From assembly GCA_964106915.2 (NCBI GenBank), contig OZ066918.1: DNA of 64,000 nucleotides; one strand, written 5' to 3'. Each line of letters opens with the position of its first letter. Positions within the stretch are counted from its first letter, which is position 1. Origin of the DNA: Podarcis gaigeae. Its lineage: Eukaryota. Positions 1 to 64,000 of the stretch are shown here, in pieces. The position numbers and the translations under genes are program-made. The notes below the pieces were generated by a model. That model made no database searches and was not told the origin of the DNA. It saw only the letters and a list, made by a program, of their open reading frames with translations.

Positions 1-269
1 AACGCCAGAAGAGGGATCTGTGAGGGCAGCCCCAACAATTGCTCTTGAGCATCATCCTTCTGTGTTCAAATGCTTCAAATGGAAATGTAGCACTACATTG
101 AATTCTCCCTTCTGAAGCTTATGGAGAACACATGGATCCTGTTCTTAGACGTATGGATCAGCCTAGAGGGACTAGAAGAATCCACATGGATGAAAAACAG
201 ATCCTGTGAAAGGAAACCAGGTTTTGTTGATATTTCCTGCTGCTCCTCTTTCTCTTTTTGGGTTTAGAG

Positions 270-660
270 CAGGGATGGAGAACATCAGAACTAGGGTCTG
301 AATTATGGCCCTCCAGGTATCTCTGTCTGTCCCCCAGCCTCTTCTTGGTCCACGTCGCCTATCCTTAGGCTACAGCCCTCTGGCTCTGCTTTGTGCCCCC
401 CATGAGTGCTTTTGCCTGGCTGGAATGTAACATTGAACTATGATAATGTCTCTTGTTTGTGTGGGTGGCAGTTAGAGAGATGTTTATAGGGTATTGGTGT
501 ATGTAGAAACTTCTGGTTTTTATTGTACAAAGATAAGTTTGGTTGCTCTACTCTCGTTTGCTTCTCCCCCTGCCCAACAGGTGAGATGTGGAAGGTTGTC
601 CCCAGAAGGTTGCCCAGGTGGGAATTAGGCCCTGGGACTGAAAAGGTTCCCTCACCTCTG
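270..660. mobile_element. Old hAT-like non-autonomous element
   Basis: Degenerate TIRs cagggatggagaac / gttccctcacctctg; flanks gtttagag and gttagag; a similar 3' end occurs near 24900-25010. Confidence 0.55.
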
Positions 661-2019
661 GTTAGAGAGTATGAGAGCCCTTTGCAGAAAGGATCCCAGC
701 ATCAGTCTTGGAATACTATTTTTGGACCTTGGTCTATATTTCCTCCTCCTCTTCCTAAAATGCACCCAGCTAGAACATTTTAAGGAGTTCAGAGGTCTCT
801 TTGATGGACTTTTGAATCCTACAGTGCACTGCCGCCGCCTTTCTGTTCACTTTGGAGTGGGCCTTTTTATATCACAGAGGCATTTATTTATTTTTGGCAG
901 AGATTGAAATCCCCCCCCCCTTGCATAGTGTCAGGGTTCAGGCTGGGCTGTGCTCAACCATCCTGCTTGTTCCCTCCTACTGCTGTGCTGCTCTCCAAGC
1001 TGCCAGTCTCACCCCTTGTAGAAGGAAGCATTGGATGGTTGGGTGACCCTGACTGCACTAAGAGGATAAAGCTATGCTTTCTCTCTTCTAGCTGAGGACC
1101 TGTAAAGAACAGAAGAGACCCCAAATCCAGTAGTTTAGAGAGCTGTTGTATTGAGGTTTCAGGTGTTTCCTCCCTAAGCGATACAAGGTTGGCCATTTCT
1201 CCATCTCTCTCTCTCTCTCTCTATCCCCTGCACCTCCACACATTTCCTAACAAACACACAGGGAAATCTAGTGTCTGCATTGGCAACAACTGAAACACAT
1301 GTTCAGATCTTCTCTTGAGTCTGTTATTTATATTAGCCATATAAGCATTAGCATACGTTGCTTTCACCTTTGTACGTAGGAATGGAGTGCTTTATGATTT
1401 CTTAACATATTTGTAGAAGTCGTTTTTCTTGCAGGAGTGTTTGGGTTTGTTTGGTTTGTTTGTCTTTAATTGTAACGTTTTAACATTAAAATAAAGCAGA
1501 ATGAAAAGGTGCATGAGAGCGATCCATATATTCAATAATATTCATAATTACTGCTAACCTAATTAAAGCCTGCATGTCAACAAATTTTCAACGCCTTTCG
1601 GTGTTGTTTGCATTATAATAATGAACTGGCTAATTTGAGTCTCTGTTGTCTCTGGCTTCCTGAATCCTCCACTTCTAGTATGCAGGCTGGATGATGGCAG
1701 AAGCTCTGTGTGGAGTTTGTCATAATATAATTAAGAGGGCACAAGTAGTTGTTTTCAGTGTAGTGATGGATATTGTATATTTCCCTTCTTCCTTGCTCTG
1801 TGGTTTTCTCCACCTCTTGAAGACCCCCCCATAGCTACAAATGCACAGCTTCCTGGTTTCTTCTTACATCACAGCTGGGCAACTTGTAGCCCAGGGGTCA
1901 CATCTGGCTCCTGACTTAATTTTAAGTGGCTCCAAACACATTTTTACTCATTTTCTCCTTATTTTTCCTAGCTTTGCTTTCCAGAACAATAGATGTATTG
2001 GTCTGTTGTGCTAAAAAAA

Positions 2020-2097
2020 GTCATTGGTTTACTTATCTGAGAGTAATCCCATCAGTCCCAATGTGACTTACTGCTGAGTAGACTTGCACAGGATCCA
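2020..2097. repeat. Short palindromic interspersed repeat (acttac..gagtaagtccc..gggacttact..gagta type); copies near 18385-18465, 34055-34115, 35010-35165, 36035-36120, 40280-40370, 47160-47240
   Basis: Recurring degenerate hairpin motif. Confidence 0.55.
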
Positions 2098-2261
2098 GAG
2101 GTCTCATCTGAGGTACCAAGGTTAAAGTTGAAGCAGGGCAACCTTTCTCCCAGCTTAGTGAAAGCAGAGAACTTTTGACTTTAGTTCTGCACATTAACAG
2201 CTCTGGCTACACCTATAGCAGGCCTTTTGTTCCTGATAGATTCCCCTGAGCAAATGTGATT

Positions 2262-2579
2262 ATAAGAACATAGCAAGAACCTGCTGGATCAGACCAGTGA
2301 CCCAGCCAGTACATCATCCTGTTGTCCAACCAGCTGCCTATGGGAAGCTTGCAAGCAGAACATGAGTGCAACAGCACTCTGCCCACCTGCAATTCCCAGC
2401 AGCTGGTATTCAGAGACATACTGTCTCTGACAGTGGAGGCAGAACACAGCTATTGTGGCTAGTGGCCATTGATAGCTTTATCCTACTTAAGTTGGGGGCC
2501 AACTCTACTAACTGTGGGAGCAAATTCCATAATTTAACTATGCACTGTGTGAAGAAGTACTTCCTTTGTCTGTCCTGAA
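2262..2579 (-). mobile_element. CR1 LINE 3' fragment
   Basis: Minus-strand translation RKYFFTQCIVKLWNLLP resembles the CR1 ORF2 C-terminus; ataagaacat tail and CR1-type 3'UTR. Confidence 0.85.
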
Positions 2580-2895
2580 AACTCTGTGCTGTAGGACTGC
2601 AGTGGGCAACCTCAGCAGAAAAATGGTTTTCCATCGCTGTCCTACAGCATGTGTCTCTTGGAGCAAGCAGGGTACCTGAAAGACTGAGATAGGAAATGAA
2701 GTTTCTGATCTAGCTCTGTGGAATGCCAAACTCTGTGATCTCAACCAGTGTCTGTCCAAGCACCTCTGATTTTAAATGAAACAAACAAAGAAAAAAAGCT
2801 TCCATGATACAAACATGTTTACCTTACTATGGCCACATATCTAGCCTTGCAGATGTTCTCCTGTTGTGAATGGCAGACAGCAGAGAAGCAAAAGC

Positions 2896-3339
2896 TGTTA
2901 GGAGCCCGACCTATTCTTGAGTAGGACCCTGGCAGAGACACATGCCAGACTGGCATGTTCTCTCCCTCCTGGTCAATCGTTTGGGAGCTTCAAAAGCTTT
3001 CTTCTGCCTGAACATCACAGCGACTGATGCCAACAGACATCGGCACACTTAGGGATCCGCAGAGTGTTCGCAGTTTGCGTAACAGAATTCAGTAACTCAG
3101 CATTTTGGCTAATCTACTTTATTTACATATAAACATACATGGAGCACTGCAACATGGCTCCCTCTCTCTCTAGCATCAGACAGCAAAGAGAGAGAACAAA
3201 GGACAATAGTCCCACTTCATGGAACACAGCAACACAACATCTTGTCTCCGTCACTTCCCACACTGTGGAGTCAAAACATGCACCGTCATGTGATAGACAA
3301 CAATCCTATGACTGCAATCACAGAGCAGGAATCTTAACA
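2896..3339 (-). mobile_element. Solo LTR (444 bp)
   Basis: TGTTAG...TTAACA termini, perfect 5-bp TSD aaagc (2891-2895 and 3340-3344), AATAAA on the minus strand at 3118-3123. Confidence 0.85.
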
Positions 3340-5285
3340 AAAGCCTGGCTCTGTTTTTGTGCTGATTAATGATAATCTAGTAGTGTTCATCACTCTGCAA
3401 ACCCTAGCTTAATGAAAGCTGGTGGCATGAAGGGAGGCTATTTTTTGCTAACAGGCATGTGGGAGAGCATTTTTAGAGCTGGCAAAAAACAGCAAAACAG
3501 AAAGCAATGATTGTTATCTGATTTGAAATATATTCTGAGTTGTCAAATAGAAATGACTCTTCTTTCTTTGCGTGGGTTCCTTCCAGCATCTGTCGGACTT
3601 GCATAACTCATAACTAAATGTGTGTGTAGCCTCCAACCAACAGTAATGAGGTTGTGGAAATCTCCTGGATAGATTCTTCTCCTTCCCCAGCCTCTGCTGC
3701 TTTTTGTTTTGTTTCTCCTCTTAGAAAACAGCTAAACCTCATAAATTGCTGTCTCTGAGGGTGGCCACCTGCAGCTTTCCTTCTCCCCTGGAGCCGAATT
3801 TGAGCCAAGGTGACTTGGCATGGGTGGGGTGGAATCAGGGAGCTTTGTCCTCATCCTTTCGCCTTTGGCAGGTACCCGTTTAAAATTAGAAACCTCCCAT
3901 AAACAGTGCCATCTGCTGCCACCCCAACAGGCTTCCTTTTATAGCCTTTTCAGTGGTGTTTGGGAGTACCTCCTACTTAAGATACAAAATCACAACAGTG
4001 TTGTATTGGTAATAGGGAAGTGGCTAAGGATGGGTAGGCTTGAGGGGGGTTTAAATCCACACACATTTATGCAATAAAGGAGAAAAGTAGGTGTGTTCAC
4101 TGTAGAATCCCATAGGCCTCATATACCCAAGGAGAGAAGGTAGTTCAGGACTGAACTAAAGTACAGACTTTTTGTCCCCAACCAGAAGCCCATCAAGAAA
4201 GAGGCAGCCCAGAGAACATACTCTTGACTATCACAAATTCACTGGAAATGGTTGGAAAGCAAGCATTTGTTTTCCAACCATTTCCAGTGAATTCGGGATA
4301 GTCAAGAATATGTTCTCTGGGCTGCCTCTTCCTTTCTGGAAGCAGCTGCAACCACAAATACCCATCTTGGGTTCATATGAGCACGCAGAGAGAAAACTGA
4401 ACTCCCTGAGGGACTTCAGTCCCACCATTTAATTGGAAAAGCATTGACTGTTGGGCAAGTCTGAATGTCTCCATGCCACTGGTGACGTAGACCAGCCAGT
4501 TGGGGCAGCTGCCATGTTTGAGAGAATCCTAGGCAAGGTGCCTTCTGGCAGCCCCTGGAAGGGACAGGTGTTGGCAGACAGGCAGCACCAGGGACAGTGC
4601 TGTGAAGAAAAGGGCTGGGCGAGGCTGTTGAAGCCAGTTGCTACACCTTCATTATCTCTCATGGCCCTCGGCCCTACCTGTGATGGGATAAGGTGCTGAG
4701 GATAATGAAGATGGCAGTAGCTGTCTCATCTGGTGGTTCTCTTCACAGCACTGGTGCATTAACTTTATTTCTTTTTAAAAGGGATACCAATGTTCGTGGT
4801 GGCACTCCAGGGGCAGATGCATCAGCACCACGTAGTGCTGATGCCAGGATGGTGATTAGTCCTCAAAAGGTAGTATAAGAAATGGCTTGTGAAAAGCCAA
4901 TTATGAGTAGACATTGTGCCCCTGAGCTTAGGGGAAACTTTTGCTTAGCAAAAGGCCAATGAGTCTCTCAAATGGGGAGTTTTAGGAAGTGGGTAGAAAG
5001 GGAGAGAAGTGAACTTTGGCTCCCTCCTCAGTAAACTTTGGAACAAAAATGGAAAGTAGTAAAAGATAAGATGGCCAGAGCTATGATTCGGGGTGGCTAT
5101 AAACCCAGTATTCCCATGGGCTCCACTGGAAAGGAGGAAAAATTGTATTGGGGATTAATTCAAATTTTGTTTTTCATGTCAATTATTTACTGGATGACGG
5201 TCCTGTCTCTGACATGTTTTTCACCCTATTGTTTTATTTTCTTACGCCACAAATGCAAACAACACAATGAGCAAAATGACTCATA

Positions 5286-5482
5286 ATAAGAACAAAGAAG
5301 CATAGAAAGCTGCCTTATAATGAATCGGGTTACTGGTTCATCTAGCTCCTTATTGTCTATACCAACTGGCAGCTGCTCTCCAATATTCCAAACAGATTCT
5401 CTTCCAGCCCTCCTTGGAGATGCTGGCAACTGAACATGGAACCTTCTGCATGCAAAGCAAGTGCTCTACCATTGACCTATGG
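5286..5482 (-). mobile_element. tRNA-derived SINE with CR1-type tail (Squam3-like)
   Basis: catagaaagctgccttata...tctagctc...gaaccttctgcatgcaaagcaagtgctctacca; tRNA-like head on the minus strand. Confidence 0.7.
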
Positions 5483-5838
5483 TTTCGCTAAAGGGGCAGA
5501 CTTTGCACTCCCTGATCCATTTGTACCGGGTTTCCATGATACAAGGCAGCACCATCAAATAGCTTTTGGCAAAGTCTGGAGAACTGAGACCTTACAGGTG
5601 CCTCCAATTAGCCTGCTCCTCCAAAATTCTTCTCTGTCTGAAAAGTGTGAATTCTTAAATGGCTTGCCGCAGATGGTCTTTCTTGCCTGGCATACTTGTG
5701 CCAATGGGCAGGCATGTGTGGAGCAGGAGGTATTTGGTTTTTCTGGTTAATTGTGCTCAGGGATAAGTGCCTGCTAAGCTCCTGACTTGGGTTCTGCATG
5801 CTCTTTTCCATTAGCCTCTGGTTCAGAATCCAGAGCCT

Positions 5839-6862
5839 GGTTCCATTCCTTTTCTTATCGCCAGTGTTATTTACATGAAACCACTGGGTGTGATCATTAG
5901 TTGATTTGGGGTGAGGTGCTATCTGTATGCTGATGACACTCATTGCTACTTCTCCATAACATCTGAATCAGAAGAGGCTGTGCAGTCCCTGGGCCACTGC
6001 CTGGGCACAGTGGTGAGATGGATAAGGGAGAACAAGCTGAGCCTGAATCCTGGCAAGGCAGAGGCACTTTGGGTAAGCGTCTCCCGTGTCTGAGAAACCA
6101 GCCAATTGCCTACCGTGAATGGGGATGCACTCCCCCTGAAGGATCAGGTTGGCAGTTTGGGGGTGCTTCTGGATCCAGCTCTGTCACTGAGGGCTCAGGT
6201 AGCCTCAGTGCTTTTTACCAACTGTGACCAGTTTGACACCTACAGCCAGTGCTAGACTGGGAGAGCCCTGGCCACAGTAGTTCATGCACTGGTTACTTTA
6301 AGATTGGATTATTGCAATGTGCTCTATGTGGGGCTTCCCTGAAGCTGCAGTTAGTGCAGAATGCTGCAGTGAGTTGCTCACAGGAGTGAGGCCTTCTCAG
6401 CATATAATGCCTATGCTCAGAGGTCTGCACTGGTTTCTGATCTGCGACCATTAGTATATAATGCTCCTAACAACCTGGGACCACTTTACCTGTGAGATTG
6501 CCTTACCCTATACGTGCCTACTGAACTGCTTCAGTTGGTGCCACTTAATACCCGTCCTGCATCTGTAAGAATTTGATCATTTATTGTGGCAGTTCCAACA
6601 CTCCCTGCCTATTGATATTGAGTGCCTTCACTGTATTCCTTTTGGCACCTGCTGAAGACCTTCTTATTTAGTCAAGCCTACCCAGATGTTTAGAAAGCTT
6701 GTGTGAGTTTTCATTTGTTTTAGTCTATTCTAGTGTGGTTTTAACTTTCTGCATGTTTTAAATTATGGTTGTAGTTTTTTTAGTGATAATTTTATTATTT
6801 TCTCTTTTTTGTAAACCAGTTTCTACAAATAAATGGTCTATACATTTTACAAAATAAATAAG
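5839..6862 (+). mobile_element. L2-clade LINE, degraded 3' part of RT and tail
   Basis: YADD motif (ORF 5911: CYLYADDTH), LSLNPGKAE, LGVLLD, VHALVTLRLDYCN, LQLVQNAA with frameshifts; ends in (AAAT)n. Confidence 0.9.
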
Positions 6863-7919
6863 TCCTCTTCTTCTGACTCAGTGCAGGACTTGGGTTGATA
6901 TCCATGGCAGATTTTATCTAGCTCCTTAAATTCCTCAGTCTTACAAACTATTGACAATCATGTGCTTCTCGTTTTAGAGCAATGATACAGTTCCCATGTC
7001 TTGCTTATGGATGTATGCAAACATTTGAAACAAGCCCACTAGTAAAAAGGCAATCTGCTTTTCTTGTGAGGTTCCTTGCCTGTATGCATAAAATTTATTA
7101 GATTCTGCAAAACAGCTATGTCATAGTATTTGCAAGCCTATTATGTAATCGTAAAACTTGCACATTCTTCCAGTTCTGAGCTATTCATAATTTCTCACCT
7201 TTCAGCTTGTGAATTATAAATGCTTTATTGTTAGAAAAACTCCACTTCGTTCCATGTGTCATTTAATTCCATGGCACAACCGGCACAGTTAGTATTACAC
7301 CCCACCTCCATATGGGTTCAGTGGGATATTCTGGCCTAACATTACCATTTCTGATGAAATTTAAACCCTGGCACAGACTGTTCAGTTATGCATATCAAAG
7401 TGTCTCTGCTTCTATCTCCATCCGACTCCATTCCAATTCACCTGCATAAAGAAGCACATTGACGTCCTCTGTTAAGAGGCTGCATGCATTCCTGGATATG
7501 AAGCATACTCCTCTTTCTGTAGAAGCTCCATATTTCCTGTGGATATGATAATGTAACTCTGCTGAACAGGAGTACTGAACACAGCTGATAGCTACAATGC
7601 TATTATGTTCAGTGCACATTGTGTGATTATAGCTAGCATGTCCATACTAGAGGCTTTCCACAGTGTGTAGGTTCAAAATGAAAGATCTTTGTATGTGGTA
7701 AAGGGAAGTTTGCAAAAGCTTATGGAAACACTTTCTTTTATGGAAACTCATTTTTCAATGTAGCCCTTTTCACTTATGGGTGTTGAAGATTTTCCCCCAG
7801 TGGAAATCTGTTCGGCTTCCTCCTAAAAATGTCTAGGGCAGAGGTGGGAGACTTGTGAGCTGGTGTAGTAAATGGTACTTTTTCAGACTCCTGGAAGTGA
7901 ACTGCATGTTAGAATGCCA

Positions 7920-8082
7920 CCCCAGACTTTTGAAAACGACAACACCTCCCTGTGAACACCCCCCCCCAAAAAAGCTCAACAACTTTTGGCCATTTCCCTC
8001 ACCCCATTTTTTTTTTTGCTGCATTCCAAAAAAATAGGGGTCGTCTTATACATGGGTGCATGTTATACACAGAAAAATACAG
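7920..8082. mobile_element. TcMar (Tc2/pogo-like) MITE fragment, one terminus
   Basis: gtcgtcttatacatggg...tatacacagaaaaatacag|ta; same family as 59338-59504. Confidence 0.6.
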
Positions 8083-9784
8083 TACATACTACTTTTAGAG
8101 AAGCCTTTGTCTATCTTTCTGGTGTCCTAGCACTATCGCTGCTTGGTGAGGAAAGGGTAGGTGAGAAATCTGAGGTTTCTTTCTATCTGAAAAGACAGAT
8201 TTATAGCATTGGAAGGGACTCAGAGTCCCTGTAATCCAACCGTAAACTGCAAGGTAGAAAAATCCATATAACCATCACAAGTCCCTCTGATCCAGATCAT
8301 CAAAACACTCAAGCAACATTTATTGAAAAGTTCTGAATTTTTTGCATGCAGAACTTTAAATTATTTTGACACAGATATATGAACATGAATTGAGAGTACT
8401 AATAACAAAGGAAATGAACTGAACAGAACACATCCTTGTCTTGCACTTTCTCTTTTAGCAAAAGTGTTCACCTACTAAACTTGTGACTTTCTTTTTAACC
8501 AGTAAAAGGAGGCATTTGCTGACTACTCCACAGCTTGCCTTGTTCTTCAACACATTGCTGTAACACATTTTAATTAATACAGCATATGTCTCTGAACAAC
8601 TGCTGTCGAGAAACACTCTTGCGTGTGATTTATTCTAGCGATTGTGTGCCTGAGATGATGTGCTTGCGTGCCTATGTGTTGATTATGTTAGCTGACATCA
8701 TGCTGATATTGGGGTATTGGCGCGCTCTGCAAAGATCACATGAGGATGGTTCTGGATTATTGCCACATTCCGTAAGGAAATTTTCTGTCTCTTATATACA
8801 GAATCAACAATTAGCCTTGGAGAGGTCAGATTTCATTAGTGGATGTACACATTTGGTGTTTGAATGTTGCAGGTATCGTGTTTGATAGTGCCTCCAATGT
8901 GCTTGCATGGAAAGAAGGCAGAATTATGTTGGCCATATTGATAATGTGGATAGTATAGATGGTTTTCCTCTGCTACAAGTCTTATGGGGTTAAAATGTCT
9001 TTGTTGATTTTGTTTGAGAAATAATGTAGTATTCTGAAACAGCATGTTAAAATCTTGCTTGCTATTTTTTGTGCATAATCAAATGTTTAAAAACAAAAGT
9101 AAAATATTTAAAATTTCAAAATCTTTTGAATGCTTTTTTTAAAAAACAAAATTGTTAGAAGACAAAGAAGAAGTAAACATGGGGAATAACTATTCCAGTT
9201 CTTAGGCATGCTTCAACCTTTTGGTCTTCAGTGGCATATAAATATCAATTATCTGATTAGCTGTTCCAGGATTGTCTAAATTGGAAGTCATGTTCTTGAA
9301 ACAAAAGCATCACATCCTCATTCTTCTGGGTATGGATCTTAATTGCATTCCTCCCTCAGGTAAACATACCGTGGCTGGGATGCATATGGTTACTTGCCAT
9401 AGTTCTAATCAGGTGTTCAGAACCCTCAAGAACTCATGAAGCTAGCAACATCCCATTTATGATGATTCATGATCTGCTCAGTCTTAATGTGGCGGCAGGA
9501 GGCACCCTCTATGCAGGTAGGGTTTCCAGCATGGGTCTGGGAACATTAATTTAGCAAATCTTTGCTGTTTCCTACTTAAGCTTGGTAAATTAGTCAGTTC
9601 CTGCAGGGATCAGACTATAGCTTATTGCAGAAGTGACTGCTGTAGATCCAGTACATTGTACTGTACATGCTGAGATTGGAGCTAATTTTTATTTTATATT
9701 TTTGAACTTTTTGAACTTCTTTCTGAGAGGAAGAAGCTGTGTTATTGAATATATGTGTTGGACAAGGAGTGCAAGTGGAAATGT

Positions 9785-9957
9785 GTTTGTTATATTTATA
9801 TCTTGCCTTTCCTCTGAACTCAGGACTATTATTTGCACCCAAAGCAACCTTGTTACATGTCCAAAGCCAACTAGTGAGGTTGACAGCTAGCGGAGATTTG
9901 ATACTGGGAGCGCTGCATTCAAACCTAACACTCTCTAGCTATTGTACAACACAGCTT
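9785..9957 (-). mobile_element. Old tRNA-derived SINE (MIR/L2-tail type); similar decayed copies near 19240-19390, 39140-39310, 43170-43330, 47240-47360
   Basis: tttatatcttgcctttcc tail and gatttga...tacaacacagct head remnants. Confidence 0.45.
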
Positions 9958-11639
9958 TAGAATTCTTTTGCAGGCTAAGCTGAATTACGCCATGGAACGA
10001 TCGCCAGTCTCCACAGCTACTATGACATAATAGTTAAGATGGAGAATCCAAAACTTGCCATAAGCTCTCTCTGAGTGCAGTCCTCTCCTCCAAGGTTAAG
10101 CGTGTAGAGGACTGAAGCCTGTCTCAAAGGATAATATTACAAAGTGATTGTAAAGCTTATTGAGATAATGTATGCCAAGAGCTTTGCTATATCAGCTCTA
10201 AATACTGTACTAAAAATGCCAATTATTAAAAGAGGATTAGTAACCAGTATAGAATATTGAGCTACATGGTAATTTTTAACAGGAGTTTGCAGATCAAGCC
10301 TTGCCCTGAAATTGATCTTCGATGAAATAAACAACTGTTACTTATGTGAGTTTGAATTAAACCACTGATGTTGCAAGGCATAAAAATGCAAAATATCCTC
10401 ATTTAAGCACTTTGCTTGTTGTGTTTAGGAGTTTTAGTGCCTTGCATAAAATGTAGGAAGATGGAGAATAAATCACAAATAGCATCTTGTTCTCTCCACG
10501 AAACATTTCGGCCCAAATGTTTAATACATGGTATTTAATGATGCAGAAGGAATTGCTAACCTATGTAGCAATGCTGCGCCTGCTGTAGCAGAGCAACGTC
10601 CAGAGTGCGAACGCATCCCTGGAGAATCCAGTTGTGTGAATGTTTAGCCAGTTGTTAGTAGCCCTGGGATTTAATGAGAGCAACTTCCGAAGCTTGGGAA
10701 GGGAAAACAGTCTTTGCCTTTTAAAGGATCTTGTCACGACTCTGACGTGAATGACTATGCAGAGGCCCAAGACAATTTCCCATATGCGACACATTAGCTG
10801 GCAACTGGCGGGTGATTGCCTGAAATGAAGCAGAAGGGAAATCTGAAATATAGACTAAAAAAAAAAAAAAAAAAAGAGTACAACAGAGTTCTCTGGCGAA
10901 TATTAAAGGTGCAGGATTGGGAATGGTAGTGCTAAAAAGGAGTGGAAGGATGAGGAGGGGATATAGAGTTCAGTGGGAGGCTTGGGGCACAAGTCAACAT
11001 GCAGTAATGGTGGGCAGTAGAAACCAAACTTAAGAGATGGTGGGTAACCAAGCAAAAGCAACCAGCCTTGTTTTGTATCTTCCAAGTTCTGGGAATGCCT
11101 AAAAGCCAAAACCAGAGAACCTAGACTGTTGTGGTTAAGCAGATTCTGATACATCTACATGCTTGGTTTGTCTTTATCGTTTTGGATAGTTGAAGTTTTT
11201 TTTTTTTTAATGTAACAACAACAGCATCTAAAGGAAGAAGCATACACAATATATATAGCTTGGTAAATGGCAGATCCACATGCTCAGCATAGCACGAGAG
11301 ACTCTGGAAGCAGGAGCAGCAATGTGATTTTGAGGGCTTTGCAGACCTTTTTGCCACATTTTCCATTTACAAGTGAGCAACACACGAAGAAGGCTTGAGT
11401 TAGTGGTAAATCTTGGGGATAAATTTTATGAGCTATGAATTCTTTTAGCACTATTAAGAAGTGATTTATTATTACAATTATTGTTTTTTAAAAGCTTCTA
11501 TTTTGCATTTCAGGAATCCCTCTGTGGCCTCCAGTGACACTCATCAACTCAGCAGGAAGGTGCTCCAACCATCTCAAGGTTTTCTTGTAGAAAAGGGCTG
11601 TGTTGCCCAGTGGGCAGCAGCCTTTGTCAACCAGGAAGA

Positions 11640-11760
11640 ATGAGAAGGAATGTACCCCTTTATCAGATGGCTCTCTTTGTGGTTGCTACAATGGGATATC
11701 CCTCCAGACGCTCTGCTGTAGATTTGGATGCCACCCCCCGAATGACAATTGTCTATAACG
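11640..11760 (+). CDS. SEMA4G: SEMA4G coding exon 1 (signal peptide; the exon probably starts at 11514 with 5'UTR)
   Basis: [40 protein letters not shown] matches the SEMA4G N-terminal LDATPRMTI motif. A at -3 of the ATG; donor G|gtaaag (phase 1); upstream acceptor ttttgcatttcag ends at 11513. Confidence 0.9.
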
Positions 11761-14450
11761 GTAAAGAAGCTCTCCAGGTTTGCCTGATTTATCATGAACC
11801 ACTTAGCTGGGCAAGTTTGCAATGTATATGAAGAAGAGAGATCTATGTGCCTAAATGGTGATGCTTCTTAGCTGCATACATCTTGGTATGCAAATCCCGT
11901 TCTCTCTCCCTTTGTTATCTCAATGTTTGAATTTTGAGCACTTATTTACATGATTTCAGCTTTCCACAGTTACTAATGTATGTATTGACAACCTCCTCTG
12001 GTGTATATTTGCACAAGAAGTCAATTACACCGACTGTTTTGGGTAACCTATACTTGCTATGAATGGTAAAGCCCACATAGTTTTACCTATTCAAAATGTT
12101 TTTCTTTGAAATTGTTTTCATGGCCAGTTATACTGAAAGTGGAGGTGGGGAGCCCTTGTTAATCCAGAGCCTCTTGATCTAGTAAACAAATCTTAGTGTG
12201 AAGCAAGTTAGCAGAGACTTTCTCCGTAAACAGGCCTTCAAATATTGCTGTGAAAGATCCCTCTACTGCACTGATGCAGCCTGTAATGTGCAGGAAAAAT
12301 TGCTTAAAGTTAGGGGTGGATGCCCGTGACATACAAAAGAATCTGTGGCAAAGATTTTGCAGTCTGCTGTCTGGTATCCTTATGTAGTCTCCTCTTATAT
12401 GGGAATGGGATGAAAGTTGGCCATTTAGGAGTTGACAGGGCCAGTGCTTATCTAGTCCATAACCAAACACAATTGGGAAAAGGCAGAGAAAACCTGTTGT
12501 GGGCATATAAAGGGAATTTATTGATCGGTTCTTGATTCTTTGACAGCTTTCTGAATGTTGCAGACTGGGAATTGCTGGTGGAGCTTCTTGGAGATATTTG
12601 CCTTACGTATGATTTAATACTCAAGTGATTAAGGCTTTGTAGTTTTGCACGTTTTCTGTCAGTTGTGCTGTCACAAAGTGAAGATTGTAGGAAGCTAAGC
12701 TATTGGCTTTAAAGACTTGCAGAAGATGATGTAACCCTTTACAAGAGAGATGGAGAGGAGGAAGGAATGCTTTGTTATATAAACTTCTTTCTACTTCATT
12801 TTAAAAAGTTGTTTGTGTGTAATAATCAGGGCATTACCTCTCCCTTTTTATTTTCCATTTGATGATTTTTATTTTTTAAAAAAGCTGCTTTCAAATATTG
12901 TAATAATACAGCTCTCTCTCTCTTACTTTTTGTATAAGATTTGAGATGTCTCATCTCACATTCAGGTGACAAAATTGTGATTTGCTGCTAGGGTTGTCTG
13001 CAGTGTTAGAATCAGAAGTTGGCATCATTGGGCACCTCCCAAAACCCACATCCCAGCATGAGGGCCACTACTGTCCTATGGTCTTGCTCCATTTCCTCTT
13101 TGATACCAATTGACCTGTCCTCTATGTATGAAGAATGACAGGATCAAGGGGAAGGAGCAGTAGGTTCCATTTGCCTTTCCATCTCCTGGGTAGTGGTGCA
13201 AATTGATCCCCAGGGAAGAGGATACTTGTAGTGCTGAAGAGAAAGGTCCACTCAGGGAGGAGTCTTACTGAAGGCCTCTTTCCCAAGGACCCTGCAAAAT
13301 CTGGAACTGGCACTGGATGCCTCTCTCTCCAGACCTCCATGGTATTTACAATTGTTCAGTCCTTCAATGCAAATAGAGAGGTGATTGGAAATGACTATGT
13401 GTTGTGCTTTAGTCTATTACTTTATGATTGGCTAGAAGGCTGAAGATGAAAGGCAAATATAGGTAGATGTACATGCCACAGGTGGTTAACATGAGGTAGA
13501 ATTAAAACCATGACAAAACTGCTGATACTGTGTAGAACAAGGGATGCCAAAGTGGTGCCCCCTTGATTTTGTTGGATTACAACTCCATCAAATTTCAGTC
13601 AGCACAGACTGCAGTTAGGGATGATGGGAGTTGTAGTCCAGCGACATCTGCAGGGAACCATCCTGGCTATCTGAAGTAGAAAGAACACAGCTTGGTGTCA
13701 TAATGATGACAGTGGCATATAGGCAATTTTCGCATTGTGGTATGCTTGGAACAACAAAGGAAATAATCACTTTTGAGAGGCTTCCGCTGGGCTCCTGCCC
13801 TTTTGTCCCACCTTTCTTTCCTTGCCTTCCTATTATGGAAGAGGGAGAGAGGGAAAACCTGTTTTGAAAGCCGTGTGGGAGCTGCCACTGATTATTATAT
13901 GCCAGATTGGTGCTGTCAGCACTGCTGTCTTTCGCCTCAACATGCATGTCTGGTTACATCAGCATCTTGGGAGCAATCTCCTCTGCTCCAGTTTCCCGGG
14001 GACCCTGAGGCACTACGAACACATGATCACAAGCTTTTCTGAGAGTGCAGGAGAAGAATTTCCTTCTGTTTGCCTTTGTTACCTTGCGCTCAAATCTCCT
14101 GTCTTGGGTAGCTTATCAGTTCTACAGCGGTATTCATCAATCCCACCACCAGAGTTGCTTAGTAAAGCTAAGGCTTTGTATAATCTGTGCTCCCTCCTTA
14201 ATGGGAAGGGGTGTGTGAATCAGATTTAAGGGAAGCACAAATTCATGTACTTTGAATAAAAACGTTATGTAATTTAAAAGCGAAAGGACAGAGTTCCACC
14301 TATTCCATGGCCACTGAGGTGTCTACTTTCTGAGTGTTCAGCAGACTATTTCCTCTGCACTTACATGTGTCCCTGTGCATCTATGCTGGTTTTAGAAACA
14401 GTGAATGCAAAATGTTATTCTTAAGATTTCAGATTCTGAATGTGTATGTA

Positions 14451-14492
<42 letters not shown>

Positions 14493-17400
14493 CGCACTAT
14501 AATATGTAGCTTGATTTGAACTATTAAATTTGTCAGCTCAGAGAGTGCTGGTTTGCAGAAATTGCTGTTTTCAGTTGTTGGCTGGCTACCCATAAAACAT
14601 TTTTTAAAGGTTTTGACGTAGGATCCATGGGTAAATTATAACAATTCAGTTAGCTATTAGTCTGGGAAGACATAGTTAAACATATGACAGGGTCCAAATG
14701 GTTGGAAGTTCAAACTAGAAGAGATCTGAAGATTGAAAAACATGGATTTAGTGCAGTGAACCATCAGGCAATCCTGCTAGTGAGTTCCCGATTTTCTAAT
14801 GGCTTTTAGTTAGAACTGGATGCCTCTCTAAGGAGCTGCTCTGGATGATTAACAGCCTCTTTCCCCCAAAACAGCATGTTATTAATCTAGGATTGCTACA
14901 CTGAAGATTTTAAAAAAATTATTGCCCTATCCCTCCTCTGAGCTGTTAGGGTTCCTTTGACCCTTCTCAGAGGATGTGGCACTTAAGGAAACAATGAGTC
15001 CTTTTTCCTGTTAAAAAGATATTTGAAACATTCCCAATGAAATGCTTCCCAATGATACAGTTGGTGATACAGGAAATGTAACATTAAGCATCCATTTCTC
15101 ATGGTTTCCTTCCTTCCACCCTCCACTTTCAGCCCACTGGTGTGGTAAGTTCTGTGCCTTACATATTAAACAATTTACAGTTATCATTCTTCATCAGAGA
15201 TGAGCAACTGACTCTTAAAGTTGTAATGGTGTCTCTAACACGTTCCTGGCTATTGGCTATTCTTTGTCATTATTGTAACTACATGCGGCAATGGTAGTCA
15301 CAATGTTGGTCATCCATCAAGTGGCTGTTTAGGATAGTTATTGTACTCCAGGAGATGACAGGGATCCATCCATCCTAGTACTGCTTGGAAACTTGTGCTT
15401 CTGCTGCTTAGGAACAAGAGGAGAAGCAAATGAAGGCTTGAAGCTCTGTGGAAGGAAGGAAGCACCAGGCCACAAATAATCTATGGAAACAGAATCCAAT
15501 GAACACTGGGTTCTGTATTGTTAGGAGTTGCTGACCACTGCTCCAGATGGTGAGCTGCATGAGTGCAGTTTTTCAAGGGCTTCCTGTCTCAGCGGCACTT
15601 AGCTTAAATTACAAGACAACCCGAGTTCTGTTGTGCTTATCTGTTCCCTTTGATCTTGACTCTTGGCTTGATCTCTGGCTCTTTATTATTAGGCTTGAGC
15701 TGCTAGTTTCTCACCCAGCCCTGACAAGATTTGCAGAATGGTACAGAAGATTTGATGAGTATCAACTAGGGGTATTAGTGGTGGGGCTGATTTGCTCAGC
15801 TCATAGAGGAGGTGGGAACTCTGTTGTGGCTCCGGATTGAACCACCAGCTCTAGGAGCTCAGTGGCCAGCATGGGGGTGGAGTAGTGTGACTATGTTAAT
15901 ATTTTGCTTAGGGGTGCCCTCAATAATGGTCAAGGTATTAGAATGGGCCTTCTTACCACACTACTACCTGCTGTGATAGATTGGGACAACTAAAATATGA
16001 ACTGTGTTCTACTATCCGTAGTGTCCAGAGAGCATTTGGAATTTCTGTGGAATGAAGTGCTGTCTAAAGGAAATACTTATCAATGGAACAGCAAGGCATT
16101 CCATGCCAGTACTTGGATAAAGGCAGCTCTGAAAGCCTGTTAACATATTTCATGTGGGAGGGTGTTAGCTGATTAATGGCTTTTAAGTTCATTGTTTTTA
16201 TTTAATTCAGTCTGTTAGACAAATTAAATAAATAGCTTAGCATATTAAAGCAGACTACTCTCCCAAGCAGCCTTGCTTCACTGTATTTCCTCTGTTTGTG
16301 TCAGAGGAGCAAGACCTACTGAACGAGGTGCTCAGTATATGCCATTGATTCACTTCTACCCATTGTCTGACTCATGGGACTGTAGATTATTGATAGCAAG
16401 GTTACTGTTGATTAACATCTTTGACTGGAAGTTGCTACAATTGAAATATGATTTAAAAAATTAAGCTACAAATAATTAATTGCACCTCAATTATGGCCTA
16501 TGACAAAGGTCTCATTTAAGATCTTATTCTCCATTCCCCCCAAAGAAGTCACATCTCCCTTTGAATATACAAAGCACAGAATGGGTTCTGTCTGTCAGGT
16601 AGCTAGTTAATGCTGCAATAGCCCATCTCCCAACTTCCAAAAGTAGTGTGGCTGACTTTTGATTGGTTAGCCACAGCCATCAGTCAGTCAATGTCCACCT
16701 GGGCCAGAACCATTTAAAAAGATGACTAATGCCAAACAGTCCTTAGTCCCTCAACCTTACCATCTATGCTGCTATGTTAGATGAGAGGCCTCTTTGGAAG
16801 TAGCTACAATAGGACAGACTTTCCTTTCCTTTTAAAGTACTGTTCTGTTTTTACCTTTGCCTTTCTCTGTTTTTTAATTCTTCATGAAGTTCATAAGATT
16901 TGGCTGTTGGGAGTCTTGGGAGCCAAAATGTGAAGGTTCTCTTGCATGACTGGCCTACCTTGATGGGCAATTGGAATGAAGTACCCTCTTCCACCAAAGT
17001 GTCCACCTTATCCCAATAATTCAAATGGGAAATGGTCATTTTGCTGTAAACTGCACCAGAGCTTTCTGGGAACAGTAGAACGTACCTACACATTTCACAC
17101 AAATGTGTATATCTAAGGTGTGTGTGTGTGTGTGTGTGTGTGTAATGAAAAACACCCTGGGGAGGCTGGTCTTCAGCAGCCTGTTTGGTATAGAGGTCCA
17201 GCAATTTCAAGCCCTCATTTCAAGTGGTGTGTAGTCATACCCACTGCCTGATTTTCAGCCTTCCTTCCTCTGTGTAACTAGGGCCCCTCAGCTTCTCTGC
17301 AGATTCCCTGGTGCAGTGTGGGGGGTCTTGCAGCTGGCGCAGGAGCCATGACTAGGAACTGGCACTCAGCCTGCAGGCTTTTCTCTGAGACTTTTCCCAC

Positions 17401-20400
17401 AAAGCATCGCTAATTGCATTATGGCTATCTGGCAGCCAAACTGAGAAGACCACAGTCCTTACCTTGTAGAGGTGGCATTTGGATTAGCGAGTTTAACATT
17501 TTGCAAATGTTACCTAATGCCAAATGGAACAGGAGTAATCAAGTCTGTTTATGGAAATATTTTTTTACATGTAGAAACAGCTAAACCTTGCCTGACACAG
17601 GCATTATTTGTACAATCAAAATACCAGCTTAGTTTTTGTTGAGAACAAGTTGGTTTGATCTAAAATGCCTTGTTATGGCAGAAATGTGTAAATGCTGCTG
17701 CTGCTATGTGATTCTGCTAGTTTATAAAGCTAGTTTGCTGGGATTGTATGCCCCATCATGCACATAGCTGTCTGAGACATCTTGATAACTTTAGTAGATT
17801 TCTGTCAACCTCTGCTCCCCTCCCTCCTCTTTAAGGTATTCTACCACTCGTGTCTGGAGGAAGGGTTTAATATCAAATCCTTGCATATAGATCATACCAT
17901 CAAAAGCATGGGTGATTGACCTGTGGCCCTGTAGGTTATGTTGAATTCCTACTCCCATCAGCTCCAGTCAGCATGGCCATTGGTCACGGATAATGAGAGC
18001 TGTAGTTCAGCAACATTTGGAAGCCACAGATTCTCCACTCCAGTCTAAAGAGTGAGATCTTGGTTAGAGAGTGTGCTTTTCTCTGCAACCATAAAAACAA
18101 GGAGGTTCTCCTCTTCATTTTCCCCAGCTGAAGACTGTAGTTTTCAGTGTTCTAACAAATTTTGATTGGCCTGGACAACATTTTCAGTAAGCTAGCCTGA
18201 TTAGGGTATTTGCATACGTTACCAATTTGCATAAAGAGCTGGATTTTGTTACTTGCAGTGTCAAGAATAACTGATGAAGCATTAACGCATCACTTCGGAG
18301 ATTTGGCTTTGGTTCTTTGGTCTGCCACTCACTTCACTGTGTAAACTGCCTGCTCTGTCAGCTCTTTGCATTTCTTTTGACACAATTCTATGTACTGTAC
18401 GTATATTCAGAAGCAGGTCTTCTGAGTGAGGCTTACTCTCAAGTAAGTGTGTGTAGGATTGCAGCTGATAATTCAGTATCTGCACATACGAGCTGAGGAT
18501 TTTGGAAGTGCTCAGCACCGAAAAATATGAATGCCTCATAGCTGAACTTTAGAGAAGCAAAGAGTAGAGCTGTTCCTGAAATCAGCTCACTGCAGAACAA
18601 GTAATGAAGTTAGCCTTGGGGTTAGCATACTTTAGAAGTGGCATAAATATAATGGGGAAGAAGTGAACTGATGTAACATAATGGTGCCGTTTGTGTCTTT
18701 TTTTTACACCAGTGTTGACACGGGTGTATGAGTTGATAATGCTATTTTATTTTATTTTTAAGCCCTAAAAGACTCTGGACCAGTTAAGGACTGTCTTGCT
18801 CCTTATGTCCCTTCCTGAACACTCTGATCATTGGGAGATAAACTCTTGGTGGCGACTCTTACGCCTCCTGTCTGCTTCACAGTTGTTAGGAGCAGGGTGT
18901 ATAGCACTGTAGCACCTGCTTGGTAGAACTTTCTCCTGATTAGTATCAGACAAGCATTTACTCCCTGCCCCCTGGCAAAAACTTATTTTATAAAGGCAAG
19001 CATTTACAATGCCAACTTTTAAACACGTGCTCAAAACTTTTTTTGTTCACTTGGACATTCCCTGAAGTGTGACAGATTGCTGATCATAGGCCTCTAACGT
19101 TAGTTTCTGATGGCCACTCCAAAGAGAAAAGAGCCCTTTTCTAAAGGGCTGACTTCCAACAGGGGTGGACACTGCTATGGGTTAAATGTTTCATGTGGGG
19201 CCTTGCATTTGAATATTTGCATGTTTCAGGTTCAGTTTGATTTGTAAAAGTTTGGTACAGTGGATGATGTGTTAGCTTTAGATGTGTGGAGGCCCAGTCT
19301 CAAATTCTTGCTTTATGCAGTACACGCTGTAGCTTTCTTTGCTAATTACTTCACAATGTACTTGTTGGGATTTATAAAGAATTATAAATTGCATCATGCT
19401 TGAATTTCAGTGTTGCTGAAATTCCTTTGGCCACCAAAACCCATGTTTTGCTACTGTGAATTCAGACATTTTAAAGTGACCTCAGTTCTCAGAAGCATTT
19501 AGATTTTTATAAAATAAAATAAATAGTCAGTATGCAGGGAGGCATTTGATGAATTCAGGTAAAAATTTCCTGAGGATCATGAACTTTTAAGGACTTGATG
19601 GTGAGGGAGAGTGGCCTCATGCTGTTGTAGGATGTACATCTATATTTGTATTTTTAAAAGTTATATTTCAGCGGAGTCATTTATTGAACATTAGTATATC
19701 TACAAATTACAAAATACTGTTCCAGATTTTCATGATTTTTCTTCAAGTTATTACCTGAAAGGGCTATAGTACTTTTGATTTCTGACTTCTGACTTCTCAT
19801 ACTGACAAAGCTTGTTGCTTCCAGCTGTTGTTGTTGTTGGTGGTGGTGTTGGTGTTGCTGCTGCTGCTGCTATTTTTGACATCCACTGTGGCAAGAGGAC
19901 TGCTCTCTTCATTTGAGTTTTTGGAAGCAATGGAGAGTTGAGCCTGTTCCCTTTCCAAGTCTGATGTGGTTTGACAGCTCCTTTGTGGGTCTTTGCCTTT
20001 CAGATCTCGTAGGAGGATAAATGGCTGTAGCTGGTCACTGAATGATGAATTTTAGCAGCTGGAACTGCATCCATCCATGAAATAGACACGATGCAGACTC
20101 CCCTGAGAGCTAAAAGGAGTGATTGAAAATTAATATTGTTTGAATTGAACTCCTTAGGCCTTTCAGTTAAACTCATAATGCAGGCAGCAATTACAATCGG
20201 ATCTGCTACAGCGTGTCACCACAGCAGAAAGCCTCTTGTTATTGTTTCACAGTGGTATTGGCAGGCATGCAATGTGTGGGGTAACACCTCTGAGTAGTGC
20301 ATGTCTGTTGGTATGTGACTGGGAGGAACGCATTGGAAGACAAAATGTATTTTACCAGAGGACTCACTGCTTGGCTCATCCAGACCTGGACACATCCATT

Positions 20401-23400
20401 TTCTATTCAAAACAAGCATTAAATACAATATCAAGAAAAATGATGGCCTAAATATCAAACTGTCTTTAGCATACAAGGTATTCACTGGAAGCGTGTGCAG
20501 AGGGGCAAGTCTTCCGGATATTTGCTGTAAGAAGGAAGGTGCTTGTAAACATTACGTGTCCTTGGGTGATGTACGCAACCATGCCATAGGAACAGTTTGA
20601 AAAGGTAATTGTAGGAACATGTTGGAGTGTTTGCAGTCATTCTTGTAAAGAGAAGGAGGGCTCTTGAGAAATTCTTGTGGCAGGCAGCTCTTGCCTGAAG
20701 CTTATGTTTCTGATGGAGCTTATAAAAGGTTCTAAAACAACCTGTTTTACGGTTTCTTAACCCAGAGTTTATCACCCTTTCCCCCCACCCTGCTACTTTG
20801 AAACTCTTGCGAGAGAGTGAGAGATGTTTTTCTTCGAAGGACATCCTCCCATTGCAGAGCTTAAATGTGGTAGTTTTGCTTTTCAATCTCCCAGAACCTG
20901 CAAATTAAGTTTCTACAGAATCAAACTGCAGCAGCAGAAGAGGGATTAGGACCATGGTGGTGCAAAGGAGAAAACAGCTCTGATCACTCAAAATAATAAT
21001 TCTAATTCGACTTGCAGTGGATTACATGTGTTGAATTGCTCTAGTTAATGACTCAACGTAATCCAAATAGTGACAGTTTTTATTACATTTATACAGTATT
21101 CTGCCCTTTCCCCACAGTTTTTGTTTCTCAAAAAGAAAAGAAAAGAAAAGAAAAAAGCAGAAGATCAGCACTTCTGTGAGATTGGCTGAGGTGAACTTCC
21201 ACCTAGTCTCCATAACTGAGTGCCTAAGGCCAAATCACTGCAGTGCATCGTCTTAAGTTTGGAAAAGCCTTTTTTAAATGGGCTGAATTCAGATATGCTA
21301 CTTTATGTATAATCTGAGCATCTGGATTTTTTGGTAAAGTTTATTATTATTATTCCTCCATGTTATAATTTATAAAAAAGTGATAACAATGATAGTTTCC
21401 ATAGTGCTCTCCAGATGTTGTGGTCTACAACTCCCATTAACCTCTGGCCAGCATGGCCCATGGGCAGGGATCATAGGAGCTGTAAATCACAACATTTGGA
21501 GGGCACCATGTTTTCTACCCCTGCATTGGAACAAAGATGAAACAGCTGGGGGTATGCTCATCTCAAAACTGTGAAATCATGCATATTTTACGGGATGATA
21601 TATCAGTTCAGTCCATAATCGGTTGCCTTATCTTAATAAAATCTGAGAAAACTTCCCACCACATTATCTTAGTGTGGCTGAAATTTGAGGAGGAATTTGT
21701 GGTCATAAGAAGAATAAATTACTTAAGGGGCCTCTAAGAGAGCTAATCCACATTCGTGGTACTGAGTGGTCTGGTAAGGAGAGGCAGCTGTTAATACAAT
21801 CTTGTTCCCTCTCAGTGACTTGAATAGTGCATGAAGTATGTATCCCTGCAACCCTATATTATAAAATACCATGCTGCTTTAAACCTCTCCAGCATGATTA
21901 CTGGGCATAGCTATGGAGGCATCCTCCAGACCTAGTAAATAACGTTTCATTTTTCGACAGGAGTGATGGATGAATGCGGCATCCTTGCTGAGGATAAACT
22001 GAGAAACAGCTGTCATTGTACAGAGCATTTAGCTATTGCTTATTGTTAAAGCCTTGGCGCTTGGGAAAACTACTCTGATAAAACTCCTGGCCAAGACTGG
22101 AGCCTTCAGGACAGACAGCTGCATTGTGAGAAGTGTTTGCTGGCTTCCTCCCTGGGATTCAGCGCAGACCTTGATTTCTTTTGGTTTCTTTGTGATCTTT
22201 TTGGAAACAGTTATGATAGCATTGTAAACAAGCCCACAAAAGTTCCTCTCCTGGTTTTTTGTTTTGTTTTTGTAAACTGATTTGTGGTTTTTAAATAATC
22301 AAGCGGTGTATAAATTTCATGAAATAAATAAATAAAAATAACACAGCCAGCAAGGCTGATGGAGCCTTGTTATGGTGGGTGAGTTCCGAACCATTAGTGC
22401 TGAGATGTTCCTCCTTCAGGGAGTACATTTTTTCATGCTGTTTCTAAAGAAGCGGCAACAGGAAAATCTCTCCACAGGCCATGCTTTTCAATGCATCCCT
22501 CTTCCATTTGTCAAAGCGATGTTCCTATAAACATAAACAGTGAATGGAAGCTAAGTAGCTGGCTCAGAAGTACAGAGGGTGAATTCTGCCGTAATCTTTT
22601 GTTGTTTGATCTCTGTGGGAAATAGAAGCAGGAAGAGAGGCTGACAGGCTGCTTTCTGTGTGTGTATTTATTCTGACATACCTTGATGGAGCTTCTGGTT
22701 GTGTTGATCCATTGTCTCTCTGGTGTCCATGTATCTAGGCTGACCTAAAGCCATGAAGCCCCAGATGCTATGGATGCACCCCTCTATGGGATGATGTATT
22801 TGGCACTTGCCCCTGGAGGTGCTCATGTGTGAACATGCCCATATTTATAGACAGGTTTTAATCTAGAAGAAGAGCAGGTGTTGTGTACAATGTATAAGAA
22901 GTGGACTAAAACATGCTGGCAGGTTTGCAATGACATGTAGATTTTTTTGCTCTAATTTTGTTTTAGCACTTCAAATAAAAACCAAAGCCAAGTGAACCTA
23001 GTGCATAAAATCCAAATTGGGGAGAACTGTCTAGCAGTGTGAAGCAGTTGTTTCTGGATCCTAAATGTTGATCTCATTCCCATAAAAGGAAGGGAATTGT
23101 CTCTCTTTGAGACCTAAGCATCCTCTGTCATTGTTTTTTCAAGAAAATAGAGCCACTTTCTCCCTTTTGAAAGCACCCCATCTTTCCCCCCTGCAAAACA
23201 AACAAAAACGGTTGTCCTGACTGGGACTTACTCCATTGCACAATCATTTATCCTTTTATGCTGTCTTTCAAAGCAGCCTTCGTATGACACCAAACTGTTT
23301 CCCTTGAAATGGAAGCATCAGGAGGCTGTGCAAGCAAACAACATTCAGAGCTGCTTCAAAGTAGACACTAGGCTTATAAGGCTCTGGAATCTAGTCTGTC

Positions 23401-26400
23401 ATCCACATTCTAGTTTCCTATTTTGTGTAGTATAAGGGCTGCTGACTGTAATTGTATTATTAGAGCATAAACTAGCATCTAAGGATTGTAGAAATCAATG
23501 GGACATACGTACTAGGCAAATGGAGGTAAGCACACAGGACTCCAAAGTGCATGTTCTTACAGATGCAGACTTCCACTTGCTTCACTGAGCATTTTAACTC
23601 GTACAGATTCACACAATCTGAAATGCTAAGTAGAAGCTGACACCCTGAGGGCTCAGTAACACATATTTCCTGGAATTGGCAGGGGTTGGAGGAAGGCAGC
23701 ACAACCCAAAGGAGACAGAGAGTGGAACTGAAGGCAAATGGAGCAAAACAGCAAAACAAAACAACTGTACCCACCAACCCAGAGCAGAAGGGTATTCTCT
23801 GGTCTACGCAGGCTAGAACCCAATGTGGCTAAAGACACTTCCCAGTTAAAAGGAGCAAGAATAATATCCAAATGCTGTTCTCTTCTACTGTGTAGCACAG
23901 GAGAATTTATATTGGTCAGATGTTCTACACCTTTGATCTTACCCAAATATAAGGCTGATCTTATTTCACAAGGAGAGAGGCAAAGGCTGAGAAGGATAAA
24001 TTGAAAAACTGGTCCAAGGTGAACTGCTGGAACATAGTTTATAGAATTGCTGTCACATCAGAATGCTTCCTCACATTAAGATGTGTAAAACACATTGTGA
24101 GATTCCCATTTGGTGCATGGGTGGTGCTTTGAAGCTGAAGGTTGCCAACAGAGAAAGCTCTTGGCAGAGAAGACAGATTTTTCTTTCAATCTCTACTGTT
24201 GTGATTGTAGAAGCCGAGAGGCCATTAAACCAGTTTGACTGGAGATTGCTGTGGGTAATCGCTCTTCCCTCTAATCACACAAAAATGAGGAAGTACTAGA
24301 AAGATTTTAGCTTAAAAATATGCAGTGTTGGACATGGCTCCACAGTGGAAAGTATTTAGTAGAGGGTGGTTCTCTGGGTGTTGCTGGACTAGAAGTCCCA
24401 TTATCCTTGGCCATTGGCCATGTTGCCTGGGTCTGATGGGAGGGCCACAGGTTCTCCAATTTAATGGAAACTGTGCTTAATATGAACGATGCAGTGGATA
24501 GGGTTGCCATATTTCAAAAAGTGAAAATCCAGACCGCTTTTTGGGGGCCAAAGTAGTTTTGCCGAAAGAGTTGTTGAACTTTTGGACGCTGCCAACATTG
24601 GTTGCCGTACATTGGGAATTTCCTGGACATTTCACCCAGACACTGCTTCTGGCTGTAGTATTCCGGGTATGTCCTGTAAATTCCAGACATATGGCAACCC
24701 TGCAGTGGATCAGAAATGGATGATGATAAGTATTGATAATAGAATCCTATTCTGCTGGCACAGCTGAGTCATATTTACAATTCAAGCTGCACCTCTTAGT
24801 CATTGGTTCCCATATGGAATCTCTCTCACTCTCTCATTTACCTGGAAGGAAGTGTAGCATGGAAGGTGCTTGTTGTACATGGGTAAAAGTCTGATCTGGT
24901 GCTCCACCCCCTTTTGATTTGGGCTCCACCCGTCACTGGCAGGTGGCCCCTGAATTGCTGCTCATGAGTTAGTGCAGCCTTTGGACTGAGAAAGGTTCCC
25001 CATTTCTGATCTAGACAGAACAAATTTGATAGGTGCCAGTGCTAAAATGTTTGTGGTAAATGAGGGGTAGGGATTCCTTTTGGCCTGGCGGAACAGATCT
25101 TTATTTCCCTCGACTGCATGGGCCAATGTTCGCTGGTGGGCAGGGTCACTCTTGCTGATCAGATGACTGACAGGTAGGCAGGGCCACTCATCTCTCAGAG
25201 TTAATCCATTGAGTGGGAAGAGGGGGGTTCAGCTAGTTGGGGTTCAGTCCTGCTGTCTGCAGGGCTCTACACCCAATGTGACTTACATGTAACAGGATCC
25301 CACTCATAACTCTGGCTATGTATCTAAAAAATACAGTTTCTTTTTCAGAAGGGTATTGACGGGCTTATTTAAATTGCAAGAAAACCTTCAAGCTGTTTTC
25401 TTTGAGCTAGTTCCACTGTGACATTTCGGCTTTACCAGTAAGCTTCAGAAACTCATCCCATGTGTGCAGGTATGTAAAAAAAATATTCTGCCCAAGTGAC
25501 ACAGCATGCATCTGGGTTATCTCATGAGCTGAGGCTGGATATGTGGATAGGATTATTTACCAGCAACTTGTGCATGTGCACAAATCTAACAAATATTTTG
25601 CATTAATTAATGTACCTATAGGATTCATTCTCCAAGCCATTTTGTGGTTGCTTAATATTGCATCAAACCTGGCTTTAGCTTCAGCATCTCACTTCCATAA
25701 GTGATAGATTTTGTTCAAACAGTTAAATCAAGGACCAAGTCTCTGTTCTACTGTACTGGAGAAAGCAGCTCTCTTAACCTCCTTTCATGTCCTGGGATTG
25801 TTCTCTTAAAAGCTTCCTTTTCCAACAGCACTGCATCATCCTCAGTAATTTCTGATTCACTTTGTTCTTGCTTCCCAGTATGGCAGGAGCTTTTAACTTG
25901 CCCTGCAGCCATTTTCCTCCTTTGCTGCAGGCAGAGGGCAGAGCATTTTGCTCTTTTGCAAGTTTTAACNNNNNNNNNNNNNNNNNNNNNNNNNNNNNNN
26001 NNNNNNNNNNNNNNNNNNNNNNNNNNNNNNNNNNNNNNNNNNNNNNNNNNNNNNNNNNNNNNNNNNNNNNNNNNNNNNNNNNNNNNNNNNNNNNNNNNNN
26101 NNNNNNNNNNNNNTTTCCAGAGCATCTGATTTCTTGGATCAGACAGATTATACCAAAAAATCTTCATTGATCAAATAATTACACTATGGTGCTAAATATT
26201 TTATGTGGAAGTTAAATATGTTTGGAGCTTACTCTCACACCAGAATTTTGGCTTCTCAGAGTTAATATGTTAAGGTTCCACCCTAGCACTGAACCTGAAA
26301 CAAATAACCTTTCATATTTATTCCACACATGTGCAAAGTTGCCTTATGGAGTAGTAGTAGTAGTTCATTTTTCCTGTTTACACTTGAGAAAACCAAGTTG

Positions 26401-29400
26401 GGCCTGCTCAAGGTTATTTGCAAATGGATAGATAAACTGGGATTTCACTTCTGCTGCAGGCTGAATGCTTTATGCACCAAGACTTCTTTTTAATAGCAAA
26501 TAACTGTTTCTTGTGGTCCTTATGCACATATGAGGACAGGTAGCATTTGGTTTCCTGATATTTACACATTATCTGTTGCATGATACTTGTTATCTGTACA
26601 GAGGCGTACCTAGGCTCCCCCCTCTCCATTTTTGCCCCTTGGCAAGAAAATGTATCAGTACCTCTGAAGCCAGGAGAGACCATGTACCAGAAACTCAAAA
26701 AACTTTATTCTTGTTGCCTTTCATGCTCTGCCAATAACTTCCTCTGCAGCCATTGGCATCAGGTCTGGTCTGCTCCACCTCTCCTCCTGCTCCTTCTCCA
26801 TTGGTCAATCCGTCCATCTGCTTGCCTGCCTCCCTTGGCTCACTGCTTTCCCTTCTGGCTTCTTTCTTTTTTCCTCCTCCTGCAACTCATGCCCGCTCTC
26901 TCCCTCTTTCTTCCCTCTGAGCCCTGCTGGGTGCCTCACTCCACACTTCTAATAGCAACACCAGTCAACTGTGGAGGGGGCCCTGCAGGACCCATGCCGG
27001 TGACCAGATTCCTCTGCCAAGGTGCCCGGAAGAGCCTGTGTGCCTCACCTGGCTGCCCAGAACAGCAGAGGAGTGGCCCGGGGAGTGCGCAAGCGGGTGG
27101 AGTTCTCCTAACCACTCCGAGCCAGAGTGGAGAGGTGTGATTTTTGCATCCCTCTGGGTCTGCGCCCTTGGTGGCGGCCCACCTATCTAACCCTTAGGCA
27201 TGCCTCTGTATCTGTATGCATGCAGAAGAGGCCTTAGCCCTGTTTGAGTTGAAGCAGTTCTCAAATTGGCAAGAGTGACATCATTTGAATAGCACAGTGC
27301 AGAGGTTGGGGACAGGGAGGTAGCCTTTATTGGAGTAGTGGAGATGTTGTGCTTACCTGCCATACTTGCATTTGTAAATCCACAAAACTCACAGTTTCCC
27401 TTCTCAACGTCTCTTTGCTGACAACTGGACTGCTCACATGCTTTGGTGTTGTTTTGTCACACACTGTTGCATTCTTTCAGTCTACAGCTGCTAGCAGCCA
27501 TCTTCCCCTGCCCCCAACATCTCACCCAGAACCAAGGAGGTGGACGAGAGCCATTTGTTTAGAGGTCTACTCCCACTACCGGTCTGGCTTATTCCATGCC
27601 ACTTCCATTCCATCTTGGACAGCAGAATAAAGTAAGCTTGCATTCAGGGCATGGGAAAGAGAGATTCTATGGTAGGCAAGACTCCCCTTTGTGTTTTGAT
27701 GCCAGTACTGAGAACAGAGCTCTCTGCTCATAAATTTTACCAGCATTTGTCTGTTGAAGGAGATCTCATCCGCTTGACATTTGGATTAGTTTCACCCTTC
27801 CCTATCCTCATGCTGATGAATAGGTTAGCTGTGCAGTGTGGAATAAACATTGATTAGGATAAGTGGACTGTTCAGCTGAATTACGGATTCAACCAGCCAC
27901 TTCTCATACTTTGCTGCTTCTGCCTGTCCTTTCTTACAGAGGAGGTTGGTTCAACTGGAGCTCTGCACATGTCCAGAATTGTGTGTATGGTTTTGCTTTG
28001 TTCTAATAATGAGAGAATACCATGTGATCATCACAGGAAGCCCTTATTGTGTGAGGCTGCGCTGGTATAAACTGGAGGTACATCCAGTCACAAGGAGGTG
28101 GTTACACTGTGACCCAATTAATTCCAAAATCCAGTCCAATAGCTAATACATCTAATGCCTTCCCTAAGAAGTCCCATTTCAGCAAGGATGAGAGCACCTT
28201 GCCATAAATATCTGGATTGGCAGAGATATCCCTATGTCTCCTATGTTTCAACCTTTGGCACGACACTAAATTAACTGAACTTGGGATGCACCATGAAGTC
28301 TCCACCAATGTCCTTTGTTATGTAATGTCATTTATGTCTAAGCCTGGACCCTTTGTAAGAAAAGCCCTTTCAGAATCAGGGAAAGCTATTGGATCAGTTT
28401 TTCCTAAAACTGGGTACATAAAAAAAATCCCAGTTTATTCAGCTTTTGGGGAGATGCTTCAGGAGACAGGAAAACCACCACTTTTCATGTGACCATTTGC
28501 CTTTCCTCATTCTTTTTCTCTCCTTAAAATAAAGCTGGATCTTTTAAGAGTGCTTCTGTAGTGACATTTCAGTAAGACACATAGCTCTTCTGCTGTTTAT
28601 AAATAATTTCATATAAGCAATTTAAATCTTTATCTATTCATAAATAAATATTACAGTTGCAGCAACAGTATGGCTGGTTCTCTGTAGCAAAGATACTAAT
28701 ATGCAAAATCCCCCAAATTGCTCAAGGTTATCAAAGCAAATGCAATTCTCTCTGTGTACATGTGTAGTGTTATTCATTATGCTTCCAGGCATGTGTATTC
28801 TGTACAGATTTTCTGATGCCCATACAAATGTTGCCTGTCAAATGCTCATTGTGGGGCAGATCCTGACATTCAGGTGTGAACTCTAATCGGCACTGACCCC
28901 ATGCAGTCTGTGCGGTTTTCTGTTCTCCCTAGAAGTGGGAGATTATTTTCCTAGAAAACCCTGCTATTCTTGCGAGGGGCTCCTTTATGTGCATACAAAG
29001 TCCTTCAAAGAATATTAACAACCTGAGTGTCTTGCAGAGGCCTGGAACTGATGATCCGGAGCTACAGATTTGATCAGTTCAGGCAACCTTGGAAAGGAGA
29101 ACTGTGTGAAATGACTGAGAAACAGGCTGGAAAGGGCATCCAGCAGAACACTTCCCACTTGCAAAGCGATTTGAGTGTCACCTTTCCTCATGGCAGCACA
29201 GGTGTGGGGGGGAATATCACATTCTCCCTCAAAGCTGGAGCTAACTCTCTCTCGTAGGGAGGCTGTGGCTCCCCCCACTGAGGCTCACCCTGCAGTTCTG
29301 CATTTTGGAACAGCAATGACACTTCAAAGGCAGGTACCTGCCATCTGTCACTGATCTGATCCCCCCTCAAGGTAGGGCTGCCGCAACACCAAGAAGGTGA

Positions 29401-32400
29401 CTCCAACATTTAAGCTTTGCTCAGGGAATTTATTTGCTCTACGTAGGCAGGTTTAGTCATTAAGGCTTATAACTCTGCAAACACCTTACAATTTGAAGTG
29501 ATTGGTCTGCCTTCCCTGTCTTGTGCCTCATTTATGTACAATTTCACTGCCATTGTTCATGCCCATCAACAGAGCTGGTGTTTTCATAAGTTGTATACCA
29601 TTTGAATAAAATGATTGTTTGCTTAAAGTTCCAGGATGAGCTCAGAGAGTTTCGAATCTCTCCCCCACCCTCCCAATCATCTACAGTGGTACCTTGGGTT
29701 AAGAACTTAATTCATTCCAGAGATTCATTCTTAACCTGAAACTGTTCTTAACCTGAGGTACTACTTTAGCTAATGGGCCTCCTCCTGCTGCTGCACTGCC
29801 AGAACATGATTTCTGTTCTCATCCTGAAGCAAAGTTCTTAACCCAAGGTACTATTTCTGGGTTAGTGGAATCTGTAACCTGAAGCGTATGTAACCTGAAT
29901 CATCTGTAACCCGAGGTACCACTGTACCTTTTGGAAAAATTGCCCATTCTTTTGATGGGACAAACTAGAGATATGTCCATACATCTCAAGCTCCATTTTT
30001 CTTTCTGCAAAATTATCTTTTTCCAAGAAGAGATGAAGTATTTATAAATATACTTTCTATGGCAGTTTAGGTTATGCCCGCACTTGCTGTATAGTTGAGG
30101 TCATTGCTTGCTGTGTATATGATTCATGTCAAGCTGGCCAGGTCCACATTGCACACACATTCATCCCTTCATCTACTGAGTATTACCTGTAATAAGGGAA
30201 ATCGTGCCAGTGTATGGTCTATGATGCTGCACAAAGGGTACATATCCATCAGGATCTGTGGTCCTCCAGATGTTATTGGATTCCAACTCCCATCAGCCGC
30301 AGTCAACATAATCTGTGAACATGGATGATGGAAGATATAGTTCAACAACATTTACAGGACCATAGGTTCTGCAATCCTGATCTTTATGGTTTAAATAAAT
30401 TACAGGTGCTAGCTACATTGTGTGTGTCAGTGAATCATGTATATTTGAAACACCATTGAGAAAGCCTGCAAACACCCTGCCCCTTTTTGTGAATTTTGGG
30501 GTCATTCTGGATTTGGCACCATGTGGTTGTGCACATTCATGCACATATTGAACTCATAAATGGGGGGGGGTTGTCTGTATGGTCTTTTAAACCCGAGGGG
30601 TGTATTTTCTGTTATGCTGTATATTTTTGTGTTTTTATATTGTAAACTGCCCTATTATCAGATGATTGGCAATATAGAATTCAAATAAATAAATAAATAA
30701 TAAATCTTGGGCCGAACACTTCCCATGCTGATAACAATAAGTGTTCAAAGCTGCTGTATCTGATGAACTATGGTCATGTTTTCCTTTTCTAATACCCCCT
30801 TTTTTATTTGTGAAATGCTAAATTTCAGGTGGTACAGTTATACACAGAGAAAAGTATGGGAGTGTACAATTGTACAAATCTGTACATAAGCCAGAGTCAC
30901 ACCAACACTACTAAGACACTGGTGCAATCTTATCTATTGTGAATTCCTTTTGTGGTAAACACCTGACTCATCAGATAAGAGTGGGTCAGCTGCAGTTACA
31001 TGGCCCTGAACTGCTTTAGGATTACATGGCAGAAACATCACACAGTTTGACTAATTGGGAGCACTGCTTAAATAATTGGGAGCACCGGGGGTAGCAAACC
31101 TATTGCTGGACTACAGCTCCCATCATTCCTGCTTATTGGCCATGATGATCGGGGCTGTTGGGAGTTGAGATCTAACAACATCTGGAGGTTCAGTGAGCTC
31201 CGCCCCTGGAATGGGATGGAATAACATGGCAAAACAAAAACATACAAAATAAAAAACTATCAGTATAACAAGATTGCTTAAACAACATGCTGCATCCAAT
31301 AGAAAAAGTAAGAAGGGAGTTTCACTGTGGTTCACCTTAGTCCTAGAAGCACTCCTGTCATAATGTTGCTCACAGTCCCTCTCCTGCAGCAGCTTCTGAT
31401 AAGGCTCCCAAAGCCAAAGGGTGGGGTGGGTTCAAGTTAGAGGTTCCAGATAACAGTTGCAGACACAGATTGACAAAGTTTGCTGACTAACAGAAGAAAC
31501 TAGAATATAGTATATAGAATGAAAATGCAAATATTGTAGTGTTCTCTGTTACAATTTGCTATTTTTTGCTCAAATACTCATCCTCTCCTCCTGTTCCAGC
31601 ATATGCTAAGGATTCTTTCTACCAATGCTGAAATAGTTCAGCAAAATGAAATGGAGCGGGGTGGGGCAAGCCCTTTGTTAACATACTGGCAAATAGAAGA
31701 ATGATGTTAAGAAGTGGAGCTCACAAGCCCATGCTTTGCATCAAGATGACTTTTTGGAAGACATTGTTTTCTCCTGCTGAGCTCCCTTCCCTCCCAGGTT
31801 ATGAATCAGATCACACAAAAAGTAAAGTTTGTATAATAAACCAACCAATATCAAAAGGCCAGTTCACATGTGTACATGTGTCATTTGATGATGAAGCTAT
31901 GTGAATGAGCCATCCCAGATAGTACATCAATATGGAAGTTTTCAAAGGGAATCAGTTCACATGTTTGGTTGCAAGTCATCAAGTGATAGAAAAGAATTAA
32001 ATTAGATGTGAACCAGCAAATAAGATTCTTTGGCTCCTTGTTATTGCATGATAATTGGGTTTCATTTAAAAAAAAAATGCTCAATTTCTGTCACTTTCTT
32101 CTCGCAGATCTTGCATTCTAACAGCATTGTCATTGTCACGCTCCTGTGATTCCTTGCAGATTTTTACTACACTCGCATCATAAACAACAATAAACACAAT
32201 TTTCCAGCTGCACCTCTCCAACTGAGCTGAATTTTGAGTGGTATTATTCTTATTTTGACATGGTACCTTCTAACCTCCAAACAGCTGTGACTTCTTTTTA
32301 CAGCAGCCTAGTTAGTAATCAGGAGCAAACAGTGGCATTTTGCAAGGGAGAGAAAACACTGATAAGCCAGAAGTGCCTTTCACCTTCTTCTGCCACAGGC

Positions 32401-33557
32401 ATTTAAATGACCAGGAGTGGGGAGGGGAAATGATGGTTGTGAAAGCGGGAAGGCTCAGGACTCAGCTGCCTGACCTCAAACTGTCTCCCAGCCTGCCATC
32501 CCTGCTCAGAACGGGCCTTCTGGTGACTCAGCCTGAGCAGTTCTAGGTAAGGGATATAAATAGCACTTACTATCGAGGCAGCTATCTGCCTCAGGCATTT
32601 GTGTCCCAATCAAGATTGTTGGTTTGTCCCTGACTTCCCTCAAGGGACTGTGGTTTGGAAAGCAAGTCTTACCTCCCTTAGCTCAGTGTGATTGTGTGGA
32701 AGAAGACAGGACTGCATATGGCTGTATGAATGTATGGAAGCATTTTCTTACAGGTTATGAGGCAAAGTATATAACACTATTTGCTCACAGTTTCTGCTTG
32801 CGTCCACACCAGATATTTACAGCTCATGGCTTCCTCCAAAGACTCCCTGAGAACTGTAATGCAGGGTGCAGGGGGCTGGAGCTCTGTGAGGTGTAAACTA
32901 CAATTCCCAAGATGCTTTGGGGAAGCCATGTGCTGTGAATGTATAGTGTGGATGTGCCCCTTTCTCATTTTCACTTAATAGCAGGCTATATAAGAAGGGT
33001 TGGAACACAATATTGATCAGTTTTCAGTAGGAGTTTAGGCACTTGTCTGAAAGGGGTGCTTTTGCTATAAAAACGTGGTGCTCTAATAACAACTGGAGGA
33101 AATTCAATTGGTTTTTCACTGCAGCTTGGATAAGGCTAGGGTTAAATTCCTCTGGGTGTATTACGGTTTGCCTCAGTATATTTATATATGGTTTTCTGCT
33201 TCCTTCAGTGCTCCCATAGGGAATGAGGACTCGCATTCTCTAGCAGTCAGATACTGATTCAGTTTATCCACCTTCCCTTTCATTCACTCGCCCACACACC
33301 TCGGCTCCTGAAAACATGCATTTCCATGGTATACTTGAAATTCCCCTTGAAAAATATGGGCTTTGTAAGTTGGAAGGAATCTTCCATAATCAGTTTTCAC
33401 TGTTACACAGAGCATAACTTCTGGCTGCATTTCTTCTGCATGCCCTGTTCAAACTCTTGATTGATACCCACAACGGAAGAGTTTGGGACATGAGGTAGTC
33501 AGAGAGAGAGATGAAAAACCAGAACAGGTCACGGTGTGCAAGCATTAAGGTTGAAGT

Positions 33558-33596
<39 letters not shown>

Positions 33597-36500
33597 CAGG
33601 GCTTCTAGCTTACCTCCTGCTCCCCATTGCTCAATTCCTTTAATGAGCCTGGCAGACTCTGGAGTTCAAGGCTGCAGCACTAATCTGGACATCCAGTCAG
33701 CTGACTCTATGGGTCAGTCTCAGAGCACCAGGCCTTTTAATACCCTAGCCTCAGAACTAGCTCCTTAGTTTAAGCCACTTGACTCTAGTGTAAAGACTGT
33801 GCCTTACTTGGACTATATAGTTGCCTCTTTGGTAAGGTTGCCATATGTCAACAACGTTTCTGTCCGGATTTTCACTTTTTGAAATATGGCAACCCTGTCT
33901 TTGGTTCTTGCTTGCTGCTCTGAACCTTGGTTCTTGCCTGCTTTAGACTACACTTGGGATATTTGGGTGGATGGCCAGCTCCCGGGATCCCAGAACATGA
34001 CAGCTGTGCTTTCTGGGGTCTAAATTACGGGACCAGATAGTGTTGGCTAAGACATCTAGGCTGCAATGCTACTTACCTACTGTCTACTTACCTAGAAGTA
34101 AATCCCACAGAACTCAAATCAATCAATCTTTCAAATGAAAAGCAGTTTCAGATGTCATCACACTCACAGTAAAACAGTTTTAATGGGAACTTGAGATACA
34201 GCAGATACTGGATCAGTCATGACAACAAGCCAGCAGTGGGGTTTTGTCCTGTGTTTTTTTTTTTTTAAAGATTCATGTTGAAGGCATTGAGATCTAGTAA
34301 GGATGCCCATAATAAACATGGAGGAAAATTAGAGTTTAGTTTTTGAGCAAAGGTCCCTATGCTTACAAGGTGCAGCTTCTCTCCTCCCCTTCCCCCCCTT
34401 CGGTGTCCTCTGATCTGGGCTGTTATTGGTGTCCAAAGATTACACACACACACACAGTAGATGGTTGATGGAAGGATACTTAGTGAGAGGCAGGGAAGGG
34501 AAGACTTCCTCATGTGAAAGACTGGGAGAAGAAAGGAAAGCTTCCAGGTGAGAGGTGAGAGGGTCCACCACTTCCTGGGTGAGACAAGGATTAACTACCT
34601 TTGAGAGAGCACCCTGCATTTTCTTTTCTCTTTCTCTGTTTTTGTTTTTGTTCCCCTTAGTTTCTTCTATCTTACTATATTATGAAAAAGCTTTAATAAA
34701 ATATTATTTTTTAAAAAGAAATCTAGTAAATAGATTTGGGCCAGTTAGGAATACTCCCAATCTAAGCAAGGTGAACTCGTACTCAAAATATTTGCTGCCC
34801 AATTTGGAGTTTTAGCCATTAATTTATAATGTTGATCCAGGGAATAGCCATTCAGTAATTTTTGACCCAGCCGAAGGAATGACTACCGCATAGGCAACAT
34901 TGAGAGCTGTGCAGTTTTGGGCAGCTTGATTTACCACTTGAAACTTATGAGGTATTTATATTAAACAGCTAGCTAGAACCTCTGTTTAATTTGTTTTTGT
35001 GGTTAATGGCATGATCCTAGTCAAGCTTATCCTAATGTAAGGCTCATAGAGTTGATTAGGACTGACTCCCAAGTAAGCTCAAGGCGCCAACCCTAAATAC
35101 ACTCCCAGGGGAGTAAGCACCATTAAACACAATGGGACTCCTGAGTCAGCATGCGTAGGAGTGAGCTGTTAAGTCTGTAAAAACACCTCAAACCTGACAT
35201 CTTTTTGATAGTTATGTTTGCTTCTTTAAATGTTTTAAGATTTTGGGCCCCCCACAATATCTCTTTGTCATAATCATGTATGTGTGTATATATATATTTC
35301 TTTGTAGTAATCCATTTAAAATTTCAAATTATTGCATTATAAAAATTCTATTTGGCTTATTTTGAAATGCATTGGGTTTGAGAAATGTAACATTCTGCTA
35401 ACAAAATTCACCCTCTCTATGAAGAGGAGAGGAAACACCAAGTAGCAGCTCATGCCTCCTTTATCTTCCAGTATGCTTCTGAATACCAGTTGCTAGAAAC
35501 CACAGGCGGTGGGTGGAGGAGGAATGCTGATGCCTTCAGGCATCTGATCAGCCACTGTGAGGCTGGGATGTTGTACTAGATGGGTCATTGGCCTCATCCA
35601 GCAGGCTTTTCTTATGTTCTTATGGCAACCTCAGGATCTGTGGGAAAACTGAGAACTGCCTTATCTGATAAGGAACTCCTGGGGGAACTTGCAATGCTAA
35701 TAGGGGACTGGTTCTTAACAGTACCTATCTTTTCAATATGTATACTGTCTAGAGATTTTTTTAAAAAGTGTACTTCCTATTGGGGTGCCTTGCAGGTCTG
35801 CGTCCTCCTAAAGCAACAGCTCAGAGCCAGATCAGACAACTTCACTATTTCAAATAATTACTATGTGTTCTCCACCCATGCTTTCAATTGAATTGCCAGC
35901 ATGACAAGAGGCTTCACAATATCTTTTCCTTTCTGGCCAAATGAAGAACATTATCAACCTGGTGTACAAACAAGTTAAGTTAGAACACATGGGCTGATCC
36001 CTCTACATATCCCTCTTGATGTCAGTAGTGGGACTAAGGCTACAAACCTTCACATTCTTACTTAGGGATAAGCCCCAGTGTATGCAGTGAGACTTTCCAC
36101 CAATTAAACATGCAGCAGGGTCTGTCTGCACTTCATTTTAAGATCCAAGTGCTCTGATTTACTGTAATTGAGCTGAAGAGCAGGCTCTGTATCTTTTCAA
36201 TCTCTGGGTTAAATGTTGATCCATGGAAAGGTTTAAAGGCTCCCCCCCCCCTTCCAAAGTTGCTGCATATATTGGATAATATTTGAAAATCATTTTTGGA
36301 GGCCCTTGAAAGTGATCAATTCCACACTCTGTCCTGATTCACATTTTGGTTTACTTTTGCAATTTTCTGTTCCCATCTTACAGATGTCAGACAGCACAAT
36401 AGTGAGCCTTCAGTTCAGCTGCCTCTTCCAGGGTATCCGGAGTGCCCAAGAAACCTCTGTGGTCTTGCTTTTTAAACAGCCTGTGTTTCTTTCCCCAGAT

Positions 36501-39500
36501 TTGACCACTGCAAGACGTTTTAGCAGCCATGCCCAGAACTACACTACCCTCCTGCTAGAGGATGAGAAGGGAATTCTTTATGTTGGGGCCAGGGGGGCCA
36601 TATTCTCCTTAAATTCCAGCAACGTTTCTGATGGCTCCCATCGGACAGTAAGTGCAGCTTTATCCCACTGGCATGTTCACAGTTAATTTCCTTTGCAAAT
36701 TTTGGTTTCCAAACCCATTTAGGGCTACATTTGTACCTTCAAGGAAGAACAAGCACAGCTTTCTCTTTATTTAAACTTTAGAATCTGCTTTGATTGGGGA
36801 GGGACCATGGCTTCATGACTGAGTCAGCAAATGGCCAATCAGTGCTGTGCATATCAAATTTCTGCTCTAAAGTAGACTAGATTTCACCCCAAATCTTATT
36901 GCATATGTGTAAAATACGTGATGAGTGCATTTCCACAGCAGACTCATTGCTGGAATAATGTATGCCTGCATGCAGCCTTTGTTGCATTAGAGTCACCAAG
37001 AGATACACTGAAAACAATCTGCTCTGAAAAACTGATAAATGCCTCCTCATTAAAAATGGATGCATCTGTCATCAAATCTAGTTTCCACAACAGATATAGA
37101 CAGATATGGACCCTTTTGTCTGCCTCCCATGTTAGTGGAATGGGCTGGGGCCAACCCTCACTGGTAGCCAATGGGTTCCTGAACTACAGCTCCCACCATC
37201 CTTGACCATTGGTCATACTGGCTGGGGCTGCTGGGAGTTAGAGTCTTAACAACACCTTGAGGGCACCATATTGGTTGCCCTTGCTGAAGTACACAAAGGT
37301 CCTTTAAAGTACCTGGAAGTCTCTGGTGCCTCTTACCAGGATTAACATTTGTTCACTCTCCTTTGAGGCCCTTTATCTCAGTACAGTTTCTTTTCTGTGC
37401 CCTTGTTTTTTATGCAAAATGGGAAGGGAGCTCTCGAGCCATGTAAAAATGAAAACAGCAGCCACCCTCTACTGAAAACCACTTGCTTTTTTGGTCTCCT
37501 TCCCTCTCCCTTTCTCCCTGCTGCTTCCTTATGGTATTTGTAACAGCCAGGTTCTCATTTCAGTCAAGGACCTTTAAAAGCAAATGGGCTACAAACATCT
37601 GCAGCGCTCCCCCGCTTTGCACTTAAATAAATCCACTTATTCTGGGGGAAGGCGAAGTGTGAACTTTGAAGAGCTCTTGTGAGTTTCACGGGGCTTGCTT
37701 CTTAATGTCACGCTCCACCACTATTTCCTGGGCTGGGATGCCCCAGTGAATAATGATCCTGCTTTGTGTTTAACTTTGTAGATTGATTGGGAAGCCTCTC
37801 CTGAGAAGCGGGGAGACTGCCTGAAAAAGGGCAAAAACAACAAGGTATGTGCTCCATAAGTCTCTGCCTTTTTGTCTCTGTTCCTTCACTTCTGACCTGT
37901 TTGTGCCTGTAGCTGATGAACAGGCCATTGTCAGGACTCTTGTGCAAATGACACCCTCCCTTCCTCTTTTGCAGACAGAGTGTTACAACCATGTCAAGCT
38001 TTTGCAACGGCTGAACACAACCCACCTGTATGCCTGTGGCACATATGCCTTCCACCCGCTCTGCACATACATTGTGAGTAAAAGAAGCAAAAGAATCTCC
38101 TCCACTGCCTTGTTGGGAGTCCCTCTTTGCACTGAAACTGACTGCCAGGGAGATGTCCGCCATGCCCTTTGTTTCCAGAAGCTGTGCAATATTATTAGCC
38201 AGTCAGAAACCAACTGAAAATCACTCAGATTAACTTTTCTGCACATGGAACTGGTTGTAGACGAACTCTATAGGCAGGTATCCAGGACAACAAACCAATC
38301 CCAAATCCTGGCTCCTGTGTCAGTAATTCCTGCCAAGGAACGGAAAGGTCATGAAGACCAGAACTGATTTTTACTGCCTGCCAGAAGGAGGGAGGTCTGT
38401 GGGGAGGCTCTCTCTTCCTGGTGTTTTGTTCTCCAAGGCTGGCTGTTGATTTCTGGGAAGCCTAAGAACCTGGACTGATGCTTTAAGGTGCCTTGCCCAT
38501 GGGTTTGCTAACATACTGTCTGCATAAAGAACTAAAGGAAAAGGCCAACCTCACCATTAGGCAATGAGAGAACCATCTCAGGTGGCCTAGTGTGGGGGCA
38601 CTGATTATTTATTTATTTATTAAATTTCTATATTAGTTTTTAATATATAATCATACAAATTTCTATGACAGCAGCCCCTTCCCCCTGTTCCCCTCTGTGG
38701 AGGACAGAACTGTGTGTGCCCTGTGCCAGCCTGGAAATAAGATTCAACTGTCATTCGACTCTGCTTCTCTACATGGGAGGGGGGTGGCAACTTGTCTTTC
38801 ATCATAGGCAGACCCTGAGAAGCATAAGCATGCATTTCTTTCACTCCTTTAAATTCACATTCAATGTGTTAACATTGGGATGCTTTCCTGCTGTTTGCCA
38901 TAGTGAATAGAATATTGGACTGGAACCTGGGAAATCGGGTGGAATTCTGCATTGCACTCTTCCAGTTGTTTCATCTGTGCAAGCTTTGCTAATGACAACT
39001 GCCCCCCCCCCCCCGCGTGCTGCTGTGGGGGTTCTCCAGACCCAGAGTCAATTGGGGGGCACATGGAGGGAGGTGGGGGAGAAAGCCCTGTTGTGCAAGC
39101 AGAAGTCCTTGCACAGGGCTTCCACTTATAGTGCTGGTTAGGTGACTCCTGCCCCAGGGTTAAAATCCCTACTCAGCCATGTGGTTCATGAATGATCTTG
39201 GGAAGTCACTCTTTCACAGATGGACTACCTGGTGGCATTGTTGTGAGGGGTTAAAGGTCACCTTGGGCTCCTTGTATACACCATCCTGAGCTCCTTGGTG
39301 GGAGGGTAAGAATACACACTTGCACTAGATACACATTCATACTAGAAATACAATAGAAAATCATCATCAGTGTAAGCTAGGCTGGATACACAAAGGAGCT
39401 TTGATAAGCAAGCCATTTAAAGAGCTTTGCAGGCAATTTGGGGTGATAATGGAGGTGTTATTATGAAGCTGTTTCTCAGTTAGCAGAACCCATCTTTCCT

Positions 39501-42500
39501 GAAGCATTTGTTTTTGTTGCAAGGTAATGGTTCTTTAGGGAAACATGTGGCGCTGTGGTCTAAACCAGGTGGCGCTGTGGTCTAAACCATTGAGCTTTGG
39601 GAGCGCCGCAACCCCAGAGTCATTTGTGACTGGACTTAACTGTCAGGGGTCCTTTACCTTTTTTAATGGTTCTTGATGTATGTTCAGACCCAAACGCACA
39701 CACAGCTTTGGAGCTGTATGATGGACCTCCTCCTCCTGCCTCCCTTTTTTGGATTTGGGGCAAGATGGGACTTTAGTAAAAAGTGTCTGCAGTTTGTTAA
39801 TTTGTGTACAAGCCTCTCATTTTACGAAGGCAGACATTAATAAAAGGAAAGCAATAAAAAAGAGCAGAGGGGCAAACTGTACCCTTTCGGTGATGGCAAT
39901 GCCTCCTACCTGAGGCACATCGTCGCAACTAGTGATGTATGTGGGGAGAACCTTGTCAGTTTAGGCAACTCACCATTTATTCTGATGATCGAGGACTTTA
40001 AACTCATACTTCTGCTCTGTTGCCAATACTGCAAGTGACTTATTTGAACTTTCCTCTACCACCCAGTAGTGTTTCCTGCATCATGCTTAAAGCAGCAGAG
40101 TCAAAAAGCTAAGGCTTACTATTTTGTTCCAAAACTAATTGTTGGAGCCAACCTAGTGCAATTTCACTTTCCAGGGCTAGACCACCAATAGGAGAATGTC
40201 CAGGTTTGGCTTTGCCAATGATTGTCCCCCCCCAAAGTTTATTTTTTATTTAATTATTGATTCTCGTGCCACACTTAACAATGCAATCCTTTGTAAGTTT
40301 GCTCAGAACAAAGTCTCATACAGATCAATGCTGCTCACTCCTAAGTAAATTTATTTAAGGATGCAACCTTAGAATTCCAATAATGCAGCAGGTAGCTATT
40401 ATTGTGATGTTTTGAGTGTTAGGGTCAAAGATCACAAAGCAAGTATGTAGTCTTTTGTCATTGACACCAACACATGATATTTTAGATAAATTTGTCAAAT
40501 AATAATTGAACATCTCTCTGGGAAATAAAGTGTTAGCTCTTCCAGAGTTAAAGAGTGGCCATATTTTCAGGAAGAGAGATTATAAAACCAGTGGCATCAA
40601 CTATTGGTCATGCTGGACAAAGAACATTGTGATTGATTCTGTAGTCTAATTTGGCCGTTCTGCAGAGAGCATTCCACCTTTAGATTGATCACATTGGCTA
40701 GAGAACCTCTCTGCACTAGTTCCTCAGCATGTTTATGAGGATGTCAGAGTCCCACCAGCCCTCATTCTTCGAAACATGTTGCTCCCCAGAGTCGCAGCAG
40801 TCATAGAAACAAGGAGGTAACATCCTTCATTGAACTAATCGTCTATACTGGCTAACAAAGGTGCTGTTCCCCCTCCCCCCTCAATTTGCAGCCTCTAGAT
40901 ACCTGCCACCTGTTCAAACAGTCATTTAGATGGATCATCTTCTATTTTAATAACATTTTCTATAATCCAGAGCTTGCCCTGGACAGCCTCATCTATCTTG
41001 TGCTCATTTTTGTGCCTTGCCACATTTCTGCATGCCATTTTTAGCTTCACTGCCCAATTGCCTCTCTTCCTGCATCTCTGTGTAAAATACACTTGGGTTA
41101 GAACCAGTTACAGTGGCGCTACCCCAGCCTCAGCTTAAACTGTGATACATGTGTGACCTTTGATAGCTTCTTCAAAGTACCTGGGCTTTGTGAAGCTTGT
41201 CCCAGAGGTCTCCTTTCCAAAGCAAGCCAGGCAGCTTGAAAGAGAACACATTGATAGCATTAGCCTCATCTCTGCCTAACTAAAGGCTTAAATCCATCAG
41301 TTAGGGTTGAAAATCTGCTCTGGCCAAGACATTTTCCACACAAGCTGCCTCCTTTTTATATCCATTATCTCTGAATCACACCCAAAGCCTACCTGTTCTG
41401 ATACTGATTGGGCCATAAGAGGCTCCTGAAGGATAGCTACCCTCACAGACTTTGCTGTTTAGCAGCCCCTTCATCCACCTCTTCTTTATTTTTCTTTGCT
41501 TTGCCAGTAGAATTGTTCACTTTTTAAAAAAGCCATCAGTACCATCCATCACTGATGGTTTAATAATTTCCTCTGTGCCACCCCCCCCCCCGAGCACGGG
41601 TTTTCTTTATAATACCTGTTCTCAAAACTGTTAAAGAATTCCCTGCATTCCTGCTCTTTTCTTTACAAACAAACCCTCCACAAGTGCCTGGTGCTCTCAT
41701 CTGAGCACCCTCCAATGCATTAGTCTCCTGCTGGAAATAAGTTGTTTGGAAAAGAGCCCAGCATTTTTGACTGATCTATGGATTCTATGAACAGCAGGAA
41801 AAGGTGCCATTTGTTAGCCAGCAGCAGGTTCTGCTACTCTCTGCTGTTGGAATGCTGCAATCAACTACAGTCCTCTTTATCTTTTGCTATCTACCTCGCT
41901 TTTCAAAAAATATCAAATGGTGACCAACAGAGAAGCAAAAATAAAATAAAAATTAACTCTAACAAGAAAACAACGTAAGAGAAAACCAAAACAGCAGCAA
42001 AATGTAAAGCCAGTGGGAAGACCAAAAAGAAAGAAAACCCAGTAACAACATTAGATCCAGACTGATGCTAAAACACACACAAACACAGTCTGTCAAAACC
42101 TGGAGGTCTTCATGGACTGGTGAAAGGCAAGAAGTTCTACGTGCTCACCTGCCTTATCTTGGGTCAGCGCTAAGCTGAGGCTCAGAGTTCAGCATCTATA
42201 TATTGGGATCCATGTTTGTATAGACTACTCTCCCAGGTTAGTTTGCACTTTGAACTGCACACCACACCCAGAGCCAAGAATTATAGCTTAATCAGAATTC
42301 TATCCAAGAAATGGTCCTGCTTCTTTTAGCTAAAAGTTCAGATCCAACTGACTGAAGCTACTGAATCACTAAAAAATGAAATAAGAAGATTTGGACCTGA
42401 TCCCTGGCTTGTTTTGTACAACAGAGGGCTACCCTACAAATGGAAAATTGAACAGGATCTCCTCCAAAGACTGGTGAAATTGAGCAGGTTCAGGTGGGAG

Positions 42501-45500
42501 GCAGCAGTGCTTGAGTTATCTTGGTCCCATCTATTTAGGGCTTTATGGTGAAAACCAGCACCTTGAATTGCACCTGGGAGCCAGTTGGTGGTTCAGTAAT
42601 TGGAGTTGTCTGACATGCACACTTAACTTGCTCCATTAGTCACATAGGTATCAAGACTTTAAATCTGAACAAGCGTACATAGGATCAGGCTTCTTCTTTG
42701 GCGCTTGGTATTTGGATTCCTTTTATAATCAGAGGGAGTTACTGGAGTTATTTTAGGAAAGGAAAGGCAGAGATCAGTGAAAACATTTCCATGAAGTTGG
42801 AATAAAGCTATGATGCATTCTCATCAGTGTTTGCGTTTCAGTGTAAACACACTTCCTTCACTGACACCAGCTTAAATGGGATGGTGTGGGGGAGGAATCA
42901 AACATGAAAGAAGCACACATAAAACAAAGGACTGTTTATATTATTAGTGGAGAATTGGATGGTTTTATTGCCCAAAATAGAAACTGAAGTAACTGGACAC
43001 AGTTTATCACCACCTCAGTGCTTTGAATTAAGATAAGTGTGTATTTGTGGTAAGCCACTTTGGACACAGCTCACTGTGGAAAGGTGGCATATAAATAAAT
43101 ATTTCACCAAACATCCAGATTCTGTTGCTTACATTGTGATGGTACTCATGCAGGTTTCTAAATCAGTGTGATGCAGAGCACAGCGTTAAGTTTTGGAAGT
43201 GGCAGATGTCGGTTTTAGATCTGTGCTAAGCCTTGAACTTCCATGCCTGTGGCAGCCCAGTGGGTGATCTCCAGAGATTGTTGTGAAGATAATGATATAA
43301 AAATGGCAACAAGTTGTAATGCCCAGAGCATGAGTAACAAGCTGGCAATCCCTGATTCACATCTCAGCTCATCCTTGAGTTTGTTGGCTCATCTGAGCTA
43401 AGCCGTTGTTCTCTGAACCTTGACCTCTCGTCTGAACATTGGGCATAATACAGTACCACCAACCTATATGACAAGCTGCTGAAGATTACTGCAGAATTGT
43501 CAACTAAGTGCTGAGAAAAAACAACTGTGCTTTTAAATGTTCGGTGTGGCCTAGACCTAGCAATCAGCACTACTGGAACTTCAGCTCAGTGGGAGACCCT
43601 TGGGCAATGAGGGTTGTGAAGGAATGAGAGTCTTTGCCACAAAAAGCATTCCATTGTTACCTTTGGAGAGCAGGATCTGACGGGCCCTGAAGACCTGTCT
43701 CTTCTCTTTCCTCTGAAAGAACTGTCCTACTTGTTTGTTTCCAAGTGGAGGCCTTTGGTCTTCAAGATCATCAGAGGTATTGATTACTTTAATGGATGCA
43801 AGCAAATCCTGTGATCCCCTGCCCAGAGGTTGATCTGTTTCTTCTCTTTGTGTTCTGCAGGATACCAACAAGTTCACACTGCCCTCTCACTTTGAGGAAG
43901 GGAAGGAAAAATGCCCTTACGACCCTGCCCGGGGCTACACAGGTCTCATTGTAGGTATGTATGTGCTTTCTCCTCCATATAACAGTTCGGCTTGGAATCC
44001 AGCTGGAGTGGGAAGAGCAGGCAGTGCCTCCTTTGAGTGGGGGTGTGGTGCTCCAGAGGAAGGCCATGCTCGCTTGCCATCCATCACCTGAGGGCCCACT
44101 GCATCTCCATCTCCCCCATCCCTTCCAGCACTTAAGTTTCCTTGCTCTTTTTGATGTCAGAGCAGCTGTAATCTCCCTGCCTGTGCAGCACCTTGGCCTC
44201 TCTAGCCACATGGTGCGGCTGCTTCTCTTCCACTCTAAATGTGGCCGGAGTCATAAACCAACCAGGTGCTGCTGCATGACAGGGAAGTCATGGGTAGGTG
44301 ATGCTCTGGTTATTCCTCGAATGCTCTCTTGGTACCTAGCTCTGTAAGGGAGTTATTATGCACTGGCACACACAATGGCCAAAGTCAATAAATCTCGGGA
44401 GCGGGTGTGTGGTTGTTATCAAGGGTGTGCTCTTCCTGCTTAGAGCAGGTGCAGAAGGGTTAGCTTAACAAGGAAAGAAGCCTTTCGGGCCAAGCTTTGT
44501 TAGAGGGATATTGATCAGACACATCCGTGAGCAAAACCATTCAGAAAACTGGCCTTTCCTTACTACTTTTGCTGCATTGTCTCGCAGATGGCAGTTTATA
44601 TACGGCGACGCGCTACGAATTCCGCAGCCTGCCAGACATCCGACGCAACAGGCACCAGCGGATTCTGAAGACTGAAGAATCCCCCTTGCACTGGTTGAAT
44701 GGTAAGCCCCACTAATCCCAGAGCAGTACCTCTGGGATCTCTTGTCTCTTCCCACACTGGAGGTGGAGGAAGTCTTGTGTTTGTAAGGCCCTAGGTAGTG
44801 GTAGTACTCTTCCCAACTCTGAAGCCAGAGCGTGTCCTATTCCACTGCAGAAAGGAGCCTAACTGACTCCTGGATAGATCTGAACCCAGTTTGTTCGTAG
44901 AGGGGACTCTCTGTTGCCTATGCCATAGCCATGACACCCAGGCTTGAGATCATTTAGAGTTGCTGTGTGAACACCATCTAGTGCCTCCTTTGGTAGCTCT
45001 CCCCTAAATATTGTGCCAACCCTTTCCCTCTCTCCTTGGTGTTTTCAGATGCTGAGTTTGTGGCCTCCGTGCTGGTCAGGGAGAGTGTGCGCAACCCTGT
45101 GGGCGATGATGACAAGATCTACTACTTCTTCACCGAGAGAGCAGGAGAGGAGAGCACTTCTGTATTTGACAAGGCACAAGTGCCCAGAGTAGCCAGGGTG
45201 GCTCGAGTGTGCAAGGTAAAGAGATTGGTGTGTTGGGAAAAGCTTGAGTGTGCTGAAGGGCACCAGGAGGATTAATTCAGAATTTTATCTAGGAGGGCTT
45301 GGTGGTAGTGGGGAGACTCTTTCTCCTCATTTAAAAATGCCCCTCTAAGCCCTATAGTTACGGTGTGGTGTAGTGGTTAAGAGTGGTAGTCTCATAATCT
45401 GGGTAACCGGGTTCGCGTCTCCGCTCCTCCACATGCAGCTGCTGGGTGACCTTGGGCCAGTCACACTTCTTTGAAGTCTCTCAGCCCCACTCACCCCACA

Positions 45501-48500
45501 GAGTGTTTGTTGTGGGGGAGGAAGGGAAAGGAGATTGTTAGCCACTTTGAGACTCCTTAAAGGGAGTGAAAGGCGGGATATCAAATCCAAACTACTCCTC
45601 CTCCTCCTCTTCTTCTTCTTCTTCTTCTTCTTCTTCTTCTTCTATGGTGTCATTAATTTAAAAGGGAGCTTGGGATCAAATGAGATGTGTCATGGAAGAT
45701 CTCTTGCAGGACATCCTGATATTTTGGGTTAAAAGGAATTGTGGGGGTAAGCTTTGCATCAAGGATGTAGTCCTAGGCAAGGGTTTTCCCCCCAGCTGTT
45801 TCTCCCTGTTCTATTTTGACAGCTTTATCCCTTGCAAAAGTATTTGTAGGTTTCCCCCCCTCCCGTCTTTTCTTTTTCTTCTCTCCCATGGCTTGGCAAT
45901 ATAGAAATCTAAACAATTTTTGAACAAGTCATTTCCAGTCTTTTTAAAAAATAACAGTTCAGAAAGGTCAAACAAAAACATTACTCTTGAAGTGGTGTTT
46001 ATACACTGGACCTTTAGGGACACATGGCTGACTTTCTACATTCAAAGAAAAAGAACTAGGCTATGCAGATAAGTATCATCAAGCAACACTAGAAAAATCC
46101 CAGGTGCTTGGCTGCCCAAGTGCCCAAACATTGGATAATGGCACCTGGGGATCTTGAGCATAGAGCCAGCCTTGCATGGGACAGACTACCTCAAATGTTA
46201 AAAATTTAAAATCTGAATTACGCACACACCCTCATCTCTGACATTATGTATAAAGAGGCTCAGGCAACTCATATATATGAATCAGTCACCCCAAGAAAGG
46301 CTATAGGGAGAGGTAGTAACTCATCCAAGTTATGAATGAATGAATGAATGAATGAATGAATGAAGACCCAAAGGCCCTTTTTCCTGGTAGGGTGACCATA
46401 TGGCTCCTGCACATTTAATAGTTGTGCGCAAGAGAGAAATTCAGCAGATGCAGCAGATGCTTTTGCACCTGAATGCTGCATGTGCTGGCAGGTGATGCTC
46501 AGGCCTGGTGTGTATCTTCAGTTAAAACTAGAGTTGAATATTTGACTGAAGGGAGCAGGGCCACTTCTTAAGCAAGATCCTGATGGGGTGCAGTGCACAG
46601 AGCAACTTGAGAGGTGCAGGCTGAAGTGCAGTTTGGTCAGCCCAGTATGTAGCTGTGGAGGCTTGAGCCTCAGCTTTAGCCCTGCATGGACCTGGTGCTT
46701 TGCTTCAGCCACCTGTAGATTCCCTTTGCACGCTGTCAAGCCCTTTATTGCTCAAGTTCTAGATTGCAAAGCCTTATTCACAAGTTTTATCTGTGGCAAA
46801 TATAACCATGATTATCCCTGTTAGCCTATTACTGTTCTATCCTGATTACCCTGTTGCGTCTATTGAGATGGGTAGTGTCCATGGCTAAAACCCCTGTACA
46901 GCCCCTTTGTGTTGTTCACTGCTGTAGCAAAACTAGCTACTGGTGCTTAGGTGCCACAAAGCATCCAAAATGAAAGGAAGAGACAGTGTTGTACAGAGGG
47001 CTGAGTTTGGACCAGGGAGATTTGCAGCATGGTCCTAACTAGGGTTGCCATATGTCCTCTTTTTCCAGGACACGTCCTCTTTTTCATGGGTAGAGTGGTC
47101 ATAGCGATCCATAGTTAAAAGCAGATGTCGGCAAATGTGTCTCTCCCCCCCCTCAAAATACAGCAACCCCAACATGTTTACCCAGAAATAAGCCTCACCA
47201 AGTTCAGTGGGACTTAGGATTCCATACGTGCTTGGGATAGAAAACCTAGGTTTCCTGCTCAGCCAGAAAACTTTAGAGTCCCTGACTCTGAACCTGGCCC
47301 ATCTCACAGGGCTGTTGCAAGGATGTCAAATAGTCCCTTGGGCACTCCTTGGAAAGAGCTATAGCTCCAGTGCAGGGGAAGCTAGCTAGATTTTTCTATC
47401 CCAGGTGAAACCTCCAGAGGGGCACCATTGAGGATCTCAGCATGTGTGTTTGTTGTTTGTGTGTGTGTATGTATACACAAATGCACATGGGGAGTGCCAA
47501 ACTGGGTCTTAAACCCGGGTGAAAGAAAACCTAGTTTTGCCCTTGCCTTGAGGGTGGTGGCAGGCTGGGGGGGAGGGATGCAAATGTGATAAATGAAAAG
47601 GGCTAACCAAACCAACTGCAGTATACTGCAAGGACGAGCACTGAATCTCTTCTGCATGTGATGCCAGAGCACAAATAGCTCAGATAGAGGTGATACAGGC
47701 TTCTGTCTGTGCTCATGGCAAGGTGCCCTTGGCCCCAGAATGAGCCCTATCACTCTAGTGACTGCGGCAGTTAGCACTGGAGTTGGTGCTCACAAGGTTT
47801 TTGAGAGAGAGGCTTGTCAAAGCAGAAGTCCTTCCACTGGTTCTCCTCTGGGTGCTGCCAGCTCTGCCCAGGGCGTTGCAGTGAAACCCACGTTCCCATG
47901 GAGGCTATGCTGCCCACCCCCAACCTCTTATGAATGCAAGCCTCGGTGGCTTGAAAGCCAGAGTATTCCAAGTGCATCTAAGTGAGGGCAGGGCAGAGTC
48001 AACAAGGCTGCATGGGATCCATCTTTCAGCTGTTCTGACAGATGGTTCTGGGCCCTGGGAGCATCCAGGACTCTGCTTGTGGCTCTGAATTTATGCATCA
48101 GTCACCTTGGCTGGTTATACCTCAGTCCTTGTAACCAGGGCAGCAGCAGCAGCAGCAAATTGGAGCAGGCAGGGAGAGAGAGAGAGAGAGAGGAATGGGA
48201 GAGTGAGCTTGGCCTCGAGAGATTTAAGGAGCTTGAGATGTGTGCCTGATCACAAGGTTAAGAGGCTATTTGATTACTGCACATAAGTATGTTCCCAGGG
48301 AGAAAGCGCTGGGAGGGAGGCAGAAACAAGAGTCAGCAGCAGGATGTTAAAGCTATGTACAATCAAATTGGAAACCAGGTTCTTACGAACAGAAACAAAG
48401 CAACAAGGGAGATTAGCGCCAACCGTTTGTGAAAGGGATGTGCGCCATTACACCCAGAGCCCTGTGTCTTTGGCATCAGGTGTTGCTTGTTTTCTCCAGG

Positions 48501-51500
48501 GCCTGAGGCTTCAGTTGCATCTTGGAAGGAGAACAGTCTTATCCGGAATACACAAGCTCCCTTGGCATTGTGCTCTGATCGCTGGGTTTTGTCACTAGGG
48601 GGGGGGAGAGGAGGGGAGGGGTGATCAAGCCTCTCTCAATCCTCCTCCAAACACTGGTCTTGCTGTGTTTGACTCACAGGGAGGCAGAAACACTTGCTTT
48701 CAGAAAGATCAGCCCAGATTAGTTACCCTATTATAGCACTGAGAGATGTTCAGGGGGCTCGTTTTACAGTAATTTTGAAAAAGTATTGAGCCTTTCCTAG
48801 AGTGAACTAAGTTGTTAATCCTGGTTTGTTAATAGGTGGTTGTTTTCAGACGCTATAAGCAGACCCATGTAGTTCCCAAATGATGTTCATTTAAATGGTT
48901 TTGATTTAAATGTTTAGTAGCTGCTGATCTGTTTCAGTAAAGCTCCAACTGAAGATGAGTCAGAGCCATCCTAGAAGATCTTGGTCCCAGCTTGGACCAA
49001 AACCAACATTAGTGCAGAACATTCTGTTTATATATAGAATTCCCCTTGTTTATGCCCACAGTTTCCACAGGGGTAGACCTCTTGCAGCAAAACCAACAAA
49101 GAGCCTTGAGGCACATCAAAGACAAACACATTTATTATGACATAAGCTTTTGTGGACCTATAGTCCGCTTCATAAAATATATGAAGCCGAACATAGTCCA
49201 TGAAAACTTGTGCCATAATAAAATAGTTGGTCTTCAAGGAGCCACAAAACTATTGATTGTTCATTTGTGCTTCCCTCCCCCACTGTCCTTGGGCTTTTCA
49301 TGCATGGTGAAACTGTTCAGATGGGACCTTTCCATTGTATTGGAATCAGAGTTGGCCTTGTGCTTGGCTTTGCCTAACAGATATAAACTGAATTGGGACT
49401 TGGCTTTAGCCTCTGCCTCTCTTTCTTTTTCTGCATTCCAGAATGATATTGGTGGCAAGAAGATTCTCCAGAGGAAATGGACATCCTTCATGAAAGCAAG
49501 GTTGGCCTGCTATGTTCCTTACTATGAGGTACTGAAGGATGTTTTCAGTCTGGATGGTGGCGACTGGAGGAGCACCGTCTTCTATGCAACATTCACTTTA
49601 TCAGCACAGTGGTAAGCCAAGCACGCTAACGGCGTGTTGGGTACTCAAGTAACTGTAACCGTTCCGAAAAGATACATGGAGTCCATTGAATTACACAAGT
49701 TCCATGTGCTGCCACCAGCAAAAAAGACAAACTAAATGCTAGGGATTATTAGGTAATGGTACAGAACACAGCGCAGGACGTGTCACGGTACCCTTGAGTA
49801 CTGAATGTGGTTCTCAATCTCCTGCCTGCTGCATTGCAGAACTTGACTTGCAGTATGGTGCAGGACACACACACACACAAAAACAGATAGGCTGTTTAAG
49901 CAAGGGAACCTGGCCTTGCACATTTCAGCATTCCAGGGAGCATCTGCATTCACTTGGGCAAATTGGTTCAGTCTCTGTATTCCAAGGCAACAGGTATGGA
50001 TTCACCCCACTTCAGTGCCTGTTGTGGCACAATCCAAACATATGCCACACTGTTCAAAGCCTCATAAAAGACACCAAAGGAAAGTCAACTTGCACTGAAT
50101 GGAAAGAATGCTATTGTCAGTTGGTCCTCAGAGTAAAGAGGCTTTCAGCTGCTAAGACTGTGCTGGCTCTGCTAGTACCACCTGCTATATTCTCAGATAC
50201 CTTTGCCCTCTGCTTCTGAGTGAGGCAGGAGGCTTGCCCCTCTGTTTCCAAGGCTGGCCTGCCTGTGCTTTTAAGCTGGACGGGGTCCACTGATGCTTTC
50301 ATCCCACCTGAGCTCCAGTCAGTGGTGTGATGGTAGATGGAGGCTTTCAGTTTGGTTGCCAGCAAAATCCTCCTTGCCCTTGTAAGTATTTTGGCACTTG
50401 TGACTGATTCAGTTTGCCTGAGCGTTTCTTGCTGAGGGCAAGGAACAGATGGGACACTCTGAGCACTTTGTGAGACAAAAGTCCTATTGGTGAGCATCCG
50501 TAGAATAGATTAATAATAGCTGCTTATGCAGGAGGTGGTGTGGGATGAGAAGGGGAGTCAGCTTAGCATTTTGGAAGGGCTCACTTTGGCTTAATTGGGA
50601 GCAAGGGCCAAACTGTTCGCCATACGGATTTTAACCACAGCAATAAGCACTGTGCGACTTCACTGTGGACTGAGCCTAGTCTGAAGTCATAGCCAGCCTT
50701 TTGCATTTTCCTGTTAGTTTTTAGTGGTAGCATGAATTTTAACAAGTTGTCCTCGGCTAATTAGTAGCTTTGTGCTTGTAACATTTATCAAGTGGAAGGT
50801 TCACACTGGCAGCAAGATGGCACCCACTGAGCTACCATCCTCATGAGAGGGTAGCGGAACATCAGAGGCATTTATTAATGAGCACTGGCCGTTACATCTC
50901 AAAGGCTATTGAGAACGTACAGGGTATTTTGCATGTGGCCTTTTCGGGGATGTCAGGGGAATGGTTAAAGAGACAGAACTGGGGCAGAAGTGGCAGCTGG
51001 TTGTTGTTATTATGTGACGATGAAGGAAAACCAGGGGGCTTTGCAGGGCTGACAGTCTTCCCCACAGAATGACAGGAAATGAGGAAACCTCCAGGATTAC
51101 ACAGGAATATCCTGCTCGTGACAGAAAGTCATTTGACTCATTTGTCACAGAAGCAAAAGCTACCACTTACTCGGAATCTATTCTCTTGATCTGGCTTTGC
51201 ACTGAAAAGAATTTCAGAGAGCAGAGTGCGTAAAGGAGACCACTGCCAAACCCAGGGAGGAGTGCATAACTAAGAACTCACCATACAGCACAAAGCCCAG
51301 CAGGAGAAGCAAGCATTTGCAAGCATCAGCATGAATTAACACTACAGGGATAAAGGAGTCCAGTTGGAGATGGCCCAAAATATTTTGGTGTTTGAGAATG
51401 AAGATATAAATGTTGCTACTGTGACAGCAATTTGCTGTTGTTTAATGGTACCTCCAAAATCTGCTGCCTGGGGCAGGTGGACTTCACCCTGTCTAGTGGT

Positions 51501-54500
51501 GAATCCAGACCCCCCCCCCAAGTCCAGTATCTCTCATGCAGATAGGCCACACAGGTGCAAGGTAACGTTTTCCAAATACTGGCTGGAAGTTCATGGAGGG
51601 ATAGCAGGAAGACAGACGCAATGATAGCCAGTAAGTGGTAGCAAGGACAGGTGTGATATATATATTGATATATATATATATATTTGCTTTCGTAGATTTT
51701 CACGGGTACAGGAATGCAGGTTTTGGTGTCCTCGGGTGTCTTCCCGTGTAAAAGTTGGGGTGTCTAGGCGACGTTTCGACGAGGTCTCACTCGTCATCTT
51801 CAGGCTGGTGCTTTCGGCTTCTTGTTACTGGAACAGAGCGGGATCTCAATGTTTGAGTTCCTATAAATACTGTAGAGGGGGTGTGGTGTCTAGCCTCCAA
51901 TGTTCTGGGCAGAGAGGAAGTTCCCAGGCTAGTGTGCCTTTTCTTCTTTTGTTCCTTAATTACTTGAGAGATACCTTGAGTGATTTCTTGAGTGATATCC
52001 TGAGTACCACTTAGGTGGGTCATTAGGTGTGGATTAGTTGCTAAAGTCTTTGTGTCTTGACCTCTTGAACTTTGTGAAGAGTTTTCCTGAGAAGATGGCT
52101 GTATTGCACTTAGTTGTGCTTTGGCTTGGCTTCGTGTATAGGGGCGAGCTGTGGTTTTGTGGCTTGTGTCAGCCAGATCTGTGTAGGGATTGCAGGGGGG
52201 TGCAGCATCCGGTGCCCAGCCACGTACATTGGACAAACAAACAGACGAATAAATGCACGTATCGCAGAACACAAGAATGCCGTCAAAAAAGAAGAAAAAA
52301 CTTCCTCTCTTTTCCAACACATGAAAGAAACAGGACACGAAATTAATTTTGCAGATTCCAAATTGCTCTTTAACACGGAACATCACCACAAGAGAATAAT
52401 CATGGAAGCCATCGAGATAGAGAAACACCCTCACAACATGAACAAGCGTGACGACACATCCCGCTTGCCAGACATCTGGAAATTAGCCCTCCCCACAAAA
52501 ACTGACACCAGATCCAGAGGCACACAGAACGCCAACACCAATCAACCACACCAGACCCAAACCCAGACCCTCTCCACAGATGAATTACTGACACCATCCA
52601 GTAGCCAATCCATGGTGGCACCTCCGGATGCTGCACCCCCCTGCAATCCCTACACAGATCTGGCTGACACAAGCCACAAAACCACAGCTCGCCCCTATAC
52701 ACGAAGCCAAGCCAAAGCACAACTAAGTGCAATACAGCCATCTTCTCAGGAAAACTCTTCACAAAGTTCAAGAGGTCAAGACACAAAGACTTTAGCAACT
52801 AATCCACACCTAATGACCCACCTAAGTGGTACTCAGGATATCACTCAAGAAATCACTCAAGGTATCTCTCAAGTAATTAAGGAACAAAAGAAGAAAAGGC
52901 ACACTAGCCTGGGAACTTCCTCTCTGCCCAGAACATTGGAGGCTAGACACCACACCCCCTCTACAGTATTTATAGGAACTCAAACATTGAGATCCCGCTC
53001 TGTTCCAGTAACAAGAAGCCGAAAGCACCAGCCTGAAGATGACGAGTGAGACCTCGTCGAAACGTCGCCTAGACACCCCAACTTTTACACGGGAAGACAC
53101 CCGAGGACACCAAAACCTGCATATATATATATATATATATATTTCATAAAATGTATACATCACTAGATTATTGAAAGAAAAAAAAATACTCAAAGCGGTT
53201 TATAGAGAGAATAAAACAATGCTGGGGATACAGCTGCAAAGAGAGGGCAGGGACCCTGAGAGAGTCTTGTTCAGATACAGAATACCAGGACTGGCTCCAG
53301 GTTTTAAAGCCAGAGTGCCAGCTGGCAGGCCCCAGCAGACCTACTCGGCAGTGGCAATGGGGTAGCATGTACCAGGCAGCACCACTGCAATGCAGTGCTG
53401 AGCAGCTGGGCCCATAATGATTCAGAGCAGTGCTGCATTGGGGGGCATTGCAGAAAATTTTAAATAGCAGCTCAGATACAGCCTCCCAACAAAGGGGTGG
53501 GGGTGGGAGGCATAAGCATAGCTGGGGGAAATTCTGCTGGCGCTCCAGCAGCTGCGCCAGCCTTCTGCATAGGGAACTCAAGTGAGCCACTTCATCTTGG
53601 TGCAGGGACTGATTACTCTTCCAAGCTCCGCCTGGCAGCAGAGAGTGAAAGGGATTAAAGGTCCCTGTCACTCGGACCTTTGCACAGTTTATGGCACCAG
53701 AGCTTTTGGCTGCCTCAAGCAAAGGTTCTCAGAGGCAAGTGGAGTCTTGGGTAGTGGATGACAGTGCCTTGCTGGCCAGATGCACAGGAGGACAGAACAA
53801 CTGCGCTTTTAACTGTTGAGTAGAAGAGGGAAATTCAGGAGGTGTAGCTGCTGAAACTCCCTCTTCCATACAACCATTAAACTTACAGGAGCCCCATCCT
53901 CTTGTGGATCTGGACACTCCAGATCTATAGTGAGGTATATAAGAACTGTTTGTACCATCAGCTGCTCATGCTTTTTAAAATAACTTGTTCAATTACTTTT
54001 AATATAAATGTGTAAAACATTTTAAAACTTTTACATATGCGTGTTTCTCTATATCCACTCCGGTCACCTAGCAGGTACTCACTCTGAATAGCTTCTTTTG
54101 TTCTCCCTTACCAAAGGCTGCTAGTCTGGCTCCACTGACATTCTGCCAAAACAGAGTGGGGGTCAGCAACCTTTTTCAGCAGTGGGCAGGTCCACTGTCC
54201 CTCAGACCATGTGGTGGGCCAGACTATATTTTGAAAAAATATATATATGAATGAATTCCTATGCCCCACAAATAACCCAGAGATGCATTTTAAATAAAAG
54301 CACACATTCTGCTCATATAAAAACACGCTGATTCCCAGACCGTCCGCGGGCCGGATTGAGAAGGCGATTGGGCCGCATCCAGCCCACGGGCCTTAGGTTG
54401 TCTACCCCTGCATTAGAAAGTTCTAGGTATAGTCCCTATAAAGTGGCAGTGCCTGGGCAGCCAACTGCTTGAGAAAAAGGTTGCTAGAATGCTGCCTTAC

Positions 54501-57500
54501 TGGTAGAAACAACTGCTGCTAACTGCTAGACTTAAGAACCCTGTAGTCATGACCTAACTCTCCACAGCCAAGATAGATTTTGCAGCTGATCTTGTGGCCT
54601 TTTTTTTTTTAAGTCTACTGCCTGTCCCTGAAACAAGAAATGTTTTCTGCAGAGAAGGGCAGGCATGCTTCATTCACGGGCCAGGTTTTATCCAATCTTA
54701 GGCTCTATCTAATCCGTTTATCTGGAATGGGAGAATAGTTTTCCTGTAAGTCAAGTGTGCTGGTGACGATACCCAGGATTTATCGCATTCTCCTCCAACA
54801 TGCAGTGTCATAGACTTTGTTGAGCCATCTGGGTTTAGTTCATGAAACCTGTTCCCTATTGGTCAAACCAGATGATCTTCAGATTCCTTGTGGCCCTATA
54901 GTGCTACAAGGATCGTTTTATGTTGAGGGTGGGGAGCATGTGGCTCTCCCATCATTTCTGCCCACTGACCATGCTGCTTGGGGCTGATGGGAGTTAAAGA
55001 GTACAGCAATATCTGGAGCACCACAGGTTTCCCATGCCTGGTTTCTGTGAACCCAGAGGAATTAGCAAGAAGTGGAAGGCTCTGGTCCTGTGCTATGACC
55101 ATGTCACCATGCCTTTCAGGAGGAGCATAGAGGTGTCTGCCATCTGCCGGTACAACATCTCTGAAGTGCGGGCAGCCTTCGAAGGGACTTACATGGAATA
55201 CCAGGACTCCTCCCGCAAGTGGTCCCAGTACACCGGGGAGGTGCCAGTGCCCCGGCCAGGATCAGTAAGTTACTTACCCAACTTAATAGCCCTTAAACAT
55301 CATTGATAATATTCTATTTAAGTCAGTTCGGAATAATGGCTGGCTTTTAGTTTTTGAACCTGAGTTTTGTTGGGTTGGTGCTGGAGGTTTTAATCAGTGT
55401 CAGACTTTATGGCTGGATTTTATCTACTGCTGTGTTGGTTTTTCTGATTTATAGTTTTGCTGTTCATTTTAATTTTATTTATTTGTCTGGCTGCATGTCA
55501 CCTAGAGAACAGTTTTTTATTAGGTGACTCATGCACAGAATAGCATAAATAAATAAATAATATCTTACTTTGCCTCTTGTCTCAGATAAAGGAGGCGGGA
55601 GGCACTCTCTTCCACCCAAGGAACACAAGAGTGCTCATAACTAAAATAGACTAATATGCACCATTTCATACTGAGGGTGAAGGTTGAGGGCTCCCCTACC
55701 CCCAAAAAATCCATACCAGCAGAAAAGTAGATGCTCCAATTAGGCTTTTCACAGGCATTCTAGGTTTGAGTTGCATGTAGGGTTGTGTTCAGTCTCTTAC
55801 CTGCAGATTGAAATACAACAAGCCTGTCAACTGGTGTATCAGAAGGGGTATTTGTTTATATGCTTTAGCTGTTAGAGCAGGGGTGGAGAACCTGTGGTCC
55901 TCCAGCTGTTGTTGGACCCCAGCTTCCATCAGTCTCAGCTAGCATGGCCAAAGGTCAAGGATAATGGGAGCTGAAGACCAGAAGCATCTTGAAGCTAGGT
56001 GTGCAAATAACACCCATTTCTCCTCTGCAGTGCATCACCAGTCGGGCTCGCAAGAATGGCTACAACACCTCCCAGGACCTGCCCAATGGTGTGCTGGATT
56101 TTATCAAGCTCCATCCACTGATGCATGAAGAGGTGAAGCCTGCGGATGGAGTCCCCCTGTTGGTGAAGAAAAATGCGGTTTATACCCAAGTAGCTGTAGA
56201 CAGAGTCGGAGCCCTGGATGGGCGAGTGTATGACATGCTCTTCTTGGGAACGGGTAGGTGTGTTTGCATTCCCCGTGCATATCTAAGTGTCTGTGTGTCC
56301 TCATCTGTTAGGACAGAACACACATCTAGGGAGGTTACTTGTTGTTCTCACCCCTCTCAACCTTGTATCGGAATGTAGAGGAGACAAAGAGTGCAACCCT
56401 ATTATGCTTTCTAAGCCTTCCAAACCTGTGTAGCTGAATCTGTGGTGTTTTTTTTAAATGAGAAACAGTTGGGGTTTCTGTATGCTGCAGAGCTTCCCTT
56501 TTCCTAAGCTGTTCCAGTGCCACTCAGTTCTAATTGACAGCTGCAAACAGACATACCTGTAAACAGGTATGGTTGCTTTCCTCCCCCCCCCCCCCCAGGT
56601 CATCCTTGCTTTTTCTGGCTTTTGCTCTTCAAAGGACACAGAGAATCAAAGGTTGATTATCTGTTCTTCTTTGCCCCTTTTCCGTCACTTAGGCAGGCTT
56701 TGTGGGTTTTTGTCTCTCTCAAACATAAAAGGTTATATTCCTCTTAAGTTCTACTCCAAGTGATGCTTTTTTGATGACAAAACCCCAGCATCAAATCAGT
56801 TCTGGAAAATTGCTCTGAGAAAGGGAGTGATGGTTTCATGATTGCCAGTGAAGTTCCACTATAGAACTTGGGCAGTTACAACTTTGTGCCTGTTTAGAAT
56901 TCAGTTGAACTCCTCTCAGAACTACAAATCCCATTATTCTGGGGAGAGGAAAAGAACAGGAAAAGAAGTGACAAAACTGTTGTCCTGCAGCATAGACTGG
57001 CTCTACAGTGTTCAGGCACACTTAGGCTTCTTGTAAATCTGGAAGTAGACAGATCCTCTCACTTGCCACCCAGACCCTACACAGGGCTAGCACCTTGAAT
57101 TTTGCCTGCATGACTGATGTCAAGAATGAGACTGTGTTCGAAATTGCCTTTTTAATGTTTACTCCCCTTTAACAGGTAATGGCTGGATTCACAAGGCTGT
57201 GGTCATTGGTTCCATGGTCCACATCATCGAGGAGATCCAGGTCTTCAAAGCCCCCCAGCCTGTGGAGAACCTTGTCATCTCTAAAAAGCAGGTACATGTG
57301 GCTTCAGACCCCACCCAAATGCTCTTGGTGAAGGCACACATGCACTGTGAAAAAGCAAAGCACCAACAAGGGTGCAGTAAACAAATGTTGGGAACAGGCC
57401 TATGTCAGCTGGAGAACCAATTCAGGATAGTCTGGACTTCATTGCTAACCTATGTCCTGCACACTTCTCTCTACCAAAGTTGTAAGATAGTCACCTTTTT

Positions 57501-60500
57501 TTCATACCACTGTAACAGGAAAGAACTATCCATATTAGCAAACGCTCTGTCAAGGTGTGGTTCCCCTTTACACCTTTCACCTTGGAAGGAAAAAGAATCA
57601 TAAGCTTGTGGAACGTGGGTGGTGTTTTTCTTATGTATTCTGATTCTGTGCAGTCTCTGCCAATAGGCAGCCCTCAATAAAACTGTGCCTTGAGGGTGTT
57701 TATTTGGCTTTGCCTGTAGCTAAGGTGGTTCCCACCCAGTGTCCAAAGGCCCTGTCATGCGCTGTCCTGCCTCGTTAGAGCCCTTTGCTCAGCAGTCTGG
57801 AGCTTGTTCCTCCACATTCCTTGCAAAGCTGCACAAGTTTAAAAGCTTCCCTTTCCAGCTCCCAGGAAGGACTGCCATTTTTTGTGACTTAACAGATTCA
57901 ATTCTGTATGCATAATTTGCATGCCGCCTTTTCACCATCCAAACCATGCTCAAGGCGGCTTATGACATAAATTCAGCATAACGAAAGAAGTCATAAATAA
58001 ACAAAACATCAAAAAATACACAACCAAGCTGAACAATTTCCACATAAATCACAAGGTCTAAAATAAAGATACACAAAAATCAACAGCAACAACCCCCCCC
58101 CCCAGCAACAAAACACCCCAGCCCAAGAGTCTGTTCAGCAGCCTCAACTGATCCAGACCCCACCCTCACAGGCCAGGTGGGAAAAGGCTTGCAAGGCAGG
58201 GAGCAGGTCTTCCAGCCAATATGCTTTGTGACTCTATGATGACAAGCAGGAGGGGGGAAAATCACTAGATTAGAACCTCCATCCTAGCAAATGCTGCATC
58301 TGTTGAATTCTTCAGTTCCCGTCAGGCAAAACAGCAGCAGCCCTATTTGTAGCTCAGTCCCTAGTTCCTTTCTCAGTGTGACAGTGAAGGTTTATGCCTC
58401 CCTGGTACAGCTGTCAGGGGAACTTGTGTGATGTACTGCAGGTGGGATGATATTTTAGTACTATAATATGTGCAGTCATGTGTGGTTCTGCAGGCTCCTC
58501 TGGATCTTGTTAAGACTACAATTCCCATCATCCTTGACCACTGACCGTGTGCTGGGGGTCACAGGAGTTGCAGTGCAGCTACATATGGAGGGTACCACAT
58601 GGGCTAACACCCTTCCTGCTTTCTCTTTGGGCTCTTTTTCTAGGACTGCCACTTTTTTGTTTTTTACTGGCTCTGCCCCAGTTCCTTGCATTAACCATCA
58701 GCCAGACATGCAAATATTTAGTTGGTTGTGTTTTTCCTGGCTTGGAGATAAAAAGGGTGGAGAAAGCTTAGCCAGGCAAACGCCTGCATGTCATGCTGCT
58801 GTTAAAGGGAAATAATGTAGATGGGACTCAAGGAGGGACTTTTCCTGGCCTTTGTTCTTTCTCTTTCATTTCAAGCATCTCCCTCCGAGCGGTCAGCGGG
58901 GAATGCAACTCTGCCCTCAGACTTTTTTTGATGTTAGGGTGGCTTTGGAGAGGCAGCAAATCTACGCACCAGGTGATGAACACGTACAGCAGTAGGATAG
59001 CCTTGAGCTGGGAAGGATAAATGGCTGCAGGGTGACCCCAGTGACTTACTCTGGTTCCCTGCTTCCCTCTGCTGGTCAAACACTGGTGCTGAAGCTACCT
59101 GTTACCAACACATGATATTGAATGTACCAGCTATAGCTGAGCCCAGCTTCTATAAAAATCCTGGCTTCCAGTTCTGCCTTTTAAGTCATTCCAAGGTATG
59201 GTCTGAAAGCCACCACTTTGCTGAAGTGAAGCAGGTCTAGTCAGCACCTGGAAGAGTGGCTACCTGGGAACAATGTATTTGCCACCTTAGGTTCCATGGC
59301 AGAAGAAAGGCAAGATATGAATGTAAGAAAAATAATACCGTGTTTTTCCGTGTATAAGATGCCCCCATGTATAAAACACTCCCTATTTTAGGGAACTCCA
59401 AATTAAGATAACACCCCTCAGCACTACCCATGTATAAGACGAGCCCCAATTTTAAACCTCATTTTTTGGTTAAAAAACATAGTCTTCTACATGGAAAAAT
59501 ACAGTAATTAACCTGGGCCTTGAAGCATTGCACCTTACATTGCCTTTCAACAGTTAATTGGATGTTTCAGTTCCCTGCCTTTGCATCTCTGCTGAGTGCA
59601 TGTCCTGTTTTTCCTCTCTTTGCAGAGGAGTCTGTATGTGGGGGCTCAGAGTGGAATTCTGCAGTTACCATTTTCCTCCTGCAAGCGCTATGTCTCCTGC
59701 TTTGATTGTATTCTGGCCCGAGACCCATACTGTGGCTGGGATGGCGAGACCTGCAGAGAAGTAGCCGAGATGCTGGACAGGTAATTGAAAACTGACTACA
59801 AAGACCTGGAAGTTTATATAACACTGTGTACCTGTTACAGTAGTACCTTGGGTTAAGAACGTAATTCTTTCTGGAGGTCTGTTCTTAACCTGAAACTGTT
59901 CTTAACCTGAGGTACCAGTTTAGCTAATGGAGCCTCTCACTGCTGCCGCGCTGCCGGAGCATGATTTCTGTTCTCATCCTGAAGCAAAGTTCTTAATCTG
60001 AGGTACTATTTCTGGGTTAGCAGAGTCTGTAACCTGAAGCGTCTGTAACCTGAGATACCACTGTACTTGCATGTGGAGTATACTTGTGCACAAACTGGAG
60101 CAGGGCGATACTTTTGAACCTACCCTGTTCATTCCTCAAATGCTGGATATTTGGTTGTTGTTTTTAAACAACTTCCCATTGGGTGTGTTTGTCCGACTAA
60201 GGCAGCCAATATGTGAGCTCCTGCTGGAACTCCACATGACTGGGACACCAAGTTGCCTGGATGTCCCAGTCAGGCAGATGCCCTGCAGGCAAGGAGGAGC
60301 TCATACACTGACCATGCTCAATGCAGCTATTGAAGAAAAGAAGACTTGAGGTGGGTTAAACATGTGCTCCCCACTCTGGTCTGTACTCAGGCATGTCCTA
60401 CATATGAGTAATGCATGCATACAGCTTGCATCCAAGACCAATGTTCGCCAATACTTGGTGAAGCCAGGGCTCTGTTAAGGCACCACTAATGTGCTTCTGC

Positions 60501-62992
60501 ATTGAGACCTATCCTACATTGAGGTTTATTGGATCAATGGAGTATTAGTTTGTGCTTGTTTGAGACTTAACAACATTCCTTCACTCTATCCCTCCCTATT
60601 GAAAGTGGACATTTGACAGGACACCCCTGTTACTTGGATTTAAACATATCAGGGCATCTCTCTGTCTCAAACAAAACGGGTTAGGTTTAGTGGGTTCTGA
60701 TTTTGCAGGATATCTAAGAAGCTGTAGTCAGCGGTCAGTAATAAGAATATATTTCATAAAATTTACATGCTTTACAGCAATGAAAGTTTTGAGTGTGTGC
60801 ATGCTAAAATATAAATCCATTACAAGAATCACAGCATAAATGTATAGATAGGGCAGGTAGCTAAATCCTATAGGTTGCTAAAGCCCATAGGAACTCACTG
60901 AAAGCCTATTTAAATAAACAAGCTTTACATTGTGTGTGTGTCCCCACCCACCCCCTGCAAGCGTGGACTCAGATTGGGTCTTCCTTAGTAATACCTTCTC
61001 TTTAAGGCCTGGACTACAGCTGAGCAGCCTTAGCTCCATACTCTAATTAAAGGGATCACGCTGAAGACCTCTGTATTTTGTCGCTGGAATTGTCTGCTGG
61101 CTGTGCACGTGCCCTTGTGTGAGGTGACATATGCAGGTGACTCGGGAGGTTTCAGCAAAGCCTGCAGTTTGTGTATTAGATATTATGCAGCTGTGCATAT
61201 TGGGGTGCTTATGCTGGGGAGGCGTGCCTGCTGGAGCATGTAAGATTCTGCCCACAAGTGTATTAATACCCACAAATTTCATCAGGTATGTGCTGCATGC
61301 CGGTGAGATTGAGTATTTTTGTGCTGCTGCCTTTTCCCAGCTGATCAAGGTTTTGCTTATATTGGCTTAGGAGTCTGCTGATCCAGGACATTGTGCATGG
61401 CAATGTGGGCTGCTCGAACGACTCTGCCCAGGGTAAGATTCTGATACTGCCCCTTCTGGAAGCCAATGGAGCCTTGCCTCTGCTACCTTGGTCCGGTGCT
61501 CTGGGTTGAGAGAATGGATAATGATTCCTTCCTAAAGGGAATTGTTCATCTGTTTCCAACCTTTGCTTGCAATAGGAGCAAGCTTCCCTTCTTCCCACCC
61601 AGATTCAAAGTTTGTTTTCCTTAATTAATAGAGTATTTCCAGCACAGGGTTATGTAAAACAACAACAGAAAAACTAGAAGATTATGGACACAAAGTAGTG
61701 CAAATTAAGTAGGACAACATACATTTCTTTGCATTGTGGGCTTTTGTTTTATCAAAATTATTCTTTCACTCATTGTTTTCGCAGTAGGGTGGAGTAAGGG
61801 AATGGGGGAAGAGAGAGCCATGAATGAGGGATGTTTTTTGGGACAGTTCTGAATACTAACCACTCACTATAGGGCTGTGCCTATCCCAACTAAGGGATCT
61901 AAGCGTTTTAGAGCCTGGCCTCAGATTCCCTTTATTATCTGTACTTAAAGGAGCGCTTTCGCTTTTAAAAATAAAACAACCCTCCCCAAACCCTTTGGGT
62001 GTCCCATCCCCCTCAGCTGGAGAGCCCAGAGTGCCTCTTCCAGAGTATTAACTGGCACTCCAGTCTGACACCTGAATTGTTGCGGCTCAGGTAGGGCAGC
62101 AATTTGGTGCTTACTACGTGTGTTTGTGTCTCCTGCAGCCACACCCATGCAGAAGAACCGGACAGTGCTGTGTGGTGATGACGTACTCCTGCCTTGCGAG
62201 CAGATGTCCAACCTGGCCCGGGCGACCTGGCTGGTGAACGGCACCAAAGTGCTGGCGGAGGACGGACAGGACCGCTTCCGCCTCGGGGTGGACGGGCTGC
62301 TGGTGACGGACACCCAGCCGGAGCACAGCGGGGAATACCGCTGCTACGCGGAGGAGAACGGCCTCCAGGCCCTGGTGGCTGCTTACACCCTGAATGTGCT
62401 CCCTGAGCAGCGAGTGCCACAGCAGGCATCCACCGTGTCGCACCCGTACTGGCACGCCGCCAGTGCCACTTACGGGGACGTGAGGTTCATCTACATTGCC
62501 GTCATCACGCTGCTGGGGGGGCTGTGCCTGGTGCTTAGTGTCGTGCTGCTCTATGTCTCCTGCCTGCAGAAGCGGAGGGGCAAGTACAGCCTAGGGGTCC
62601 CCCAGGCACCCAGCGTGGAGCTGCAGACGGTCTCTTCCAATTGCCTGGGCAAAGGAGGGGAGGACGACGAGGAGGAGGACCCGGGCACCTACCTGGACGG
62701 CTGCCTGCAAATCATCCCCGGGGAAGCCCCCACCGTGCCATCGCCCTCCAAGGAAACGCTCCCCATCCCACCGCCACCCCCTCCTCCGCTCCCTGCCGAG
62801 TTCACCAACGGCATCACCACTTTGCCCAGCATGCTGCGCAAGATGAACGGGAACAGCTACATGCTCCTGCGGCAGAATGAGGAGCCGTGCACCTCTCCGC
62901 TCTACAACTCCTTCACAGAGGAGCTGAGCAAGATCCTGGAGAAGCGGAAACACACGCAGCTGGTAGAAAAGCTGGACGAGAGCTCCGTGTAG
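11640..62992 (+). CDS. SEMA4G: Semaphorin-4G, spliced CDS join(11640..11760,36499..36647,37782..37844,37975..38073,43861..43954,44588..44701,45049..45215,49442..49611,55120..55264,56031..56253,57176..57291,59626..59780,61371..61432,62139..62992); 843 aa
   Basis: Exon lengths sum to 2532 nt (844 codons incl. stop), with all introns GT-AG and phases matching. The translation follows vertebrate SEMA4G throughout ([109 protein letters not shown]). Confidence 0.96.
13538..13674. mobile_element. ~130-bp palindromic hAT-type MITE; further copies at about 17907-18042, 21400-21523, 24355-24460, 30250-30379, 31085-31208, 37140-37283, 54927-55040, 55878-55990, 58478-58610
   Basis: Shared self-complementary core ccagatgttgttggactacaactcccatca...tgatgggagttgtagtccaacaacatctgg recurs across the window. 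Confidence 0.8.
14441..14492. repeat. Compound (TG)n(AG)n microsatellite; other SSRs: (CT)n 1205-1222, A18 10857-10874, (GT)n 17117-17142 and 33562-33592, (GTT/GGT/GCT)n 19825-19871, (TGAA)n 46332-46364, (GA)n 48174-48192
   Basis: Read directly from the sequence. Confidence 0.95.
14680..14835 (+). mobile_element. Ancient CR1/L3 3' fragment
   Basis: gacagggtccaaatggttggaagtt...ggcttttagttagaactggatgcc resembles a decayed CR1 ORF2 end. Confidence 0.4.
18758..19005 (+). mobile_element. L2 LINE 3' fragment; L2-type tails also near 22260-22340, 30570-30705 and 55390-55560
   Basis: aagccctaaa...ggacca...aaggactgtcttgctccttatg...aaaacttatttta...gcaagcattt parallels 6460-6680. Confidence 0.6.
24500..24701 (+). 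mobile_element. hAT (Blackjack-like) MITE
   Basis: TIRs agggttgccatat / atatggcaaccct; perfect direct repeat gcagtggat on both flanks. Confidence 0.85.
25970..26113. other. Assembly gap (144 N)
   Basis: Run of n. Confidence 1.
26599..27208. mobile_element. Non-autonomous hAT element (610 bp)
   Basis: TIRs cagaggcgtacctagg / ccttaggcatgcctctg; perfect 8-bp TSD tatctgta (26591-26598 and 27209-27216). Confidence 0.9.
29684..29924 (+). mobile_element. Tigger/pogo-like TcMar MITE
   Basis: TIRs cagtggtaccttgggtta / taacccgaggtaccactg; TA TSD; internal taacctga repeats. Confidence 0.9.
33589..34002. mobile_element. Probable decayed solo LTR (Gypsy-like), interrupted by a mini-MITE
   Basis: TGTGA...CATGACA termini and repeated ttggttcttgc motifs; no clear TSD. 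Confidence 0.35.
33834..33896 (-). mobile_element. 63-bp internally deleted copy of the 24500-24701 hAT MITE
   Basis: Both TIRs retained; tctttggt repeated on both flanks. Confidence 0.8.
35468..35624 (+). mobile_element. CR1 3'UTR fragment
   Basis: ctgaataccagttgct...tcatccagcaggcttttcttatgttcttatg is the reverse complement counterpart of 2262-2420. Confidence 0.75.
36499..36647 (+). CDS. SEMA4G: SEMA4G coding exon 2 (start of Sema domain)
   Basis: ttccccag|AT...ACA|gtaagt; (D)[49 protein letters not shown]. Confidence 0.95.
37782..37844 (+). CDS. SEMA4G: SEMA4G coding exon 3
   Basis: ctttgtag|ATT...AAG|gtatgt; [21 protein letters not shown]. Confidence 0.95.
37975..38073 (+). CDS. SEMA4G: SEMA4G coding exon 4
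   Basis: ttttgcag|ACA...ATT|gtgagt; [33 protein letters not shown]. Confidence 0.96.
39536..39663 (+). mobile_element. Internally deleted Sauria SINE (Squam1-like)
   Basis: Head gtggcgctgtggtctaaacca (duplicated) joined to tail gagcgccgcaaccccagagtc...tcaggggtcctttacctt; 11-bp TSD taatggttctt. Confidence 0.85.
41880..42600 (-). mobile_element. Decayed L2 LINE 3' part (minus strand)
   Basis: gggctttatggtgaaaaccagcaccttgaattg motif and A-rich tail region; similar fragments near 57020-57110 and 57920-58250. Confidence 0.55.
43861..43954 (+). CDS. SEMA4G: SEMA4G coding exon 5
   Basis: ttctgcag|GAT...GTAG|gtatgt; [31 protein letters not shown]. Confidence 0.96.
44588..44701 (+). CDS. SEMA4G: SEMA4G coding exon 6
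   Basis: ctcgcag|AT...AATG|gtaagc; (D)[37 protein letters not shown]. Confidence 0.96.
45049..45215 (+). CDS. SEMA4G: SEMA4G coding exon 7
   Basis: ttttcag|AT...AAG|gtaaag; (D)[55 protein letters not shown]. Confidence 0.96.
45357..45641 (+). mobile_element. Young tRNA-derived SINE with (CTC)n(TTC)n tail (Squam2-like)
   Basis: A box tggtgtagtggt, B-box-like gggttcgcgtctcc, core gggtgaccttgggccagtcac, L2-like 3' end gaaaggcgggatatc, trinucleotide tail. Confidence 0.8.
49066..49270. mobile_element. Decayed palindromic PLE (Neptune-like) pLTR remnant with two degenerate hammerhead motifs
   Basis: The imperfect inverted halves are centred near 49177. Minus-strand atgaagcggactataggtccacaaaagcttatgtcataataaa and plus-strand atgaagccgaacatagtccatgaaaacttgtgccataataaa...gtcttcaaggagccac resemble the reptile PLE terminus as I recall it. 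Confidence 0.65.
49442..49611 (+). CDS. SEMA4G: SEMA4G coding exon 8
   Basis: cattccag|AAT...TG|gtaagc; [56 protein letters not shown](W). Confidence 0.96.
51764..51808 (-). ncRNA. Minimal hammerhead ribozyme motif in PLE left (inverted) arm
   Basis: Reverse complement of 53028-53072 (gacgtttcgacgaggtctcactcgtcatcttcag on +). Confidence 0.75.
52213..53049 (+). pseudogene. C-terminal fragment of PLE ORF: GIY-YIG endonuclease lacking the GIY motif and RT, followed by a T/Q/S-rich extension
   Basis: [20 protein letters not shown]...[10 protein letters not shown]...RIIMEAIEI...NMNKRDD has the YIG, R..EH, H...GH, E..EI and N motifs typical of PLE endonucleases. The first ~33 aa of ORF 52114 come from the antisense arm. 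Confidence 0.88.
53028..53072 (+). ncRNA. Minimal (type I-like) hammerhead ribozyme motif in PLE right arm
   Basis: CTGAAGA (53033-53039), T, stem II GACGAG-tgagac-CTCGTC, GAAAC (53059-53063), GTC (53064-53066). Palindromic ACGT at helix III; helix I is weak. Confidence 0.75.
54157..54410 (+). mobile_element. hAT (Charlie-like) MITE
   Basis: TIRs ggggtcagcaacct / aggttgtctacccctg; subterminal gcgggccggat motifs; TSD not recognisable. Confidence 0.8.
55120..55264 (+). CDS. SEMA4G: SEMA4G coding exon 9
   Basis: cctttcag|G...TCA|gtaagt; [48 protein letters not shown]. Confidence 0.96.
56031..56253 (+). CDS. SEMA4G: SEMA4G coding exon 10
   Basis: ctctgcag|TGC...ACGG|gtaggt; [31 protein letters not shown]...YDMLFLGT. 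Confidence 0.96.
57176..57291 (+). CDS. SEMA4G: SEMA4G coding exon 11
   Basis: tttaacag|GT...CAG|gtacat; (G)[38 protein letters not shown]. Confidence 0.95.
59220..59335 (+). mobile_element. Decayed 5S-rRNA-related SINE
   Basis: gaagtgaagcaggtctagtcagcacctggaagagtggctacctgggaa resembles the 5S internal control region; L2-like tail gaagaaaggcaagatatgaatgtaa. Confidence 0.45.
59338..59504. mobile_element. TcMar (Tc2/pogo-like) MITE
   Basis: TIRs ccgtgtttttccgtgtataaga / tcttctacatggaaaaatacag; TA TSD. Confidence 0.85.
59626..59780 (+). CDS. SEMA4G: SEMA4G coding exon 12 (end of Sema domain, PSI domain)
   Basis: ctttgcag|AGG...AG|gtaatt; [51 protein letters not shown](R). Confidence 0.96.
59838..60063 (+). 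mobile_element. Tigger/pogo-like TcMar MITE, second copy
   Basis: Closely similar to 29684-29924; TA TSD. Confidence 0.9.
61371..61432 (+). CDS. SEMA4G: SEMA4G coding exon 13
   Basis: ggcttag|G...CAGG|gtaaga; [20 protein letters not shown] matches the conserved LIQDI..GN.GC motif and keeps the frame. Confidence 0.9.
62139..62992 (+). CDS. SEMA4G: SEMA4G last coding exon (Ig domain, transmembrane helix, Pro-rich cytoplasmic tail, PDZ-binding ESSV)
   Basis: ctcctgcag|CC; lies within ORF 62120..62992: [16 protein letters not shown]...[10 protein letters not shown] (Ig), [27 protein letters not shown] (TM), [17 protein letters not shown]. Confidence 0.97.
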
Positions 62993-64000
62993 GGCAGGGT
63001 GGAGGGCACAGGGAGCCCACTTTGCTGTGAACTAAACCCCCTAACTGCCCTCTGTGATTCCTCCTCCCCAGCCCAGCAAAGAAACAGTGTTACGACTCAG
63101 CAACTACCTCCGGCCGGCCCTCCGGAGCAGCCACAGGCTCCATGCTCATTTCCTTCTCTCTCTCTCTTTTTGGTTGTTGTTTTTTCCGTTGGCGTTGATG
63201 GTTTGTTTTCCAATTGCTGTAAAATAAGATCTTATTTAAATGGAATTATATTTATATATAAAAACAATGATCGATAAACAGAGCCACAGCGATCTGTTGG
63301 GTTTGTCTGGGTGGGGTATATCGGAATGTGCCCTTGGCTTGTGTGGGGAATGATGCTGTCGGGCTGGACAGAGGGGTGGTTAGAGGGTGGTTTCCTACCA
63401 ATAGTTTCAACAGCCAGAAGGGCATCAGCAGTCATAATGAGGGGACAAGAAGTGCAGCTGCCATTTCAAGAGGTAGGTAACAAAACTTCTTTGTTACACC
63501 CGAATTATGTCAAATTCAAATCACGTTTCAAATACATCTATATAAATAGAATTAAGGGTATTTTTTTCTGAGCATCAAAATCAAAATCAAATCTAATCAA
63601 ATCTGAGCATCAGATATAAATGATGGCTATTGGTTAATCCTTCAGAGTTTGGGTTTTACTTAGATGACATTAGGAGATGCTTTCAGTTCCTTTGGGGGTT
63701 TTTGGGGCACAATCACAGTCTACAACTTGCTAGTGTTGGCCCATAGCAAATGGTCTCTCTCCTATGGTATTAGAGGGGCTAGGCAGCTGAATGGAGAAAC
63801 CTTAGTATATCACAACTAATAGCTTCTTTAAAAACAAATTAAACTATGGCTTACAGCCCATGAGCTTTTGAATGACACCTTGCTGGTGCAAAATAACTGA
63901 GCTGTTTCATCCAAACTTTGCTGTTTGCTTATGTGAACCTGCAGGAAAACAGTGCCCTCTGCTGAAGTTGAATTGCAATTTGTCCATACTCTCTCCTGTG
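62993..64000 (+). other. SEMA4G: SEMA4G 3'UTR (end not defined; possible ATTAAA signal at 63838-63843)
   Basis: Follows the stop codon and is AT-rich; no canonical AATAAA seen in this interval. Confidence 0.6.

Follow-up and report, generated by a model that had tools for sequence, protein, structure and literature searches.

Results

A Perfect Inverted Repeat in an Intron of SEMA4G

The window, by which we mean the whole 64-kb stretch of DNA analyzed here, contains a semaphorin gene. Its last exon is 98% identical to Podarcis muralis semaphorin-4G (P0154), which agrees with the lizard host named in the original prediction and indicates Podarcis or a near lacertid relative; the next match is 86% identical (the search gave 502 matches at E ≤ 1e-20, and this second-best identity is the one found among the 120 matches listed). 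By tblastn, P0154 maps onto the + strand as 14 coding blocks. One exon mapping was filtered by typical exon sizes, and tblastn of P0154 confirmed the exons independently. An inserted unit of 1439 bp lies between the eighth and the ninth coding blocks, so that its assignment to SEMA4G intron 8 is correct when coding exons only are counted. This intron is 5508 nt long. The donor lies 2072 nt away from the insertion and the acceptor 1997 nt, no exon is enclosed by the inverted repeat that it carries, and SEMA4G is collinear across the insertion site. The main features are as follows:

49442..49611, + strand: SEMA4G coding exon 8, upstream of the host intron (tblastn of P0154; AG/GT boundaries)
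51656..51683, no strand: left target tract, (AT)5, TG, (AT)8
51684..51713, − strand: “tail” of the Penelope-like element (PLE), 30 nt, confined to the inverted arm; extends the N-terminal frame of the element
51714..52212, − strand: left arm, an inverted, 5′-truncated copy of the element 3′ end (complementary to the right arm at 499/499 positions)
52624..53122, + strand: right arm, a direct copy of the element 3′ end (ends at +84, or at +82 when the terminal AT is counted as target)
53123..53142, no strand: right target tract, (AT)10
55120..55264, + strand: SEMA4G coding exon 9, downstream of the host intron (tblastn of P0154, 97.9%)

The two arms are separated by a spacer of 411 nt and are complementary over their entire length, with no mismatch and no indel, as had been claimed; the approximately 141 identical encoded residues are likewise recovered by tblastn (141/141, on the opposite strand). 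Such a repeat is far beyond chance. The other inverted pairs in the window are far weaker, the second longest of 13 being 86 nt at 73% identity. TA tracts adjoin both ends of the unit, as first described, with the left one broken by TG. Up to 16 bp of (AT)8 could be a TSD, indistinguishable from the microsatellite itself. The anatomy of the arms also bears out a 5′ truncation with an inverted terminal copy. The predicted extent of the unit (51684-53122) coincides with ours, but the 30 nt of one-sided element sequence at its left end had been left undescribed. Along with this tail, the original prediction missed the hammerhead in each arm and the ORF that spans the whole terminal repeat, and it is these features that we consider below.

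The Insertion Is a Remnant of a Penelope/Poseidon Element

Starting from 52213, one frame of the + strand is open for 278 codons. It consists of two parts:

52213..52491, + strand: GIY-YIG endonuclease remnant, 93 codons, truncated between the two Cys of CxxC (91/93 identity to P0001; fold model)
52492..53049, + strand: C-terminal extension, S/T/Q/P-rich, 185 codons plus stop; this ORF spans the whole terminal repeat

The spacer had been described as a GIY-YIG fragment of 411 bp. This holds for 279 nt (the 93 codons of endonuclease, EN), and the remainder is the start of the C-terminal extension. The GIY half and the first Cys are absent from the remnant. Taken alone, the window fragment has no Pfam GIY-YIG match. 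Its sole, sub-threshold Pfam match is ORC_WH_C, which we reject given the fold search and the homologues.

When longer proteins were searched with the element, three of 1376 candidates matched. The best of them is P. muralis LOC144326219 (P0001), a gene model with both RT and GIY-YIG domains, so an RT-bearing relative exists, as had been expected. Its identity to the window element is 91/93 residues in the EN and 98/112 in the extension. The RT domain of P0001 (RVT_1, E = 4e-16; DKG at 76, YVDD at 306) precedes the EN in the ORF, and the GIY-YIG domain scores 19.8 bits, under the Pfam cut-off of 22.6. P0001 has the CCHH residues, with CxxC at 505-508 and His at 527 and 543. The window remnant lost the first Cys by truncation and keeps the other Cys as well as the two His; these retained residues hardly vary in an alignment (A2) of the remnant with 67 of 150 listed relatives, picked for covering it. 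These relatives come from a profile-library search with the remnant that gave 1821 proteins at E ≤ 0.001, and 27 of the 68 aligned rows match the Pfam GIY-YIG family (PF01541) at E ≤ 0.01. The termini of P0001 appear to be gene-model additions.

The predicted structure of the remnant (pLDDT 90.8) points in the same direction. Its best structural match is I-TevI (Z 8.1, rmsd 2.4, 76 aligned), followed by T4 EndoII and UvrC, and I-TevI is the sole chain above Z 5 among the 48161 compared. Foldseek also places I-TevI on top, but at E = 7.2, with nothing at E ≤ 0.001. A PDB sequence search with alignment A2 returned two non-significant ZNF593 rows only, and there is no PLE structure among the four PDB sequence matches of P0001.

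We assign the family, on domain criteria read from sequence, to the Penelope/Poseidon clade. An extra zinc-finger-like motif between RT and EN is described as a trait of Neptune and Nematis (PMC8557442); P0001 has a single Cys between YVDD and the EN and so is without this linker motif. Naiad and Chlamys, which have an N-terminal EN and no canonical hammerhead, are rejected: P0001 has its EN on the C-terminal side of the RT, and the element carries a hammerhead motif. By identity and anatomy, then, the unit is almost certainly a 5′-truncated Penelope/Poseidon retroelement that landed in an AT tract in the middle of a SEMA4G intron, and the Penelope-like nature first proposed for it is well borne out. 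No RT match was found in the 64-kb window. Without RT, the SEMA4G copy cannot move by itself; it was dead on arrival.

Two Reading Frames Overlap inside a Hammerhead Motif

Each arm carries a hammerhead motif near its outer end, and a new reading frame begins within it:

51768..51805, − strand: minimal type I hammerhead, antisense copy (core pattern matched at 51803)
53031..53068, + strand: minimal type I hammerhead motif (full core; positions labelled by hand; predicted cut after 53066)
53039..53122, + strand: start of the next unit's ORF; the A of ATG is ribozyme A9; overlaps the end of the upstream ORF by 11 nt in another frame

The core pattern occurs only twice in the 64-kb window, once per arm. 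The motif has an extra U after A9, a G10.1-C11.1 pair, a helix II of 6 bp, palindromic 15-16 positions and a helix I of 2 bp. Helix II appears in the predicted fold, with unremarkable fold z-scores (−0.7 to −1.4), and an Rfam scan of 51500-53300 at E ≤ 10 gave seven chance-level matches, none of them a hammerhead. The predicted assignment rests on the core pattern together with published descriptions. Metazoan PLE hammerheads share these core features (Cervera and De la Pena 2014, PMC4209133): a full core, an extra base between positions 9 and 10.1, G10.1-C11.1, a long helix II and palindromic 15.2-16.2 positions. The same paper describes a helix I of 2 bp, as here, for a D. virilis variant versus 4-5 bp in Schistosoma, and pairs of opposite-strand hammerheads a few hundred bp apart; the two motifs here are about 1.2 kb apart. 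Minimal PLE ribozymes are reported to be inactive as monomers (PMC4209133), and the two copies here are mutually antisense and hence cannot form a dimer in cis.

The closest well-studied system is PAc (Poseidon_Ac) of Anolis carolinensis (Frangieh et al. 2024, PMC11167929), whose ribozyme is described as needing protein. PAc and the element here have in common a C-terminal GIY-YIG EN, an AT-rich target, and a hammerhead in which A9 doubles as the first base of the start codon. The predicted ribozyme cut is at +28 here and at +29 in PAc by hand count. Helix I has 2 bp here versus 3 bp in PAc (PMC11167929), and in a hand comparison both helix I pairs differ between the two elements on both sides with pairing kept. 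Unlike PAc, the SEMA4G copy is truncated and inverted.

A second difference concerns the sequence upstream of the ATG. PAc has a 126-nt UTR there (PMC11167929), whereas the element here has no UTR and its ORF continues for 185 codons past the EN, ending at a stop inside ribozyme helix II, with 11 nt of overlap with the frame of the next ATG. Across the extension there are no stops in frame, versus 10 in each of the other two frames, and only 12 of 20000 dinucleotide shuffles of the extension are stop-free. An identical C-terminal heptapeptide is found in P0004 (96/103 identical) and in P0008 (45% identical); the N-terminal part of P0004 we take to be TSNAX. An Atlas search of the extension gave no usable match, from which neither absence nor novelty follows, and the element's N-terminal peptide (a 41-residue region) found no homologue in a protein search, a weak test. 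In the literature searched, we found no published description of an all-coding PLE terminal repeat. Its presence in a relative that is 45% identical points to selection on the C-terminal extension.

The Two Ends of the Unit Differ by a 30-nt Tail

Nothing matching the tail at 51684-51713 occurs at the right end or anywhere else in the window. The direct arm in its present state was therefore not the template of the inverted arm. The element ATG is at 53039 and its mirror copy at 51797. Counted from this ATG, the right end lies at +84 (or +82) and the left end, formed by the tail, at +114. The terminal repeat thus carries the ATG and 28 codons, and 38 codons with the tail, which extends that ORF in frame.

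These positions can be compared with those of PAc, whose RT initiates at +111..+118 and whose tail spans the interval between two such starts (PMC11167929). Counted by hand on the published template, the last 22 nt of the tail agree with PAc +96..+117 at 15 positions and need no gap, and the tail end at +114 aligns with PAc +117, inside this RT start window.

In its general form the insertion is ordinary, since inverted truncated PLE copies with tails are the usual footprint of these elements, and squamate genomes carry PLEs. An inverted truncated copy with a one-sided tail of 30-40 bp is described as the typical PLE structure (PMC3846280, PMC8557442); Pen2/Pen2a of Adineta vaga (PMC3846280) and the elements of PMC8557442 show the same inverted 5′-truncated copy at the 5′ end, forming inverted repeats. 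A tail of 30-31 nt at one end and a microsatellite or AT-rich target belong to this architecture as they do here. Compared with it, the SEMA4G copy is without a full ORF, an upstream direct pLTR or a perfect junction palindrome.

The Insertion Is Recent

The absence of any difference between the arms over 499 bp gives a 95% upper bound on age of 1.5 Myr at 2e-9 per site per year (the rate published for P. muralis is 1.98e-9; PMC8760935), or 1.0 to 3.0 Myr for rates of 3e-9 to 1e-9. Conversion between the arms would relax this bound. The CpG observed/expected ratio is 0.52 in the insertion versus 0.21 in the flanks (Fisher p = 0.002), a level that points to “not ancient” only. The insertion is therefore recent on an evolutionary scale, with an age bound of about 1.5 Myr. 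The original description, “very young”, is overstated beyond that bound, and the retained CpGs it invoked are indeed less depleted than the flanks without saying more than that the copy is not ancient.

No identical intact master was found among protein records. The nearest records differ in the extension at 14/112 and 7/103 residues; the former is the closest RT-bearing record, P0001, which is a close relative but not an identical master.

A Model for the Inversion

How could one end of the unit acquire an inverted copy with a tail that the other end does not have? The inner ends of the inversion offer a clue:

52213..52232, + strand: inversion junction, inner left; imperfect complement of 52605-52620
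52605..52620, + strand: inversion junction, inner right; partner of the imperfect complementarity

We compared the pairing at this junction with 3000 random position pairs in the unit. The junction energy was reached by 57, 30, 66, 13, 15 and 53 of them for lengths of 8, 12, 16, 20, 24 and 30 nt, respectively, i.e., in 0.4-2.2% of trials. A sliding scan ranks the junction site best or tied best at 20 and 24 nt only; at 12 nt it is outdone by 4 other loci of the unit and at 16 nt by 6. Between this pairing and the final join there is a shift of 2-3 nt, and direct microhomology in the final register amounts to at most 1 nt.

PAc is reported to cleave and extend both strands, to prefer AT-rich DNA, to be a predicted dimer and to have two internal RT starts (PMC11167929). 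It is tempting to hypothesize that the SEMA4G copy arose by two-ended priming. The element's GIY-YIG endonuclease would open the AT tract on both strands, and the resulting 3′ ends would serve as primers for reverse transcription of element RNA, each from one of the two adjacent internal start sites. On the bottom strand, a start at +84 would yield a cDNA of about 910 nt that reaches into the endonuclease and supplies the spacer and the right arm. On the top strand, a start at +114 would yield a cDNA of about 530 nt, the left arm. The two cDNAs, of the same polarity, would then meet at the imperfect self-complementary patch (52213-52232 with 52605-52620), and joining with a 3-nt slip followed by fill-in would leave two head-to-head copies, of which a single one bears the 30-nt tail. 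We lean slightly toward this mechanism, which we infer from one locus; in the literature searched, we found no such proposal for PLE inversions.

A related reaction is known for L1. In L1 twin priming, primers from both target strands lead to a 5′ inversion that is joined at short complementarity, as would be the case here. The second L1 primer starts internally and thereby inverts unique sequence. Both starts here, in contrast, would lie near the same 3′ site, giving an inverted duplication.

The same junction complementarity is compatible with a unit made from one cDNA, which would start at +114, run to 52213, fold at 52605-52620 and copy itself with the tail included, the EN later trimming the tail from the direct end. 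Identical arms are what one molecule is expected to give, and the ingredients have been published, self-priming on an antisense template as an explanation of the inversion (PMC3846280) and EN-mediated resolution as an explanation of the tail (PMC8557442). However, a single cDNA that starts at +84 and folds back cannot supply the tail, so fold-back needs a later removal of 30 nt from the direct end, an extra step that must also be precise. For PAc, moreover, RT initiates in vitro at either boundary of the tail, and extension takes place on both strands (PMC11167929), and the junction here has no perfect palindrome, unlike the rotifer cases (PMC3846280). We consider fold-back unlikely, if well short of negligible. 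It is a good deal less probable that the inversion already existed in a head-to-head source locus and that the insertion is a retro-copy or a DNA-level copy of that rearranged locus. Complex units, tandem as well as inverted, are known to be mobilised by PLEs, as is even host sequence enclosed by terminal repeats (PMC3846280), but RT would have to cross a perfect duplex of 499 bp, and both ends of the unit lie at the positions expected for RT starts.

Complex PLE structures are also known to trouble assemblies (PMC8557442), and perfectly identical arms are what an assembly or library fold-back artefact would produce. Such a fold-back would mirror the host flank too, and the outer flanks differ beyond the TA tracts. 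The in-frame element tail of 30 nt has no other copy in the window from which it could derive, and the gene is collinear across the site. An artefact is therefore extremely improbable. Returning to two-ended priming, we think that the locus as a whole is probably best explained as a dead-on-arrival Penelope/Poseidon insertion made in this way and near-neutral to SEMA4G.

If true, two-ended priming would provide one mechanism for both the inverted “pLTR” and the one-sided tail, which PMC8557442 still describes as unexplained; how tandem and inverted repeats form and why there is a microsatellite bias are problems that the same paper calls open. For PAc, two RT start sites and extension of both strands have been demonstrated, with later steps left unvalidated (PMC11167929). 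The value of the SEMA4G locus is that of a clean specimen, with one end at each expected site and a non-random complementarity at the junction. Two-ended priming makes a prediction that can be counted genome-wide, and the specimen suggests a count able to separate it from fold-back. A bolder proposal is that the locus records the complete PLE insertion reaction, with both strands primed at two internal RT starts and same-sense cDNAs joined at a self-complementary patch, and that a squamate lineage has an all-coding terminal repeat that allows translational coupling between tandem units. In this full form we put the proposal forward tentatively, with more doubt than confidence.

Possible Consequences for SEMA4G

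Once transcribed into SEMA4G pre-mRNA, the two arms probably form a 499-bp duplex with the ribozyme hidden in it. In the predicted RNA fold, they are paired completely (−1123.6 kcal/mol) with the sense ribozyme inside, in accord with the perfect hairpin of about 0.5 kb that had been foreseen. The predicted duplex contains 259 adenosines and may undergo A-to-I editing during the lifetime of the intron. Both ADAR editing and siRNA production, by analogy with other systems, are plausible and would be unsurprising, the editing being generic. In human introns, editing is heaviest at inverted Alu pairs with a few hundred nt between them (PMC526178), and in Drosophila, inverted Penelope copies gave siRNAs matching the inverted regions (PMC3681739).

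Could the hairpin regulate SEMA4G, by way of splicing or premature cleavage at the ribozyme or at an AATAAA, or be the main source of endo-siRNAs silencing the family? The perfect duplex with its many adenosines and the human and Drosophila precedents speak for such a role, and the pyrimidine tract of the exon 9 acceptor is rather interrupted. However, the insertion is about 2 kb from either splice site and encloses no exon, and a crude scan for pyrimidine content and consensus matches detected neither an acceptor of at least 78% pyrimidines nor a consensus donor inside it. An altered splicing of exons 8 and 9, as originally suggested, is thus unlikely. Intronic duplexes, moreover, are normally nuclear and short-lived. 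As for cleavage, helix I of the motif is only 2 bp, the motif is paired with the upstream arm, and the properties of minimal PLE ribozymes and of the PAc ribozyme noted above argue against activity here. Altogether we regard a regulatory role as very unlikely, and the net effect on SEMA4G is likely close to neutral. If such an effect existed, it would join those of other intronic inverted repeats, such as the inverted Alu pairs, and the value of the locus lies instead in the mechanistic specimen and the all-coding repeat.

At the DNA level, the cruciforms that had been suggested are unlikely with a spacer of 411 nt, as judged from yeast data. For inverted Alus in yeast, a spacer of only 9 bp cut breakage by 80% and fork pausing was lost (PMC8053094). 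Widely spaced repeats are described as interacting mainly in long single-stranded regions (PMC10164571), and fold-back, by analogy, may occur in single-stranded DNA at this locus. The loop of the hairpin also contains a potential processing signal, recognized by its hexamer sequence only and one of three in this intron:

52248..52253, + strand: AATAAA hexamer in the loop, sense to SEMA4G

Element ORF and terminal repeat

The terminal repeat of the Penelope-type element is spanned entirely by the element's own ORF, whose closing part occupies 52492-53049 of the window; its stop codon lies within the hammerhead motif, and its end overlaps the ATG of the next unit by 11 nt. The C-terminal extension that follows the GIY-YIG endonuclease has a length of 185 residues. 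This arrangement, with the ORF running through the repeat, is common to P0004 and P0008, two database proteins related to the element ORF. Within the arms there is a 12-nt tandem repeat (3.6-3.9 copies; 51959-52005 and 52831-52877), which preserves the frame of the extension because its unit is a multiple of three.

Penelope-type fragments in host gene models

The host gene models P0002 and P0004 contain fused fragments of related Penelope-type ORFs: an endonuclease fragment is found at the end of P0002, a snake ACOT12 model, and the extension at the end of P0004, a TSNAX-like model. These pieces may reflect exonisation or errors of gene prediction. A SEMA4G model of Varanus komodoensis (P0164, 1052 amino acids) carries a reverse transcriptase domain (PF00078), which suggests that an unrelated retroelement has been merged into it.

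Other repeats in the window

As a candidate for cruciform or hairpin formation, the Penelope-type repeat is far surpassed by a near-perfect palindrome at 4190-4339 (73-nt arms, 90% complementary, 4-nt loop), which may be a MITE or a hairpin resembling a pre-miRNA. Members of an old dispersed family share 65-83% identity within the window, and several lie inside SEMA4G introns, where they could form weaker RNA duplexes.

Copies of the old dispersed repeat family (both orientations across the family)
13549-13649
17918-18018
24368-24444
30253-30353
31090-31166
37163-37239
55889-55989

Another dispersed repeat of approximately 217 bp, probably a non-autonomous DNA transposon, occurs twice (29682-29898 and 59836-60053; 88-89% identity). 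Finally, a perfect 22-nt tandem duplication (39547-39589) heads a sequence similar to a squamate SINE.

What the first reader, a model, noticed from the sequence alone, without database searches (positions are those of the whole stretch)
53028..53072. Two outward-facing minimal hammerhead ribozymes, one per strand, in a host intron
Seen: CUGAAGA-U-[GACGAG ugagac CUCGUC]-GAAAC-GUC on + at 53033-53066 and on - at 51770-51803. Helix III is reduced to the palindrome ACGU, and helix I has only about 2 clear pairs. Known: PLE pLTRs encode minimal hammerheads thought to cleave as dimers through the palindromic helix III. Inference: the + copy is transcribed within SEMA4G pre-mRNA, but its exact antisense is made ~1.2 kb earlier in the same molecule. 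That antisense should sequester it, giving a self-silencing ribozyme arrangement that may make the insertion tolerable to the host.
Basis: partly seen in the sequence, partly recalled or inferred. Interest (0 to 1): 0.7.

Follow-up and report, generated by a model that had tools for sequence, protein, structure and literature searches.

The report
Penelope insertion with mirrored hammerhead ends
The two self-cutting-RNA motifs are one sequence, mirrored because a truncated Penelope-type jumping gene sits head-to-head with a copy of its own end in an intron of a lizard SEMA4G gene; this layout is already described, and although the mirror copy is predicted to bury the motif in a long RNA hairpin, that is likely a by-product of insertion rather than a safety device.

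Summary
Observation confirmed. A minimal hammerhead (HHR) motif lies at + 53033-53066 and - 51803-51770. The two are one sequence, carried by a perfect 499-nt inverted repeat (51714-52212 / 52624-53122). The repeat bounds a 1.44-kb, 5'-truncated Poseidon-type Penelope-like element (PLE) with a 32-nt tail on one arm, inserted in (TA)n inside the 5.5-kb SEMA4G intron 49612-55119 of a lacertid lizard. The family is young and high-copy.

Opposite-strand HHR pairs, the inverted 5'-truncated partner, the tail and the ATG inside the HHR are all published for PLEs. This scan has also met the layout in other genomes.

Folding supports sequestration: stem II probability falls from at least 0.97 to 0 when the antisense arm is present. 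The tolerance claim is unsupported. Lone minimal HHRs were reported inactive in vitro, and the anole relative needs element protein. This copy's stem I is predicted unformed even without antisense. Among other family copies, inverted-arm length varies from 15 to 372 nt, and 4 of 13 arms do not cover the HHR. Cleavage was not tested here. The insertion is ordinary, with a cheap genome-wide test left open.

The parts
49443..49611 (+). SEMA4G coding exon (aa ~269-326 of P0011) upstream of the host intron
   Evidence: tblastn; AG/GT ends read; covered by an X15 contig that continues into the next exon
49612..55119 (+). Host intron, 5508 nt, GT..AG; the insertion lies about 2.0 kb from each splice site
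55120..55264 (+). SEMA4G coding exon (aa 327-374 of P0011) downstream of the host intron
   Evidence: tblastn (97.9% over 48 aa); sequence
51654..51683 (.). Left (TA)n target remnant, interrupted by one TG; its border with the tail is ambiguous by 1-2 nt
51682..51713 (-). PLE 'tail', about 32 nt, on the left arm only; ORF positions +85 to about +116, continuing the N-terminal frame
   Evidence: 30-40-bp tail described in PMC8557442 and PMC3846280; anole RT start at +111-118
51714..52212 (-). Inverted 5'-truncated copy (left arm, 499 nt), antisense in SEMA4G pre-mRNA
   Evidence: 0 mismatches to 52624-53122
51770..51803 (-). Minimal hammerhead motif, - strand copy
51862..51869 (+). TATA-consensus 8-mer pointing antisense to the element (mirror at 52967-52974 on -); untested
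   Evidence: 67 of 2000 dinucleotide shuffles of the arm hold one on either strand; noticed post hoc
52212..52213 (.). Inversion junction; a 4-nt match between the two sides lies 3 nt beyond the observed joint
52213..53049 (+). Uninterrupted 3' end (278 aa) of the PLE ORF: GIY-YIG endonuclease starting inside the GIY-YIG motif, then a low-complexity tail; the stop TGA (53047-53049) lies in HHR loop II
   Evidence: (98% over 97 aa to RT+EN protein P0002)
52624..53122 (+). Right arm: end of ORF plus pLTR, ending at ORF +82..+84 without tail
   Evidence: loose ends at the mirror position 51714 run into (TA)n in 4 of 4 runs
53033..53066 (+). Minimal type I hammerhead motif: core 53033-53039, extra U 53040, stem II 53041-53046/53053-53058, GAAA 53059-53062, palindrome 53062-53065, predicted cut after C53066; ORF ATG at 53039-53041
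   Evidence: numbering and cut site from the hammerhead consensus (recalled, and as in PMC4209133 and PMC11167929)
53121..53142 (.). Right (TA)11 target remnant

Best explanation
This is a 5'-truncated copy of a young Poseidon-type Penelope-like retrotransposon with an inverted copy of its own 3' end, and the two hammerhead motifs are that one end mirrored; the sense motif is predicted to be buried in a 499-bp hairpin in SEMA4G pre-mRNA, likely as an unselected by-product, because a lone minimal hammerhead would likely not cut anyway. Inferred mechanism of origin: the element's GIY-YIG endonuclease nicked both strands of a (TA)n tract. Each 3'-OH primed reverse transcription of element RNA, one from ORF +116 (tailed left arm, 531 nt copied) and one from about +84 (right arm, 910 nt copied). 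The two truncated cDNA ends were then joined head to head. The HHR's job would be in the element's own RNA, as a protein-assisted or dimeric ribozyme, and not in the host transcript. The likely consequence for the host is an intronic double-stranded RNA (a possible A-to-I editing or small-RNA substrate) that leaves with the intron.
For: Shown: perfect inverted repeat, one-sided tail and TA flanks. The EN domain is 98% identical over 97 aa to an RT+GIY-YIG protein. [quoted passage not shown] The tail ends at about +116, inside the anole RT start window +111-118; that protein nicks and extends both strands of AT-rich DNA. The family is high-copy and young: summed contig depth 0.3-1.0 million over the HHR bin against 13-154 in most flank bins of X1, X3 and X4; 3175 of 4740 laid X1 records are 99%+ alike (depth is not a copy number). 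Of 14 listed skip-joints, 13 join antisense arm to sense body at other breakpoints, with 0-5 nt fitting both sides; implied arm lengths are 15-372 nt and 9 of 13 cover the HHR. Predicted: HHR stretch with its antisense -95 kcal/mol, against -8.6 for stem II alone and -20.3 for a two-copy fold with helix III. Literature.
Against: No cleavage assay was done on this family; monomer inactivity is borrowed from a schistosome motif and the anole motif. With many family copies and family sequence present in a putative RNA run (X15 depth about 1000-1800), activation in trans by element protein or other transcripts is conceivable. Retrozymes are depleted from Xenopus introns, and a fast intronic hammerhead lowers host mRNA, so a hazard is not excluded. 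The joints are 14 of 40 rows (25 hidden, 1 is the window's own repeat), rest on sides of 21-29 letters, are of unknown genomic context (not known to be intronic), and only breakpoints within 52213-52623 were detectable. The two-primer origin competes with the published self-priming-on-antisense-template idea.
Confidence: 0.85

Rival explanations
1. Self-silencing tolerance: the sense HHR would cut SEMA4G pre-mRNA, perhaps when helped in trans by element protein or another copy, and the upstream antisense arm prevents this, so inverted copies survive preferentially in introns.
For: Sequestration is strongly predicted and co-transcriptional, and it works in either orientation of insertion by symmetry. 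The anole HHR does cleave with protein. Fast intronic ribozymes reduce mRNA. Retrozymes are depleted in introns.
Against: Monomer min-HHR inactive and dimers weak; no reads at the cut site in anole RNA-seq; stem I P<=0.003 without antisense. Arm lengths are not tied to the HHR. The inverted partner is generic, and also occurs in Naiad PLEs that lack canonical HHRs. One locus cannot show selection.
Confidence: 0.07
2. The biologically relevant product is the hairpin itself: host read-through makes a 499-bp dsRNA that is diced into small RNAs and silences the family in trans, so the copy acts as a host-driven repressor locus.
For: Penelope copies with long inverted repeats give siRNAs matching the inverted regions in Drosophila (PMC3681739). 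The perfect duplex is predicted here, and the gene is expressed and spliced in a putative RNA run.
Against: No small-RNA data here. Those siRNAs did not silence Penelope efficiently. [quoted passage not shown]
Confidence: 0.12
3. The perfect inverted repeat is an assembly artefact of a high-copy family.
For: Zero mismatches over 499 nt. None of the listed contig pieces bridges the 52212/52213 junction or the flank junctions (8319 pieces hidden).
Against: The arms differ by the one-sided tail, whose end matches the published RT start window. The same junction type occurs at 13 other breakpoints at about single-copy depth. The layout is the textbook one.
Confidence: 0.04

Closest known systems
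PAc / Poseidon_Ac, Penelope-Poseidon clade PLE of Anolis carolinensis (Frangieh et al. 2024, PMC11167929)
   Same: C-terminal GIY-YIG EN after RT (in P0002); HHR in the pLTR with the ORF start codon at the start of stem II; same core and GAAAC-GUC end; cut 28 versus 29 nt into the ORF; tail ending at about +116 versus RT start +111-118; AT-rich target.
   Different: Different family: stem II, loop II and N-terminal peptide differ in sequence. Helix I has 2 clear pairs here against 3 in PAc by my reading of the printed template. Here the ORF runs through the whole pLTR and stops in loop II; whether PAc does so could not be checked because the .gbk supplement is unreadable.
Minimal type I hammerheads of metazoan PLEs (Cervera and de la Pena 2014, PMC4209133)
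   Same: Extra nucleotide between 9 and 10.1, G10.1-C11.1 pair, long stem II, palindromic 15.2-16.2, no loop III. The paper reports dual min-HHRs on opposite strands about 100-700 bp apart, and motifs in reptiles.
   Different: Spacing here is 1.2 kb; helix I is shorter (2 bp, like the D. virilis variant) than the 4-5 bp of the schistosome motifs. In the parts read, the paper does not discuss antisense masking in host pre-mRNA.
Canonical EN+ PLE insertion with inverted 5'-truncated partner and 30-40-bp tail (Arkhipova et al. 2013, PMC3846280; Craig et al. 2021, PMC8557442)
   Same: Inverted repeats flanking the unit, head-to-head junction, tail on one end only, microsatellite target.
   Different: No palindrome at the junction; a target-site duplication cannot be read inside (TA)n; the inverted arm (499 nt) reaches well into the ORF's low-complexity 3' end.
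[quoted passage not shown]
   Same: Hammerhead motif in a vertebrate intron, sense to the host gene.
   Different: Those are conserved, domesticated motifs (canonical fold recalled). This is a minimal motif in a recent, high-copy insertion with no sign of domestication.

Membership tests
EN+ Penelope-like element (Penelope/Poseidon clade) | ORF with RT followed by C-terminal GIY-YIG endonuclease | tested here: met
   The window keeps only the EN part; it is 98% identical over 97 aa to P0002, which has Pfam RVT_1 (E 4e-16) then GIY-YIG (E 1e-3, below the curated cutoff). The window fragment alone gives no GIY-YIG hit because it starts inside the motif.
EN+ Penelope-like element (Penelope/Poseidon clade) | pLTR that includes the first codons of the ORF, with inverted 5'-truncated partner and optional 30-40-bp tail | tested here: met
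   definition
EN+ Penelope-like element (Penelope/Poseidon clade) | Placement in the Penelope/Poseidon clade by RT phylogeny | not tested
   No tree built; assignment rests on HHR/ATG/tail geometry shared with PAc
Minimal type I hammerhead of PLEs | Core CUGAnGA ... GAAA ... NUH with extra nt before G10.1-C11.1 | tested here: met
Minimal type I hammerhead of PLEs | Stable stem II and palindromic helix III for dimer formation | tested here: met
   Stem II P 0.97-0.999 in sense-only folds; ACGU; two-copy fold -20.3 versus 2 x -8.6 kcal/mol
Minimal type I hammerhead of PLEs | Helix I | tested here: inconclusive
   2 clear pairs, P 0.001-0.003; a 2-bp helix I is reported for D. virilis
Minimal type I hammerhead of PLEs | Covariation of stem II among relatives | tested here: inconclusive
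   2 of 29 distant PLE loci carry the motif; 4 of 6 pairs show changes on both sides over 3 sequences, but these rows were picked by a descriptor that demands pairing. Within the family no variant at 5% or more was listed in the HHR (57 rows hidden).
Minimal type I hammerhead of PLEs | Self-cleavage as dimer or with element protein | not testable with these tools
   needs an assay
Rfam hammerhead families | Covariance-model score at gathering threshold | tested here: not met
   No hammerhead family hit at gathering or at E<=10; the motif lacks helix III/loop III and most of helix I
Non-LTR retrozyme | Non-coding tandem direct repeats, each unit with an HHR | tested here: not met
   Copies are inverted, not tandem, and the element is coding; definition
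Antisense-masked (self-silencing) ribozyme under selection | Ribozyme active when unmasked, and masked copies favoured in introns | not testable with these tools
   No genome held; masking itself predicted

The most novel reading that the evidence does not exclude
Inverted-arm formation is what lets Penelope-like elements colonise genes. The element's hammerhead, switched on in trans by the element's own protein, would cut host pre-mRNA, and copies whose inverted arm covers the hammerhead are immune in either orientation. Intronic copies across squamate genomes would then be filtered for arm length.
Probability: 0.07. Interest if true: 0.65.

Novelty: new member of a known kind. Interest (0 to 1): 0.2.

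Why it matters
As it stands it matters little: it is one of many young PLE insertions with the textbook layout. It is a clean genomic match to the two reverse-transcription start sites measured for the anole element (tailed and tail-less end on opposite target strands), which favours a two-primer origin of PLE inverted repeats. If the masking idea were true, it would give the first in vivo consequence for PLE hammerheads, whose role is still described as unknown (PMC7761336), and a new rule for which retroelement insertions genes tolerate. A young high-copy lizard family with variable arm lengths makes that directly testable from one assembly.

Tried and rejected
Rfam scans: no hammerhead hit at gathering score over the whole window or at E<=10 over 51500-53300 (7 unrelated weak hits). 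Fold z-scores of the motif are unremarkable (-0.2 to -1.2), so stability alone does not single it out.

No whole genome is held, so intron-versus-intergenic statistics and the empty site in this assembly could not be examined. Sequencing runs: no RNA holder is listed on record. Presence or absence of this insertion in X1, X3, X4 and X15 was not resolved, because contigs are cut at the TA tract 51651-51694; for the same reason the tailed end of other copies was not visible. X15 shows 31 A>G/T>C against 14 C>T/G>A places (X4: 22 against 19), but with a different species label and no paired DNA it is not evidence of editing.

Viral contigs held no relative. Of 29 metagenome loci at 25-55% identity, 27 gave no canonical-core HHR. 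One variant-core hit in L026 was dropped as lacking a fitting cleavage triplet.

Retrozyme and domesticated intronic HHR were considered and rejected (inverted, coding, young). A target-site duplication could not be read inside (TA)n.

Paper searches for an antisense-masking proposal found none in the held library; subscription papers are not covered. Lunse et al. 2017 on dimer cleavage is not held (title seen only in a reference list). The anole paper's figure supplements gave almost no text and its .gbk file is unreadable, which bears on the exact second RT start site and on where the PAc ORF ends.

Full report
Observation. The motif described is present at + 53033-53066 and identically at - 51803-51770. 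A minimal-hammerhead descriptor finds, at stem II of 6 bp or more, only these two places in 64 kb, against 0.04 expected per simulated window (100 simulations). Stem II is the dominant local fold (P 0.97-0.999 in sense-only context). Helix III is the palindrome ACGU, and helix I has two clear pairs with predicted probability 0.001-0.003. Rfam does not recognise the motif. The two motifs are one event: both lie in a 499-nt inverted repeat, 51714-52212 and 52624-53122, with no mismatch and 411 nt between the arms.

What the element is. On +, 52213-53049 is an open frame of 278 codons. Its first 97 aa are 98% identical to a 735-aa Podarcis muralis protein (P0002) with RVT_1 followed by GIY-YIG. 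The frame runs through the whole pLTR and stops at 53047-53049, in loop II of the HHR. A second frame starts at the ATG 53039-53041, at the start of stem II. The right arm ends at ORF +82..+84 on (TA)11. The left arm carries about 32 more nt (51682-51713, to about +116) and then (TA)n. This is a 5'-truncated copy with an inverted 5'-truncated partner and a one-sided tail, the layout described for EN+ PLEs (passages of PMC8557442; passages of PMC3846280). Pairs of min-HHRs on opposite strands 100-700 bp apart were reported in 2014 (PMC4209133, parts 1-2 of 4 read). The anole Poseidon element has the same HHR core and the ATG at the start of stem II. Its cut is at +29 by my count on the printed template, against +28 here, and reverse transcription starts at +111-118 and at a second site bounding the tail (PMC11167929, parts 1-3 of 4 read).

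Host context. The gene is SEMA4G on + (98% to P. muralis over the last exon; exons mapped). The insertion is in the middle of the 5508-nt intron 49612-55119, about 2.0 kb from each splice site. A contig of run X15 (RNA is the tool's guess; different species label) joins the two flanking exons.

Family. I laid 4 of the 24 listed runs on 49400-52623. Summed depth over the HHR bin is 0.3-1.0 million in X1, X3 and X4, against 13-154 in most flank bins. This is not a copy number but points to thousands of copies, and 3175 of 4740 laid X1 records are 99%+ alike. Loose ends at 51714 run into (TA)n in 4 of 4 runs (25, 6, 10 and 1 contigs), so the tail-less end and the TA target are family traits. Of 40 joints, 15 are shown. 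One is the window's own repeat, one is an internal deletion, and 13 join antisense arm to sense body at other breakpoints. Their implied arms are 15-372 nt; 9 of 13 cover the whole HHR complement, 1 ends inside it and 3 end before it. These joints have sides of 21-29 letters and unknown genomic context. Whether this particular insertion is fixed or polymorphic could not be read. Among 29 distant PLE loci, 2 carry a motif with the same core. L001 has the same 6-bp/6-nt geometry 55 nt after the endonuclease match. Four of 6 stem II pairs change on both sides across the three sequences, but the rows were chosen by a pairing descriptor, so this is weak.

Is the ribozyme masked? In the model, yes. 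With both arms, stem II has probability 0.0 and arm-to-arm pairs 0.999 or more. In simulated growing transcripts the right arm is unpaired at 52650 but zipped by 52700 and stays so through the HHR. The 45-nt HHR stretch with its antisense gives -95 kcal/mol, against -8.6 for stem II and -20.3 for a two-copy fold with helix III. A transcript starting downstream of about 51800 would leave stem II free.

Does masking matter? Probably not. A single schistosome min-HHR gave no detectable cleavage, and dimers or trimers little. The anole HHR cleaves only with element protein, is not needed for insertion in vitro, and left no read ends at its cut site. The pre-mRNA has one sense copy, with a marginal helix I. 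The inverted partner also occurs in Naiad PLEs that lack canonical HHRs, and arm length in this family is not tied to the HHR. Slow hammerhead cleavage in an intron was reported compatible with splicing, whereas fast cleavage was not (passages of PMC2995048 citing Dye 2006 and Fong 2009). On the other side, an engineered fast hammerhead in an intron lowers mRNA (passages of PMC12069562), retrozymes are depleted from Xenopus introns (part 1 and passages of the 2026 preprint), and family sequence is abundant in a putative RNA run, so activation in trans cannot be excluded. I put adaptive masking at about 7%.

Mechanism of origin (inferred). The anole protein nicks and extends both strands of AT-rich DNA and starts at two sites. 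Here the left arm would be cDNA primed from the top strand starting at +116, and the right arm cDNA primed from the bottom strand starting near +84. Their truncated ends would be joined head to head. A 4-nt match lies 3 nt beyond the observed joint, and other joints show 0-5 nt fitting both sides. The published alternative is self-priming on an antisense template. The likelier effect on the host is a long intronic dsRNA. Inverted Penelope copies yield siRNAs in Drosophila (passages of PMC3681739), and long perfect dsRNAs are purged from mRNAs but not from pre-mRNAs (abstract of PMC7006430).

Novelty. Every structural feature is published. Five searches of the held library found no statement of antisense masking of a PLE hammerhead in host pre-mRNA, so the idea seems unstated, but it is also unsupported by this single locus. 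Earlier notes of this scan describe the same layout in other genomes (35 findings in at least 7 genomes, 8 shown) and none with similar sequence. Verdict: real motif, new member of a known kind, interest 0.2.

Noticed in passing
window 53039-53049: The HHR sequence does triple duty: the long ORF ends in loop II (TGA 53047-53049) while the same ORF's start codon (53039-53041, other frame) begins stem II, so in a tandem array successive ORFs would overlap by 11 nt inside the ribozyme.
   Followed up: partly
window 51862-51892 (+), mirror 52944-52974 (-): A TATA-consensus 8-mer points antisense to the element, with a pyrimidine-A step 30 nt downstream; 67 of 2000 shuffles hold such a box. If it fires from the left arm, the transcript would start past the anti-HHR and leave the sense HHR unmasked; from the right arm it would run antisense to SEMA4G. 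Bidirectional pLTR promoters were suggested in PMC3846280.
   Followed up: partly
window 52248-52253: One AATAAA in host-sense orientation lies in the 411-nt loop of the predicted hairpin; a possible cryptic intronic poly(A) signal, or chance.
   Followed up: no
window 52510-53049: The C-terminal low-complexity part of the ORF repeats a short TRS-type peptide motif several times; the relatives P0004, P0006 and P0007 also carry it near their C-termini. A 12/24-nt tandem repeat lies at 52831-52877.
   Followed up: no
P0003, P0005, P0008, P0009: The EN fragment is 68-79% identical to pieces in agamid and snake protein records, including fragments inside annotated host proteins (an acyl-CoA thioesterase and an olfactory receptor), and 58-69% to unnamed Logan proteins. 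The former may be mis-annotated or exonised PLE pieces; the latter may reflect wide spread of the family.
   Followed up: no
L013:122-175: Min-HHR with a 6-bp helix I and a longer palindromic helix III segment, upstream of a distant PLE ORF.
   Followed up: partly
window about 25970-26115: The window holds 144 N, seen as a run of X in the frames at 25701-26170: an assembly gap.
   Followed up: no
window 49094-49259: Imperfect inverted repeat (64-nt arms, 70%) within a 200-codon open frame that runs into the SEMA4G exon; probably an old small transposon.
   Followed up: no
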